The notes: generated by a model not told the origin, from the sequence alone. A DNA stretch of 64,000 nucleotides from Actinomycetales bacterium (GCA_018969715.1 JAGWXT010000004.1:77921-141920), one strand, 5' to 3'. Shown: positions 1 to 64,000, counted from the stretch's first letter. Translations and numbers: made by a program.

Positions 1-1443
1 GGCCTGTCAGCGGCACTGCGGCTGGCCGGGGCCGGCCGCAGCGTCACCGTGCTGGAACGTGAGGATGTCCCGGGCGGTCGCAATGGCCTGCTGGTCGACT
101 CCGGCTACCACTTCGACACCGGCCCATCGGTGCTGACCATGCCCGACCTCATCGCCGATGCCTTCGACGCCGTCGGCGAGCAGATGTCGGACTGGCTCAC
201 CCTCGAACCGGTGCGTCCGCTCTACCGTGCCTACTACCCCGATGGCTCCCGGCTGGACGTCCACGCCGATCCGCAGGAGATGGCTGCGGAGATCTCGCGG
301 GTGATCGGTCCAGCGGAGGCTGACGGCTACCTTCGCTACGTCGACTTCGTCTCCCGCCTGTACACCCTGGAGATGCGCGACTTCATCGACCGCAATATCG
401 ACTCACCGCTGGACCTGCTCACCCCGAATCTCGCCCGGCTGGTCGCGCTCGGGGGCTTCCGTCGGCTGGCACCGAAGGTTGCGCAGTACCTCAAGGATCC
501 GCGCACCCAGCGCGTCTACTCATTCCAGGCCATGTACGCGGGGCTGTCGCCCTACCAGGCCCTCGCGATCTATGCGGTGATCGCCTACATGGACTCCGTT
601 GCCGGGGTGTTCTTCCCCAAGGGGGGCATGCATGCGGTGCCGCGAGCGCTGGCCGGCGCCGCCGAGAAGCATGGCGTGACCTTCCGTTACCGGACCACCG
701 CTGCCCGCGTGGAGACCGTCGGCGACCGGGCAACCGCGGTGATCACCGATGACGGTGAGCGGATTCCCGCCGACGTCGTGATCCTCAACCCGGACCTTCC
801 GGTGGCCTACCGGGACCTGCTCGGCCACCAGCCGTGGTCGGTGCGGCGGCTGCGCTACAGCCCTTCCGCATTCGTCATGCACGTCGGCTCCCGAAAGTCC
901 TACTCGCAGATTGCCCACCACAACATCCACTTCGGTCGTTCCTGGCGCGGGGTATTCGATGAACTCATCCGCCAGCGGCGCCTGATGACCGATCCCAGCC
1001 TGCTCGTCACCGCGCCCACCATGTCCGACCCGGCGCTGGCGCCCGCGGATCGGCAGATCTACTACATCCTCTTCCCGACACCGAACCTCGATGCCGCGAT
1101 CGACTGGCGTGCCGAGACCAGTCGCTACCGGGATGAGGTGCTGGCAACGCTGGAGGAGCGCGGATACCGGGGGTTCACCGACGCCATCGAGGTGGAGCAC
1201 ATCACCACGCCACTGGACTGGGCGGACCGCGGGATGGAGCGGGGGGCGCCCTTCGCTGCCGCTCACACGTTCTTCCAGACCGGGCCATTCCGACCCGGCA
1301 ACCGCTGGGGTCGCAATGTCGTCTTCACCGGATCGGGCACCCAGCCGGGAGTGGGCGTGCCGATGGTGCTGTGCTCGGGTCGTTTGGCCGCGGAGCGCAT
1401 CCTCGGCCGTGATCCGTCCTACCGCTCCCGCGCCTACACCTGA
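1..1443 (+). CDS. crtI: phytoene desaturase (5' end lies before the window)
   Basis: Frame is open from base 1 (GLSAALRLAGAGRSVTVLERE, tail of the FAD-binding motif). Also FDTGPSVL and the C-terminal GSGTQPGVGVPMV; adjacent to crtB. Confidence 0.93.
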   Translation, partial: GLSAALRLAGAGRSVTVLEREDVPGGRNGLLVDSGYHFDTGPSVLTMPDLIADAFDAVGEQMSDWLTLEPVRPLYRAYYPDGSRLDVHADPQEMAAEISRVIGPAEADGYLRYVDFVSRLYTLEMRDFIDRNIDSPLDLLTPNLARLVALGGFRRLAPKVAQYLKDPRTQRVYSFQAMYAGLSPYQALAIYAVIAYMDSVAGVFFPKGGMHAVPRALAGAAEKHGVTFRYRTTAARVETVGDRATAVITDDGERIPADVVILNPDLPVAYRDLLGHQPWSVRRLRYSPSAFVMHVGSRKSYSQIAHHNIHFGRSWRGVFDELIRQRRLMTDPSLLVTAPTMSDPALAPADRQIYYILFPTPNLDAAIDWRAETSRYRDEVLATLEERGYRGFTDAIEVEHITTPLDWADRGMERGAPFAAAHTFFQTGPFRPGNRWGRNVVFTGSGTQPGVGVPMVLCSGRLAAERILGRDPSYRSRAYT

Positions 1444-1464
1444 TCCGGTCCCGGGCGACGGGTA

Positions 1465-2427
1465 GTGTCAGGCGTCGTGTCGGGACGGGATCTGGATGCC
1501 GCCGGGATCACTGAGCCACGGCTGCGGGAGTCGTACGCCCGCTGCCGTGAACTCAACGCGGCGCACGGCAAGACCTACTACCTCGCCACCCTCCTGCTGC
1601 CCCCGGGCAAGCGCCCCTACGTCCACGCCCTCTACGGCTTCGCCCGCTACGCCGATGAGATCGTCGACGACCTGGCAAGCACGCTCAGCGATGAGCAGAA
1701 GGCGCAATGGCTGACCGGCTGGGGTGAGCGGTTCCTCGATGACCTCGACCGCGGCCACTCGACGGACCCGGTGTGCGCGGCGGTTGTCGACACCGTCACC
1801 CGTTGGCGGATCCCCCGGGCGCACTTCGAGGCCTTCCTCACGTCGATGGCGATGGACCTCACCGTCCGGGAGTACCAGACTTACGACGACCTGTACCAGT
1901 ACGTCTACGGCTCGGCAGCAGTGATCGGGCTGCAGATGGTGCCCATCCTGGAACCGAGTGACCCGCAGGCCTACGACCATGCCATGGAGCTTGGCGTGGC
2001 CTTCCAGCTGGCGAACTTCATCCGTGATGTCGCGGAGGACCTCGATCGAGGACGCGTGTACCTGCCACTGCGCGAACTGGCCGAGCATGGGGTGACCCGA
2101 GCCGACCTTGAGCGCCGGGAGCTGACGCCAGCCCTGCGCGCGGCACTGGCAGCACAGGTGTCCCGCGTGCGCGTACTGGAGGAGCGCAGCCGACCGGGGA
2201 TCGCCATGCTCCATCCCAGCAGCCAGCCGTGCATTGAGGCCGCGCGGGTGCTCTACTGCGGGATCGTCGATGCCGTGGCGGCCATCGACTACCAGGTCTT
2301 CCAGCGGCGCGCGCGGGTGTCAATGTCGCGGCGACTGGCGGTGGCGGGCCCGGCTTGGCTACGCGCGGTCCGCGCCCGACGGAGGTTCGGGCCGGGACAC
2401 GTCCGCGGCCTCGTCGACAACGCCTGA
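1465..2427 (+). CDS. crtB: phytoene synthase
   Basis: HGKTYYLAT, ALYGFARYADEIVDD, FQLANFIRDVAEDLDRGRVYLP motifs. Confidence 0.95.
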   Translation: MSGVVSGRDLDAAGITEPRLRESYARCRELNAAHGKTYYLATLLLPPGKRPYVHALYGFARYADEIVDDLASTLSDEQKAQWLTGWGERFLDDLDRGHSTDPVCAAVVDTVTRWRIPRAHFEAFLTSMAMDLTVREYQTYDDLYQYVYGSAAVIGLQMVPILEPSDPQAYDHAMELGVAFQLANFIRDVAEDLDRGRVYLPLRELAEHGVTRADLERRELTPALRAALAAQVSRVRVLEERSRPGIAMLHPSSQPCIEAARVLYCGIVDAVAAIDYQVFQRRARVSMSRRLAVAGPAWLRAVRARRRFGPGHVRGLVDNA

Positions 2428-2907
2428 TTCGCCCGGGGGAGGCTGACCGCCGCCCAGCGCGGACCGGGCGCCCGGTTGCTCGACCGCCGGATCGGCTACC
2501 GCCCGGGACACCCCCAGGATCCCGCCGCGCGGCCACCACCGCGGCGGCGGGCCGGAGTAGGGGGTGCGCTGAACCCCGCGGGCTCCCCACCACACCCACA
2601 TCGACAGGGTGAGCAGGATCATTGCGAAGCCGAACAGCAGGTCCTCCACGGGTGCGAAGGCAAGCCGTCCATCGCCGATGAACGGCGGCCGCACCTCCCG
2701 GTAGTCCCCCGCACCCACGATGAAGGCCGGGTCGTAGGTGACGATGCGCAGTCCGGTCAGCACGCCATTGGTGAGCAGTTGGAACACGATGATGATGGCG
2801 TAGGACAGCCAGAAGGTAGGGCCCGCCACCACCCGCGTGCGCAGGATGAGCAGGTCGATGACGACCGCGAGCAGCACTGCCACAACACCGATCTCCGTGT
2901 AGGTCAT
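2359..2907 (-). CDS. lycopene cyclase domain protein (heterodimeric cyclase subunit, CrtYd-like) with C-terminal tail
   Basis: Hydrophobic protein with LTNGVLTG..IVTYD and APVEDLLFGF motifs; paired with a second subunit next to crtB. Confidence 0.85.
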   Translation of the reverse strand: MTYTEIGVVAVLLAVVIDLLILRTRVVAGPTFWLSYAIIIVFQLLTNGVLTGLRIVTYDPAFIVGAGDYREVRPPFIGDGRLAFAPVEDLLFGFAMILLTLSMWVWWGARGVQRTPYSGPPPRWWPRGGILGVSRAVADPAVEQPGARSALGGGQPPPGESGVVDEAADVSRPEPPSGADRA

Positions 2908-3236
2908 GGCCGCGGCTCATCGTCGGCAACCGGCCATCGCTTGATCGCACGGATCGCCTCGAAGGTCAGTAGGGATGCGATCGGCACGACAATGAAGAAT
3001 GCGATCTCCTCCAGTGGGACAACACCCAGGCGCAGGCCGGTGACGCGCTCGGGGTCGAAGAACCAGTGCCCGGACACGATTGCGTAGACGTCCCACGCGA
3101 TGAAGAACCCGAGGACGGGCAGCAGTGCCAGCAGCAGGCGCAGCGGCTTGCGGTAGACGCGCGCCCCGAGGATCGCCTCAAGTCCCGCGGTGGCGACGAT
3201 GATGAAGGCCAGAACGGCGAAGTAGGACAGCCTCAC
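2904..3236 (-). CDS. lycopene cyclase domain protein (CrtYc-like subunit)
   Basis: FIAWDVYAI..GHWFFD and VPLEEIAFF motifs. Chosen GTG start overlaps the upstream TGA (GTGA). Confidence 0.85.
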   Translation of the reverse strand: MRLSYFAVLAFIIVATAGLEAILGARVYRKPLRLLLALLPVLGFFIAWDVYAIVSGHWFFDPERVTGLRLGVVPLEEIAFFIVVPIASLLTFEAIRAIKRWPVADDEPRP

Positions 3237-4576
3237 CGTCCCGCACCGGCAAGCATCTCGGCGACCCGGAAGGCGAGTTCGAGCGACTGGACGCGATTGA
3301 GTCGCGGATCGCAAGCGGTCTCGTAGCGGGTTGGGAGGTCACCCTCACTGACACCTGCGATCCCCCCGACGCACTCGGTGACGTCATCGCCGGTGAGCTC
3401 GATGTGGATGCCGCCCGGGTGGGTGCCGAGGTCACGGTGGACGTCGAAGAAGCCCTGCACCTCGGCCATCACCTCGCCGAGCAGCCGCGTCTTGTGCCCA
3501 CTGGCGGCGGACCGGGTATTGCCGTGCATCGGATCGCATACCCAGACAACCGGGTGCCCGGTCTGCTCAACCGCCTCGATCAGCGGCGGGAGGCGGTCCG
3601 CCACTGCCTCGGCCCCCAGCCTGGTGATGATCATCAGCCGGCCGGGGGTGGCGTCGGGGTCAAGCCGTTCCACCATCTCAACCAGCCGCTGCGGTGTGAC
3701 CGTCGGCCCGACCTTGACCCCGATCGGATTGCGCACCCGGCAGGCGAAGTCGATATGCGCACCCAACGGGTCCCGCGTCCGCTCCCCCACCCACAGCAGG
3801 TGCGCCGACAGGTCGTACAGCCAGCCTGTGCGGGGATCCACTCGAGTCAGTGCCCGCTCATAGTCCAGCAGCAGCGCCTCATGGCTGGTGAAGAACTCGA
3901 CACTGCGGAACTCCTGCGGGTCGGCGCCGCAGGCATGCATGAATGCCAGCGCCCGAGTGATGTCGGAGGCCATTCGCTCATAGCGCTCCCCCTGTGCGGT
4001 ACTTGCTGCGAAGTCCCGGTTCCAGGCGTGGACCATCCGCAGGTCAGCACTGCCCCCCTGCGTGAATGCGCGAATGAGGTTGAGCGTGGCGCTGGCCGCG
4101 TGATACGCCCGGACCATCCGATAGGGGTCGGCGCGGCGCGCTTCCGGGGTGAACGCGAGGTCGTTGATCGCATCCCCGCGGTAGGAGGGCAGCTCAACCT
4201 CCCCGATGCGCTCTGTGGGCTGACTGCGGGGCTTGGCGTACTGGCCCGCCATCCGGCCGATCTTCACCACCGGCAGCGTCGCTCCGTACGTGAGGACCAC
4301 AGCCATCTGCAGGATGGTCTTGAGCCGAGCTCGGATGGAGTTGGCGGTGTTCGCCTCGAAGGTCTCCGCGCAGTCACCCCCGGTCAGGACGAAAGCCTCG
4401 CCGCGGGAGGCCTCAGCCAGTCGGCTGGTGAGCAGATCGCACTCCGTCGCGTTGACCAGCGCGGGCAGTGCGCTCAGGCGTCGCACAGCGTCGGCCAGAA
4501 CGGCCTGATCGGGCCATTCCGGCTGCTGCAGGGCGGCGGGCCGCACCGCCGGCAGGTGGGTACTCACGGGATTCAT
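3233..4576 (-). CDS. class II DAHP synthase (3-deoxy-7-phosphoheptulonate synthase)
   Basis: QQPEWPD, GGDCAETF, GRMAGQYAKPRS, CDPMHGNT, YETACDPRLN motifs. Confidence 0.95.
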   Translation of the reverse strand: MNPVSTHLPAVRPAALQQPEWPDQAVLADAVRRLSALPALVNATECDLLTSRLAEASRGEAFVLTGGDCAETFEANTANSIRARLKTILQMAVVLTYGATLPVVKIGRMAGQYAKPRSQPTERIGEVELPSYRGDAINDLAFTPEARRADPYRMVRAYHAASATLNLIRAFTQGGSADLRMVHAWNRDFAASTAQGERYERMASDITRALAFMHACGADPQEFRSVEFFTSHEALLLDYERALTRVDPRTGWLYDLSAHLLWVGERTRDPLGAHIDFACRVRNPIGVKVGPTVTPQRLVEMVERLDPDATPGRLMIITRLGAEAVADRLPPLIEAVEQTGHPVVWVCDPMHGNTRSAASGHKTRLLGEVMAEVQGFFDVHRDLGTHPGGIHIELTGDDVTECVGGIAGVSEGDLPTRYETACDPRLNRVQSLELAFRVAEMLAGAGR

Positions 4577-4589
4577 GAGGGGGATGTGC

Positions 4590-5615
4590 TCATCCGAAGA
4601 AGGCCGCCGCCTCGGCATAGCGGCTGGCTGGCACGGTCTTGAGCGTGCCCGTCGCCTCAGACAGCGGCACGTAGTTCACATCGGTACCGCGCAGGGCCAT
4701 CATCATGCCCCACGCCTCGTCACGCAGCGCCGCCGCTGCGGTCAATCCCAGCCGGGAGGCCAGCACCCGGTCATAGGCGGTCGGACTGCCACCGCGCTGC
4801 AGGTGTCCGAGCACCACCGCTCGTGACTCCAAGCCGGTCTGCTGCTCAAGATCGGCGGCGAGCAGCTCACCGATACCGGAGAGCTTGACGTGACCGAAGG
4901 CATCGCGTGAGGCGTCCTTCGTCACCAGTTCGCCCGTCGCCGCGGTGGCACCCTCCGCTGCCACGACGATTGCGTAGCCGGTTCGCTGGGCGCGCGACCG
5001 AACCCAGTCCGCAACCTCGCCCGGGTGGTACGGCACCTCGGGGATCAGCGTCACCGCCGCATCCGCTGCCATCCCCGTGTGCAGGGCGATCCAGCCGGCG
5101 TGCCGACCCATCACCTCCACGACGAGCACCCGGTGATGGGACCGAGCAGTGGTGTGGAGCCGGTCGACCGCCTCCGTTGCGATCGCGACGGCCGTATCGA
5201 ACCCGAAGGTGTAGTCGGTGCCGGACAGGTCGTTGTCGATGGTCTTGGGCACCCCGATGACCTGGCAGCCAGCCGCAGTCAGGTGAGTGGCGACGCCCAG
5301 GGTGTCCTCGCCGCCGATCGCCACCAGGGCCTCGACACCGTCACTGCGAAGGTTCTCGACGATGCGCTCCACGCCCGCATCAACCTTGAGCGGGTTGGTG
5401 CGGGACGACCCGAGGATCGTCCCTCCCACCGAGACGATGTCGGCCACCGTCGCGATGTCCAGGGGCATCGTCAGACCGGTCAGGGGCCCCTTCCACCCGT
5501 CCCGGTAGCCGAGGAAGTCGAAACCGAACTCCTCCACACCCCGCACGACCAGACCGCGGATCACGGCATTCAGCCCCGGGGCATCCCCGCCGCCGGTAAG
5601 GACCCCCACTCGCAT
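4590..5615 (-). CDS. pfkA: 6-phosphofructokinase
   Basis: LTGGGDAPGLNAVIR, GGTILGSSR, PKTIDND, VEVMGRHAGWIAL, LGHLQRGG motifs. Confidence 0.96.
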   Translation of the reverse strand: MRVGVLTGGGDAPGLNAVIRGLVVRGVEEFGFDFLGYRDGWKGPLTGLTMPLDIATVADIVSVGGTILGSSRTNPLKVDAGVERIVENLRSDGVEALVAIGGEDTLGVATHLTAAGCQVIGVPKTIDNDLSGTDYTFGFDTAVAIATEAVDRLHTTARSHHRVLVVEVMGRHAGWIALHTGMAADAAVTLIPEVPYHPGEVADWVRSRAQRTGYAIVVAAEGATAATGELVTKDASRDAFGHVKLSGIGELLAADLEQQTGLESRAVVLGHLQRGGSPTAYDRVLASRLGLTAAAALRDEAWGMMMALRGTDVNYVPLSEATGTLKTVPASRYAEAAAFFG

Positions 5616-5752
5616 GAGCGCTCACCCTCCATCACTCGACTCACCACGGGGCATGAGACCCGGTGGCCGCGCCCAATCTACCGAGGGCGCCTTGGGCGCT
5701 TCGGTGCCTGCGGCAGCAGCGGGGGACGGGAATGTCAAGCCGTCCGTCGCAG

Positions 5753-5779
5753 TTAGCACTCTCGGACCGTGAGTGCCAG
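5753..5779 (+). promoter_or_regulatory. CIRCE element (HrcA operator)
   Basis: TTAGCACTC-N9-GAGTGCCAG versus consensus TTAGCACTC-N9-GAGTGCTAA, upstream of a heat-shock gene. Confidence 0.88.
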
Positions 5780-5942
5780 CCTCCGGGCAGGACCCGCACG
5801 GTCACGCAGCACCGCCCGGCCACACCGGCGGACCGCGAACGGCGCACCGGGAACCCCCGTGGCAACGGCTCGCGGATCAGGCAGTTCCGCGAACCAGCAG
5901 CTCCAGAACCAGCAGCTCCCCCGAACAGAAGGAGAGAACACC

Positions 5943-6398
5943 ATGGCTGCAGTTGTGCGTTTCGACCCATTCACGACACTGGCAACCCTTGACAGCGAGT
6001 TTGACGCCCTCGTGCGACGGACCCTGTCGGCCGCACCCAACGCGTGGGTCCCCGCAGCGGACATCACCCGCGAGGGCAATGACACGGTCGTCACCCTTGA
6101 GATCCCAGGGGTGCCGGCAGCGGAGGTCACCGTCGAGGTCATCAACCGGACGCTCGTCATCAGCGGCACTCGGCCCGAGCCGGTCCGCGCGGAGGGAGCG
6201 CAGGAGATGCGGCGGGAGATCCGGCGCGGCGAGTTCAGCCGCCAGTTCCGCCTGCCCGAGCACGTCACCGCATCGGATGTCTCGGCCGCTGCGGCTGAGG
6301 GTGTGCTGACTGTCCGCGTGGCGAACACCACCCCGCCGGCCCCGGTGCCGACCCGGATCGAGGTGGCAACCGCAGCGGAGCCGGTCGCCGGCGCCTGA
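5943..6398 (+). CDS. small heat shock protein Hsp20/alpha-crystallin
   Basis: RFDPF N-terminus, WVPAADI, EIPGV, EIRRGEFSRQFRLPE, GVLTVRV. RBS AGAAGGAG precedes ATG 5943. Confidence 0.93.
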   Translation: MAAVVRFDPFTTLATLDSEFDALVRRTLSAAPNAWVPAADITREGNDTVVTLEIPGVPAAEVTVEVINRTLVISGTRPEPVRAEGAQEMRREIRRGEFSRQFRLPEHVTASDVSAAAAEGVLTVRVANTTPPAPVPTRIEVATAAEPVAGA

Positions 6399-6410
6399 GC
6401 CATCCGGGCT

Positions 6411-6514
6411 GTCCACTGCCGGAGGCACCGCCCCCGCATCGTGGGTCCACTGCCGGGGGCACCGCCCCCGCATCGTGGGTCCACTGCCGGGGGCACCGCC
6501 CCCGCATCGTGGGT
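6411..6514. repeat. 3 x 34-bp intergenic tandem repeat with an internal hairpin
   Basis: Unit TCCACTGCCGGGGGCACCGCCCCCGCATCGTGGG at 6412, 6446 and 6480 (one mismatch in copy 1); no spacers. Confidence 0.95.
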
Positions 6515-6650
6515 ATCGTGCGGGGGTGATGTGCCGGCACCGGCAGGCGTTGCCCGAGGACGGGCCTAAGGCTCCCTCGGGACTCGGCGACCCCGCGGTC
6601 GTACCCGGCCACCACGGTCGGGGCCGGCCGCGGGACGGCCGGGCATCCCG

Positions 6651-8213
<1,563 letters not shown>

Positions 8214-8217
8214 GTCG

Positions 8218-9522
8218 ATGAGCGCAACACCGATTGGCGCGGCGCCGCCGCCGGCGACCGAGGCCACCGGTTCGACCTCGATCTCGGCCGCCATCGCGGC
8301 AATCGCCGAGGGCGGCATCGTCGTGGTCCTCGATGATGAGGATCGCGAGGACGAGGCCGACCTGATCATGGCCGCACAGTTCGCCTCTGCCGAGCAGGTG
8401 GCGTTCTTCCTTGCCCACACCAGCGGGTTCCTCTGCGTGTCGATGCCGCCCGACCGCGCACGGACCCTGGCCTTGGACCCGATGGTCGAGGAGAACACGG
8501 AATTCCACCGGACGGCCTTCCTCACCAGCGTGGATCTGCGGGCGGGCACCACGACCGGCATCTCGGCGGTCGATCGCAGCCTGACCATTCGCGCCCTGGC
8601 CGATCCCGCCACCCAGCCCGAGGACCTCGCGCGACCCGGGCACGTCATGCCGCTGGCGGCCCGCCGGGGTGGGGTGCTCAAGCGGGCCGGGCATACCGAG
8701 GCTGCCGTTGACCTGTGCCAACTTGCCGGCGTCCATCCGGTTGGGCTGCTGGCCGAACTGGTGACCCCTGACCGGGTGGACATGATGCGCGGCCCAGCCG
8801 CCCGGGCCTTCGCTGCTGAGCACGGCCTGCCCGTGCTGACCATCGCCTCGCTGATCGGGCATCTGCGGCGGACCCGCCGCATCGTTGAGCGGGCCGGGGA
8901 GGCGACGATCCCGACCGCGGTGGGTGACTTTCGCGCGATCGCCTTTCGCGGGACTCTCGATGACTCCGAGCACCTCGCCCTGGTCATGGGGGACGTGGGC
9001 AGGGTCGACGCCAGCGGGCAGACCGAGGGACCGGCAGCCGACGACGACGCGGACGAGATCCTCGTCCGCGTGCACAGTGAGTGCATAACTGGGGATGTGA
9101 TGGGCTCCTTGCGCTGTGACTGCGGCGACCAGTTGCGCGCCGCGATGGCGATCATCGCCGAGAACGGTCGCGGTGTCATCGTGTACCTGCGCGGTCATGA
9201 GGGCCGTGGCATCGGGCTCGGGCACAAGCTGCGCGCCTATCAGTTGCAGTCGGAGCTCAACCTGGACACCGTCGACGCCAACCTCGCGCTGGGCCTGCCG
9301 GTCGACAGTCGCGAGTACGGGGTGGGCGCGCAGATCCTCGCTGATCTGGGGGTGCGCAATGTTCGCCTGCTCACCAACAATCCACGCAAGTACGGCGGCC
9401 TGGAGGGATATGGCATCCGGATCGTTGCGAAGGTGCCGCTGATCACGCCGAGCAACCCGCACAATGCGTCCTACCTCGCCACCAAGCGGGATCGGCTGGG
9501 CCATGAGCTGGACAGCCTGTGA
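8218..9522 (+). CDS. ribBA: bifunctional DHBP synthase / GTP cyclohydrolase II
   Basis: DDEDREDEADL, TTGISAVDR, RPGHVMPL, GHTEAAVDL, VRVHSECITGD..RCDCG, HEGRGIGL, LLTNNPRK motifs. Confidence 0.95.
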   Translation: MSATPIGAAPPPATEATGSTSISAAIAAIAEGGIVVVLDDEDREDEADLIMAAQFASAEQVAFFLAHTSGFLCVSMPPDRARTLALDPMVEENTEFHRTAFLTSVDLRAGTTTGISAVDRSLTIRALADPATQPEDLARPGHVMPLAARRGGVLKRAGHTEAAVDLCQLAGVHPVGLLAELVTPDRVDMMRGPAARAFAAEHGLPVLTIASLIGHLRRTRRIVERAGEATIPTAVGDFRAIAFRGTLDDSEHLALVMGDVGRVDASGQTEGPAADDDADEILVRVHSECITGDVMGSLRCDCGDQLRAAMAIIAENGRGVIVYLRGHEGRGIGLGHKLRAYQLQSELNLDTVDANLALGLPVDSREYGVGAQILADLGVRNVRLLTNNPRKYGGLEGYGIRIVAKVPLITPSNPHNASYLATKRDRLGHELDSL

Positions 9523-10088
9523 GCGTGCACGTGCTCGCACTGAGCGGCTCCACCCGGCCCGGTTCAACCTCGGAGGGCGCCCTCCATGCCGTCAGCCGGC
9601 TGCTTGCTGAGCGCACCGCCACCGTCACCCACCTCACCGGCCGGGAACTGCTGCTGCCGGTGTACGACACGGAGTCGACCGAGCGGCAGCCGGGGGTCCT
9701 GCGCCTGCTTGCTGAGGTGACGCGAGCCGATGCGGTGATCCTCGCCTCCCCGGGGTATCACGCAGGCATGTCCGGGCTGCTCAAGAACGCCCTTGACTAC
9801 CTCGAGGACACCGCGAGCGCTGACCGCCCCTACTTCACCGACCGGCCGGTGGGGCTGATCGCAACCGCCCGTGGCTGGCAGGCGGCCGTGGCAACCCTCG
9901 CCGGGATGCGCTCGGTGGTGCACGCCCTGCGAGGCTGGCCGACCCCCCTGGGGGTGTGCATCAACTCCGCCCTGACACCGGTGACCCCCGATGGGCGGTG
10001 CGCGGACCCGGCCGTCATCGCGCAGTTGACCACCCTCGCCGACCAGGTCCTGCGGGGGCCGATTCGACACCAAACGGCTCGAGACTAA
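9519..10088 (+). CDS. NADPH-dependent FMN reductase
   Basis: LSGSTRPGS and ASPGYHAGMSGLLKNALDY flavodoxin-like motifs; GTGA overlap with ribBA. Confidence 0.9.
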   Translation: MSVHVLALSGSTRPGSTSEGALHAVSRLLAERTATVTHLTGRELLLPVYDTESTERQPGVLRLLAEVTRADAVILASPGYHAGMSGLLKNALDYLEDTASADRPYFTDRPVGLIATARGWQAAVATLAGMRSVVHALRGWPTPLGVCINSALTPVTPDGRCADPAVIAQLTTLADQVLRGPIRHQTARD

Positions 10089-10100
10089 GGAGCATCGAGG

Positions 10101-10826
10101 ATGGCAGCGCCCGTGATCGCCATCATCCCGGCCCGCGGGGGCTCCCGGCGAGTTCCGGGCAAGAACATCCGCGACTTCCATGGCAGGCCGATGCTCGCCT
10201 GGACCATCGAGAACGCCCGCCTTGCCGGCATCTTCGACGAGATCGTCGTCTCCACCGATGACCCGCAGGTGAGCGGGGTCGCCGAGGCCAACGGGGCTTC
10301 GGCTCCGTTCGTGCGTCCGGCTGAGCTCGCCGACGACTACACCGGCACACAGCCGGTCATCGCCCATGCGATCAGCGCCCTGGCGCTGGCGGAATCGGCC
10401 CTCGTCTGCTGCCTCTACCCAGCGGCTGCACTACTGACGCCGGAGGATCTGCGCCTGTCCAGCACTATTGCCAAGGCCTCAGGTGGGGATCCGCCGTGTG
10501 CCTCCGTGGTTGCCTATCCGCATCCGGTCGCCCGCGCCCTGCGCCTGGACAGCTCCGGTCAACTCACCTGGCAGGATCCAGCCGCCGCACCGAGCCGAAC
10601 TCAGGACCTCCCCTCGCTCGTCCACGATGCAGGCCAGTTCTACTGGGCGAGCCCAGCGCGGTGGCGGTCCGGTGAGAGCCTGCTGAATGGGGCGTACGGC
10701 TATCAGCTGCCGGCATGGCGGGCGGTCGACATTGACACCGAGGAGGACTGGGACCACGCCGCGGTGATCGCGGCCGGGCTGCGCGCAATGGCGTGCGGGA
10801 TCAGTGGCGGCAGTCCTCCTCCATGA
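10101..10826 (+). CDS. pseF: pseudaminic acid cytidylyltransferase
   Basis: IIPARGGSRRVPGKNI, VSTDD, FVRPAELADD, RTQDL..HDAGQFYW, VDIDTEEDW motifs; abuts pseI. Confidence 0.88.
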   Translation: MAAPVIAIIPARGGSRRVPGKNIRDFHGRPMLAWTIENARLAGIFDEIVVSTDDPQVSGVAEANGASAPFVRPAELADDYTGTQPVIAHAISALALAESALVCCLYPAAALLTPEDLRLSSTIAKASGGDPPCASVVAYPHPVARALRLDSSGQLTWQDPAAAPSRTQDLPSLVHDAGQFYWASPARWRSGESLLNGAYGYQLPAWRAVDIDTEEDWDHAAVIAAGLRAMACGISGGSPPP

Positions 10827-11817
10827 TCGGGTCGCCCGGCCGGAACGGACGCCGGGCGGGCATCCCGCACACCTCGCTGAACCGCGCCGGGGGCAATCCC
10901 CCCGCCGGCCGAATCGAGGCGATGTTGTCGGCGGTGAAAACCTCGCCAACGCTGATGTCACGGACCGCACGCAACGATGGTCGGAATGCCAGCGATGCCC
11001 GCTCCCCCGGCGATGGCCCGAAGCGAGCGGAACCGAGCGCGGCGTGCGCATCACGGACCGCTGCCACCAGCGCAGCAAACTCCGCCGGCTCCGCGGAGAA
11101 GGCCGCATCCGGACCCCCGTCACTCCGGCTCAGGATCAGGTGTTTCTCAATGACCTGCGCGCCGAGGGCGGTTGCCGTAACCGCGGCAACATGTCCGAGA
11201 GTGTGGTCGGACAGGCCCACCGGCACGCCCCAGCGCTCGGCCATGACCGGAATCGCCCGCAGATCCATCTGCGACACAACCGCCGGATAAGCCGAATTGC
11301 ATCGCAACAGGGTGACCTGCGCCGCACCGGCGTCATGTGCGGTGCGCACCGCGTCATCGATCTCCTGCTCGCTCGCCATACCCGTCGAGATGAGCATCGG
11401 CCTGCCGGTCGCCGCGGCATGCGCAATGAGCGGCAGGTCGACGATCTCAAAGGAGGCGATCTTGTAGGACGGGCAGGCGAAACCTTCAAGAAAGTCCACC
11501 GATGTCTCGTCGAAGACCGATGACAACCACTGGATTCCCGCCGCCTCTGCCGCACCCACAAGCGTTGGCGTCCACTCCCACGGCGTTGCGGCCTCGGCGT
11601 AGAGGTCGGCCAGTTCCCGGCCATCCCAGAGCGTGCCACCGCCAACCCGGAAATCCGGATGCTCCGAGCGAACAGTGATCGTCGCCGGGGTGTAGTGCTG
11701 GAACTTCACTGCTGTCGCCCCACTGTCCGCGGCCACCCGAATCAATTCCACCGCCCGCTCAAGCCCACCGTTGTGATTGGCGGAAACTTCCGCGATGACC
11801 ATCGGCAGAGCGGTCAT
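10801..11817 (-). CDS. pseI: pseudaminic acid synthase
   Basis: IAEVSANHNG, AVKFQ.YT, YKIASFEI, ISTGMA, GLSDHTLG, IEKH, DAAFS motifs and a C-terminal SAF domain. Confidence 0.92.
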   Translation of the reverse strand: MTALPMVIAEVSANHNGGLERAVELIRVAADSGATAVKFQHYTPATITVRSEHPDFRVGGGTLWDGRELADLYAEAATPWEWTPTLVGAAEAAGIQWLSSVFDETSVDFLEGFACPSYKIASFEIVDLPLIAHAAATGRPMLISTGMASEQEIDDAVRTAHDAGAAQVTLLRCNSAYPAVVSQMDLRAIPVMAERWGVPVGLSDHTLGHVAAVTATALGAQVIEKHLILSRSDGGPDAAFSAEPAEFAALVAAVRDAHAALGSARFGPSPGERASLAFRPSLRAVRDISVGEVFTADNIASIRPAGGLPPARFSEVCGMPARRPFRPGDPIMEEDCRH

Positions 11818-12473
11818 GGGCGCGCCACGCTCCCCACATTTGACCCGTGATTCGCCGACCAACGAGATCCGGAGATCAACTGGATCGAGCGTTCACGACA
11901 CGTTGCCACAACCGCTGGACGCTCTAGACGCCACCTGTCGGCACTCAGATGGAGCACAAGGAGTGCACCAGCCTCAACCGGCGCGGGCATCAGATCATCC
12001 TCGCGAGGCGGCTCACCGCGAAAGCCGAGCCGGCCATAAAGCGCCCGAGCCCGGGCATTCTGTGCGAAGACCTCGCACGTCACCTGCACTAGGGAGTGCG
12101 CGAAAGCCTCATCAAGGCTGAGCGTTGCCGCAGCGAGACCGATGCCTCGACCCGCAACGGTCGGCTGCCCAAGGTAGATGCCCCATGATCCAGTGTCGTA
12201 GTTCGCCGGGAGTGCGTCGGTGTCCTGCTCATCCCGTCCCCCCACCTGAAGACTTCGCGTCAGGGTGACGAGCCCGACATCCACACCGTCAGCGACGATA
12301 ACTCGGGCGACATGCCGCGGTGAGATCAGCTGCCTGCCAAACCACACCCGGTGCTCTTCCTCGCCGATGATGTGCTGAGTTACGGAGTTCTCGCGAACCC
12401 AGGGCGAGTTCCGCCATGAACGCAGTTGGTTCATGTCACGAGTCTCAATTGGCCGCAGGCGCACAGCGATCAC
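11814..12473 (-). CDS. pseH: GNAT N-acetyltransferase of the Pse pathway
   Basis: LRSWRNSPWVR..HIIGEEEHRVWF, SWGIYL, CEVFAQNARARALYGRLGF; lies between pseG and pseI with overlapping start/stop codons. Confidence 0.8.
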   Translation of the reverse strand: MIAVRLRPIETRDMNQLRSWRNSPWVRENSVTQHIIGEEEHRVWFGRQLISPRHVARVIVADGVDVGLVTLTRSLQVGGRDEQDTDALPANYDTGSWGIYLGQPTVAGRGIGLAAATLSLDEAFAHSLVQVTCEVFAQNARARALYGRLGFRGEPPREDDLMPAPVEAGALLVLHLSADRWRLERPAVVATCRERSIQLISGSRWSANHGSNVGSVARP

Positions 12474-13537
12474 GCGAGCACCGCCGAGATGGCAGCAGCG
12501 ATCCGCTCCGCTCCGCGACCATCGATGACTTGGACGCCGTCGACTCCACGATCGCCGTTTGCCCCGTGACTGGCCCGGCCGGTACCCGGCCTCCCGCCAG
12601 CTACGGGCCCGGCGCGTCCGGGTCTCGCGGTAGCACACGCGTCGGTGACTGCGGCCAGCGTCATTGCCGGGTCATCTGGATCGACGGCAACAGCGGCAAC
12701 ACCCCAGCCGGCCGCCGCCCGCGCGATCTGCAGGTGGATGTCCTGCGTGCACACGGCCACCACCGGGGTGCGCAGGAAGCAGGCCTCCCAGAGCGTGATT
12801 CCCGCTCCGAGAACGGCCACACTGCTCGTTCGAAGGGCGCTCGGCAGATCGACCGGTTCGAGGCAGGAAATCCCGGCGCCACCAGCGAGTCGTGCTCGCA
12901 CCTCCGAAGACCGCGCGTTCACCTCGCCGATGACGACCCGAACCTGCCAACCTCCTTCAGCCAACGCCAGCGCCAACGGCTCGGTCAGCGCCTGCGGGTC
13001 GGCACCGCCAAGGCTGAGGCAGATGGTGTCCGAGTCACGATCGACACCGCCCACCAGGGAGCGGACCTCAGGCCGAATCAGGGTGTAACCGGATCCGATG
13101 AGCAGCATCGACGAGGGGAGGTGGGCGTAGGTTCCCCCGGCGGCACCTGGGTTGTGGTCAATGAGCAGCACTGGTTCCCTCGCCGATGACATCGCCTCGT
13201 CGTCGATGACGGCATAGGGAATCCCGGCAGCCGTGAGGCATTCGAAGTCGGCAGGCGCAAGGTGATACGCGTCCGTGATGACGAGGTCCGGCCGCAGCGC
13301 GCACAGGGCCGCGACACCAGCATCCGGAACTGCGGTCGCGCAGGTCACGAGGCTGAAGTTCTCATCGCGCAGCCGTTGGGCAACTGCATCGGGAACGCCG
13401 GCAGAAATGAGGGTTACGTGGTAGCCCTGCTCGAGCAGGGCCAGACCGAGGGTCCGGCAGCGCATGACGTGACCCATGCCGATGCGGCTGGACATGTCCG
13501 CGCGAATTGCCACCTGATGGGGATGCCGCCCGGCCAC
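12470..13537 (-). CDS. pseG: UDP-2,4-diacetamido-2,4,6-trideoxy-beta-L-altropyranose hydrolase
   Basis: IRADMSSRIGMGHVMRC, TDAY, IDD, LIRPE, SLGGADP, GAGITLWE, DGRGAERI motifs. Confidence 0.87.
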   Translation of the reverse strand: MAGRHPHQVAIRADMSSRIGMGHVMRCRTLGLALLEQGYHVTLISAGVPDAVAQRLRDENFSLVTCATAVPDAGVAALCALRPDLVITDAYHLAPADFECLTAAGIPYAVIDDEAMSSAREPVLLIDHNPGAAGGTYAHLPSSMLLIGSGYTLIRPEVRSLVGGVDRDSDTICLSLGGADPQALTEPLALALAEGGWQVRVVIGEVNARSSEVRARLAGGAGISCLEPVDLPSALRTSSVAVLGAGITLWEACFLRTPVVAVCTQDIHLQIARAAAGWGVAAVAVDPDDPAMTLAAVTDACATARPGRAGPVAGGRPGTGRASHGANGDRGVDGVQVIDGRGAERIAAAISAVLA

Positions 13538-13543
13538 GGCCGA

Positions 13544-14650
13544 TCAGTCCACCGGATCGGTGACGGCTGTCGCGAGCGCGTCGATGACCCGGTCCTGCTC
13601 GACATTGCTGAGCAGCGGAAACAGCGGCAGGCTCAACAGCCCGGAGTAGACCTCATCACAGGTGGGTGCGCTGTCCCAACCCGGTCGCAGCCGCGGTGTG
13701 ACGGAGTGGTGATGGACCGGGACGTAGTGAACCTGCACCCCGATACCGGCGAGCCGGAGGCGGTCGTAGACCTGCCGACGACTGCCGACGCGTACGGCGA
13801 ACAGGTGGTAGGAGTGCCGAGCGCCGGCCGGGGCCGCCGGCGGCAACTCGACCGGCAGGTCGGCGAGCGCGGTGCGGTAGCGGTCGGCGAGTTCGCCCCG
13901 TCGCTGGGTGAACTCCTCCAGTCGACGCAACTGCGACAGCCCGAGCGCAGCCTGGATATCGGTCAGCCGGTAGTTGAAGCCAAGTGACGCTGCGTCGTAC
14001 ACCCACCCGCCCCGCGCCGGGTCCCGGATGATCCCGTGGCTGCGGAATGCCCGCAACCGATCGGCGAGGCGATCGTCATTGGTCGTCACCATTCCGCCCT
14101 CGCCGGAGGTGATCGGCTTGACGGGGTGGAAGGAGAACACGCACATGTCACTGTGCGCGCAGTTGCCGACCGGTCCGTCCGGGGTCACCGCGCCGAGCGC
14201 ATGGGAGGCGTCCTCGATCACCACCCGGGGGCGATGCGCCAGGCGGGTCAGGTCCATGGGCAGTCCCGCATAGTGGACGGCGATAAGTGCGTCCACCGCC
14301 GGTACCAGCGTGGGGTCGGTGTTCCACGTGCGGGCATCGATGTCCACGACGCCGATGTCGGCGCCGACGTAGCGAGCGCAGTTGGCGCTGGCGATGAAGG
14401 TCAGGGGCGACGTGACGACGAAGTCCCCGGTGCCAAGGTCACCCGCAGCGCACGCCGCATGCAGCCCGGCAGTCGCCGAGGAGAACGAGACCGCGTGACG
14501 AGCGCCGACACTGTGCGCAACGGCCACCTCGAACCGCTCCACTGTCGGCCCCTGGGTGAGCCAGTCCCCGGCAAGAACGGCCGCGACAGCCGCTCGGTCA
14601 TCCTCGTCCACCCACTGCCGTCCGTACGGGATCAGCGGTGCCTCGGTCAA
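13544..14650 (-). CDS. pseC: UDP-4-amino-4,6-dideoxy-N-acetyl-beta-L-altrosamine transaminase (DegT family)
   Basis: IPYGRQ, WLTQGP, SSATAGLH, IEDASHALG, FSFHPVKPITSGEGG motifs. TTG start is inferred. Confidence 0.9.
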   Translation of the reverse strand: MTEAPLIPYGRQWVDEDDRAAVAAVLAGDWLTQGPTVERFEVAVAHSVGARHAVSFSSATAGLHAACAAGDLGTGDFVVTSPLTFIASANCARYVGADIGVVDIDARTWNTDPTLVPAVDALIAVHYAGLPMDLTRLAHRPRVVIEDASHALGAVTPDGPVGNCAHSDMCVFSFHPVKPITSGEGGMVTTNDDRLADRLRAFRSHGIIRDPARGGWVYDAASLGFNYRLTDIQAALGLSQLRRLEEFTQRRGELADRYRTALADLPVELPPAAPAGARHSYHLFAVRVGSRRQVYDRLRLAGIGVQVHYVPVHHHSVTPRLRPGWDSAPTCDEVYSGLLSLPLFPLLSNVEQDRVIDALATAVTDPVD

Positions 14651-14678
14651 CGCTTCCCCCGATGGCGACGGTTGCGCC

Positions 14679-15707
14679 TCATGGCATCCCGGTCTCGGCG
14701 GCGACCAGGGTGCGCAACTGGTCGACACTGAGCAAATCGGGGTTGGTATCGGAGGTGTACTCGAAACCGACGGGTACCGGAACCGCGCCCAGTTCGTCCA
14801 CGTAGCGCCGCCGCAGCCGGTCATCGCCACTGGGCAGGATCAGGTAGACCCCTGCATAGGCCACGGTGGACACGCTGTCGGCGCTGGTGATCATGGCCTC
14901 ATGCACCTTCTCACCCGGCCGGATCCCGACGATCTCCTGCCGGCACTCCGGGGCGATCGCGGTGGCCAGGTCGACCACCCGCAGTGCGGGGATCCGCGGC
15001 ACGATGATCTCACCGCCCAAGGCGTGTGCGATCGCCCAGAGCACCAGATCCACGCCCTCGTCGAGGGTGATGGAGAATCGCGTCATCGCCGGGTCGGTGA
15101 TGGGCAGCACCCCCGAGGGACGCTGCGACCGGAAGAACGGGACGACGGATCCGCGGCTGTTGAGCACATTGCCGTAGCGGACGACGCTGAAGCGGATGTC
15201 CTGGGCACCCCGCGAGGTGTTCGCTGCGACGAACAGCTTGTCGGAGGCGAGCTTGGTCGCCCCGTAGAGGTTGATCGGCGCCGCCGCCTTGTCGGTTGAC
15301 AGTGCGACCACCCGGCTGACCCCGGTGTCAAGGGCTGCCTCGATGACGTTCTGGGCGCCGATGACATTCGTGCGCACCGCCTCGAACGGGTTGTACTCGG
15401 CGGCCGGCACCTGCTTGAGGGCGGCAGCATGGACGACAATGTCGATCCCCCGCATGGCTCGCCGCAGTCGATCGGCATCCCGGACATCCCCGAGGAAGAA
15501 GCGCAGGATGTTCCCCGGGTCCGCCAACTCCGGTGAGGTGTCCATCTCGAACTGCTTGAGCTCATCGCGGCTGTAGACCACCAGCCGGCGCGGCGCGTAG
15601 TCATGGAAGACCCGCTGCACGAAGCGCCGCCCGAAGGAGCCGGTGCCGCCGGTGATGAGCAGTGAGCGGCCAGCAAGGGCATCGGCCAGGGCCGCATCGG
15701 GAATCAC
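14679..15707 (-). CDS. pseB: UDP-N-acetylglucosamine 4,6-dehydratase (inverting)
   Basis: ITGGTGSFG, YSRDELKQ, HAAALKQVPAAEYNPFE, LSTDKA, NLYGATKL, RYGNV, GIRPGEK motifs. Confidence 0.93.
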   Translation of the reverse strand: MIPDAALADALAGRSLLITGGTGSFGRRFVQRVFHDYAPRRLVVYSRDELKQFEMDTSPELADPGNILRFFLGDVRDADRLRRAMRGIDIVVHAAALKQVPAAEYNPFEAVRTNVIGAQNVIEAALDTGVSRVVALSTDKAAAPINLYGATKLASDKLFVAANTSRGAQDIRFSVVRYGNVLNSRGSVVPFFRSQRPSGVLPITDPAMTRFSITLDEGVDLVLWAIAHALGGEIIVPRIPALRVVDLATAIAPECRQEIVGIRPGEKVHEAMITSADSVSTVAYAGVYLILPSGDDRLRRRYVDELGAVPVPVGFEYTSDTNPDLLSVDQLRTLVAAETGMP

Positions 15708-15800
15708 CCGCCTATTCTCCCCTACGGCAGCACGATGGCGGGAAGCGACCTACCATGGCAGGACGCGGCGGCTGGCCGCCCCGCAGCCTAGGGAGGCCCC

Positions 15801-16949
15801 ATGGACGACCTGTTCACCCTGCCAGCCGAGTACGAGGAGCTGCGGTCGGTTGTGCGCACCCTCGCCGAGGAGCGGATCGCCCCTCATGCCGCGGCCGTCG
15901 ACCGCGAGGCCCGATTCCCGGCCGAGGCCAATGACGCGCTGATTGCGGCAGGCTTCCACGCCGCCCATGTGCCGGCGGCGTACGGCGGCGAGGGGGCGGA
16001 TGCGCTCGCGGTCTGCCTCATCATCGAGGAGGTTGCGCGCGTATGCGGATCGTCCTCGCTGATCCCGGCGGTGAACAAGCTCGGATCCCTGCCCGTGATC
16101 CTCGCCGGCACCCCGCAGCAGCAGGCCGAGTACCTCACCCCGTTGGCGCGGGGGGAGGCGATGTTCTCGTACTGCCTCAGCGAGACGGACGCCGGCTCGG
16201 ATGCGGTGGCCCTGCGCACCCGCGCGGTACCGGATGGCACCGGGTGGCGGCTGACCGGCGCCAAGAAGTGGATCACCAACGCCGGCGAGTCCCGGTATTA
16301 CACGGTCATGGCGACCAGTGATCCGGCCCTGCGCAGTCGAGGGATCAGCGCATTCATCGTCGATTCGGAGGATCCGGGGGTCTCCTTCGGCGCACCGGAG
16401 CACAAACTCGGGATCAAGGGATCCCCCACCCGAGAGGTCTACTTCGACGATGTGCCGCTGCCGGCAGAGCGCCTGCTCGGTGAGCCTGGGACTGGGTTCG
16501 GGCTGGCCATGCGGGTGCTCGACCACACGCGGATCACGATCGCCGCGCAGGCGGTCGGCCTGGCGCAGGGGGCCTTGGACGCCGCCGTGGCCTACCTTCG
16601 GCAGCGGCAGCAGTTCGGACGCCCGCTCTCGGAATTCCAGGGCCTGCAGTTCATGGTCGCCGACATGGGCATGAAACTCGCGGCCGCGCGCATGCTCACC
16701 TACGCGGCCGCGGCGCGCAGTGAGCGGTCGGCGCCGGATCTGACCTGGTTTGGGGCGGCGAGCAAGTGCTTCGCGTCCGACGTTGCGATGAGCGTGACCA
16801 CCGATGCGGTCCAGTTGCTCGGCGGTTACGGCTACACCAGCGACTTCCCCGTTGAGCGGATGATGCGCGATGCGAAGATCACGCAGATCTACGAGGGGAC
16901 CAATCAGATCCAGCGCATCGTCATGGCGCGCCACCTGCTCGCCGACTGA
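15801..16949 (+). CDS. acyl-CoA dehydrogenase
   Basis: YCLSETDAGSD, KKWITN, KLGIKGSPT, RQQFG, QLLGGYGY, KITQIYEGTNQIQR motifs. Confidence 0.95.
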   Translation: MDDLFTLPAEYEELRSVVRTLAEERIAPHAAAVDREARFPAEANDALIAAGFHAAHVPAAYGGEGADALAVCLIIEEVARVCGSSSLIPAVNKLGSLPVILAGTPQQQAEYLTPLARGEAMFSYCLSETDAGSDAVALRTRAVPDGTGWRLTGAKKWITNAGESRYYTVMATSDPALRSRGISAFIVDSEDPGVSFGAPEHKLGIKGSPTREVYFDDVPLPAERLLGEPGTGFGLAMRVLDHTRITIAAQAVGLAQGALDAAVAYLRQRQQFGRPLSEFQGLQFMVADMGMKLAAARMLTYAAAARSERSAPDLTWFGAASKCFASDVAMSVTTDAVQLLGGYGYTSDFPVERMMRDAKITQIYEGTNQIQRIVMARHLLAD

Positions 16950-16982
16950 CCACGGCTGGCAGGCAACGCCAAGGGCGGCCGA

Positions 16983-17678
16983 TCATGCTGCTCGACCCCT
17001 CGGCTGCCGTCCCTGCTTGGCCTGCGAGGCGTAGATGTCGACGTACTCCTGCCCCGAGAGCTTCATGATCGCGTACATGATCTCGTCGGTGACCGAGCGG
17101 AGGATGTAGCGGTCTCCCGCCATTCCCTGATACCGATCGAAGGTGAGGGGTGCACCGATGCGCATCCCGGCCCGGGCGATCCGCGGCATCAGCTGACCGG
17201 CCGGCTGGATCTCGTAGGTTCCGATCATGGCCACCGGGATCACGGGGACTCGCGCCTCCAGGGCAAGCCGCGCCACCCCCGTGCGCCCTCGGTAGAGCCG
17301 GCCGTCGGGGGAGCGCGTCCCCTCCGGGTAGATCCCCAGCAGGTTCCCGCCGCTGAGCACCCGCAGGCCCGCGTTCAGTGCATCATCGCTGGCCGATCCG
17401 CCGGAACGGTCGATCGGCACCTGCCCGGCACCGGCGAAGAACCCCCGGGTGAGCGCACCGGCGACACCGGGTCGGGTGAAGTAGTCCGCCTTTGCCAGGA
17501 AGATGATCTGCCTGGGCACCATGACCGGCAGGAAGAAGCTGTCCGAGAACGACAGGTGATTGGACGCGAGGATGGCAGGCCCCTGACGGGGGATGTTCGA
17601 CAGCCCCTCCGCCCACGGCCGGAAGACCGCCTTCAGCCACGGACCAATCCCAGCGTGCTTCATGACCCAGTAGAGCAC
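16983..17678 (-). CDS. plsC: 1-acyl-sn-glycerol-3-phosphate acyltransferase
   Basis: SNHLSFSD, FLAK..YF, IYPEGTRS motifs. Confidence 0.9.
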   Translation of the reverse strand: MLYWVMKHAGIGPWLKAVFRPWAEGLSNIPRQGPAILASNHLSFSDSFFLPVMVPRQIIFLAKADYFTRPGVAGALTRGFFAGAGQVPIDRSGGSASDDALNAGLRVLSGGNLLGIYPEGTRSPDGRLYRGRTGVARLALEARVPVIPVAMIGTYEIQPAGQLMPRIARAGMRIGAPLTFDRYQGMAGDRYILRSVTDEIMYAIMKLSGQEYVDIYASQAKQGRQPRGRAA

Positions 17679-17726
17679 CGGTCACCTCCCGGGTCACCGT
17701 AGCGGCCGACGTGGGACGATGCCGCC

Positions 17727-18506
17727 ATGACCATCCGCGCGGGTGCCGAGCCGTTCGCCCACCGGCCCGCAGGTCGCAGCCGGATCGGCGTCCTGCTGCT
17801 GCACGGCTTCACCGGCTCACCGGCCGCCGTGCGGCCATGGGGTCAGTTCCTCGCCGGGCAGGGACTGGCAGTCGAGGTGCCACTGCTGCCCGGCCATGGC
17901 ACCTCATGGCGCGCCCTCAATCGGACGACCTGGCAGGACTGGTACGCCGAGGCCGAGCGCGCATTCCTCGGCCTGCGGGAGCATTGCGATGAGGTGCTCG
18001 TGATGGGCCTGTCGATGGGCGGCACGCTGAGCCTCCGGTTGGCCGAGGTCCATGGCACGGCGGTGGCCGGCCTTGTGCTGGTCAACCCGGCCGTGCACAC
18101 GGAGCGCCGGGATGCCGCACTGCTGCCCCTGCTCGCCCGCATCGTGCCCAGTTTCCCAGCGATCGGCAACGACATCAAGCGCGAGGGGGTCGACGAGATC
18201 GCCTACCCCCGCCTGCCGCTGCGCGCCGCGCAGTCCCTGTCCCGGCTATGGGGAGTGGTCCGTGCCGAGATCGGTCAGGTCACACAACCGCTGTTGCTGC
18301 TGCGCAGTGAGGTCGACCATGTCGTGGAGCCGAGCAATGCCCGGTGGATCCTCAGTCATGTGCACTCGGTGGACATCACGGTGATCGTCCTACCCAACTC
18401 CTTCCATGTGGCCACCCTCGACAATGACGCCCCCACGATCCACCGCGAGTCCGTGTCCTTCATCTCGCGAGTCACCGGGTGGCAGCCGGATCCCGCGGGT
18501 GACTGA
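17727..18506 (+). CDS. alpha/beta hydrolase (carboxylesterase / monoacylglycerol lipase-like)
   Basis: LLHGFTGS, LPGHGT, GLSMGG, DHVV, SFHVATLD catalytic triad motifs. Confidence 0.9.
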   Translation: MTIRAGAEPFAHRPAGRSRIGVLLLHGFTGSPAAVRPWGQFLAGQGLAVEVPLLPGHGTSWRALNRTTWQDWYAEAERAFLGLREHCDEVLVMGLSMGGTLSLRLAEVHGTAVAGLVLVNPAVHTERRDAALLPLLARIVPSFPAIGNDIKREGVDEIAYPRLPLRAAQSLSRLWGVVRAEIGQVTQPLLLLRSEVDHVVEPSNARWILSHVHSVDITVIVLPNSFHVATLDNDAPTIHRESVSFISRVTGWQPDPAGD

Positions 18507-19179
18507 GCCAACCGGGGCGGCGCGGCTGGGCTGGGTGGCTGTCGTCGACCTGGCACGCGGCCACCTGACGGCGGCGGTGAGCCTGCTGACGGAGGCGGGA
18601 ATCAGCGTGCACACGACCCCCACGGCCGATGAGATGACGAGGGTGTGGGTCGATCGCACCGATGCCAGTGATGCGCGCATCGTGCTGGGAACCCACCTGC
18701 CCCAGTTGCGGGGCGCATTCCTGGACCTGCCCCCTGCTGGATCCCCCGCGACCCTGCCCGCGGATCGCCCCGGCGACCTCAGCCGTGCACAGGTCGACCA
18801 GGCGTGGGCCGGCATCGTCGAGGAGTTGGGCGACCTCGGGCAGGCCGGCCCGGTGGATGAGCAGCGCACGACGCTGGACAGCATCGCCACCCCGGCACGC
18901 ACCGATGACGGCCCCAGCCTCGACCTGGTCGACCTCGACCGCGTGGAGCACTTCGTGCCGCCCGAGCCGCCACCGCTGCCCCGCCCGGACCCGCGGATGC
19001 GGTGGGCGTGGGCCGCCCTCATCGGGGGCCCCTGTCTGCTCATCGGCTGGCGGCTGCTCGGCTGGCCGATGGCCGCACCTGTGGTGCTGATCGCTCTGGC
19101 CGGGTTCGTCGGCGGTGGCGTGGCTCTGCTCAGCCGGGTGCGGGAACGCGATCCCGGCGATGATGGTGCCATCGTCTGA
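18499..19179 (+). CDS. conserved actinobacterial membrane protein
   Basis: DQAWAGIV, EHFVPPEPPPLP, two TM segments and a C-terminal DDGAIV; GTG overlaps the end of the esterase. Confidence 0.7.
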   Translation: MTEPTGAARLGWVAVVDLARGHLTAAVSLLTEAGISVHTTPTADEMTRVWVDRTDASDARIVLGTHLPQLRGAFLDLPPAGSPATLPADRPGDLSRAQVDQAWAGIVEELGDLGQAGPVDEQRTTLDSIATPARTDDGPSLDLVDLDRVEHFVPPEPPPLPRPDPRMRWAWAALIGGPCLLIGWRLLGWPMAAPVVLIALAGFVGGGVALLSRVRERDPGDDGAIV

Positions 19180-19206
19180 CCTGCCGCGAGATCCCCCGGG
19201 CTGCCG

Positions 19207-20049
19207 TCAGTGGGCGGCCCCGCGGGCAACGCCGAGCAGGCTGTCCACGGCCACCGGTCGGCCGGTCATGAGCAGGATCTGGGCGCATGCCTGATGGACC
19301 AGCATGTCCACCCCCGCAACGACCTGACCACCAGCCTGCTGCCAGGCGCTTGCCAGCGGCGTGGGCCAGGGACGGTACGCGACATCCAGCAGCATGCCCG
19401 CGCCGACGGCCGGCACCCGGTCGATGATCGAATCGGCCGCACCGGGTGGCACCGTTGCGATGACGACGTTCGCGGTCAGGGCCCGGGCACATCCCTGCGC
19501 ATCACCGAGGTCGACCAGGTGTCCGGACACTCCGGTACCGGTGATCACCGACAGGCACTGCGCACCCGCCGCGGGATTGCGCCCGACCACGGTGAGCACC
19601 GCGGACCGCAGATCCACAGCCGCGGCACATGCCGAACGGGCAGTTGCTCCCGTCCCCAGCACGGTGACGGTAGTCGGGGCCACCCGCGCCACCCCCCGCA
19701 GGCTGCCCACGATCCCCTCGATATCGGTGTTGTGCGCCTGCCAGCCGCGCGGGCTGCGCAGGAGGGTGTTCGCTACCCCCGTCCGCTCCACACTCGGGGC
19801 GCGAGCGGCGGCGAGGAGAGCGGCGTCGACCTTGTGCGGCATCGTCACCGACAGCCCGACCCACTCATCACCGCAGCCGGCAAGGAAGGTCGAGAGCTCC
19901 CCCGGCCGCACATCGTGAGCCTCATAGGCCCAGTCGGTCAGGCCCAGGGCGCGATAGGCAGTGGTGTGAAGCAGGGGGGACAGTGAATGGCTGATCGGGT
20001 GGCCCACCACGGCGGCGCGACGCGGACCGGCAGCGATGCGGGGTGTCAC
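19207..20049 (-). CDS. aroE: shikimate dehydrogenase
   Basis: GHPISHSLSP, GLSVTMPHK, ANTL, NTD, DVAYRPWPT, MLVHQA motifs. Confidence 0.93.
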   Translation of the reverse strand: MTPRIAAGPRRAAVVGHPISHSLSPLLHTTAYRALGLTDWAYEAHDVRPGELSTFLAGCGDEWVGLSVTMPHKVDAALLAAARAPSVERTGVANTLLRSPRGWQAHNTDIEGIVGSLRGVARVAPTTVTVLGTGATARSACAAAVDLRSAVLTVVGRNPAAGAQCLSVITGTGVSGHLVDLGDAQGCARALTANVVIATVPPGAADSIIDRVPAVGAGMLLDVAYRPWPTPLASAWQQAGGQVVAGVDMLVHQACAQILLMTGRPVAVDSLLGVARGAAH

Positions 20050-21116
20050 CGGCCGGGGTTGTCCCGCCGCCAGGCGTCGAGCAGCCGCTTGTTGACGAGG
20101 AAGTCGTCATAGTCGACGCTAAATCGCGTCTCGCCGGTGTCCGGGTCGACGGTGACGAAGTACAGCCAGTCACCGTCCTCTGGGAAGAGGGCGGCCCGCA
20201 GCGCTGCCGCACCGGGGTTGCTGATGGGCGTGGGCGGCAGGCCCCGGTTGCGATACGAGTTGTAGGGCGTGTCCGTGTCGAGCTGGTCCCGTGTCAGGTT
20301 CAGCTCGTTGATGCCGAGGCCGTAGTTGACGGTGCTGTCGAACTGCAGTGGCATCCCGGCGGCCAGGCGGTTGTACACGACCTGGGCGACCTTGCCGAAG
20401 TCCTCCGGTCGACCCTCCCGCTCGACGAGGCTGGCGATGATGACCGCCTCGTATGGGGTGATGCCGCGCGCCTTCGCCCGGGCCACGAGGTCAACGTCCG
20501 CCGCGGCGGTCTCGAACCGGCGAACCATCCGGCCCAGTACGGCATCAGCAGTGGCGGCCGGGTCAAGCTCATACGTGGCGGGGAAGAGGAATCCCTCGAC
20601 ATTCTGGCCGGCATAGGCGGGCAGGCCCAGTGCCTGCGGGTTGTCGAGGACAGCCTGCAGGGACTCGGTGGACAGCCCGGTTGCATCGGCCACACGGCTC
20701 ACCACATCGGAGGCCGTACTGCCCTCGGGAATCACCACCCGGTCGACGATGCGCGTGGCAGGGTCGAGGAATCGCTCGATCGCAGCTGCGGCGCTCATCT
20801 GGCGTCGCATCAGGTACGTGCCAGCGGCGATGCCAGCCGCTCGCGGATCAGCCTCGGTTGCCCTGATGAACGCCGCCTGGCTGCGGACGACATCGGCGGT
20901 GACGAGGGTGGAACCGATCTGGCTGAGCGTCTGGCCGGGGCTGACCGAGATCGTCACCTCACCCGAGCCGGCCCCGACGTAGTCGTCGGCAGGCGGCTCG
21001 AGCAGTCGCAGACCAAGCAGGAGCAGCCCGCCGACAATCAGCAGGCCGAGCAGCACCGGGATGGCGCGCATGACCGCTCGCTGGGTGCGCACACCGCGCG
21101 GGTCGGCCTCGCTCAT
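20046..21116 (-). CDS. mltG: endolytic transglycosylase MltG
   Basis: N-terminal TM, IPEG, EGFLFPATY, IASLVERE, LQFDST, TPYNSY..GLPPTPISNPG, WLYFV. Confidence 0.93.
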   Translation of the reverse strand: MSEADPRGVRTQRAVMRAIPVLLGLLIVGGLLLLGLRLLEPPADDYVGAGSGEVTISVSPGQTLSQIGSTLVTADVVRSQAAFIRATEADPRAAGIAAGTYLMRRQMSAAAAIERFLDPATRIVDRVVIPEGSTASDVVSRVADATGLSTESLQAVLDNPQALGLPAYAGQNVEGFLFPATYELDPAATADAVLGRMVRRFETAAADVDLVARAKARGITPYEAVIIASLVEREGRPEDFGKVAQVVYNRLAAGMPLQFDSTVNYGLGINELNLTRDQLDTDTPYNSYRNRGLPPTPISNPGAAALRAALFPEDGDWLYFVTVDPDTGETRFSVDYDDFLVNKRLLDAWRRDNPGR

Positions 21117-21171
21117 GACCCCTCAGCGTAGGACGCCCCGCCCGTCGGATGCAGCACCCAGCCACCCGCCG

Positions 21172-21215
21172 GGAACGGGCTCAGGGCCGGCATGGAACGG
21201 GCTCAGGGCCGGCAT
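21172..21215. repeat. 2 x 22-bp tandem duplication spanning the ruvX stop codon
   Basis: GGAACGGGCTCAGGGCCGGCAT occurs twice in tandem. Confidence 0.9.
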
Positions 21216-21663
21216 GGATGCGGGTCGACGATCTCACCGCCGGGTTCACCGGTGTGGGTGATCCGCGCGAGGACCCCCTCCAGCAGGGCGACCGCCGCCC
21301 AGGCGTCCACCCGGCCCCGGCGCGCACGGGCATCGCCGAGCACCTCCCCCAACCGGCGGTCGGCCACGCGTGTCGTGAGTCGCTCGTCCACCAGCCGCAC
21401 CGGCAGTGGCGCAACGGCGTGGGCAAGGGGCCCGGCGATGTCTCGGATCGCCTGCGCGGCCGGTCCCTGCCGGCCGCGCAGATCGATCGGCAGCCCGCAG
21501 ATGAGTTCGTCAACCGGTCGCTCCCCCAGCAGCAGGAGCAGTTCGGACTGCAGGCGTTCCGGGTCGACCGTGCCCGACATGGAGTCCAGTGGCACCGCCA
21601 CCCCGCCCTGGGCGAAGGCGACCCCCGTCCTCGCCCGGCCGAGGTCCAGGGCGAGCAATCGGA

Positions 21664-21667
<4 letters not shown>
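21203..21667 (-). CDS. ruvX: YqgF/RuvX family nuclease
   Basis: LALDLGRARTGVA, GLP, LVDERLTT, VDAWAAV motifs; follows alaS. Confidence 0.88.
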
Positions 21668-24387
<2,720 letters not shown>

Positions 24388-24397
24388 GCCAGCGACC

Positions 24398-25717
24398 CTA
24401 CCCGCGCATCGGAGGGTCCAGGACCGCGCGGATCTCCTCCCACACCCGTCGATACCCCTGCTCGGCCCCCCGGTCACTCGGCCGGTAGTACCGCCGCCCC
24501 GCCACGACCGCCGGGGCGTGCACCTGGGCCACCACGCCCGCCGGACTGTCATGTGGTGACACGTACTCACCGTCCCCCGCCCGCGCCCGGGAGGCGGCCA
24601 GCGACCGGTCGCGCAAATGACCGGGCACCGGACCGAGTCGGCCCGCGCGGATGTCGGCCAGAGCCTCGTCGATGGCGATCAGCACGGAGTTGGACTTGGG
24701 TGCCAGGCACAGCCCGATCACGACCTCGGCGAGCACGATCCGCGCCTCCGGCCAGCCGATGAGGGCAACCGCCTGGGCTCCGGCCACCGCGAGGGCCAGG
24801 GCGGCGGGGTCAGCCATGCCGATGTCCTCCGCGGCGCTGATCAGCAGGCGTCGCGCGAGGAATCGCGGGTCCTCACCGGCCTGCGCCATCCGCGCCAGGT
24901 AGTGCAGGGCGGCGTCGACGTCGCTGCCGCGGACGCTCTTGATGAGTGCGCTGGCGAGGTCGTAGTGCCCGTCGCCGGCGCGGTCATGGGCGGGGGCGCC
25001 GTGCTGCTGAGCCCGGGCGATATCGGCCTCGTCGAGGGTGCCGCGCCACTGGAGCGGCTGGGCGCTCACCGCGGCCTCGAGCAGGTTCAGCGCCCGCCTG
25101 GCATCGCCACCGGCGAACCGGGCGATCAGCGCCACCGCTGCGGGGGTGAGGTGGACCGCGCCGGCATAGCCCTCCGGCGATGCGAGGGCACGCTCGAGCA
25201 CCGTGGCGATGTCGTCATCCGACAACGGCTCCAGCACGATCAGCAGGGTTCGGCTCAGCAGCGGGGCGATGACGCTTACCGACGGGTTCTCCGTGGTCGC
25301 AGCGATCAGGGCCAGCCATCCGTTCTCCACGGCCGGCAGCAGGACGTCCTGCTGGGCGCGACTGAAGCGATGGATCTCGTCGAGGAACACCACCGTCGGG
25401 CGACCGATGCTGAGGTCCCGCCGTGCGGCATCAATGACCTCCCGGACCCGTGACACACCGGTCTCGACGGCGGACAGCACGATGAACTCACCCGCGGCGC
25501 GCTCCCCGATCAGCCGGGCGAGCGTGGTCTTCCCGCTGCCCGGCGGACCCCACAGCACCAGCGAGGGCACCATCGGCGGCGGCGTGGCCGCGGTGAGGAA
25601 GGCCAGCGGCGCACCCGGGGCGAGCAGGGCTGCCTGCCCGGCGAGGTCCGCCGGCCGCCGAGGACGCAGGCGCGCCGCCAGCGGCGCGCGATCGACCTCG
25701 AACAGGGAGGTCGACAT
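24398..25717 (-). CDS. rarA: replication-associated recombination protein A (MgsA/RarA AAA+ ATPase)
   Basis: PLAARLRP, GPPGSGKTT, DEIHRF, ATTENP, HYDLASALIKSVRGSD motifs. Confidence 0.94.
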   Translation of the reverse strand: MSTSLFEVDRAPLAARLRPRRPADLAGQAALLAPGAPLAFLTAATPPPMVPSLVLWGPPGSGKTTLARLIGERAAGEFIVLSAVETGVSRVREVIDAARRDLSIGRPTVVFLDEIHRFSRAQQDVLLPAVENGWLALIAATTENPSVSVIAPLLSRTLLIVLEPLSDDDIATVLERALASPEGYAGAVHLTPAAVALIARFAGGDARRALNLLEAAVSAQPLQWRGTLDEADIARAQQHGAPAHDRAGDGHYDLASALIKSVRGSDVDAALHYLARMAQAGEDPRFLARRLLISAAEDIGMADPAALALAVAGAQAVALIGWPEARIVLAEVVIGLCLAPKSNSVLIAIDEALADIRAGRLGPVPGHLRDRSLAASRARAGDGEYVSPHDSPAGVVAQVHAPAVVAGRRYYRPSDRGAEQGYRRVWEEIRAVLDPPMRG

Positions 25718-25732
25718 CGCTGTGGTGGCCGC

Positions 25733-27517
25733 TCAGTCCGACGCTGCCGCGTCGACGCCCGCCTCCGCGCGCTGGACTGCGGTGATGGGCGTGGGGGCTC
25801 CCGTGAGCGGGTCATGCCCAGCTCCGGTCTTCGGGAAGGCGATGACATCTCGGATGCTGTCCGCTCCGGCGAGGAGCATGACAAGTCGGTCCCAGCCGAA
25901 GGCGATGCCGCCATGCGGCGGTGGCCCGAACTCAAGGGCCTCCAGGAGGAACCCGAACTTGGCCTCGGCCTCGGCGGGCGGGATTCCCAGCAGCTCGAAG
26001 ACGGTGCGCTGCATCGGCGGGCGGTGGATGCGGATCGACCCACCCCCGATCTCATTGCCGTTGAGCACGAGGTCGTAGGCGTCGGCAAGGGCTGCAGCGG
26101 GGGCACTGGCGAAGTCCTCCTGCCAGCTGGGCACCGGTGCCGTGAATGGATGGTGGACCGCCGTCCAACCGCCTGCGTCATCCGGCTCGAACATGGGGGC
26201 GTCAACCACCCACAGGAACGCCCACACCGCCGGATCGGCCAGGCCGAGGCGGGCGCCGATCTCCAGGCGCACCGCTCCCAGCAGGGCGGTGGCGGCACGC
26301 GCGGATCCGGCCGCGAAGAACACCGCATCCCCGGGCAGCGCTCCGGTGGCAGGCGCCAGCCCCGCCCGTTCGGCGTCACTGAGATTGCGAGCCACCGGCC
26401 CACCCAAGCCGCCATCGGCATCGAGGGTCACGTACGCCAGCCCCTTCGCACCGCGCTGGCGGGCCCACTCCTGCCACGCATCGAAGGCCCGCCGAGGCTG
26501 GCTGGCTCCCCCGGGCATGACCACCGCCCCGACATGCGGCGCCTGGAACACGCGCAACTGCGTGGCTGCGAAGAAGGACGTCAGGTCCACCAGCTCGCAC
26601 CCGAACCTGATGTCGGGCTTGTCACTGCCGTAGCGGGTCATCGCCTCGGCATAGGTCAGCCGGGGAATCGCCGGGATGTCCACGGCGCACTCGGCCGCCC
26701 AGATCGCCCGCATCAGCCCCTCGGCCAGCGCCATGACGTCCTCGCGGGTGACGAAGGACATCTCGATGTCCAGCTGGGTGAACTCCGGCTGGCGATCCGC
26801 ACGGAAGTCCTCATCGCGATAGCACCGGGCGATCTGGAAGTAGCGCTCCAGGCCGCCCACCATGAGGAGCTGCTTGAACAACTGGGGGGACTGCGGCAGG
26901 GCGTACCAGGAGCCGGGGCGCAGTCGGGCGGGCACGAGGAAGTCGCGTGCACCCTCCGGCGTGGACCGGGTCAGCGTGGGCGTCTCAACCTCGGTGAAGC
27001 CGCGGTCGTACAGGTGCTCCCGAGCGATGCGGTTGACGCGGCTGCGCCGGCGCAGGGCGGCGGCCGGCCCATCACCGCGCCGCAGGTCGAGGTAGCGGTG
27101 ACGCAGTCGGGCCTCCTCGCCGACTGCCCGATGCTCGTCGAGGCTGAATGGCAGCGCACGTGCGGCCCCGAGGATCGCCAGCGAGTCGGCGAGGACCTCG
27201 ATCTCGCCGGTTGCCAGCTCCGGGTTCTCATTGCCCACTGGACGCCGCCGCACGGTGCCGTCAACCCGAATGCACGACTCCGGGCGCACCGGCTCCTGAC
27301 CGGGGACCGTGAGCGCTTCGGCACCCTCCCCAGGCGCGGCAGCACCCTCCCCGGGTGCGGTGGCATCGGCGAGGACCACCTGCACCACCCCGCTGGCATC
27401 CCGCAGGTCAATGAAGGCCATGCCGCCGTGATCGCGGACGCGCGCCGCCCACCCGGTGAGCGTGACCGCTGTCCCGATCTGCTCGGCGGTCAGACGACCG
27501 GCCTCATGTGTGCGCAC
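25733..27517 (-). CDS. aspS: aspartyl-tRNA synthetase
   Basis: [54 protein letters not shown] motifs. Confidence 0.97.
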
Positions 27518-28760
27518 CCGGCACCCTCCTCACGAGATCCTCGACGAGCAGGTCCTCGTCGACTTCGTCCTGCTCTGATCGACGCAACTGTCGCACCGTC
27601 GCGGAGCCGGCCGTCGCGCCCATGATGACGGCAACCTCGGCACCGCTGCGGTCGGCGGCCCGCATTCCCGCCTTGAGGCCGCGCCCATCGAAGAGCATGT
27701 CGGCAGCGATCCCCCGTCCTCGCAGGAGTGCCAGCAGCCGGACCGCCCGGTGCCGGGCCGGCTCGCCGAGGGCGATGACGAAGACTGCACATCGGCCAAT
27801 GCCCGACCCCGCCGGCGACTGCTCCTCCAGCGCCAGCAGGGTGCGATCGACACCGATGCCCCAGCCGATCCCGGAAAGGTCCGGCCCGCCGAGGGCTGCC
27901 ATGAGGCCGTCATAGCGGCCACCGCCGCCGATTCCCGATTGCGCACCGAGGCTGGGCAGGGTGAACTCGAAGGTGGTCCGGGTGTAGTAGTCCAGGCCGC
28001 GCACGAGCCGGGGGGCCGGCTCGGACTCGACACCGCTGTCGGCGAGGAATCCCAGCACAGCGGCATGGTGGGCAGCACAGTCGGCGCACAGCTGGTCGAC
28101 GATGAGCGGCGCAGCTGCGAGCTGCTCCTGCACCTGTGGCCGCTTGTCGTCGAGGACACGCAGCGGGTTGATCGCCACGCGCGCGCGGGTGGCGGGATCG
28201 AGCTCACATCCGGCGAGGAACTCCTGCAGGCGGGCACGATAGGCCGGCCGACAGGCAGCGCATCCGAGGGAGGTGATCCCGAGGATGTAGTCGCGCACCC
28301 CCAGGCGCTGGAACCCCAGATCGGCCAGGGCGATCACCTCGGCATCGAGGGCCGGATCCGCGGATCCGATGGCTTCGATGCCCACCTGCTGTAACTGCCG
28401 GTACCGCCCCCGTTGAGGGCGTTCAGCGCGGAAGAACGGTCCGGCATAGTGCACCTTGATCGGAAGCGGCCCGACGGCGAGGCCGTGCTCAATCACCGCC
28501 CGCATCACGCCGGCGGTTCCCTCCGGACGCAGTGCCATGGATCGGCCGCCCCGGTCGTCGAAGGTGTACATCTCCTTCGCCACGACGTCGCTGGCCAGCC
28601 CGACGCCTCGCTCGAAGACGGCGGAATCCTCGAAGACCGGCAGTTCCACCGGCTCGTAGCCGGCCAGGCGGGCCGTCGCCACGAGGGCGTCCCGCACCCG
28701 GGTGAAGCCCCACGACCGCGGCGGCAGGTAGTCGGGCACGCCCCGCGGAGCGGTGAGCAT
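27504..28760 (-). CDS. hisS: histidyl-tRNA synthetase
   Basis: [44 protein letters not shown] motifs. Confidence 0.97.
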
Positions 28761-29494
28761 CACCTGGACTCCGCCGAGTCCGACCGGGCAGGGGGGAGGT
28801 CGCGCAGGAACGGATTGGTGCGCCGCTCCGCGCCCATCGACGTTGCCGGTCCGTGACCGGGCAGGATCGGCATGTCGTCGGCGACGTGACTGCCCAGCAG
28901 CCGCAGCGAGGCCGACATCGCCCCCGGATTGCCACCCGGCAGGTCTGTGCGGCCGATGGAACCGGCAAAGATCAGGTCGCCCGAGACCAGCACGGCGTCC
29001 ACCACGCCAGCGCCTGCCGGCTCCGCGCGCGCGGCGACGCCGGCAGCCGAGCGGCAGGTCAGGACGCACGAACCCGGCGTATGCCCCGGTGTGTGGAGAA
29101 CGTCGAGGAGGAGGCCGGCCAGGGTGAGCTGCTCGGGCAGTGCACGCAGGTCCGCCGGGAGGACATCAGGCACCCCTCCCACCATCGCAGCGAGGGCCGT
29201 CGCTCCCTCCCCGAATCCCGCGAGTGGATCGCGGAGCAGCCAGTGGTCGGCCTCGTGACAATAGGCCGGGATTCGATGTATCTGGCAGACCTCGACCAGC
29301 GACCACACGTGGTCGAGGTGACCGTGGGTGAGGACCACGGCGGTTGGCAGCAGGCGATGCCGCGCGAGTACCTCGGTCAGGCGGGGCAGGCAGTCCTGAC
29401 CCGGGTCGATGATGACGCACTCAGCGCCGGGATGGGCCGCCAGCACGTAGGTGTTCTCGCTCCAGATCCCGGTGACGAACCCCTCGGTGAGCAC
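28760..29494 (-). CDS. MBL-fold metallo-hydrolase (glyoxalase II-like)
   Basis: THGHLDH, HTPGHTPGS, SGDLIFAGSIGRTD, PGHG. GAGGAGG RBS precedes GTG 29494, but the frame stays open upstream through a repeat. Confidence 0.9.
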   Translation of the reverse strand: MLTEGFVTGIWSENTYVLAAHPGAECVIIDPGQDCLPRLTEVLARHRLLPTAVVLTHGHLDHVWSLVEVCQIHRIPAYCHEADHWLLRDPLAGFGEGATALAAMVGGVPDVLPADLRALPEQLTLAGLLLDVLHTPGHTPGSCVLTCRSAAGVAARAEPAGAGVVDAVLVSGDLIFAGSIGRTDLPGGNPGAMSASLRLLGSHVADDMPILPGHGPATSMGAERRTNPFLRDLPPARSDSAESR

Positions 29495-29515
29495 GCACAC
29501 CTCCTCACTCATCTT

Positions 29516-29647
29516 GACACTGGCCCCGACCCTGGCCCCGACCCTGGCCCCGACACTGGCCCCGACACTGGCCCCGACACTGGCCCCGACACTGGCCCCG
29601 ACACTGGCCCCGACACTGGCCCCGACACTGGCCCCGACACTGGCCCC
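29516..29647. repeat. 11 x 12-bp tandem repeat (VNTR)
   Basis: GACACTGGCCCC x11, two copies reading GACCCTGGCCCC. Confidence 0.97.
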
Positions 29648-29863
29648 AGTAGGCGGGCCCAGCACCCCCACCGGCACGTGCGCAATGTTGCGATTCGGTT
29701 GCAGTTGCCCGCGGACGGGGGTTTGCGGTCGTCCGGGGGTCGGTTATGCGAGAACCTAGACTCCCATGATGCGTCCGCCTGCGTCATCACCACGCGGCCG
29801 CGGCGCGGCAGTCAGACTGGGTGATCCGGGCTTTCCGGACCTCCATAGCGGGAAGGGACGGCA

Positions 29864-30745
29864 GTGACGAGCCGGAAGCATGAGCGAGACCTCGCTCGGG
29901 CGCGGGCCCGCCGACGTGAGGTGCGCGATGAACGGGCGCGCCGGCGACGGGTGATCGCCCTGATCACCGTCGGTGCACTGGCGGTCATCGCCGTGGGTTC
30001 GGCGGTGGCGGCCCTCATCGGCCTCGGGATCTCCGGTTCTGCCAGCGACGGCAGTCAGGTGACTGCGGCCGCCGAGAGCCCCACCCCGTCACCCGCAGCC
30101 GATCCCGTCGAGCCATCACCGTCCGCTGCCGCCGCTGACCCGGCTGCCGACACAGCCGTGGGACAGCCGGTTGCCGGATGCTCCCCACCAGGATCCTTCC
30201 GCGGGCCCGGTGCAACGTTCTCGGTGGCTCCGACGCCTCCCGCCACTCCGCCGGCGCTTGCGCTGTGGACGCTCGCAACCAACTGCGGCTTCATTCTGAT
30301 CGAACTCGACGCTGCGGCCGCGCCTGCAACCACCGCCTCACTTGACTTCCTCAGCGAGCAGGGCTACTACGACGAGACGTTCTGTCATCGCCTCACGACG
30401 ACGGGGATCTTCGTCCTGCAGTGCGGGGACCCGACCGCCACCGGCACCGGAGGCCCGGGCTACCAGCTGGCGGAGGAGAACCTGCCCGCGGCCGGGGAGC
30501 GGAACTACCCGGCCGGAACGGTGGCGATGGCCCGCACGGCTCAGCCTGGCAGCACCGGCAGCCAGTTCTTCCTCGTCTACGACGACACGACGCTGAACCC
30601 CGACTACACCATCGTCGGACGGGTGGTGCAGGGTCTCGAAACCCTCCAGGCAATCGCTGCGGCCGGGGTTGAGGGGGGCGGAACGGACGGATTCCCCACC
30701 CAGCCGGTGTTCATCACCAAGGCCCGCGTCGGGGGAACCCCATGA
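29864..30745 (+). CDS. membrane-anchored cyclophilin-type peptidyl-prolyl isomerase
   Basis: Basic N-terminus plus TM; CHRLTT, LQCGDPTATGTGGPGY, GTVAMA, GSQFFLV. Confidence 0.92.
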   Translation: MTSRKHERDLARARARRREVRDERARRRRVIALITVGALAVIAVGSAVAALIGLGISGSASDGSQVTAAAESPTPSPAADPVEPSPSAAAADPAADTAVGQPVAGCSPPGSFRGPGATFSVAPTPPATPPALALWTLATNCGFILIELDAAAAPATTASLDFLSEQGYYDETFCHRLTTTGIFVLQCGDPTATGTGGPGYQLAEENLPAAGERNYPAGTVAMARTAQPGSTGSQFFLVYDDTTLNPDYTIVGRVVQGLETLQAIAAAGVEGGGTDGFPTQPVFITKARVGGTP

Positions 30746-32232
30746 CCGTCCTCCCGCGGCCAACAGAGCTCGATGAGCCTCGCGGAGTGCCCCCGCTGGA
30801 TGCGGCCAGTCCCCCTGCGGGCAGCGACCCGAGCACCTCCCTCACGGACGCCAGTCCCCCTGCGGGCAGCCACCCCGACACCACGGTCACGACGCAGTCG
30901 TCGGGACGACTCGCACCCCCGCCGCCGCGGCTCGCACCCCCGGTGCCGGTGGTGACCCGCATCGCGCCAGCCGCACGCCCGACCCGCGTCCCCGCCGACC
31001 CCGCCGCCCATGCCGCCGCCCATGGTCGCGTCGCGGAGCATGGCGAGGTCTATGTCCGCCTGCCTCAAGGAGGAGAGCATCAGGTCGGAACGTGGGCCGC
31101 CGGTGACCCGGTACAGGCGTTCGCGTTCTACGGGGTGAAGTACGCCGACATGCTCACCGACATCGAGGTGACCCTCGTTCGCATTCAGGAGGGTCGCGGT
31201 CGACCGGAGGACGCAACGCGCCTGGCCGCACGGTACGCCGAGCAGTCGCAGCAGCCCACGTGTGTCGGCGACCTGGCAGCCCTCGACGCCGCACTGAGCG
31301 ACCTCGCCGCCGCCGCCGCGGAGGCCGTCAATCGCATCGCCGCGGAACGCGCCGAGCAGCGGGCGGCCGCACTGATCGAGCGCACCGAACTTGTCGAGCG
31401 CGCGGAGGCGCTGGCGGAGTCAACCGCCTGGCGGGCCACCGGTGAGGAGTTTCGGACCCTCGTCGCGCAGTGGCAGTCCGGCACGCGGCTGGATCGATCC
31501 GCCGAACAGGCCCTCTGGCAGCGACTTGCGCGGGCGCGCGCAACCTTCGATCGGCGTCGCAAGGCCCACTTCACCGAGCTCACGCGCAGCCAAGCGGAGG
31601 GGCGGTCGGCGCGGGCCGCCCTGGTGGCGCGGGCAGAGGCCTTGTCGACGTCCCGGGACTGGGCTGCAACGGCGCGAGCCTTCCGAGACATCGTCACCGA
31701 GTGGAAGGCGGCGCCACGTGCCTCACGGGAGGATGAGCAGCGGTTGTGGCAGCGCCTGAGTGCCGCCCAGCGCACCTTCTTCGATGCGCGCACGGCAGCA
31801 CTTGCCGCGAGCGCACAGGCGAGTGCGTCGAGCCTGGCCGCGCGGACCGCTGTCGTGGCGCGAGCGGAGGCGCTGCTGCCCTGCACCGACCCAGCGGCGG
31901 CCATGACCGCTCTGCGGGCGCTGACCGAGGAGTACTCCCAGTGCGCCCCCCTGCCGCCCAAGGAACGCCAGGCATGCGATCGCCGACTCCGGGCCGTGGA
32001 GGAGGCAATCCGTACCGCGGCGCGGCGCGATCATCAGCGCACCGATCCGGCCAAGGCTGAGCGCGCCCGGACGACCCTGCGCCTCCTTGGTGGCCGCCTG
32101 GAGCGCCTCCGCGCGGACCTTCAAACAGCAACGACAGATGAGCAGCGGACGCGGCTCACCAGTGACATCGCCCAGCAGCAGGCCCTTGTGGACGCAGCCG
32201 AGGCGGCACTCGCCGACTTCCTGCGACCCTGA
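30742..32232 (+). CDS. DUF349 domain protein
   Basis: GRVAEHGEVYV and repeated helical units (W..T...R....W....R....LW.RL...R..F); typical neighbour of relA. Confidence 0.85.
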   Translation: MTVLPRPTELDEPRGVPPLDAASPPAGSDPSTSLTDASPPAGSHPDTTVTTQSSGRLAPPPPRLAPPVPVVTRIAPAARPTRVPADPAAHAAAHGRVAEHGEVYVRLPQGGEHQVGTWAAGDPVQAFAFYGVKYADMLTDIEVTLVRIQEGRGRPEDATRLAARYAEQSQQPTCVGDLAALDAALSDLAAAAAEAVNRIAAERAEQRAAALIERTELVERAEALAESTAWRATGEEFRTLVAQWQSGTRLDRSAEQALWQRLARARATFDRRRKAHFTELTRSQAEGRSARAALVARAEALSTSRDWAATARAFRDIVTEWKAAPRASREDEQRLWQRLSAAQRTFFDARTAALAASAQASASSLAARTAVVARAEALLPCTDPAAAMTALRALTEEYSQCAPLPPKERQACDRRLRAVEEAIRTAARRDHQRTDPAKAERARTTLRLLGGRLERLRADLQTATTDEQRTRLTSDIAQQQALVDAAEAALADFLRP

Positions 32233-32268
32233 CCGACCCGCCGGCGCCCGGCCCGCCGGCCCAGCCGT

Positions 32269-34605
32269 TTACACCCGGTAGACGTCGAAGACGCCGGTGA
32301 CGCCCCGCACCGCTCGCAGCACACTGCCGAGATGGCGGGGGTCACCCATCTCGAAGGTGAAGCGGGAGTATGCGATTCGCTCCCGGCTGGTGGACACCGT
32401 TCCGCTGAGGATGTTGACATGCTGCTCGGCCAGCACCCGCGTGACATCCGACAGCAGTCCGGCCCGGTCGATGGCCTCCACCTGGATATTCACCAGGTAG
32501 ACCCCCGTCTCCCCGGTCCGCCACGACACCTCAATCACGCGGCCTTCCTCCTGCCGCAGGTCCGATGCGTTGGCGCAGTCGACACGATGGACCGAGACAC
32601 CCTTGCCGCGGGTGACGTAGCCGAAGATCGCATCCCAGGGCACCGGGGTGCAGCACCGGGCCAGGCTCACCGCCACGCCGTCATCGCCGGCGACGCTGAC
32701 GGTCGTCGTCGGAGCGGCGGGCCGGCGGGCAGCCCTCGTGGGCACGACGGCCTCCGCAAGGTCCTCGGTGGCCCCCGCTTCGCCGCCGTGCAGGCGCAGC
32801 AGGCGATCGACCACCGTGCGGGGGGCGAGGGCGCCCTCCCCGACGGCTGCGTACAGCGCTGACAGGTCCCGAAAGCGCAGGTCCTCGGCCAGTCCTCGCA
32901 TGGTCGACGGTGCCATCAACCGCTGCAGGGGAAGGCCCTGCTTGCGCAGCAGCGTCGCGATCGCCTCACGACCTGTGTCGACGTTCTCCTCGCGGCGCTC
33001 CTTGGTGAACCAGGCCCGGATCTTGGTGCGCGCCCGGGGGCTGGCCGCGAACGTCAGCCAGTCGCGCGAGGGTCCGGCATCCTCCGACTTCGCCGTGAAC
33101 ACCTCAACGACGTCCCCGCTGTCCAGCGCGGTGTCCAGCGACACAAGCCGGCCATTGACCCGAGCACCCACGCAGCGATGGCCGACCTCGGTATGGACGG
33201 CGTAGGCGAAGTCGATCGTCGTGGAGCCGCTCGGCAGGGCGATGACGTCCCCACGCGGCGTGAACACGAAGACCTCGCTGGAGGCCAGGTCGAAGCGCAG
33301 GGACTCCAGGAACTCCCCGGGATCCCCTGCCTCCTGCTGCCAATCGAGCAACTGGCGAACCCAGCCGAAGTCATCGGGTGAGCGTTTGCCGCTGACGCTG
33401 TCCTGCTTGTAGCGCCAGTGTGAGGCCACCCCGTACTCTGCCTCGCGGTGCATCTCCTGGGTGCGGATCTGGATCTCGATCGTCTTTCCCCCGGGACCAA
33501 TCACCGTTGTGTGCAGTGAGCGGTACATAGTGAACTTCGGCATGGCGATGTAATCCTTGAACCGCCCCGGCACGGGCTGCCAGCGCGCGTGGATGACGCC
33601 AAGCACTGCGTAGCAGTCGCGCACACTGTCCACCAGCACCCGCACGCCGACGAGGTCATAGATCTCGTCGAACTCCCGGCCGCGAACGATCATCTTCTGG
33701 TAGATCGAGTAGTAGTGCTTTGGCCGACCGGTGACCTGCGCCTTGATCTTCGAGGTCCGGAAATCGGCATTCATGACGTCGATCACCCCCGCAAGCTGGA
33801 TCTCGCGCTGCGGTGCGCGCTCACTGACGAGGGCAACCAGCTCCTCGTACACCTTCGGGTACAAGGTGGCGAATGCCAGGTCCTCCAACTCCCACTTGAG
33901 GGTGTTCACACCGAGCCGGTGGGCGAGGGGTGCGTAGATCTCGAGGGTCTCGCTGGCCTTGCGTGCCTGCTTGTGCTCGGGCAGTGCGGCAAGGGTCCGC
34001 ATGTTGTGCAGTCGGTCAGCGAGCTTGATCAGCAGCACCCGAATGTCCCGCGCCATTGCGACGATCATCTTGCGGACCGTCTCGGCGTCGGTTGAATCCC
34101 CGTAGCTGAGTCGATCGAGCTTGGTAACCCCATCGACAAGGCCGGCGATCTCCGGGCCGAAGTCGGCTGTGAGTTCTACCAGGGAGTATCCGGTGTCCTC
34201 GACGGTGTCGTGGAGCAGCGCCGCGGCAAGAACCAGCGGCGGCATGCCCAAGTCGGCAAGGATCTGGGCGACGGCCAGCGGGTGGACGAGGTAGGGCTCG
34301 CCACTGAGCCGGGATGCCCCCTCATGGCATCGCTCGGCCACCTCGAAGGCCGCCTCGACGGTGGTGAACTCTGACTTCGGATGGAAGCGACGAACCGAGC
34401 GAAGCAGTTGGGCCAGTTCGGGTCGGACGATGGTGCGTTGGGTGAGGCGGCGGGCCAGCCGAGCGCGCAGCCGCACCTCACCGGGCACGGGTGGCTCGGG
34501 CGGGGCTGGGTCACCTCCGCCCGCAGGGGCGGCCCCCCGGTCAATTCCGCCCGCAGGGGCGGCCCCCCGGTCAACGGCGGCGAGCGACGCGTCCGTCTGC
34601 GTCAT
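32269..34605 (-). CDS. relA: bifunctional (p)ppGpp synthetase/hydrolase
   Basis: HD motif [39 protein letters not shown], plus TGS and ACT domains. Start is 34605 or 34611. Confidence 0.96.
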
Positions 34606-34673
34606 GCCCACCGCCTTCCCTCAGGTGCTCCCGATGGTACGACCGAGCCCGCCGCGGAGGGAACGGCGGCTGA

Positions 34674-35819
34674 TCAGGCCCCGCGCCGGCGGCGGGTCGG
34701 TCGACGTGGCTGCTGTCGTGGTCCAGCCGTCATCACGCCCACCGGGCCGCTGGCTCCGGGCTCACTCCGGCCGCCCGACACTGTCGTTCCCGCACCGGCC
34801 TGCTCATCGCGCTCCGCAGTGCCCGAGAGCGCACTCGGACCGATCACCGGCCGGCTGCCACCACGTCGTGCACGCACCCGACGGGCAAGTGCCACCATTT
34901 CGGGCCGGCGGTCCTGCAGTTGCACGAGGAATGGCGTGGCGATGAAGATCGATGAGTAGGTGCCGGCGATCATCCCGACGAACAGCGCGAGGGCCAGGTC
35001 GGTCAGCGTGTCGGCGCGCAGAACACCGGCTCCGATGAACAGGATGCCGGCAACTGGCAGCAGGGCGACGATCGAGGTGTTGATGGAGCGGACCACCGTC
35101 TGGTTGACCGCGAGGTTGGCGGCCTCGTCGTACGTGAACCTGCTCTGCTGGAGGATGCCTCGGGTGTTCTCCCTGACCTTGTCAAAGACCACCACCGTGT
35201 CGTACAGCGAGTAGGCGAGGATCGTGAGCACGCCGATCGCGGTCGCTGGCGTCACCTCGAAGCCGAGCAGTGCGTACACGCCGATGGTGATGATCAGGTC
35301 ATGGGCAAGGGCGACGAGGGCGGCAACAGCCATCCGCCAGTCGAAGTAGATGCTGAGGAATGCCACCACCAGCAGCAGGAACACGCCCAGACCGACGAGA
35401 GCCTGCCGGGTGATGTCGGCTCCCCAGGACGGGCCGACTGTCTGCACCGCGATCTCGTCGGCGGCGACCCCAAGGCCCTCAGCCAGGGCGGTGACGGCCG
35501 CCGTCACCTCGGCCTCGGTCAGGGCAGGCGTGGCGACCTCGATGCGCTCACCGCCGACACTGGTGATGACGACCTCGGAGAGTCCGGTACCAGCGAGGGC
35601 GGCGCGAGTCTCGGCGACGGTGGCCGAGGTTGCGGGGATGACGAACTCCGCTCCCCCGCGGAACTCGATGCCGAGGTTCAGCCCCCGAATGCCGATCCCG
35701 GCGATGGCGATGAGTATGAGCACCGCGGAGACGAGATACCAGGTGCGACGTCGACCCACGAAGTCGATGGACTTGGTCCCGGCGTACAGCGCCGCTCCAA
35801 GATCACCCAGCCGGGACAT
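34674..35819 (-). CDS. secF: protein translocase subunit SecF
   Basis: LGIEFRGG, VGPSWG, YSLYDTVVVFDKVRE, RSINTS, GTYSSIFIA motifs. Confidence 0.94.
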   Translation of the reverse strand: MSRLGDLGAALYAGTKSIDFVGRRRTWYLVSAVLILIAIAGIGIRGLNLGIEFRGGAEFVIPATSATVAETRAALAGTGLSEVVITSVGGERIEVATPALTEAEVTAAVTALAEGLGVAADEIAVQTVGPSWGADITRQALVGLGVFLLLVVAFLSIYFDWRMAVAALVALAHDLIITIGVYALLGFEVTPATAIGVLTILAYSLYDTVVVFDKVRENTRGILQQSRFTYDEAANLAVNQTVVRSINTSIVALLPVAGILFIGAGVLRADTLTDLALALFVGMIAGTYSSIFIATPFLVQLQDRRPEMVALARRVRARRGGSRPVIGPSALSGTAERDEQAGAGTTVSGGRSEPGASGPVGVMTAGPRQQPRRPTRRRRGA

Positions 35820-37431
35820 CGACATTCCTCCTGCCGCGTTGTGGTGGGCGAGCCCCAGCGGCCCGCCCATCGGAGGTTGCGGTGGGCACCCGCCCGGCGT
35901 CGACGCCGAGCCATGGGCCCCCTCGCTCGAAGATGCGACGTCGCACGAGCAGGGCGGTCAGTGGTCGGCTGAACATGAAGGCCACGATCACGTCGACGAT
36001 TGTCGTCAGGCCGAGGGTGAAGGCGAATCCGCGCACGCTGCCGACGCTGAGCACGTACAGCACGCCCGCCGCCAGCAGTGAGACGAAGTCGGCGGCCAGC
36101 AGGGTCCGGCGCGCTCGCAACCAGCCCACGTCGGCCGCCACGCGCAGGCTCTTGCCCTCGCGAACCTCATCACGGATCCGCTCGAAGTAGACGACGAAGG
36201 AGTCGGCGGTGATGCCGATGGCGACGATGACGCCCGCGACACCGGCGAGGGTCAGGGTGAAGCCGAGCGTTCGGCTCAGCACCACGATGGCGGCGTAGGT
36301 GAGGATCCCCGCAGTGAGCAGGCTCAGCACGGCGACCGTGCCGAGGACGCGATAGTAGGCGATGAGATAGATCGCCACCAGCAGCAGGCCCAGGCCACCG
36401 GCCAGCAGTCCGGCACGCAGCTGGTCCTCTCCCAGCGTCGCACTGACCGTTGTCACCTCCGCGATCTCGAGGGTCACCGGCAGCGCCCCGTACTTGAGCA
36501 CCTGTGCGAGCTCCTTTGCGCTCTCGACGGTGAAATCGCCGTCGATCTGCGCGGAACCACCGATGATCGGCTCGCGGAAGTACGGGGAGGAGACCACCAG
36601 CCCGTCGAGGACGATGGCGAACTGGTTGCGCGGCGGTGGATTCGCGTACAGCCGGGTGGAGGCCTCACTGAGCTTGCGCGAGCCAGCGGAGTCGAAGTCC
36701 AGGGTGACAACCCACCCGCCGACACCCTGCTGCGGCAGCTGCGCGGCCGCATCGGTGACCTCTGTGCCGGTGATGAACGCCGGCTCGAGCAGGTACTGGG
36801 CCGAGCCGTCCTTGGCACAGGTGAGGGCGTACTTCGTCGGATCGGCCGGGACACCTCCCTGCCGCACAGCCGGGTCCAGGCAGTTGAGGGTGCCGAAGAG
36901 GGGCTGCAGCTCCTCGGCCGTGTCAGCGGTGATCGGCACCTCATCGGCCGAGGGCGCTGGCGCCGTCGGCGATGGGCTGGCGCCGGGCGCCTGCGGGCCG
37001 AGCGTTGCCGGGGGGGTCACCGGGGCCTGGGGTGCACCACCTGTGACCTCGAGTACGGGGCGGAAGTCGAGCAGGGCCGTCTGCTTGAGGGACTCAGCGA
37101 TCCGCTGCTGGTTCACCCCTGGCACGGCGACAACGATGGAGGCGTTCTCCCCGGCCCCCTGAACGGTGACCTCGGCCTCCGCAACGCCGAAGCCGTCGAC
37201 GCGCTGTCGGATGATCTCCACGGTCTGCTGGAGCTGCTCAGGACCGAGTGCGCCCTCCTGACCGGGAACGGGGGTGGGCAGGAGAATGACCTGGGTGCCG
37301 CCGCGCAGGTCCAGCCCGAGCCGGGGGAAGGGGCTCGTGCCCGGCCACAGTGCCCACGCGACCAGACCGCTGGTGACGATCAGCAGCGCCAGCAGGGGTC
37401 GCCATGGATGGGAGCGACCTACCGGAGCCAT
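35803..37431 (-). CDS. secD: protein translocase subunit SecD
   Basis: LGLDLRGG, IIRQRVDGFGVAE, AIVLDG, LKYGALP, ITADSFVVYFERIRDE motifs. Confidence 0.95.
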   Translation of the reverse strand: MAPVGRSHPWRPLLALLIVTSGLVAWALWPGTSPFPRLGLDLRGGTQVILLPTPVPGQEGALGPEQLQQTVEIIRQRVDGFGVAEAEVTVQGAGENASIVVAVPGVNQQRIAESLKQTALLDFRPVLEVTGGAPQAPVTPPATLGPQAPGASPSPTAPAPSADEVPITADTAEELQPLFGTLNCLDPAVRQGGVPADPTKYALTCAKDGSAQYLLEPAFITGTEVTDAAAQLPQQGVGGWVVTLDFDSAGSRKLSEASTRLYANPPPRNQFAIVLDGLVVSSPYFREPIIGGSAQIDGDFTVESAKELAQVLKYGALPVTLEIAEVTTVSATLGEDQLRAGLLAGGLGLLLVAIYLIAYYRVLGTVAVLSLLTAGILTYAAIVVLSRTLGFTLTLAGVAGVIVAIGITADSFVVYFERIRDEVREGKSLRVAADVGWLRARRTLLAADFVSLLAAGVLYVLSVGSVRGFAFTLGLTTIVDVIVAFMFSRPLTALLVRRRIFERGGPWLGVDAGRVPTATSDGRAAGARPPQRGRRNVDVPAG

Positions 37432-37494
37432 GTGTCCGCCCGTATCACAGCGGGCTGCCGGCTCGGGTCAACTCGTGGCGCCGGCACCCGTTGC

Positions 37495-37803
37495 TCAGGA
37501 CGCGCCGGTGCCGGCATCATCGGCCTCGTCATCCACCAGCCGCGCCGCCGGCTCCAGGATCTTCACCACGGCCGCCTTCACCGCAACGGCGGTGACCCCC
37601 GGCGAGAGGGAGACCTCCACCCGGTCGTCGATGACATCGAGGACGGTGACGATGAAGCCACTTGCGAGCATGACCGTCGCACCCGGGCCGAGGGCCGCCT
37701 CGAGGGCCGCCTGCTCCCGCTTGCGACGCATACTCGGACGGATGATCAGCAGGTACGCGACCGCCGCGAGCAGCGCGAACATGACAAGGGTTGTGGTGTC
37801 CAT
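37495..37803 (-). CDS. yajC: preprotein translocase subunit YajC
   Basis: N-terminal TM, LIIRP..RKR, LGPGATVMLASG; directly upstream of secD. Confidence 0.85.
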   Translation of the reverse strand: MDTTTLVMFALLAAVAYLLIIRPSMRRKREQAALEAALGPGATVMLASGFIVTVLDVIDDRVEVSLSPGVTAVAVKAAVVKILEPAARLVDDEADDAGTGAS

Positions 37804-37810
37804 GATCGGG

Positions 37811-38896
37811 TCAGCCTAGCCCGTGGGTGGCCGCATCCTCGTGCCCCGGCTCCGCCGTATCCCAGGGCAGCGGCTCGGCGGCCTGTCCGATCCCCGCACC
37901 CCATCGGCCGACACCGGACGGCAGGGGCAGTCCGAGGTGTTCATAGGTGCCGGCGGTTGCCACCCGGCCTCGCGGGGTCCGCTCGAGCAGGCCCGCGCGC
38001 ACCAGGTAGGGCTCGCTCACCTCAGCAACAGTCTGCTGCTCCTCGCCGACAGCGACAGCAAGCGTGGACAGCCCCACCGGTCCACCGCCGAAGCGCGCCA
38101 CCAGCGCCCGCAGCAGCGCCCGGTCAAGATGATCCAGGCCCCGCTGGTCGATGTCGAACAGGCGGAGGGCCTGTTCGGCGACATAGGTGTCGATGTGCCC
38201 ATTGCCGTGAACCTCGGCATAGTCGCGCACCCGGCGCAGCAGCCGGTTGGCGATCCGTGGCGTGCCGCGGCTGCGAGCGGCGATGAGCGCCCCGGCGGCC
38301 GGCGCGCACGGCACCCCGAGCAGTCCAGCCGAGCGCTCGACGATGCGCTCGAGGTCGGCCGGCTCGTAGAAGTCGAGATGGGCAGTGAAGCCGAAACGAT
38401 CCCGCAGCGGGCTGGGCAGCAGTCCGGCACGCGTGGTGGCACCGACGAGGGTGAAGGCGGGCAGCGCCAGGGGAATCGCCGTCGCACCGGCTCCCTTACC
38501 GATGACGACGTCGACTCGCAGGTCCTCCATCGCGACGTACAGCATCTCCTCAACCGGCCGGGCGAGCCGATGCACCTCGTCCACGAAGAGCACCTCACCC
38601 TCCAGCAGCGAGGTGAGGACCGCCGCCATGTCGCCGGCATGCTGGATGGCCGGGCCGCTGGTGATCCGAATCGGCACGCCCAACTCCTCAGCCACGATGG
38701 CCGCCAAGGTGGTCTTGCCCAGACCGGGCGGGCCGGCGAGCAGGACATGATCGGCCGCCCGGCCACGGGCACGCGCTGCAGCCAGCACCAGCCCAAGCTG
38801 CTCCCGCACTCGACGCTGGCCGATGAACTCACCGAGGCGGCGCGGCCGCAGCGCCGCCTCGTGACGTCGCTCCTCGGCATCGGCCTGAGCGGTCAC
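37811..38896 (-). CDS. ruvB: Holliday junction helicase RuvB
   Basis: [53 protein letters not shown] motifs. Confidence 0.96.
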
Positions 38897-39483
38897 GGTC
38901 GGCCACCGAGGATCCGCAGACAGGCCCGCAGCCCGGCCGCAGCGTCGATGACGGCGCCGGGCTCCTCGGACTGGACCCGCGCAAGTGCCTCCTCGGCCTG
39001 TCCCGCGGGCCAGCCGAGGGTGACCAGCCCGGCGAGGACGTCGGCCTGCCAATCCGTGGCAGCCACCACCGCAGGTGACGGGGGTGGCGCGAGCCGATCA
39101 GAAAGCTCCAGCACGATCCGACCGGCACCCTTGCGTCCGATCCCCGGCACCCGCGTGAGGGGACCGGGGTCCGCACCTGCGATGGCCGCCCGGAGTCCGG
39201 ACGCGCCGAGCACCGACACCGCCGCCAGCGCCGTCCGGGGTCCGACCCCGCTGACGCCGAGGAGCGCCTCGAAGACGATGCGCTCCTCGTCATCGGAGAA
39301 TCCGAAGAGCGTCCAACCGTCCTCCCGGGTGACCAGCGAGGTCGCGAGGGTGACCGGCTGGTCGAGGCTGGCATGGGCGACAGCGGAGGCCGACGGCAGT
39401 ACCCGCAGACCCACCCCGCCGACATCGATGACGATCGCCTCCGCCGACACCTGCCGCACGATTCCCCGCACGAATGAGATCAC
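38893..39483 (-). CDS. ruvA: Holliday junction branch migration protein RuvA
   Basis: [36 protein letters not shown] motifs. Confidence 0.94.
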
Positions 39484-39499
39484 TGACGCACCCCTGAGA

Positions 39500-39991
39500 T
39501 CATCGACGCACTCCGACCGGGCCGGATCGCCAGATGTGGCAGATCGCCAGCGCCATCGCATCGGCGGCGTCGGCTGGCTGCGGTCGCTGCTGCAGGTCCA
39601 GCAGACGCATCACCATGCGGGTGACCTGATCCTTATTCGCACGTCCATGCCCCGTGACCGATGCCTTCACCTCGGTCGGAGTGTGCGAGCCCAGCGGCAG
39701 GCCACGTCGCTGGGCGCAGACCATGACCAGCCCGGCCACCTGCGCGGTCCCCATCACCGAGCGCACGTTCTGCTGGCTGAAGACCTCCTCCACCGCCACC
39801 GCATCCGGGTGGTGGACCTCAACCAGCGCATTGAGCTCTTCCCAGATCTGGAGCAGCCGCTGTGGGTGGTGCGCCGTTGCGCTTGAGGTGAGGACGACGG
39901 AGGCGACCAAGCGCGGTGACCGTCCCCGATCACCGTCCACCACCGCCACCCCGCAGCGCGTGAGACCCGGATCGACTCCGAGGACCCGCAC
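39500..39991 (-). CDS. ruvC: crossover junction endodeoxyribonuclease RuvC
   Basis: VLGVDPGLTRCG, AVEEVF, TPTEVK, GRANKDQV, DAADAMALAICH motifs. Confidence 0.95.
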   Translation of the reverse strand: MRVLGVDPGLTRCGVAVVDGDRGRSPRLVASVVLTSSATAHHPQRLLQIWEELNALVEVHHPDAVAVEEVFSQQNVRSVMGTAQVAGLVMVCAQRRGLPLGSHTPTEVKASVTGHGRANKDQVTRMVMRLLDLQQRPQPADAADAMALAICHIWRSGPVGVRR

Positions 39992-40125
39992 CACCGCCTC
40001 CTCTCTCACCGGCGCAGCCGGTCGCCAGTGGGCTCGCCGTCCGGGGGCTCGCCGGTTCGGGGCACGTCGCGAGGCAGCCATCGCACAGATGTTCGACGCT
40101 ACCGCTGCTCCCACCTCCCGAACCG

Positions 40126-41541
40126 TCACCGCTGCGGAGTGTCGTCCGCCGGTTCGGCTGACGCACCTGCCCGTCCGGTGAGGTGCGCAGCGGCCCGGGC
40201 CAGCAGGGCACCGGGGTCGACGCCGACACCGGAGTGGACCGCGCACCCGAGGCGCGCCTGCCCCGCATAGGTGAGCAGCCCAACCGAGATGCCCGAGCCA
40301 AGGGGCGGCACCAGCGGCTGGACGGAGACAACCCGCCGGCCGAGCAGATGCACAGGGGCAGCCGGCCCCCGGACGTTGCTCACGGTCAGATCCGCTCCCC
40401 CGGCCAGTTGCGCGAGGACCCCCACGGGAATGACGGCGCCGGCAGCTGCCAGCCACTCCGCCACGTCCGGGAGCACACTGGTCCGCCACCGGTGGACCTG
40501 CGCCGCTGCCTCGCCCGCGAGGTCAGCGCACCACTGCGCCGGCGACCCCGCCGTACCCGGGTGCAGGACCAGTCGGGCAGCGGTGAGGTGATTGCCAGCC
40601 TCACCTGCGGCGCGGGACGGCAGCCGAATGGGAACGTTCACCGTCGTCGCACTCCCCGCCGTGAGTTCCCATGCCGAGACGGTCACTGCTGCGATGAGCA
40701 GGTCGTTGAGGCGCCGTACTCGGCCTTCGTCGCCAACGCTGCGCAGTCGTTCGACCGCCTCCCGGATCTCCGCCAGGGGCACCACCGTGGTCGCGCGGAC
40801 GCTGCCCGCACTCCCCACCGGCCAGGGGCGGCTGACCGGTGGGCGCTGCCCAGTGAGGATGCGCCAGTGATCCGCGCGCGCACACGCCTGCTGGGTCGCC
40901 GCGATCGGGTCATCGCGCAGCATCCGCAGCGCCTGCTGGCCGGTGGCGAGCAGTCCGGGCAACCAGGTGAGCGGATCCGACTGCATCCCCCGGCCCGGCC
41001 GACCGGCCCCGTCGTCATCGGGCTGGGCGGATATCCCCTCATCGGTCAGCCCGAGGACGGTCTGGAGTGCCCCGTGTGCATCCGTCAGGGCATGGTTGAA
41101 CCAGACGATCAGGCCGTGACAGGGTTTCCGGCCATCACCGCCGTATCGCCGGGCAGGCCCCGCCGGTATCGGGGGGCCACTGCCGACAACGCACATCCCC
41201 CAGGGGCCGGGGTCACCGGGGTCGGTGAGCACGCGCTCGAGCAGGTCATCGGCCGCAACCATGATCCCGTCGGCGCCGGCATCCGGAACGATGCGGGCAG
41301 TGACCCGCTCAGCGAGCGGAGTGTCGTCATCGATGCGCTGCGGCAGGCCGGACCGCCCGGACTCGACCAGCCGCGAGCGGAGAACCGGCAGTCCAGCACG
41401 TCGCTGCGCGACCCGTGCCCGCAGCGCTGCCGGGTCGATCGCACCGTCGCACAGCAGCACCGCAGCCACGGGTGCACGCCAGCGGCGGTCGACGCGAGCC
41501 AGCCGCCAGGCCGCGGCATCCCAGCCGCCGACAGCAGCCAC
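40126..41541 (-). CDS. wax ester synthase / DGAT family acyltransferase, divergent
   Basis: WDAAAW start, NHALTDAHG at the HHxxxDG position, LNDL, VPI, GNH, VSNVRGP and SVGLLTYAG C-terminal motifs. Confidence 0.75.
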   Translation of the reverse strand: MAAVGGWDAAAWRLARVDRRWRAPVAAVLLCDGAIDPAALRARVAQRRAGLPVLRSRLVESGRSGLPQRIDDDTPLAERVTARIVPDAGADGIMVAADDLLERVLTDPGDPGPWGMCVVGSGPPIPAGPARRYGGDGRKPCHGLIVWFNHALTDAHGALQTVLGLTDEGISAQPDDDGAGRPGRGMQSDPLTWLPGLLATGQQALRMLRDDPIAATQQACARADHWRILTGQRPPVSRPWPVGSAGSVRATTVVPLAEIREAVERLRSVGDEGRVRRLNDLLIAAVTVSAWELTAGSATTVNVPIRLPSRAAGEAGNHLTAARLVLHPGTAGSPAQWCADLAGEAAAQVHRWRTSVLPDVAEWLAAAGAVIPVGVLAQLAGGADLTVSNVRGPAAPVHLLGRRVVSVQPLVPPLGSGISVGLLTYAGQARLGCAVHSGVGVDPGALLARAAAHLTGRAGASAEPADDTPQR

Positions 41542-41556
41542 GGCGGCGAACCCGGC

Positions 41557-42306
41557 TCAGCCGAGGCGGGCGAGGACGTCGTCGGTGACGTCGAGATTGG
41601 TCCACACGTTCTGGACATCGTCGCAGTCCTCGAGTGCCTCGATCAGTCGGATCACCCGACCAGCGGACTGGTCATCGCAGGGCACACTCAGCGATGGCAG
41701 GAACGAGGCCTCAGCTGAGGTGTACTCGAGGGCGTGGGCCTGCAGTGCCGCGCGAACCGCCAGCAGGTCACCGGGAGCGCAGATGATCTCCCAGGCCTCG
41801 CCGATGTCGTCGACGGACTCCGCGCCGGCATCGAGGACGGCCGCCAGCAGTTCATCCTCCGCCACCTGGGATCGCTCGATCAGGACCACTCCCTTGCGGG
41901 TGAACAGGTACGCCACCGATCCGGGATCGGCCATCGAGCCGCCATTGCGGGTCATGGCCAGCCGGACCTCCCCCGCAGCGCGATTGCGGTTGTCGGTGAG
42001 GCACTCGATGAGCACGGCGACACCGGCCGGGCCGTAACCCTCGTACATGACGACCTGGTAGTCGGAGCCACCTGCCTCGCGACCCGCCCCCCGCGCGACG
42101 GCGCGCTCGATGGTGTCAACCGGAACGGAGTTCTTGCGGGCCTTCTGGATCGCATCGAACAGTGTGGGATTGCCTGCCGGATCGGGGCCGCCGACCCGGG
42201 CAGCCACCTCGACCGCCTTGATCAGCTTGGCGAACAGCGTGCCCCGACGGGCATCGAGGACCGCCTTCTTGTGCTTGGTGGTCGCCCACTTGGAGTGCCC
42301 GGACAT
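41557..42306 (-). CDS. YebC/PmpR family protein
   Basis: [34 protein letters not shown] motifs. Confidence 0.95.
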
Positions 42307-42316
42307 CGCTCCCGCC

Positions 42317-42996
42317 CTACCCGACGCCCAGCGGCACGGCAGCCGCGGGCACCTGCGGTGCGGCGGCACCCGCCGCGCCGGCCCCGGTCGACGTGCCTGA
42401 TGGGGCCGTGCACCGGCCCAGCAGCAACGCATGCACCCGGTCATCGGCGGTGAGCTCCGGGTGGAAGGACGTGCCGATCACCGCGCCCTGGCGCACCATG
42501 ACCGCCCGCGGGTGACCGTCGGCGTCGGCGACGTGGGCGAGCACCTCCACCTGTGGGCCGACCGACTCCAGCCAGGGCGCACGAATGAACACCCCGGGGA
42601 ACGCCACCGGGCCGAGGACGGCGATGTCCACGGGACGCTCGAAGGAGGCAACCTGCCGGCCGAAGGCATTGCGGCGGACGACGACGTCGAGCACGCCGCA
42701 GACATGCTGATCGGGGCGACCGTCCAGCACCTGACGCGCGAGGACGATCAGCCCCGCGCAGGTGGCGAGGGCCGGCAGCCCGGCCCGCAACTCCCCGGCA
42801 AGTGGCTGCGCCAGCCCCTCGCGGACGAGGAGCATGCTCACGGTCGTCGACTCGCCCCCGGGCAGGACGATCCCTGCCAACCCGCGCAGGTCAGCCGGTG
42901 AGCGGACGGCGACGGTGCGCGCACCGCAGCGCTCAAGTGCCTGGGCGTGCTCGCGCACATCGCCCTGCAGGGCGAGCACGCCGACCCGCGGGCGGC

Positions 42997-43000
<4 letters not shown>
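42317..43000 (-). CDS. pdxT: PLP synthase glutaminase subunit
   Basis: GVLALQG, PGGESTT, TCAG, RNAFGRQ, FIRAP, FHPELT motifs. Confidence 0.95.
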
Positions 43001-43938
<938 letters not shown>

Positions 43939-43988
43939 CCCACGAGCGTACGACCACCCGCCGCCGGCGGCAGATCTGCCGGGCCATG

Positions 43989-44033
43989 TCAGTCGACACC
44001 TCAGTCGACACCTCAGCCGACACCTCAGCCGAC
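43989..44033. repeat. ~4 x 12-bp tandem repeat containing the stop codon of the upstream minus-strand gene
   Basis: TCAG(T/C)CGACACC starts at 43989, 44001, 44013 and 44025 (last copy partial). Confidence 0.9.
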
Positions 44034-44675
44034 CGAGGTGCGCGCCAGTCCCTCGGCGATATCCGTGCGCAGCAGGACCGCCCTGGGGTACGGGGCGTAA
44101 CCGGCCAGCCGCAGCAGTCGGGTCACGCGACGGTCGCGCATCCGCTGGCAGGAGGCGACTGCGTCATCGTGGAAGGTGACGCAGTAGGAGAAGCGACGGC
44201 AGGCGCTGGCCAGCGCCTGGGTGGCCGCAGCCGCGGGGCCGCCGGCTGCCGGGGCCGCCACGGACGAGGGGAACCCTGCCACCAGCGCTGCCGTCAGCGC
44301 GTCCTCGCGAGCCCAGTCAATAGCCGTCCAGTCAGGAGCCGTCGACTCACTTCCGGGCCACTCAGCGGACACCCCGGGCACCGTCGAGCAGCTCCCCGGA
44401 GCAGTCCCGCCGAGTGCGCGGTCGGCTGCGGGGGATCCCGTCCACCAGCGCGAGCCGTCCGCCAGCGACGCCAGGGCGGATGGGGCTCTCGAGGGCGGCT
44501 GGACGGCCAACCAGGTCCGCACGGCACGCCAGCGCTCAGCGCGCGCCGCGATGAGGGCCAGCCGCGCATGGTCGACCTTCAGGTGCAGTCGATCAAGTCG
44601 GGCCGCGGTCTGACTGAGGTAGACCGCACACACCGCAAGGAGGACGACCGCGAGGGTAAGCCAGGACGACCACAT
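44025..44675 (-). CDS. LemA-like conserved protein typically downstream of pimA
   Basis: N-terminal [29 protein letters not shown]. Confidence 0.75.
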
Positions 44676-45973
44676 CAGCGGACCGTCCGCCGGGCCTGGC
44701 GGTGGGTGCGTCGACCGGTGGGGCTGACCCGACCGTAGAGCTGGCCCCGCAGGTCCTCCTGTACTCCGCCACCGAGGGTCATCACCGATGCGTAGACGTC
44801 GAGGATCTGCCCGGTGACAACCGACCAGTCGAACCCGAGGACACGCTGCCGCCCGGCGGCGATGCGTGCGGTCCGCCCCCGCACATCGCTGAGCGCAAGG
44901 TTCAGCCCGCGAGCGAGGGCGGCCGGCTCGCCCACCGGGACGAGCAGCCCGCACCGCCCGCCGTCGAGAACGTCCCGGAAGGCGGGCAGGTCGGACGCAA
45001 CGATCCCGGCGCCGGCGGCCATCGCCTCGAGCAGGACGATCCCGAACGACTCCCGACCGGTGTTCGGCGCGACGTAGATCGTCGCGGACGCGAACAGGGC
45101 GGCCTTCTCGGCATCGGACACCTCACCGAGCCACTGCACTCGATGGGCCCAGCGCTGGTCGAGGTGGCTGGGCACGTCTCCGGGATCCCCGGGACCGGCG
45201 ATCTGGACGGTGAGCGCGGGATGACCGGCCAGGACCTCGGGCAGCGCCGCCATAAGCACTCCCAGCCCCTTGCGCGGCTCATCAAGGCGGCCGAGGAAGA
45301 GGATGCGCAACGCCCCCGTCCCCCCGTCAGTCGCCCGATGGGGCGCCGGCCCATCGGACGCGGGCCCCGCGGGCCTGCGGACCCGGCAGTCGGGTGTGTC
45401 GGCACCACCGGCGGCGAAGTGCGCGATGGTGACCCCATTGGGAATGACCACCGACTGTGCCCCCAGATGCGTCAGCAGGGTCACCCGGGCCTGGGCGCTC
45501 ACCGCGATCCGGGCGGTCACCTTGTCGAGGGCGGTGCGGATGAGCGGGCTGAAGGTGCGCATCAGGGTGGCGTACTCGTGGCTGGCGTGGAAGGTGGCCA
45601 CGATCGGACCGGTGGCGCACCAGCAGGCAATGCCGGCAAGGCTCGGGCTTGCCGGCTCATGAACATGGAGCAGATCGAAGCGGCCCGCGCGGAGCCACTC
45701 CCGGGTGCGGCTGAAGGCGCTGGGATCGAAGGCGATCCGGGCAACCGAGCCGTTGAAGGGCACGCCCACCGGCGACCCGGCTGCCACCACCCCGGTCGGC
45801 AGTGAGAGGTGATCCGATGCCGGCGTGAGGATGGTCACCTCGTTCCCGCGCACCCGCAACTGCTCGGAGAGGTCGGCAATGTGCTGGCGGACACCACCGG
45901 GCACGCTCCAGTCGTAGGGACACACCATGCCGATGCGCAGACCACCGGCAGGCTCACCCCGGGGGCTGCTCAT
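44675..45973 (-). CDS. pimA: phosphatidylinositol alpha-mannosyltransferase (GT4)
   Basis: IGMVCPYDWSVPGGV, HVHEP, ATFH, LGRLDEPRKG, ESFGIVLLEAMAAG; pgsA-patA-pimA context. Confidence 0.9.
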   Translation of the reverse strand: MSSPRGEPAGGLRIGMVCPYDWSVPGGVRQHIADLSEQLRVRGNEVTILTPASDHLSLPTGVVAAGSPVGVPFNGSVARIAFDPSAFSRTREWLRAGRFDLLHVHEPASPSLAGIACWCATGPIVATFHASHEYATLMRTFSPLIRTALDKVTARIAVSAQARVTLLTHLGAQSVVIPNGVTIAHFAAGGADTPDCRVRRPAGPASDGPAPHRATDGGTGALRILFLGRLDEPRKGLGVLMAALPEVLAGHPALTVQIAGPGDPGDVPSHLDQRWAHRVQWLGEVSDAEKAALFASATIYVAPNTGRESFGIVLLEAMAAGAGIVASDLPAFRDVLDGGRCGLLVPVGEPAALARGLNLALSDVRGRTARIAAGRQRVLGFDWSVVTGQILDVYASVMTLGGGVQEDLRGQLYGRVSPTGRRTHRQARRTVR

Positions 45974-46947
45974 AGCAGGACAGTGTCGCCGATGTCGCGC
46001 GCCCGTCGCTCGTGCCCGTCGCGCGTGCCCGGGTCAACGGTGCCGGCGGTCCAGATGGGCTGCATCATGTGCCAGTCCGCGGGATGGGCGACGATGGCGC
46101 GCTCCAGTGCCCGCGCGAGGGCGGCAGTCACGGCCGAGACCCGCGTGGGTCGCTGGCTCCCGGCCGGTGCGCCACCCGGGAGCCCGGGATCGATCGGCGG
46201 GTAAAGCCTCGCCTCGGCGCGGTCATCGCTGTACCACAGGCCGACGGGGATCAGCACTCCGCCCGTGGCGCAGGCCAGCGCCGCCGGCCCAGTGGGGAGT
46301 GAAGCGGGCGCGCCGAGGAAGTCCAGTCGCACCCCCGAGCCGGTGAGATCGCGATCGGCGACCAGGGCCACCGGCTGACCGGAGCGTGCCCGCGCCAGCA
46401 GCGTTCGCAGGACGGCAGGACCACCATCGTGCGGCAGCACCTCAATGCCCAGACCCTCCCGAAAGGCCGTGAACACCTCGTAGGCGCGAGGCGGGTGCAG
46501 CCGCTCGGCAATCGTTGTCAGCCGCACGCCGCGCTGGGTCAGCCAGCGGGCGAGCAGGTCCCAGTTGCCCTGATGGGGCAGGGCGAGGACGACGGGCCGA
46601 CCGTCGCGCAGCGCATCGGTGAGGTGGTGGCTGTCGTGCAGGAACGCTCGCGTGTCCACCTCCGCTGATCCCCAGTGGGGCAGGGTGATGACCTCCGACC
46701 AGTACCGCAGATAGGAGCGCAGGGCCGCGCGCGTGAGGCGGTCAACCGCAGCGGGGTCGTCAGCCGAGGGGTCTCCGGCGAACCTCAGGGCCCGCTCCAT
46801 GGCCGTTCGCAGTCGACCGACACCGTCCCCGCCCCGCGACCAGACCGTCCCCGCGACCGCCGCGGCGGCGCGTCGGGTCACCCCTTGGGGGAGCGCATCG
46901 ATCACCGCCCCCACCCACCGGTGGCCGAGCAGCACCGATGTACCCAC
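45970..46947 (-). CDS. phosphatidylinositol mannoside acyltransferase (PatA-like)
   Basis: SYLRYWSE, LALPHQGNWD, AERL, LVADRDL, HPADWHMMQPIW motifs. Confidence 0.88.
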   Translation of the reverse strand: MGTSVLLGHRWVGAVIDALPQGVTRRAAAAVAGTVWSRGGDGVGRLRTAMERALRFAGDPSADDPAAVDRLTRAALRSYLRYWSEVITLPHWGSAEVDTRAFLHDSHHLTDALRDGRPVVLALPHQGNWDLLARWLTQRGVRLTTIAERLHPPRAYEVFTAFREGLGIEVLPHDGGPAVLRTLLARARSGQPVALVADRDLTGSGVRLDFLGAPASLPTGPAALACATGGVLIPVGLWYSDDRAEARLYPPIDPGLPGGAPAGSQRPTRVSAVTAALARALERAIVAHPADWHMMQPIWTAGTVDPGTRDGHERRARDIGDTVLL

Positions 46948-47570
46948 TACCGCTCCGGCAGGCCGGATGGACTGTGCAACTGCCGGCGCACCACGATGAT
47001 GCGCTGCCCGATCGTCACCATCCCCAGGACGGTGAGCAGTGCGAGGGCCAGTGGCAGCGCCCAGTCGATTCCCAGCGCGGCCCCCAGCAATGCCAGCAGG
47101 ACGATCAGCACCCGTTCGGCGCGCTCCGCGACGCCGACATCAGCGGTGGCACCGAGGGATTCGGCACGGGCCTTCGTGTACGAGGTGACCTGGCCCATCA
47201 GCAGGGCAGCAACGGCGAGGCCGGCGAGCAGCGACTGATCCGTTCGGGCGAAGTACAGGGCGATTCCGCCGAGCACCGCGCCATCGCTGATGCGATCGAC
47301 AACGGAGTCGAGAAAGGCCCCCCAGCGACTGGTTCGCCCGCTGAGGCGGGCCATGGTCCCATCGAGCAGGTCACCGGCCGACAGCAGCGCGATGAGCAGC
47401 AATCCCCACCCGAATCGGCCGAACGGCAGGGTTGCCAGAGCCGCCAGCGAGACCCCCGCCGCCCCGAGCACGCTCACGGCGTTGGGCCCGAGGCCCAGCT
47501 GCAGCAGCGCCCGCGCAACCGGCTCCGCCCCCGCCGCTGCCAAGCGGCGAACCCGCGGGCGGTTCAGCAT
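46947..47570 (-). CDS. pgsA: CDP-alcohol phosphatidyltransferase (phosphatidylinositol phosphate synthase)
   Basis: PNAVS, DLLDGTMAR..WGAFLDSVVDRISD, SYTKARAE motifs. Confidence 0.9.
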   Translation of the reverse strand: MLNRPRVRRLAAAGAEPVARALLQLGLGPNAVSVLGAAGVSLAALATLPFGRFGWGLLLIALLSAGDLLDGTMARLSGRTSRWGAFLDSVVDRISDGAVLGGIALYFARTDQSLLAGLAVAALLMGQVTSYTKARAESLGATADVGVAERAERVLIVLLALLGAALGIDWALPLALALLTVLGMVTIGQRIIVVRRQLHSPSGLPER

Positions 47571-48142
47571 GACTGCCATTCGGCGGCAAGCAGGTCGCGG
47601 GTGTCGGAGAGCACCTGGGCCATCGCCTTGGTGCCCGACACCACCGGCATGAAGTTCGTGTCACCACCCCACCGGGGGACGACGTGCTGGTGAAGGTGGC
47701 CGGCGATCCCGGCACCGGCCACCCGGCCCTGGTTCATCCCGATATTGAAGCCGTGCGCCATCGTGGCAACCCGCAGGGTGCGCATCGACTCCTTGGTCAG
47801 GGTCGCGACGTCGGCTGTCTCATCGGCGGTGAGGTCGGGGTACTCGCCGACATGCCGGTACGGGCAGACCATGAGGTGACCGGGGTTGTAGGGGTAGAGG
47901 TTGAGCACGACGAAGGCGTGCCGACCGCGCGCGACGACGAGGGATTCGTCATCGGCCAGCGCCGGCACCCGGCAGAACGGGCATTGGTCCCCCGCCTCGT
48001 CATCGGCCGGCCGGTTCTCCCCCCGCAGGTAGGCCAGTCGGTGCGGCGTCCACAGCCGATCCCAGCCATCGGGGACGGCGACCCCCGCGCGCTCGATCCG
48101 CTCACCGGCGCGACCATCCCAGTCCGCCTCGGGAACCGTCAC
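47564..48142 (-). CDS. HIT family protein (Ap4A phosphorylase-like)
   Basis: [30 protein letters not shown] motifs. Confidence 0.92.
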
Positions 48143-50127
48143 ACCTGCCGCCGCTCGGCCACCGCCGCGACGATCTCGGCCACCGCCTCGGCGACCGGTA
48201 CGCCATTGCGCTGGGTGCCGTCGCGATAGCGGAAGGAAACCGCCGAGGCGGCGATGTCATCGTCGCCGGCGATCAGCATGAAGGGCACCTTCATCGTCTG
48301 CGCCTGACGGATCTTGCGCTGCATGCGGTCAGCGGAGGTGTCGACGCTGGCACGGATGCCGGCGGCCCGCAACTGGCGAGTCACCTCGGTGAGGTGGTCG
48401 ACGTGCTGCTCGGCCACCGGAATCCCAACGGCCTGCTCTGGGGCCAGCCACGGCGGGAAGGCCCCGGCGTAGTGCTCCAACAGGATCGCGAAGAACCGTT
48501 CGATCGAGCCGAACAATGCCCGGTGGATCATGATCGGGCGCTGCCGGGAGCCTTCGGAGGCCTGATACTGCAGCCCGAACCGGGCGGGCAGTTGGAAGTC
48601 CACCTGAATGGTGGAGAGCTGCCACGACCGGTCGAGGGCGTCGGTTGCCTGGACTGAGATCTTCGGCCCGTAGAAGGCGGCGCCCCCCTCGTCGATGACC
48701 AGCGGCAGCTGTTGGCGCTCGGCGGCCGCCCGCAGGGCCTCGGTCGCGTCCTGCCACTCCTCGTCCGATCCGATCGACTTGACCGGGTCGCGCGTGGAGA
48801 GCTCCAGGCTGAACCGGGTGAGCCCGTAGTCGCGCAGCAGGTCGAGGACGAAGGTCAGCAGGCCGTCCAGCTCCCCGGGCATCTGCTCGGCCGTGACGAA
48901 GATGTGGGCGTCGTCCTGCGTGAAGCCACGTGCCCGCGTCAGCCCGTGGACGACCCCTGACTTCTCGTACCGGTAGACCGTGCCGAACTCGAACAGGCGG
49001 ATCGGCAGCTCCCGATATGAACGACCACGGGATCGGTAGATCAGGCAGTGGAAGGGACAGTTCATCGGCTTGAGGTAGTAGTCATGGCCGGCCCGGACCA
49101 GTTCCGCGGGGTCGACATCGAGGGACATCGGCGGGTACATGCCATCGGCGTACCAGTGGAGATGGCCGGACTGCTCGAACAGCGCCCCCTTGCTCACATG
49201 CGGGGTGAAGACGAACTCGTAGCCGGCAGCGGCATGGCGCTCGCGGGAGTAGTCCTCCATCACCCGGCGGACGATCCCGCCACGGGGGTGGAAGACCGCA
49301 AGTCCCGACCCGATCTCCTCGGGGAACGAGAACAGGTCCAGTTCAACCCCCAGCCGGCGGTGGTCGCGGCGCTCAGCCTCAGCACGGCGGTGGACGTAGT
49401 CCGCCAGGGCCGCCTGATCCTCCCAGGCGGTGCCGTAGATGCGCTGCAGTTGCGGGTTGGTGGAGTCCCCTCGCCAGTAGGCGGCGGCGGTGCGCAGCAG
49501 GGCGTGGGCGGGGATGTGCGCCGTCGTGGGCAGGTGGGGGCCACGGCAGAGGTCCGACCAGCGGATCTCACCGGTCTGCGGGTCGCAGTTGTCATACATG
49601 GTGAGCTCGACACCGTCCACCGTCGGCCCCGTCCTCGGTGATGACTCCCCGGCCACGGGCAGTGGGGGTGTCTCCCCCGTCAGCGAGTTCTCACCGCCCT
49701 TGAGGTCGACCAGTTCGAGCTTGTATGGCTCCCCGGCGAGGACGGCACGGGCCTCATCGGGCGTGACCGTCCGCCGCCGGAATGGCTGGCCGGCGCGGAC
49801 GATACGCGCCATCGCCTTCTCGATCGCCCGCAGGTCAGGCGGGGTGAAGGGCTCGGGGACATCGAAGTCGTAGTAGAAGCCGTCGGCGATCGGCGGGCCG
49901 ATCCCGAGACGGGCCTGGGGCTGGAGCTGCTGGACCGCCTGGGCGAGCACATGTGCCGTCGAGTGACGAAGGATCGTCCGCCCCTCATCGGAGTCGATGG
50001 CAACCGGCTCGACCTGATCATCCTCCGAAACCGGCATTGTCAGGTCACAGAGCACGCCATTGACGCGCGCGGCGATGATCCGCCGCTCCCGCCGGCCGAG
50101 GCCAAGCCGCTCACCGGCAGTCACCAC
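48139..50127 (-). CDS. thrS: threonyl-tRNA synthetase
   Basis: [64 protein letters not shown]. Start is uncertain. Confidence 0.96.
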
Positions 50128-50203
50128 CGGGGCTCCCCGGACCTGCTGATCGATCTCGCTCCCGGCCCGGGACCCACAGGATCGCCTCCTCGCATTGCCT
50201 GAC

Positions 50204-50278
50204 TGGTGGGCGATACTGGTCTCGAACCAGTGACCTCTTCGGTGTGAACGAAGCGCTCTACCACTGAGCTAATCGCCC
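50204..50278 (-). tRNA. tRNA-Val(CAC)
   Basis: Reverse complement reads GGGCGATTAGCTCAGTGGTAGAGCG-CTTCG TTCACAC CGAAG-..GGTTCGAGACC..TCGCCCACCA. Confidence 0.95.
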
Positions 50279-50313
50279 GCGCAGCTGGCCGGGAACGGCC
50301 CGTGAGCGCCAGA

Positions 50314-50808
50314 CTACCGGTTGGCCGCGCCCGGCCCCGATCGGCCACGGCCACGCCGGGTGCGCCACCGGGCGGCCAGCCACGTGAACGCCCGCCGCAG
50401 GGGGATGAGGGCACGGTCAGCCCACTGGAACTCCGAGGCGAGGATCAGCAGCCCGACGGCAATCGTCGCCCATCCGGGGCCGGGGAGGACCAGCATGGCA
50501 ATCCCGGCGAGGACCACGCACCCCCCCACGAGGGCCACGACCAGCCGCCACAGGGCATTGGTGAGCGGCCTTGCCCGCGCCCGCTCGCGCCAGCGCAGGT
50601 GGCGCGGGAGTCGCCGCTCCTGCTGGTCGATGTGCACCAGGGCATCCTCGGCCGCGGTGACGATCGTCTCCAGGCGGCGTTCCAGGACGGGATGCTCAAC
50701 GGCCGCCTCCGGAGGCAGGACGGTGGGGCGGCCGATCAGGCTGATCTCTCGCCGGCTGGGCAGACCGGCTGGTGGGCCGAGAGGGCCAGGCGCTCCGCCG
50801 GTGGCCAT
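50314..50808 (-). CDS. PGPGW-motif membrane protein
   Basis: GIAMLVLPGPGWATIAVGLLILASEFQWA. Start is uncertain. Confidence 0.82.
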   Translation of the reverse strand: MATGGAPGPLGPPAGLPSRREISLIGRPTVLPPEAAVEHPVLERRLETIVTAAEDALVHIDQQERRLPRHLRWRERARARPLTNALWRLVVALVGGCVVLAGIAMLVLPGPGWATIAVGLLILASEFQWADRALIPLRRAFTWLAARWRTRRGRGRSGPGAANR

Positions 50809-50826
50809 GGGCCGATGCTAGGAGAC

Positions 50827-51687
50827 TCAGGGATCGCGATCGGCGGCCGCGTGCTGCCGGAACTCCCGCGCCAGCCGTTCCATCGTGGAGCCCGGTCCCA
50901 CCCCAGCTGCCTGCCAGATCACCGTCCCGTCCGCAGCGAGGACGCGGTCAACGGGCTGAAGGCCCCGTAGCGAGGACGTGATGGCCACCTCATCGGCGCG
51001 GGTCAGATCCGCCAGTGTCAGGTGGCACTGGTCGACGTCGAACCATGTGCAGACAAGCTCGCGGGTGATCCCCGGCAGGCAGCCACTGGTGAGGTCGGGA
51101 GACCGTAGCCGTCCCCTGCTGTGGAGGACGATGTTCGAGCCGCTGCCCTCGCATAGGGCCCCGGTATCGCTGAGGAGCAGCGCCTCGGTGGCACCCGCAC
51201 GACGCGCCGCAGCCAGTGCGATGACGTTCTCGGCGTAGGAGGTCGACTTCACCCCGGTCAGCGCCGACCTGGTCGGTCGTCGCCAGTCGACGAGGAGCAG
51301 GGTCGCCGCCCCGACCGTCGGCAGACTCGGTGCAGCGGCGAGGATCCGCGTTCCCGGCCCCGGGCGGCGCTCTGAGCCCAGCGGCCCCTGGCCCCCGGTG
51401 AGAGTCAGGCGCAGCCGCGCCAGCGCCCCCAGGCGCATCCGATCGGCATCCAGCAGCAGGGCGATCTCCTGCCGCAGCACATCGGCCGGCGGGCAGTGCA
51501 GTCCCAGTCGATGCGCGGACCGCGCCAGACGCTCCAGATGGCGGCGGACGGCGAAGGCCGACCCGTGATCGACGCGAACGGTCTCGAATACCCCGTCACC
51601 GACGGTGAGCCCGTGGTCGCACACCGAGATCCCGGCCGACCCGATCGGCCCGAGTCGACCGTTGAGGACCACGTGCTCGGCGGTCAC
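50827..51687 (-). CDS. class IV PLP aminotransferase / aminodeoxychorismate lyase-like
   Basis: DHGLTVGDGVFET, HLERL, KSTSYAEN, EGSGSN, GCLPGITR, TSS motifs. Confidence 0.88.
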   Translation of the reverse strand: MTAEHVVLNGRLGPIGSAGISVCDHGLTVGDGVFETVRVDHGSAFAVRRHLERLARSAHRLGLHCPPADVLRQEIALLLDADRMRLGALARLRLTLTGGQGPLGSERRPGPGTRILAAAPSLPTVGAATLLLVDWRRPTRSALTGVKSTSYAENVIALAAARRAGATEALLLSDTGALCEGSGSNIVLHSRGRLRSPDLTSGCLPGITRELVCTWFDVDQCHLTLADLTRADEVAITSSLRGLQPVDRVLAADGTVIWQAAGVGPGSTMERLAREFRQHAAADRDP

Positions 51688-52778
51688 CGGGCCACCGCAA
51701 CCGGTCCGGTCCAGCCGATCGTCCGACCCGGGTCGCTGGCCAGCCGGATCAGCCGGTGCGACTTGAGCTCCGTCTCCTCCCATTCGGCGAGCGGATCGGA
51801 TGACCAGGTGATGCCGGCACCCGTGCCGAATCGGATGTGGCTGCCGTCGAGGGCGAAGGTGCGGATCGCCACCGCGAGGTCGGCGGTCCCCTCATCGGAG
51901 TCCACCCAGCCGACTGCGCCGCAGTAGAAGCCGCGGGGTGTCGGCTCCAACCCGCGGATCAGCCGCAGGGCAGCGATCTTCGGGGCGCCCGTGACCGATC
52001 CTGGGGGGAAGGTGGCGGCGACGATCTCGGGCCACCCAACGCCATTGCGGAGCCTCGCCTGCACGGTGGACTGGAGGTGGCGCAGACCGGGATGGGCTAC
52101 CTCGGCGAGCAGTTCGGTGACCTCCACGCTTCCGGTGCGGGCGATTCGTCCGAGGTCGTTGCGGACTAGATCGACGATCATGACGTTCTCCGCCTGATCC
52201 TTCTCGCCGAATGGCTGCCCATCGCCGGGTCGGGCAGTGCCCTTGATCGGGGCGGACTGAACCAGGTCTCCCTGCCGGTGCAGGAAGGTCTCCGGCGAGG
52301 CGCTCACCAGCGTGACCGACTGTCGCCAGCCGGTCACGCTGTGCGCGGGCAGGTGGAGCAGCCCGGCATGCGGAGCGGGGTTGTGGCGGAGGATCTCGGC
52401 CAGCAGGGTCAGCGCCGGGTGTGGGCTGTCAGCAGCGCCCGAGAGCAGGGGCGGCATGCCCGCCCGAAGGATCCGGCAGATGTTGGCCTGGTAGACCTCA
52501 CCGCGTCCGATTGCCGCGTGGGTCGCGTGCACGGACGCCTGGTAGGCCACAGCGCTCATTGAGGAGCGCCACTCCTCGCGGCCCGGGCCCGCCCACGGGG
52601 CTGCCAGGGGCACCGCACCAGTGCGGACCTGTGCGAATCGCGCGCAGACAGCCGGTCCATCGAACGGCAGGGCGACCGCCCACCACCCGCCCCGATCCAC
52701 GGCGGCCAGATCGCTGGTGATCTCCCTCAGGCCGGTGGCAAGTCGGCCACCGAACCATGCGATCGCCTCATCCGCCAT
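51684..52778 (-). CDS. chorismate-binding enzyme (PabB/TrpE-like component I)
   Basis: GEVYQAN, SASPETF, PIKGT, ENVMIVDLVRND, FPPGSVTGAPK, AVAIRT, EWEETELK motifs. Confidence 0.9.
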   Translation of the reverse strand: MADEAIAWFGGRLATGLREITSDLAAVDRGGWWAVALPFDGPAVCARFAQVRTGAVPLAAPWAGPGREEWRSSMSAVAYQASVHATHAAIGRGEVYQANICRILRAGMPPLLSGAADSPHPALTLLAEILRHNPAPHAGLLHLPAHSVTGWRQSVTLVSASPETFLHRQGDLVQSAPIKGTARPGDGQPFGEKDQAENVMIVDLVRNDLGRIARTGSVEVTELLAEVAHPGLRHLQSTVQARLRNGVGWPEIVAATFPPGSVTGAPKIAALRLIRGLEPTPRGFYCGAVGWVDSDEGTADLAVAIRTFALDGSHIRFGTGAGITWSSDPLAEWEETELKSHRLIRLASDPGRTIGWTGPVAVAR

Positions 52779-52906
52779 CAGCCCATTCTCGCCACCGGGA
52801 TGGCCGGTCGGCGCCCGACGCACCAGCACGGTGGACGTCGCGCGAGCCGACACAGTCGGCGGGCCGCCAGGTGTGGGGTATCGTGGCCGCGGCCGGTCTT
52901 CGGCTG

Positions 52907-52979
52907 GCGGACGTGGCTCAGTTGGTAGAGCATCACCTTGCCAAGGTGAGGGTCGCGGGTTCGAATCCCGTCGTCCGCT
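52907..52979 (+). tRNA. tRNA-Gly(GCC)
   Basis: GCGGACGTGGCTCAGTTGGTAGAGCA-TCACC TTGCCAA GGTGA-..GGTTCGAATCCC..CGTCCGCT. Confidence 0.95.
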
Positions 52980-53162
52980 CCGTATTTGCGCGAATGTGCA
53001 CGATTTGACGCGGACTCGCAAGTGCACGAGGCGCAAACGTGGCCTGAGTGCGAACGCGGCCGTCGAACGACGGGTGTCGAATGCTGGCGAGGTTCACCCG
53101 CGACGTGCGCCGCTCCCCATCGCTCAATCGCGAGGATCTCGCTCACTGTTCGTGCCCGCGGC

Positions 53163-53200
53163 AGGCGGGTGACACCCCGAATCAGGGGTGTCACCCGCCT
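53163..53200. terminator. perfect 16-bp-stem hairpin between converging tRNA-Gly and surface-protein gene
   Basis: AGGCGGGTGACACCCC-GAATCA-GGGGTGTCACCCGCCT, 18 bp beyond the stop codon; no U-tract. Confidence 0.8.
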
Positions 53201-53218
53201 CCCGCGGCGTCGCGCGGG

Positions 53219-55063
53219 CTACCTCACCCGGAGAGCGCGTGTCACGTACGGCAGGCCGGAGCGTCCTTCCGCATCAATCTCGTAGCTTCCGGCCTTCTTC
53301 ACCCGGACATTGACGGCTCCGGCGCCGGCGTTGTTCACCCGGACGGTGGTGCGCACAGCCGTCTGGCCGCTGCTGTCGTTGGAGATGAACACCGTCACCC
53401 TGCTGTTGGCCTGGAACCCACTGACCTGAACCCGGAACCGGGCATTGGGCTTGACCTGCGAAGGTGCACTCACCGCCGGCTGGCCGGATGCACCGATGGC
53501 GATGGTCGCCGAGGTGCTCGCCTGCGAGGCGGGCATCGACGAGACCGGGTTGCCAACGGGCAGGCCGAACTGGTTGCCCGTCCCGCTGGCGGTGACGGTC
53601 ACCGTCCCGGAGTCGCTGTTGGCGGTGGTGAGGGTCGCCACCGCCTGTCCGGCGGCGCTGGTCACCGCACTGGTGGCCTTGCTGCCGTTGCTGAACTGCC
53701 CCGCCGCCGAGGAGATCGCGAAGTTCACCGACACACCGGCGGGAACGGGGTTGCCGAACCCATCGGTCACCGTTGCGGTGAGGTTCACGGTGGCGCCGGC
53801 GTTGATCTGGGCCGGTGGCGGGGTGAGAACGATATTGCGCGCCGCCGCACCCGAGGTTGCGAAGGCAACCGAGGCGCTGAGGCTATTGCCCGCACTCGCC
53901 GTGAGCGTGCCGGTACCGGTCTGGGTGCTCGCCCACCACACCGTCGCGGTGTTGTTCGCGCCCACCACCGACAGCGACGGTCGGGCGTTGGCGATGGTGC
54001 CGCCCGGGTTGAGCACCAATCCGCCCTGGCTGGCGCTGAACGTCACCGCTGAGGCCGCACCGGAGGTCGTCACCGATACCGGCACGTACGTCACGCCCGG
54101 CTGGAGGGTGCCCGCGGTCGGGACGGTCAGTCCGCTGGTGAAGGCGGCCGCCGCCACGCCGTTGACGGTGAGGTTGGACAGGGTGGCGCTGCCGACCGCG
54201 GCCGACCACACCACGTAGGTGTTCGCCGTGGCGGCGGCAGCATTCGGGACGGTCGCGGTCACCTGGACGGTGTCGGTGAAATAGGTGGAGGTGGCGTTCG
54301 GCCCCGTGTACCCGATGCTGAACTGGCCGTTGGCCCCAGTGGTGGCAGTCGACAACTGGGCATTCTGGTTCGGTCCGACCGTGACCTTGCCGGTGACCGT
54401 CGCCCCGCTCACCGGCTGGCCGAAGGAATTCACGACGGTGCCCGCGATCGTCGTCGCGCCACCGGCGACCCCGGTGTACCCGCTGGTCGAGGACAGGGTG
54501 ATCGCGGAGGACCCCTGTGAGTAGATGATGCCGAGGGCGCTGTCCGCACCGGTCTCGGAGTAGGTGGTGTTGACGATCACGAAGTTGTTCAGGGCGGTCG
54601 CCCCACCGACGAAGGTGAACGTTGCCACGCCATTGACGAGGGCGGCGGTCCCACTGGCCGGGCTGGGCTGGGGGCTGGTCACGGAGCCGTTGCCGGCGCG
54701 GTTGACAGCCGTCCAGGCGACCGTGCCATTGGCGATGAACCCGGCACTTGCCCACTGCAGGGTCAGGCCGGAGGTGCCGGCGGGGACGCAGACGACCGGA
54801 ACTCCCGGCTGACCGGTGATGCTTGCGGGGCAGCCGGCCTGCCCGCCGCTGATAAACGATGCCGGCGAGGTGAGGGTCAGCGTCGAGCCGCCGATCTGGG
54901 CCTGCGCCGGTGCCGCGGCGCCGGCGACCCCGGCAACGACGAGCAGTCCGGCGGCCACGAGACTGACCGAGCTGCGCAGTGGGCGCGACCGCAAGGAGCG
55001 TAACCGCGATGGAACCGCCGACCCGAGTGGGCCGGTGCTCCGCGAGATGGATGATAGGGACAC
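53219..55063 (-). CDS. secreted Ig-like (Big_1-type) repeat surface protein, candidate S-layer protein or adhesin
   Basis: Signal peptide ending APAQA; T/A/G/S/V-rich beta-strand sequence; GTVVNSFGQPV and TATVTDGFGNPV Ig motifs; RBS AGGAAAGG. Confidence 0.8.
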   Translation of the reverse strand: MSLSSISRSTGPLGSAVPSRLRSLRSRPLRSSVSLVAAGLLVVAGVAGAAAPAQAQIGGSTLTLTSPASFISGGQAGCPASITGQPGVPVVCVPAGTSGLTLQWASAGFIANGTVAWTAVNRAGNGSVTSPQPSPASGTAALVNGVATFTFVGGATALNNFVIVNTTYSETGADSALGIIYSQGSSAITLSSTSGYTGVAGGATTIAGTVVNSFGQPVSGATVTGKVTVGPNQNAQLSTATTGANGQFSIGYTGPNATSTYFTDTVQVTATVPNAAAATANTYVVWSAAVGSATLSNLTVNGVAAAAFTSGLTVPTAGTLQPGVTYVPVSVTTSGAASAVTFSASQGGLVLNPGGTIANARPSLSVVGANNTATVWWASTQTGTGTLTASAGNSLSASVAFATSGAAARNIVLTPPPAQINAGATVNLTATVTDGFGNPVPAGVSVNFAISSAAGQFSNGSKATSAVTSAAGQAVATLTTANSDSGTVTVTASGTGNQFGLPVGNPVSSMPASQASTSATIAIGASGQPAVSAPSQVKPNARFRVQVSGFQANSRVTVFISNDSSGQTAVRTTVRVNNAGAGAVNVRVKKAGSYEIDAEGRSGLPYVTRALRVR

Positions 55064-55164
55064 AGTGTGCCTTTCCTGGAGCCGATTGGGGGACTGCTCG
55101 TGTTTGGGGCTGGTTCAGCCCCTTTGTTGAGCCGACGAGGCGATGGACCGCCACCGTTGCCGGC

Positions 55165-55193
55165 ATACTACGCTCACCCCGGGGACGTGTGAG
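55165..55193 (-). promoter_or_regulatory. candidate housekeeping-sigma promoter of the surface-protein gene
   Basis: Minus strand CTCACA-N17-TAGTAT, about 100 nt upstream of the GTG. Confidence 0.45.
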
Positions 55194-55207
55194 GGTCCGA
55201 TGACAAC

Positions 55208-55278
55208 GGTGGAGTGGCCGAGAGGCGAGGCAACGGCCTGCAAAGCCGTGTACACGGGTTCGAATCCCGTCTCCACCT
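55208..55278 (+). tRNA. tRNA-Cys(GCA)
   Basis: GGTGGAGTGGCCGAGAGGCGAGGCA-ACGGC CTGCAAA GCCGT-..GGTTCGAATCCC..CTCCACCT. Confidence 0.95.
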
Positions 55279-55281
55279 CGG

Positions 55282-55355
55282 GGGCGATTAGCTCAGGTGG
55301 CTAGAGCGCATCCTTGACACGGATGAGGTCACAGGTTCAAGTCCTGTATCGCCCA
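55282..55355 (+). tRNA. tRNA-Val(GAC)
   Basis: GGGCGATTAGCTCAGGTGGCTAGAGCG-CATCC TTGACAC GGATG-..GGTTCAAGTCC..TCGCCCA. Confidence 0.95.
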
Positions 55356-55413
55356 CTCGCGGCCGCGTCGTCGGCCTGCGGCTGGCGGGGCGGCAACCGG
55401 CTAGCGTCATCGG

Positions 55414-56208
55414 GTGCTCGGGGATCTCACCTTCACCCTCGGCCGGTCACTGGGCTGGCTGCTCACCCCGGCCACGCTCTGCCTCATCGCACTGGTCACC
55501 ACGGGCATCCTGCTGCTGCGGCGCGGATCCCGCGGCGCGCGGATCATTGGCGGATCCGCCTGCGTGATCGCAGTCCTCCTCGCCTGGTACCCACTGCCGA
55601 CGGCGATCATCGCCCACCTTGAGCGCGTGCCCGGAGCAGTTGACTGGACGAGCGTCAAACCCGGTGAGCTCACCGGGGTGATCGTCCTCGGCGGGGGTGG
55701 TGCGATTCCCGGCTCCCTCACCGAGGAGCGCGGCTCGGTCCAGCTCAATGCGGGCGCCGAGCGGATCACGACCGCGGCGGCAATGGCCCACCGGGATCCG
55801 CGCCTGCTGATCCTCGTCTCTGGGGGATGGGCCGCGCTGGTCGGCGACGGTCCCGGCGAGGCCGATGCCATGACGGCCTTCCTCGCAGAGCAGTCCATCA
55901 GTGGCCCACGGGTGATCAGTGAGCGGCGGTCCCGCAACACCCGGGAGAACGCGGCCCGCACGGCCCCCATCGTCGCCAGCCACCCCGGCCGGTGGGGGCT
56001 CATCACCTCCGCCACGCACATGACGCGCGCGCAGGCGGAGTTCACCGCGGCCGGCGTCGACGTCGTTCCACTGCCGGTGGACTACCAGACCGGCACCGCT
56101 GCCCCGCGGCTGATCGGCTTCGACCCGACCGCGGGACTCAACCGGTGGTCCCTTGCCACCTACGAGGTGCTCGCCCGGGTCCAGCAGGCGCTGGCCGGAC
56201 TCGGCTAG
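55414..56208 (+). CDS. YdcF/ElyC-like DUF218 membrane protein
   Basis: Two N-terminal TMs; IVLGGG, ER, LVSGG, EA..M, SRNTRENA, LITSATHMTRA, PVDY. Confidence 0.9.
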   Translation: MLGDLTFTLGRSLGWLLTPATLCLIALVTTGILLLRRGSRGARIIGGSACVIAVLLAWYPLPTAIIAHLERVPGAVDWTSVKPGELTGVIVLGGGGAIPGSLTEERGSVQLNAGAERITTAAAMAHRDPRLLILVSGGWAALVGDGPGEADAMTAFLAEQSISGPRVISERRSRNTRENAARTAPIVASHPGRWGLITSATHMTRAQAEFTAAGVDVVPLPVDYQTGTAAPRLIGFDPTAGLNRWSLATYEVLARVQQALAGLG

Positions 56209-56218
56209 GCCCGGGACC

Positions 56219-58207
56219 GTGGCAGCCCTCTTCAGACGGATCGACCGCATCGTCGTCACCCTCGACCCCCGCACGGAGCGGATGGCCCGCCGCGGTGGCG
56301 GCCGGGTCTACTTCCTGCACGCGGACTCGCAGTGTCAGGCCGTTGCGGGACCGCAGCCATCGGGGTGCGTGCCGATCGACCTCGAGCACACCGCACTGCC
56401 GGAATCAGCCGGCCGCAGCATCTGGGGGTCCCGGGCAGAGCTCAGCGCGATCCTTGATGACCTTGACGCCACCGGGTTGGGTGACCGCTGCGCCGATGCC
56501 ACCGCGGCGATCATCCGCCGCGAGCGTCGGATACCCCTGGTTGCCGAGGCGGTGACAGGTCCATGGCTGCGCGGGTGGCTCCATGAGCAGGTCGCCCTGG
56601 CCTGGAGCACGCTGGCACCGATCGCCCTGTGGTGGGGTGCTCATCACCGGGCGGAACCTGTCGGGTCCGGCCGCGCAGCAGCGCCCCGGGTGGCCATCTG
56701 GGTGTCGGGGACATGGCAGGCCCGATGTGTGCAACCCCTGTTCGGCCCCGGCGTCCGGGCGCGCGTCTGGCCGGTGCGGCTCGCCCGAATGTGGGGACTG
56801 CTCGCCGCCCTGCGGCGTCGCTTGGTCCCGGCAGTCGCGTCCCGGGCCCAATCCCCGGCCCCATCCCCGGCCCCATCCCCGGCCCCATCGCCGGCCCAAT
56901 CGCCGGCCCAATCCCCGGCCCCATCGCCGGCAGCGGCGTCCGACCCGCGGGCACGATGGTCGGACGCTGAGGTCCTATTCCTCCCGCATCGGGGGCTGAG
57001 CTACGGGTCGCTGTTCGCCTTCGACCAGTTCTTCTCCGACGATCCGACCAGCCCACTGCACCCCAGCCGGATGGCGTTCGTCTCCTATGACCCCGATTCC
57101 CTGCGGCAGCCCTCCGAGCAGCCCATGGCAGCCCTGCCGCAGCCCTCAACCGCCGCGACCGTCGGTCGGCTGATGCAGATCCTCGCGAGAGCCCTCGGCA
57201 CGCCGACGCGCTGGCCGCGGCCGCGCAGCTGGACCGCGCTGGCCGCGATGGCGAGCGTCAGCGCACGCGCCCTCGCCTACGCCCCCGTCCTGCGTCGGGC
57301 CTTCCCCGCGGCGCGCGTTGCGGTGGCCGGGTACGGCGACCTCGTGCCCCCGGTGGTCGCACTGGGGCTGGCGATCGCCGGCATCCGACTGGTCACCTGC
57401 CAGGAGCGGGCCAACCTGGCCTTCCTCGATGCGTTGGGAACCCGTGCGGACACCCTGCTGGCCATCAGTGAGACCCTCGGCGCGGCTCTGCTCACGAAAC
57501 CGTCGACGAGCGTCCGCCATGCCGTGCCCGTGGGGATGTGGCGAACCGATGTCCTGCTGGCGCGCCGCGCGAGCACGCCGCCGCCCGTCGAGGCGCGACC
57601 GCCACACTCCGTGCGGATCGTCGCCCTGCCCTTCCACGCAGCAGCCTCCCAGGCCGACTCGCGGGCGACCATCTTCACCTCGTGGACGTCGGTCAGTCAC
57701 TTCATCGACGGGGTCTGCGGGGTTGCCGACGCCCATCCGACGGCGCGGGTCACCATTCGCAGCAAGTCCATGACCCCGGGGGTGGGCCCACCGCTTGCCC
57801 AGACGTGGCAGCGGGTTGAGGACCACGCACGCGTGGCGGTCGATCGGGACTACGCCACCCCCTACCGCAGCTACCACCTGTGCGCCGAGGCCGACCTCGT
57901 CATCGCGAAGTACACCTCCCTCGCCGATGAGTGCCTCGCCGTCGGCGTCCCCGTGCTTCTCCACGACTTCAGCCATCAGCACGCGGCCTTCGCCTCGGGG
58001 ATCTACGACTACCTGCCGGACCGGCTGTGGGTGCATAGCGATGCCGAACTGCATGAGCGCGTCGACTGGGTACTCGCCGATGGCGGCGCGGACTTCCGAG
58101 CGTGGTGGGAGCCCCATCGCCGGCGCATCTACGGGGACTGGAACGATGGCCAGGTGCGTGCACGTCTTCGCCGGCATGTCCTGGCCCTCCTGCAGGGGCG
58201 GCAATGA
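56219..58207 (+). CDS. hypothetical protein, putative surface-carbohydrate glycosyltransferase-like
   Basis: Long ORF placed tightly between neighbours (stop overlaps the msrB ATG). The C-terminal half reads like a GT-B Rossmann domain (CQER, VGMWRTD, VTIRSK, ADLVIAKYTSLADECLAVGVPVLLHD). Confidence 0.55.
   Translation: MAALFRRIDRIVVTLDPRTERMARRGGGRVYFLHADSQCQAVAGPQPSGCVPIDLEHTALPESAGRSIWGSRAELSAILDDLDATGLGDRCADATAAIIRRERRIPLVAEAVTGPWLRGWLHEQVALAWSTLAPIALWWGAHHRAEPVGSGRAAAPRVAIWVSGTWQARCVQPLFGPGVRARVWPVRLARMWGLLAALRRRLVPAVASRAQSPAPSPAPSPAPSPAQSPAQSPAPSPAAASDPRARWSDAEVLFLPHRGLSYGSLFAFDQFFSDDPTSPLHPSRMAFVSYDPDSLRQPSEQPMAALPQPSTAATVGRLMQILARALGTPTRWPRPRSWTALAAMASVSARALAYAPVLRRAFPAARVAVAGYGDLVPPVVALGLAIAGIRLVTCQERANLAFLDALGTRADTLLAISETLGAALLTKPSTSVRHAVPVGMWRTDVLLARRASTPPPVEARPPHSVRIVALPFHAAASQADSRATIFTSWTSVSHFIDGVCGVADAHPTARVTIRSKSMTPGVGPPLAQTWQRVEDHARVAVDRDYATPYRSYHLCAEADLVIAKYTSLADECLAVGVPVLLHDFSHQHAAFASGIYDYLPDRLWVHSDAELHERVDWVLADGGADFRAWWEPHRRRIYGDWNDGQVRARLRRHVLALLQGRQ
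56845..56928 (+). repeat. 7 x 12-bp in-frame coding repeat (A[PQ]SP)n
   Basis: GGCCC(C/A)ATC(C/G)CC x7. Confidence 0.92.
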
Positions 58208-58647
58208 GCGGGGACGGCCAGATGATGCCCCGGGTCGACCCCGCCGGCCAGCCCTATCCGCGCCTGCAACCGGAGGCGGACTGGCGGAGCGAACTGGACG
58301 GGTTGGCCTATGCAGTGCTGCGGCGGGGTGCGACCGAGCCGCCCTGGTCGGCCGATCTGCCGGCTCCGTCCGCGCACGTGACCTATTCGTGTCGCGCGTG
58401 CGGGCTTGACCTGTTCACCAGCGGCGAGCGATTCGACTCGCACTGCGGGTGGCCGGCGTTCTATCGACCGCTCGCCGGCGACCGCGTGGTGGAGCTCACG
58501 GACCGGTCACTGGGGATGGTGCGCACCGAGGTGCGGTGTGCCGGGTGCGGCTCCCATCTGGGGCATGTCTTCGCAGGTGAGGGCTACGCCACGCCCACCG
58601 ACCTGCGCTACTGCATCAACGGGGTCTGCCTGCGCCCGGCCGATTGA
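58204..58647 (+). CDS. msrB: peptide-methionine (R)-S-oxide reductase
   Basis: TE, CRAC, FDSHCGWPAF, RTEVRC..CGSHLGHVF, RYCING motifs. Confidence 0.93.
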   Translation: MSGDGQMMPRVDPAGQPYPRLQPEADWRSELDGLAYAVLRRGATEPPWSADLPAPSAHVTYSCRACGLDLFTSGERFDSHCGWPAFYRPLAGDRVVELTDRSLGMVRTEVRCAGCGSHLGHVFAGEGYATPTDLRYCINGVCLRPAD

Positions 58648-58775
58648 CTCCCCGAGGGGAGCACTGCCCACGCCGTGCCCACACCCTGCGGCACAAAGCC
58701 GGTGGGCGCGGTGGCCGGCGAGGCGGCCCGGCGAGGCGGCTCGGCGGCCCCCGCCACCACACCTATCGTGGCTGG

Positions 58776-59339
58776 ATGGCTGCACCGGCGACATCCCCGC
58801 TCGACGTCCGCCTGCACGCGATGGCCGTCTGCCTGCACCGGGTCAGCCTCCACCCGGACTTCACCCTGATCGACATCCCCGCCCCGGTGCGGGTGAGCCC
58901 CCATGCCACCGCGATCTCCGCTGAGACCGCCGATCGCACCGTGTCCGGTGAGCTGATCGCCCTGCTCGACCCACGCCACCGCCTCGAATGGGCCGGGGAC
59001 ATCCGCCTCATCGCGCACGTCCGAGCCGCAATCGAGCCGGAGATCGCCACCGACCCGTGCGCACCCGAGATCGGCTGGTCCTGGCTGGTCGACGCCCTGC
59101 CAGCCGCCGACAGCACCGTCGAGCGGCTGGCGGGGACGATCACCATCTCCCGATCGGTCCCCTTCGGCGCGCTCGCCGATCGACCGCTTGAGCACACGAT
59201 GGAGATCCGCGCATCGTGGACAGCGCTGGACGATGACCTGACCGCGCACACCTCGGCCTGGGCGCGCCTGCTCTGCTCCGCAGGCGGCCTGCCCCCGGCT
59301 GACAACCCGGCCCTGCGTCCCCTCAGGCGAGGCCGGTGA
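58776..59339 (+). CDS. DUF3000 family protein
   Basis: IPAPVRVSPH, WAG..R, EIGWSWL, GTIT, EIRASWT; upstream of rnd. Confidence 0.85.
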   Translation: MAAPATSPLDVRLHAMAVCLHRVSLHPDFTLIDIPAPVRVSPHATAISAETADRTVSGELIALLDPRHRLEWAGDIRLIAHVRAAIEPEIATDPCAPEIGWSWLVDALPAADSTVERLAGTITISRSVPFGALADRPLEHTMEIRASWTALDDDLTAHTSAWARLLCSAGGLPPADNPALRPLRRGR

Positions 59340-60742
59340 GCGGCTCCTCCCCTTCCCGGACCGCCGGGGCGGCCCCGACCACCGTCCCCATCCCGTCACC
59401 ACCGCCCACACCGGCGGATCACGAGGCGGCGGCCCCCCGAACCCCAGCCCCCGATGCCGAGGAACTGCCGCTGTGCGAGCGGCCCGCGACCCCGGTCAGT
59501 CCCCCGGCATCCGATCTGCTGACCCTGCAGGCGACGATCGCCGCCCTGCGGCGGGGCAGCGGACCGATTGCCCTCGACACCGAACGCGCCTCGGGTTTTC
59601 GGTACGACCAGCGCGCCTACCTGCTCCAATTCCGCCGAGCGGGTGCGGGGACCCAGCTGGTGGATCCCCTCGCCTTCCAGCCAACACCAGTCGCGGACGG
59701 TACGGCCGAACCCACCGCCGGCACCAGTGCGCAGGCAACTGCGGCGTGTGCTGCCGCACTCGCCGAGGCCGAGTGGGTGCTGCACGCCGCCCGTCAGGAC
59801 CTCCCCTGCCTTGTGCACCTGGGACTGGTGCCCGTCCGGCTGTTCGACACTGAGCTCGCCGCTCGGCTGCTGAACCGCCCGAGGGTGGGCCTGGCGCACC
59901 TGGTGGCCGCCGAGTTCGGCCTCCGCCTGGCCAAGGAGCACTCTGCCGCCGACTGGTCCACTCGGCCGATCCCCCCGCAATGGCTGGATTACGCAGCCCT
60001 TGACGTGGAGTTCCTGCTGCCCCTGCGCGACATCCTCGAGTCCGAGTTGCGCGAGCAGGGCCGATGGCCGTGGGCGATGGAGGAGTTCGCGGCCATCGTC
60101 GAGGAGGCGCAGCACCTGGCCCGGACGGGGCCACCGCCGCCGCCGGCCGATGCCTGGCGGCGAACGGGCGGAATCCATCGCGTGCGTTCAGCCCGCGGGA
60201 TGGCGACAGTTCGGCAGCTGTGGCGGACCCGCGACCGCATCGCACGGGAACTCGACCTCGCACCCCATCGGGTACTCCCCGACGCCGCGATCATCGCCGC
60301 CGCGATGGAGCCACCGGCCGGCCGTGGGGGGCTCACCGCCATCCCCGGCTTCGCAACCCGCCGGGCCCGGGCACACGTGGCCGATTGGGCGGCGGCCATC
60401 GCCGATGCCCAGGCCATGCCCGACGAGGAACTCCCCCGACGGCAGCACGAGGATCCCGCGGACCCGCCACCAGCGCGACTGTGGCGGGATCGCGATCCGG
60501 TTGCCGCCGCTCGCCTCACCCGGGTGCGGACCGCTGTCGCCGCACATGCCGAGCACATCGGCGTGCCTGCGGAGAACCTCATCGCCCCCGAGTCGCTGCG
60601 CCGGATCTGCTGGCCACCGATCCCAGAGCCGGCCGATGAGTCGGCCGTCCGGGATGCCCTGCGCCGCTGCGGTGCTCGCACCTGGCAGTGCGACCTCGTC
60701 TCCGGGGTGATCGCCCGCTCCCTGCCACCGGAAGCGGCCTGA
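59336..60742 (+). CDS. rnd: ribonuclease D (3'-5' exonuclease + HRDC)
   Basis: ALDTERASGFRY, LHAARQDL, FDTELAAR, KEHSAADWS.RP, YAALDVE motifs. Confidence 0.92.
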   Translation: MSGSSPSRTAGAAPTTVPIPSPPPTPADHEAAAPRTPAPDAEELPLCERPATPVSPPASDLLTLQATIAALRRGSGPIALDTERASGFRYDQRAYLLQFRRAGAGTQLVDPLAFQPTPVADGTAEPTAGTSAQATAACAAALAEAEWVLHAARQDLPCLVHLGLVPVRLFDTELAARLLNRPRVGLAHLVAAEFGLRLAKEHSAADWSTRPIPPQWLDYAALDVEFLLPLRDILESELREQGRWPWAMEEFAAIVEEAQHLARTGPPPPPADAWRRTGGIHRVRSARGMATVRQLWRTRDRIARELDLAPHRVLPDAAIIAAAMEPPAGRGGLTAIPGFATRRARAHVADWAAAIADAQAMPDEELPRRQHEDPADPPPARLWRDRDPVAAARLTRVRTAVAAHAEHIGVPAENLIAPESLRRICWPPIPEPADESAVRDALRRCGARTWQCDLVSGVIARSLPPEAA

Positions 60743-60748
60743 CCACCG

Positions 60749-60765
60749 CTACTGGCCAGTAGGCT
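60749..60765 (+). promoter_or_regulatory. 14-bp palindrome overlapping a TAGGCT -10 upstream of fadAB
   Basis: CTACTGGCCAGTAG (60749-60762) is a perfect palindrome; TAGGCT lies at 60760-60765. Confidence 0.5.
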
Positions 60766-60923
60766 TATGTGGCGGCCTGCTGCCGCGGGCACCGGACTCC
60801 TCCGGAGCCACTCCACGGCACCACCCCCGACCCGTCCCGAGCCGCCGTCCCGACGCACCAGCCCGCACCAGCCCGCACCACAACCCGAGCCGCCGTCCCG
60901 AGGCACCAACCCGAGGAGGACTG

Positions 60924-62192
60924 ATGACCCTCACCGCCGACACCGCACCCGCTGTGCCCCGCACCAATCGCTCCCTTGCCTCGGTGGTCTTCGTGGACGG
61001 GGTCCGCACCCCCTTCGGCAAGGCGGGCGGTGCCTACGCGGAGACCCGCGCCGATGACCTCGTCGTGCGGGTGATCCGCGAGCTGCTTCGCCGCAACCCC
61101 GGACTGGCTCCCGCCGAGGTCGATGATGTGGCGATCGCCGCGGCAACGCAGTCCGGGGATCAGGGGATGCTGCTGGGTCGCAGCGCAGCCCTCCTCGCCG
61201 GCCTGCCGGCGAGCGTGCCCGGGTACTCAATCGACCGCTGGTGCGCCGGGGCGATGACGGCGGTGACCACCGTGGCCGCGAGTGTCGCGGTCGGGACCAA
61301 TGACGTCGCCATCGCGGCGGGCGTGGAGCACATGGGTCGGCATCCCATCGGCGATGGCCTCGATCCCAATCCCCGGTTCCTCGCTGAACGCCTCGTCGAC
61401 CCCGCCGCCCTCTCCATGGGGGCGACGGCGGAGAACCTGCACGACCAGTTCCCCGCCCTGACCAAGCAGCGGGCGGATGCCTACGCGGCAGCCAGCCAGC
61501 ACCGCACGGCCAAGGCCTATGCCAACGGCCTCATCCAGCCCGACCTCGTGCCGATGGCGACCCGCAGTGCCGAGCACGGCTGGGGCCTGCTCACCGTCGA
61601 CGAGCCCCCGCGACCGGATACGACCATCGAGGGCCTCGCGAAACTGCGCACGCCCTTCCGGCCCTACGGTCGGGTGACGGCCGGCAACTCCTCGGGCCTG
61701 AACGACGGCGCGACCGGCGCGATCATCGCGGCCGAGGACGTCGCCATCGCCCACGGCCTCCCGCGGAAGATGCGCATGGTCACCTACGCCTTCGCCGGAG
61801 TCGGCCCAGAGGTCATGGGCTATGGGCCAGTACCGTCGACCCAGAAGGCCCTCGACCACTGTGGGCTCACCATCGACCAGATCGGCCTGATCGAGATCAA
61901 CGAGGCCTTCGCGGTTCAGGTGCTCGCATTTCTCGACCACTTCGGCATCGCCGACGACGATGAGCGAGTCAATCCCATGGGCGGGGCGATCGCGGTCGGC
62001 CACCCACTGGCCAGCAGCGGGATTCGCCTGATGATCAACCTCGCTCGCAGCTTCGAGCGGCACCCCGAGGTGCGCTACGGGTTGACGACGATGTGCATCG
62101 GACTGGGCATGGGCGGCACTGTCATCTGGGAGAACCCCCACCATCCGGACTACCGGCCCGCCCTCGATGGCAGCCTGGCCGGTGCCGCATGA
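60924..62192 (+). CDS. fadA: acetyl-CoA acyltransferase (thiolase)
   Basis: RTPFGK, IDRWCAG, GNSSGLNDGA, EINEAFA, GGAIAVGHPL, MCIGLGMG motifs. Confidence 0.94.
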   Translation: MTLTADTAPAVPRTNRSLASVVFVDGVRTPFGKAGGAYAETRADDLVVRVIRELLRRNPGLAPAEVDDVAIAAATQSGDQGMLLGRSAALLAGLPASVPGYSIDRWCAGAMTAVTTVAASVAVGTNDVAIAAGVEHMGRHPIGDGLDPNPRFLAERLVDPAALSMGATAENLHDQFPALTKQRADAYAAASQHRTAKAYANGLIQPDLVPMATRSAEHGWGLLTVDEPPRPDTTIEGLAKLRTPFRPYGRVTAGNSSGLNDGATGAIIAAEDVAIAHGLPRKMRMVTYAFAGVGPEVMGYGPVPSTQKALDHCGLTIDQIGLIEINEAFAVQVLAFLDHFGIADDDERVNPMGGAIAVGHPLASSGIRLMINLARSFERHPEVRYGLTTMCIGLGMGGTVIWENPHHPDYRPALDGSLAGAA

Positions 62193-64000
62193 GCGCACAT
62201 GTCACGGTGCCGCCCTTCCCCGGGGAGGTCGTCACGCAGGCGCACGTTCGCATCATCGACCTGCCCGGCGCCGGTCCGGCGGCGCTCATCACGCTGGACA
62301 ACGGGGAGGACCACTCCCGGCCCAGCACCTTGGGGCCGGCGGGACTGGCCGCACTCGACGCCGCCATCGATGAGGTGGCCGCCACCTCCGGACTGGTGGC
62401 AGTGGCGATCACCGGCAAACCGTTCTGCTTCCTCGTCGGAGCCGACCTCACCGGAATCGGGCATGTCACCGAACGCGGGGCAGCGCTGGCAATGGCCCGC
62501 AGTGGGCATGCGGTGTTCCAGCGCCTCACCGGGTTGGGCATGCCCTCATTCGCCTTCATCAACGGTGCGGCAATGGGCGGGGGGCTGGAAGTCGCCCTGC
62601 ACTGCGACTACCGGACGATCTCGCGGGGGCCGGGCATGATCGGGCTGCCCGAGGTCTTCCTCGGCCTTGTCCCAGGGTGGGGCGGGGCCTACCTGCTGCC
62701 GTCGCTCATCGGCGCGCGTGCTGCCTGCGAGGTGATCATCCGCAACCCGCTCAACCAGAATCGACTCCTCAAGCCCGAGCAGGCACTCGGCCTGGGAGTC
62801 GTCGACGTCGCCTTTGATGCAGCGGACTTCCTGGAGGAGTCGCTGCGGTGGGCGGCAGGGGTCGTCCGCGGGGACATCGAGGTTCACCGCGCCGAGGTCG
62901 ACCGCGGGCCCGCCTGGCAGGAGGCCGTCGCCGAGGCGCGCCAGTGGGCAGCGGCACGCACCCACGGCGCCACCCCAGCCCCGGATCGCGCCTGCGATCT
63001 CATCGAGGCCGCCGCCTCGGCCGACCGGGATGCGGCCTTCGCCGCCGAGGATGAGGCGCTCGCCGATCTCGTCATGGGCGATGAGCTGCGCGCAAGCCTC
63101 TACTCATTCGACCTCGTCCAGCGAAGGGCCAAGCGGCCACGCGGGGTCCCGGACGCGGCCCTCGCCCGGCGGGTCACGCGCATCGGGGTGGTGGGGGCGG
63201 GACTGATGGCGCGGCAACTGGCATGGCTGTTCCTGCAGCGGCTGGAGGTGCCCGTCCACATCACTGACCTTGATCAGGCACGACTGGATGCGGGCCTTGG
63301 CTGGGTGCGCGACCAGATCGCAGAGCAGGCTGGTCGCGGACGCCTCAGCGAGCGCGAGGCGAATCGACTGCGGGGGCTGCTGACCGGGTCGCTGTCGATT
63401 GCGGACTTTGCGGGCGCCGACCTGGTCATCGAGGCCGTTGCCGAGGAGATCGAAGTCAAGCAGCGCGTCTTCGCCGACCTTGAGCAGGTGGTCGAGCCGA
63501 CCGCGGTGCTGGCGACGAACACGTCATCGCTATCGGTCACCCGGATGACGGAAGGCCTGGCCAACCCGGAGCGGGTCGTCGGAATCCATTTCTTCAACCC
63601 GGTCGCGGTCATGCCACTGGTGGAGATCGCCCGCACCCCGAGCACAGATGAGGCGACGCTGGCAACGGCCTTCACGGTCGCGCGAGCCCTGAAGAAGAGC
63701 GCCATTCTGGTGAAGGATGCCCCGGCTTTCGTCGTCAACCGACTGCTGATGCGGTTCCTCGGCGAGATCATGCGTGCCGTGGACGAGGGAACCCCGGTGA
63801 ATGTGGCCGATCGCAGCCTGGACCCGCTGGGCCTGCCGATGACACCGGTCAACCTCATCGCGCTCGTCGGGCCGGGGGTCGCGTACCACGTCGCCGCGCA
63901 GATGCACTCGCAGTTCCCGGATCGGTTCTACCTGTCCGACAACCTGCGCCGGCTCGCCGAGTCGGGCCGCCCCTCCATCTACGACTGGTCCACGGGTGCC
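62189..64000 (+). CDS. fadB: enoyl-CoA hydratase / 3-hydroxyacyl-CoA dehydrogenase (runs past the window end)
   Basis: Absent from the ORF track because it has no stop in the window. ATG overlaps the fadA TGA; own translation gives GADL, GGGLEVALHC, LPEV.LG..PGWGG, GVVGAGLM, IEAV.E, TNTSS, HFFNPV. Confidence 0.92.
   Translation, partial: MSAHVTVPPFPGEVVTQAHVRIIDLPGAGPAALITLDNGEDHSRPSTLGPAGLAALDAAIDEVAATSGLVAVAITGKPFCFLVGADLTGIGHVTERGAALAMARSGHAVFQRLTGLGMPSFAFINGAAMGGGLEVALHCDYRTISRGPGMIGLPEVFLGLVPGWGGAYLLPSLIGARAACEVIIRNPLNQNRLLKPEQALGLGVVDVAFDAADFLEESLRWAAGVVRGDIEVHRAEVDRGPAWQEAVAEARQWAAARTHGATPAPDRACDLIEAAASADRDAAFAAEDEALADLVMGDELRASLYSFDLVQRRAKRPRGVPDAALARRVTRIGVVGAGLMARQLAWLFLQRLEVPVHITDLDQARLDAGLGWVRDQIAEQAGRGRLSEREANRLRGLLTGSLSIADFAGADLVIEAVAEEIEVKQRVFADLEQVVEPTAVLATNTSSLSVTRMTEGLANPERVVGIHFFNPVAVMPLVEIARTPSTDEATLATAFTVARALKKSAILVKDAPAFVVNRLLMRFLGEIMRAVDEGTPVNVADRSLDPLGLPMTPVNLIALVGPGVAYHVAAQMHSQFPDRFYLSDNLRRLAESGRPSIYDWSTGA

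Follow-up and report, generated by a model that had tools for sequence, protein, structure and literature searches.

A candidate pseudaminyltransferase of an unnamed GT-B-like family encoded next to a DUF218 gene in an Actinomycetales genome

The 64,000-nucleotide stretch of Actinomycetales DNA analysed here (the window) encodes a 662-aa protein, P0003, that belongs to a real, widespread and unnamed family. Since homologs of P0003 are found inside the pse clusters of other microbes, the protein probably attaches pseudaminic acid (Pse) to an envelope glycan; we propose that it is a cytoplasmic GT-B enzyme using CMP-Pse as donor, a candidate assignment to which we give a probability of roughly 0.58.

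Results

Gene organization around P0003

The three genes under study, coding for an Ig-like protein (P0001), a DUF218 protein and the 662-aa ORF, were all confirmed as real. The following features were identified in this part of the window:

52907-52981: tRNA-Gly (ARAGORN)
53219-55063, minus strand: secreted multi-Ig protein P0001, 614 aa (signal-peptide-like N-terminus, Big_1, all-beta model, approximately six Ig-like beta-sandwich domains)
53222-53473, minus strand: basic C-terminal Ig-like domain of P0001, residues 531-614 (charge count, pI, predicted strands)
55208-55279, plus strand: tRNA-Cys(GCA) (ARAGORN)
55282-55356, plus strand: tRNA-Val(GAC) (ARAGORN)
55414-56208, plus strand: gene for a DUF218 (ElyC/SanA-like, 'Upr-like') membrane protein (Pfam DUF218, ElyC model)
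56219-58207, plus strand: large ORF, P0003, 662 aa, candidate CMP-pseudaminic acid-dependent GT-B glycosyltransferase (fold matches, homologs in pse clusters)
56840-56931, plus strand: 12-bp tandem repeat, 7.7 copies, in the P0003 gene (Tandem Repeats Finder score 135)
56960-58204, plus strand: conserved core of P0003, approximately residues 270-684 when counted along the open frame from 56153 (76-member alignment A3)

The genes for tRNA-Cys and tRNA-Val stand between the divergently oriented P0001 and DUF218 genes. In agreement with the initial annotation, which had placed a DUF218 gene just past the tRNAs, tRNA-Val ends at 55356 and the product of 55414-56208 matched Pfam DUF218 over residues 88-252 (E 2.2e-25; 89.6 bits, gathering score 27.6). 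The ElyC model NF007794 aligned with residues 6-260 of the protein's 264 residues (E 1.4e-13) at 50.9 bits, below the cut-off of 205, and the protein was therefore not assigned as an ElyC equivalog. As in ElyC, SanA and YgjQ, which are E. coli proteins and not actinobacterial as is the one described here, N-terminal hydrophobic segments (residues 12-36 and 43-69) precede the DUF218 domain. The open frame of P0003 spans 56153-58207, and a GTG start at 56219 agreed with the alignment of homolog N-termini and with the identical start of the Atlas record. Because the DUF218 stop codon lies 10 nt upstream of this GTG, the two genes are probably co-transcribed.

P0003 defines a family with a conserved C-terminal half

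P0003 had been described as an unassigned ORF of ~660 aa with a GT-B-looking C-terminus, a description that held: no Pfam family matched at E≤1, no NCBIfam family was matched, and both Foldseek and Atlas returned GT-B neighbours (see below). A 4-sequence profile searched against 1.84 billion cluster representatives (50% identity) recovered 496 proteins at E≤1e-3, of which 232 also passed E≤1e-30; most are 600-650 aa in length. The C-terminal half is conserved in this family and the N-terminal half is variable, the pattern expected of transferases with a common donor and different acceptors. In P0003, the variable half includes a Ser/Pro/Ala-rich linker encoded by the 12-bp tandem repeat (translation SPAPSPAPSPAPSPAQSPAQSPAPSP) and missing in most homologs. 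Neither a signal peptide nor a clear membrane helix was found in P0003.

The core motifs of the family are QER(P), G-x-x-R-x-D, R-x-K, (K)-x-T-S-L-x-D-E and H-D-Y, and column counts from the 76-member alignment A3 showed near-complete conservation (E418 75/76, R419 76/76, G461 76/76, R464 75/76, D466 75/76, R536 75/76, K538 74/76, S589 76/76, E593 76/76, D605 71/76). A C-terminal nucleotide-binding motif typical of MurG/PseG-type enzymes, composed of a strand, small S/T residues, a helix with an invariant Glu, G-x-P and a further strand, is present in the family as ADLVIAK-x-TSL-x-DE-x-LA-x-G-x-P, with S589 and E593 found in all 76 members and P600 in 70. This motif was set by hhalign on the corresponding segment of PseG, in a family-to-PseG match that as a whole was not significant. 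P0003 itself departs from near-invariant residues at position 542 (Pro; Trp in 73/76 members) and position 560 (Arg; Asn in 70/76); in specificity or activity it may not match the homologs embedded in pse clusters.

The AlphaFold model of P0003, built on a 4-sequence alignment, was poor overall (pLDDT 53.9) and in its N-terminal half, while the C-terminal 200 residues formed a Rossmann-type alternation of strands and helices at moderate confidence (residues 485-680, block-mean pLDDT ~43-89, mostly >60). When this low-confidence model was compared with the PDB by Foldseek, the top hits were all GT-B proteins (UDP-GlcNAc 2-epimerases, OtsA and GtfA; E ~3e-7 to 3e-5, best target-normalised TM ~0.5), the best of them being 2-epimerases rather than transferases. 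The Atlas model (pTM 0.74) had GT-B structural neighbours at TM 0.4-0.57, in clusters that were TagF-like, Capsule_synth, LpxB, MurG and PseG; in several neighbour clusters Capsule_synth was annotated on a minority of members (13-40%). Weak Pfam matches within the family were likewise all to GT-B families (Glyphos_transf 4/76, Glycos_transf_1 3/76, Epimerase_2 3/76), and the 76-member profile found no PDB chain at E≤10.

Homologs of P0003 are located near nonulosonate biosynthesis genes

Seven homolog loci (L001-L007) were confirmed in contigs representing one genome per species, with homologs sharing 23-51% identity with one another; they belong to Actinomycetota, Desulfovibrionales, an alphaproteobacterium and a methanogen. 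A single actinobacterial clade accounts for three of the seven (46-51% identity). Co-occurrence with nonulosonate genes had been set beforehand as a test of the proposed link, and it was observed: a gene for a NeuB/PseI-family synthase was present within 10 kb of the homolog in five of the seven loci (L001, L002, L004, L006 and L007), and in a sixth (L003) the link was a fragment of PseF where the contig ends. In L005, a 5-kb contig that ends at the homolog, a nonulosonate gene was not found. Scores above cut-off were obtained for PseG in L001, L002 and L004, for PseB in L004 and L007, for PseC and PseF in L007 and for PseI in L006; in L004, PseC was the best hit but scored below cut-off. The gene order in L007 is PseB, PseC, PseF, the P0003 homolog, a GNAT-NeuB (pseH-pseI) fusion and a HAD protein. 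In L002, L004 and L006 the pse cluster has ABC-transporter genes next to it, consistent with export of a polymer or glycolipid, and the clusters of L001, L002 and L004 contain additional tailoring genes (ATP-grasp, CysQ-like phosphatase, formyltransferase), suggesting modified sugars. No flagellar genes were seen in the window or in the homolog loci.

The initial annotation had also pointed to a distant pse pathway, and such a gene set was found 40 kb from the P0003 gene, flanked by FMN reductase and acyl-CoA dehydrogenase genes:

10101-10826, plus strand: PseF (236.9 bits, above the NCBIfam cut-off)
10801-11862, minus strand: PseI (405.8 bits, above the NCBIfam cut-off)
11814-12638, minus strand: PseH-like GNAT (58.2 bits, best hit below cut-off)
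12470-13537, minus strand: PseG-like (127.4 bits, best hit below cut-off)
13544-14830, minus strand: PseC (409.2 bits, best hit below cut-off)
14679-15707, minus strand: PseB (482.6 bits, above the NCBIfam cut-off)

Within this set, all six Pse steps have a best hit by Pfam and NCBIfam with P0003 not counted, and the same models revealed no glycosyltransferase beside it.

Comparison of P0003 with known families

The Tannerella forsythia proteins Tanf_01245 and TFUB4_00887 (BFO_1060) resemble the P0003 family, and serve as a precedent for it, in being GT-B/TagB-like and encoded beside CMP-nonulosonate genes, with CMP-Pse use inferred from this context, and knock-outs of the Pse/Leg transferases of this organism are reported to lose the terminal sugar (PMC5420450). 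They are shorter (~445 aa, compared with about 620-660 aa in the P0003 family), and their published HP and D/E-D/E-G motifs (PMC5420450) are not conserved in the P0003 family: the only recurrent HP, situated N-terminally within the core, is not kept (H303 48/76, P304 41/76) and D592-E593 is not followed by Gly, features by which bacterial sialyltransferases (GT38/52/80) were also rejected. P0003 did not match BFO_1060 (cut-off 200 bits), and three of the 76 members did so weakly (best E 0.019). KpsS1 of Acinetobacter baumannii (GT118), for which Pse transfer is described as demonstrated (PMC12887879, citing Walklett et al. 2024), and the Kdo transferases KpsS and KpsC use CMP-activated ulosonic acid donors and have related Rossmann-type folds; however, P0003 did not match Capsule_synth (GT107-GT118), nor was this model listed among the 25 families with the most matches in the 76 members.

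The best named, though weak, sequence relatives of the family are TagF/TagB (Glyphos_transf; 4/76, best 8.3e-5), CDP-glycerol glycerophosphotransferases whose donor also leaves as CMP; P0003 had no Glyphos_transf match at E≤1 and the family stayed below the gathering score everywhere. Two uncharacterised polysaccharide-cluster proteins, TIGR04417 ('polysaccharide biosynthesis PFTS motif protein') and TIGR04396 ('surface carbohydrate biosynthesis protein'), matched 16/76 and 7/76 members weakly and locally, at motifs of the middle or C-terminal part, at 16-21 bits against cut-offs of 100-125 and with no match to P0003 itself; our literature search found no mention of either model. For the flagellin nonulosonate transferases Maf/PseE and FlmG, CMP-Pse use is given in published accounts as proposed or shown, as we propose for P0003, but they act on flagellin and thus differ in acceptor logic, and P0003 has no Maf-type domain (no Pfam match at E≤1). 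Finally, P0003 was rejected as a PseG, with no TIGR03590 match, a probability of 0.2 when hhalign compared the family with 4 PseG sequences and a separate PseG-like gene in the window.

The divergently encoded Ig-like protein P0001

P0001 starts with a signal-peptide-like N-terminus (basic n-region, sole hydrophobic segment at 28-54, AQA site at 53-55). It had been reported to carry no LPXTG, SLH, lipobox or C-terminal TM anchor, to be Ser/Thr-rich and nearly uncharged in its body and to have a basic C-terminus, and all of this agreed with our analysis. Motif, Pfam and hydrophobicity checks found no LPXTG, LAXTG, lipobox, SLH match or C-terminal hydrophobic segment, residues 57-530 contain 5 K+R, 5 D+E and 27% Ser+Thr, and the last 84 residues (531-614) contain 13 K+R and 4 D+E (pI 11.65) and form a domain with seven predicted strands (pLDDT ~75-86). 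P0001 has four full-length relatives, and in P0008, P0009 and P0010 (89, 38 and 36% identity) the last 84 aa carry a net charge of +7 to +10 and the body of 0 or -1, indicating that the split between neutral body and basic C-terminus is a family trait and not due to chance.

The proposal that P0001 is an S-layer protein was not borne out. Only Big_1 scored above the Pfam cut-off (E 2.8e-10; further Ig-like matches were weak), Pfam and NCBIfam gave only Ig-like domains and neither a wall-anchoring module (SLH, CWB2 or similar) nor known S-layer homology, and the all-beta model matched generic strings of Ig/macroglobulin-like domains (Foldseek, TM ~0.2), with the archaeal S-layer chain 7ptp, which has Ig-like domains, at rank 33 (TM 0.2).

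Discussion

The conserved C-terminal half of P0003 would bind a nucleotide-activated donor, most likely CMP-pseudaminic acid supplied by the pse genes 40 kb away, and the variable N-terminal half would bind the acceptor. Weighing against this reading are the 40 kb between the P0003 and pse genes, the low-confidence model with 2-epimerases leading its fold matches, the residues at which P0003 departs from its family, the poorly kept HP motif, the small set of seven loci and the missing DUF218 neighbour in all of them. The proposal agrees in part with the initial annotation, in which the ORF transfers Pse to the surface protein or to an anchoring polymer: the GT-B-like features, the pse-linked homologs and a pse set in the window with no transferase beside it favour such a transfer, whereas the Ig-like protein found no support as acceptor.

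Two other functions of a GT-B protein encoded near pse genes were considered. Members of the family could be pathway enzymes, namely nucleotide-sugar hydrolases, 2-epimerases or modifying enzymes whose substrate, an intermediate towards a pseudaminic-acid derivative, is linked to UDP or CMP. The 2-epimerases leading the Foldseek hits, the weak Epimerase_2 matches, the tailoring genes in L001, L002 and L004 and the finding that no PseG was present among the ORFs scanned around the homolog in L006 and L007, where a role within Pse synthesis instead of transfer is possible, are in line with this idea. We nevertheless regard it as unlikely: a separate PseG is encoded in the window and in L001, L002 and L004, the profile-profile comparison with PseG gave a probability of 0.2, the proteins of the family are roughly double the length of PseG or NeuC and have a variable N-terminal half, and the pse set of the window has a best hit for each of the six steps without P0003. 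P0003 could also be a GT-B polymerase, TagF-like or of another kind, with a donor other than CMP-Pse, for example a CDP-polyol or a different sugar. It would then assemble the backbone of a Pse-bearing glycan, which would explain co-location with pse genes without Pse being handled. Glyphos_transf as the commonest weak Pfam match, TarB matches in 4/76 members and the TagF-like clusters among the Atlas neighbours would fit a polymerase, but no member reached a family cut-off, the L007 homolog lies inside a pseBCF...HI operon uninterrupted by other polymer genes, and no polyol-phosphate activation genes were seen beside the homologs save in L004, where a cytidylyltransferase-kinase fusion lies at a distance of 4 kb, making this function improbable.

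Highly improbable is the full model proposed earlier, in which P0001 is an anchorless S-layer protein that is either Pse-O-glycosylated by the ORF product or held by a Pse-containing anionic polymer made by it with the help of the DUF218 protein. The carboxylate of Pse would make a polymer of this sugar anionic, and a putative docking of the basic C-terminal domain of P0001 on such a polymer would be coherent. The near-neutral Ser/Thr-rich body and basic Ig-like domain kept in distant relatives, and 7ptp among the fold matches, also speak for the model. Nonulosonate-containing wall polymers, the teichulosonic acids, are reported in actinomycetes (PMC13011467; 10.1101/2025.04.24.650519). On the other hand, the idea that the three genes form one system finds no support in the related loci, none of which (0/7; 81 ORFs scanned) has a DUF218 or Big_1 gene, or in the divergent transcription and two tRNA genes that separate the P0001 gene from the DUF218/ORF side; in addition, the fold matches of P0001 are generic and no lattice-forming or wall-binding domain was found in it. 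A role of P0001 as Pse acceptor is likewise not supported: the candidate transferase would be cytoplasmic, with neither signal peptide nor clear membrane helix, whereas P0001 has a Sec-type signal peptide for export, so that its direct glycosylation would call for a route of which no sign was seen. P0001 may rather be a secreted surface or wall-associated protein.

We favour transfer of Pse by P0003; its acceptor would most likely be an envelope glycan, lipid-linked or still growing, on the inner side of the membrane, and not a protein. The DUF218 protein may act in the same polyprenyl-linked pathway, as the E. coli DUF218 ('Upr-like') family is reported to hydrolyse undecaprenyl-PP-linked polysaccharide precursors and to free polysaccharides from the undecaprenyl carrier (bioRxiv 10.64898/2026.10.14.759067). 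Given that the P0003 family fails the models of all nonulosonate transferases tested (Maf, Capsule_synth, BFO_1060 and TagF), we infer that it may constitute a new family of pseudaminyltransferases.

Gene content around the large open reading frame

The window has a G+C content of about 70%, and its genes, among them a PIM acyltransferase, a PimA-like GT4 glycosyltransferase and a DUF3000 gene, fit an actinobacterial origin. The region under study contains the following features:

53219–55063, minus strand: gene of the Ig-like surface protein P0001 (614 aa)
55208–55356, plus strand: tRNA-Cys and tRNA-Val
55414–56208, plus strand: DUF218 gene (protein P0002, 264 aa)
56153–58207, plus strand: open frame of the large ORF (protein P0003)

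The three protein-coding genes described in the initial annotation were confirmed, as the frames, the tRNAs and the description of the surface protein all hold and the codon-position G+C of all three frames follows the pattern of this genome's real genes. The probable start of P0003 is a GTG at 56219, 10 nt past the DUF218 stop codon, in agreement with the N-termini of its homologs and with the existing database record. A scan for promoters and terminators was uninformative, with no promoter-like site and one terminator-like site (1.4 expected in shuffled sequences). A 687-aa open frame (37823–39886, plus strand) was rejected as a paralogue of P0003 since comparison of the two revealed no similarity; it matches no family, lies between yajC and a YebC-like gene opposite several minus-strand ORFs, and is unlikely to be a real gene. 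Elsewhere in the window, positions 1–2907 carry carotenoid genes (a phytoene desaturase-like amine oxidase, a phytoene synthase and a lycopene cyclase domain protein), and the longest frame of a chorismate-binding (PabB/TrpE-like) gene (51684–53036, minus strand) overlaps a tRNA-Gly (52907–52981, plus strand), indicating that the true start of this gene lies further downstream within it.

P0003 belongs to a large family with GT-B-like features

P0003 matched no Pfam or NCBIfam family. A word-indexed protein search identified three relatives, and again three with a 76-member profile, none of them named. By contrast, an exhaustive HMMER search of 1.84 billion cluster representatives (50% identity) with a profile of P0003 relatives returned 496 proteins at E ≤ 1e-3, of which 405 also pass E ≤ 1e-10 and 232 pass E ≤ 1e-30, indicating that the family is large and that the lower count reflects the limited sensitivity of the word index. 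Most members are 600–650 aa long, and the ten that were looked up are unnamed or annotated as "hypothetical protein" from Actinomycetota MAGs.

In the alignment of 76 members, the C-terminal half is conserved and the N-terminal half variable. Near-invariant polar residues, numbered from the beginning of the open frame at 56153, are E418 (75 of 76 members), R419 (76), G461 (76), R464 (75), D466 (75), R536 (75), K538 (74), S589 (76), E593 (76) and D605 (71). P0003 itself departs from the consensus at residue 542 (57776–57778), which is Pro versus Trp in 73 of the 76 members, and at residue 560 (57830–57832), which is Arg versus Asn in 70. Of its closest relatives, P0004 (98% identity) and P0005 (55%), the latter also lacks the consensus residues at both positions (alignment inspected by eye), and these deviations may mark a subfamily with altered specificity. 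Within the large ORF there is also a 12-bp tandem repeat (56840–56931, 7.7 copies, 91% matches) encoding an (S/Q)PAP linker that is absent from most homologs and could vary in length between strains.

The AlphaFold model of P0003, built on a shallow 4-sequence alignment, was poor overall (pLDDT 53.9). Its residues 485–680 form a Rossmann-type alternation of strands and helices, and the leading Foldseek matches were all GT-B enzymes, the top ones being 2-epimerases. The clusters neighbouring the Atlas model (pTM 0.74) were TagF-like, Capsule_synth-bearing, LpxB, MurG and PseG. The only recurrent family matches of the 76 members, all far below cut-offs, were likewise to GT-B or polysaccharide families: TIGR04417 (16 members), TIGR04396 (7), TarB (4), Glyphos_transf (4), Glycos_transf_1 (3), Epimerase_2 (3) and BFO_1060 (3). 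PDB sequence searches with 4- and 76-sequence family profiles found nothing meaningful, the family profile matching no PDB chain. P0003 lacks a signal peptide and any convincing membrane helix and should thus act in the cytoplasm.

In the nearest Atlas cluster (631 aa, 74 members), Uroviricota was the commonest phylum among the four members of known phylum. No match was obtained by tblastn with P0003 and the homolog from locus L006 against 50,697 phage records, nor in phage and plasmid collections searched with P0003 and two homologs.

Homologs of P0003 are found beside pseudaminic acid genes

Contigs representing one genome per species were scanned once with an 11-member alignment, and seven of the 32 pattern matches were confirmed (loci L001–L007). 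The loci come from MAGs, three of them assigned to Actinomycetota and one each to Methanoregulaceae, Desulfovibrio, Desulfovibrionales and the Alphaproteobacteria, and their homologs share 23–51% identity with one another. Neighbouring genes were scanned as 81 ORFs under a greedy longest-ORF rule, by which genes can be missed. In five of the seven loci the homolog has a NeuB-family synthase no more than 10 kb away, and NCBIfam typing of the neighbours indicated the pseudaminic acid (Pse) route, in support of the link between the large ORF and pse genes suggested in the initial annotation.

NCBIfam typing of Pse-route genes beside P0003 homologs
PseG: above cut-off in L001, L002 and L004
PseB: above cut-off in L004 and L007
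PseC: above cut-off in L007; best match below cut-off in L004
PseF: above cut-off in L007; fragment at the contig end in L003
PseI: above cut-off in L006

In the Desulfovibrionales MAG (L007, 6484–13552), an operon runs in the order PseB, PseC, PseF, P0003 homolog, GNAT–NeuB fusion and HAD phosphatase; three unassigned ORFs of 370–454 aa lie upstream of it. No PseG was detected close to the L006 and L007 homologs (in L007, among the scanned ORFs within 10 kb). Locus L005, a contig of only 5 kb with its start within the homolog, shows no such nonulosonate genes, and an apparent fusion of its homolog to a GT2 domain proved to be an artefact of one long frame spanning two separate adjacent genes. 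In L002, L004 and L006, genes for ABC transporters lie next to the clusters.

The actinobacterial MAG loci (L001, 2696–6893; L002, 3750–8819; L004, 835–8594) have in common a variant cluster. In it, PseG carries a fused GNAT or formyltransferase domain and is accompanied by an ATP-grasp enzyme, a CysQ/inositol-monophosphatase-like phosphatase and a NeuB-like synthase whose score falls between those of the PseI and NeuB models, suggesting that a modified nonulosonate is made. In the archaeal Methanoregulaceae MAG (L003, 1–3528), a short family member (337 aa, or truncated) adjoins a methyltransferase and a TIGR04326/BFO_1060-like putative glycosyltransferase, which places two candidate nonulosonate transferase types side by side.

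The window has a pse set of its own:

10101–15707: PseF, PseI, PseH-like GNAT, PseG-like protein, PseC and PseB (NCBIfam: three above cut-offs, three best matches below)

This set is flanked by an FMN reductase and an acyl-CoA dehydrogenase, and no glycosyltransferase, flippase or transporter adjoins it. Its G+C content (0.67–0.69) is slightly below that of its surroundings (0.70–0.72), and it is possibly an acquired island.

The P0003 family as candidate pseudaminyltransferases

The best reading of these data is that the P0003 family consists of GT-B enzymes of nonulosonate (Pse-type) glycan synthesis, most likely transferases using CMP-Pse. As a new family of pseudaminyltransferases it is a good candidate. 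In support of this reading, conservation is concentrated in the donor-binding half, the other half being variable; the pse set of the window is without a transferase; and in T. forsythia the known Pse and legionaminic acid (Leg) transferases, too, are GT-B proteins of TagB-like type encoded beside CMP-sugar genes (PMC5420450). A further point in its favour is the separate PseG in the window and in three loci, and profile comparison of the family with PseG was not significant. In its mode of action P0003 would resemble CMP-ulosonate or TagF-type GT-B transferases. Comparison with the TIGR04326/BFO_1060-like neighbour in L003 was not significant either. P0003 is not a member of the other families tested (Maf, Capsule_synth, which covers KpsS/KpsC, BFO_1060 and Glyphos_transf), and by sialyltransferase motifs the family falls outside that group. 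The transferase reading has to be weighed against the 2-epimerases as top fold matches, the small number of loci (seven), the PseG not detected near the homologs of L006 and L007, the departures of P0003 at residues 542 and 560, and the 40 kb between its gene and the pse genes of the window.

As a cytoplasmic transferase, P0003 would plausibly modify a polymer, lipid-linked or still growing, before its export. The DUF218 protein P0002, whose gene is probably co-transcribed with that of P0003, has two N-terminal hydrophobic segments before its DUF218 domain and aligns end to end with the NCBI ElyC model at a score far below cut-off; it could take part in the same lipid-carrier pathway. According to a preprint of October 2026 (10.64898/2026.10.14.759067), which renames the family Upr-like, SanA, ElyC and YgjQ, DUF218 proteins of E. 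coli, act as hydrolases of polysaccharide precursors linked to undecaprenyl diphosphate; the suggestion of a shared pathway draws only on this preprint and on the adjacency of the two genes in this one genome.

The surface protein and the S-layer model

The description of P0001 in the initial annotation was borne out: it has no LPXTG/LAXTG motif, lipobox or C-terminal hydrophobic stretch, a Ser/Thr-rich body with very few charges and a basic tail. The protein is strongly hydrophobic only at residues 28–54, a segment preceded by a basic n-region and followed by an AQA site. Of residues 57–530, 27% are Ser or Thr, and only 5 are basic and 5 acidic, compared with 13 basic and 4 acidic ones in the last 84 residues (pI 11.65). 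Among its four full-length relatives (100, 89, 38 and 36% identity, the one at 89% being P0008), the two distant ones also have a neutral body and a basic tail (net +10), indicating that the charge split is conserved. In Pfam, Big_1 was above cut-off, with other Ig-like matches weak and nothing else found; NCBIfam added one further weak Ig-like match.

The AlphaFold model of P0001, based on a 5-sequence alignment, has low overall confidence (pLDDT 54.5) and shows an all-beta protein of about six sandwich domains, of which the basic tail is modelled best (pLDDT ~75–86). Foldseek and ESM Atlas searches returned strings of Ig/macroglobulin-like domains (TM ~0.2 and 0.35–0.45, respectively), including complement C3/C5, alpha-2-macroglobulin, invasin-like proteins and adhesins, and a single archaeal S-layer chain at rank 33. 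These results point to a secreted multi-Ig surface protein; they do not indicate an S-layer.

The initial annotation had joined P0001, the DUF218 protein and the large ORF into one candidate S-layer system possibly served by the pse pathway. The connection of the large ORF to pse genes was supported, the three-gene system was not: a DUF218 or Big_1 neighbour was found in none of the seven loci, and no computed result links P0001 to the DUF218 gene or to the large ORF. The S-layer model is speculation, if chemically coherent, as a Pse polymer, being anionic, is a possible ligand for a basic domain; cytoplasmic glycosylation of the Sec-exported P0001 directly would be unusual. Wall polymers that contain nonulosonates are known from actinomycetes, some of which use Pse in them. 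The literature on nonulosonate wall polymers of actinomycetes includes work on the teichulosonic acid cluster of S. coelicolor (PMC13011467) and Tul'skaya et al. 2011, as cited in 10.1101/2025.04.24.650519. In its fullest form, the model would make the P0003 family (620–660 aa) a new glycosyltransferase family, one of pseudaminyltransferases shared by bacteria and archaea. In this actinobacterium P0003 would cooperate with the release factor co-transcribed with it, of the Upr-like (DUF218) family, in producing an anionic wall polymer of teichulosonic acid type with Pse in it. The anchorless neighbour would dock on this polymer through its conserved basic C-terminal Ig-like domain, which would amount to a new way for Actinomycetota to display surface proteins non-covalently or to form a surface layer; taken as a whole, we regard this as very unlikely (probability roughly 0.08). 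The S-layer part would matter only with experimental support.

Implications for pseudaminic acid transfer

Few transferases are known for Pse or legionaminic acid on bacterial surfaces. In the open-access papers and bioRxiv texts surveyed, as far as these could be searched, Pse transferases were limited to Maf/PseE, FlmG, T. forsythia and KpsS1-type enzymes, and no paper was found for TIGR04417, TIGR04396 or related model names. KpsS1 is reported as a retaining Pse transferase and founder of GT118 (PMC12887879, citing Walklett et al. 2024), and knowledge of Pse/Leg transferases has been called "scarce" (PMC5420450). With about 500 clusters at 50% identity, found repeatedly within pse clusters across phyla, the P0003 family is a concrete and testable candidate for an additional transferase family. 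A new family of this kind would explain pse clusters without an adjacent transferase, such as that of the window, and, if confirmed, would improve the annotation of many environmental genomes and provide an enzyme for making Pse glycoconjugates.
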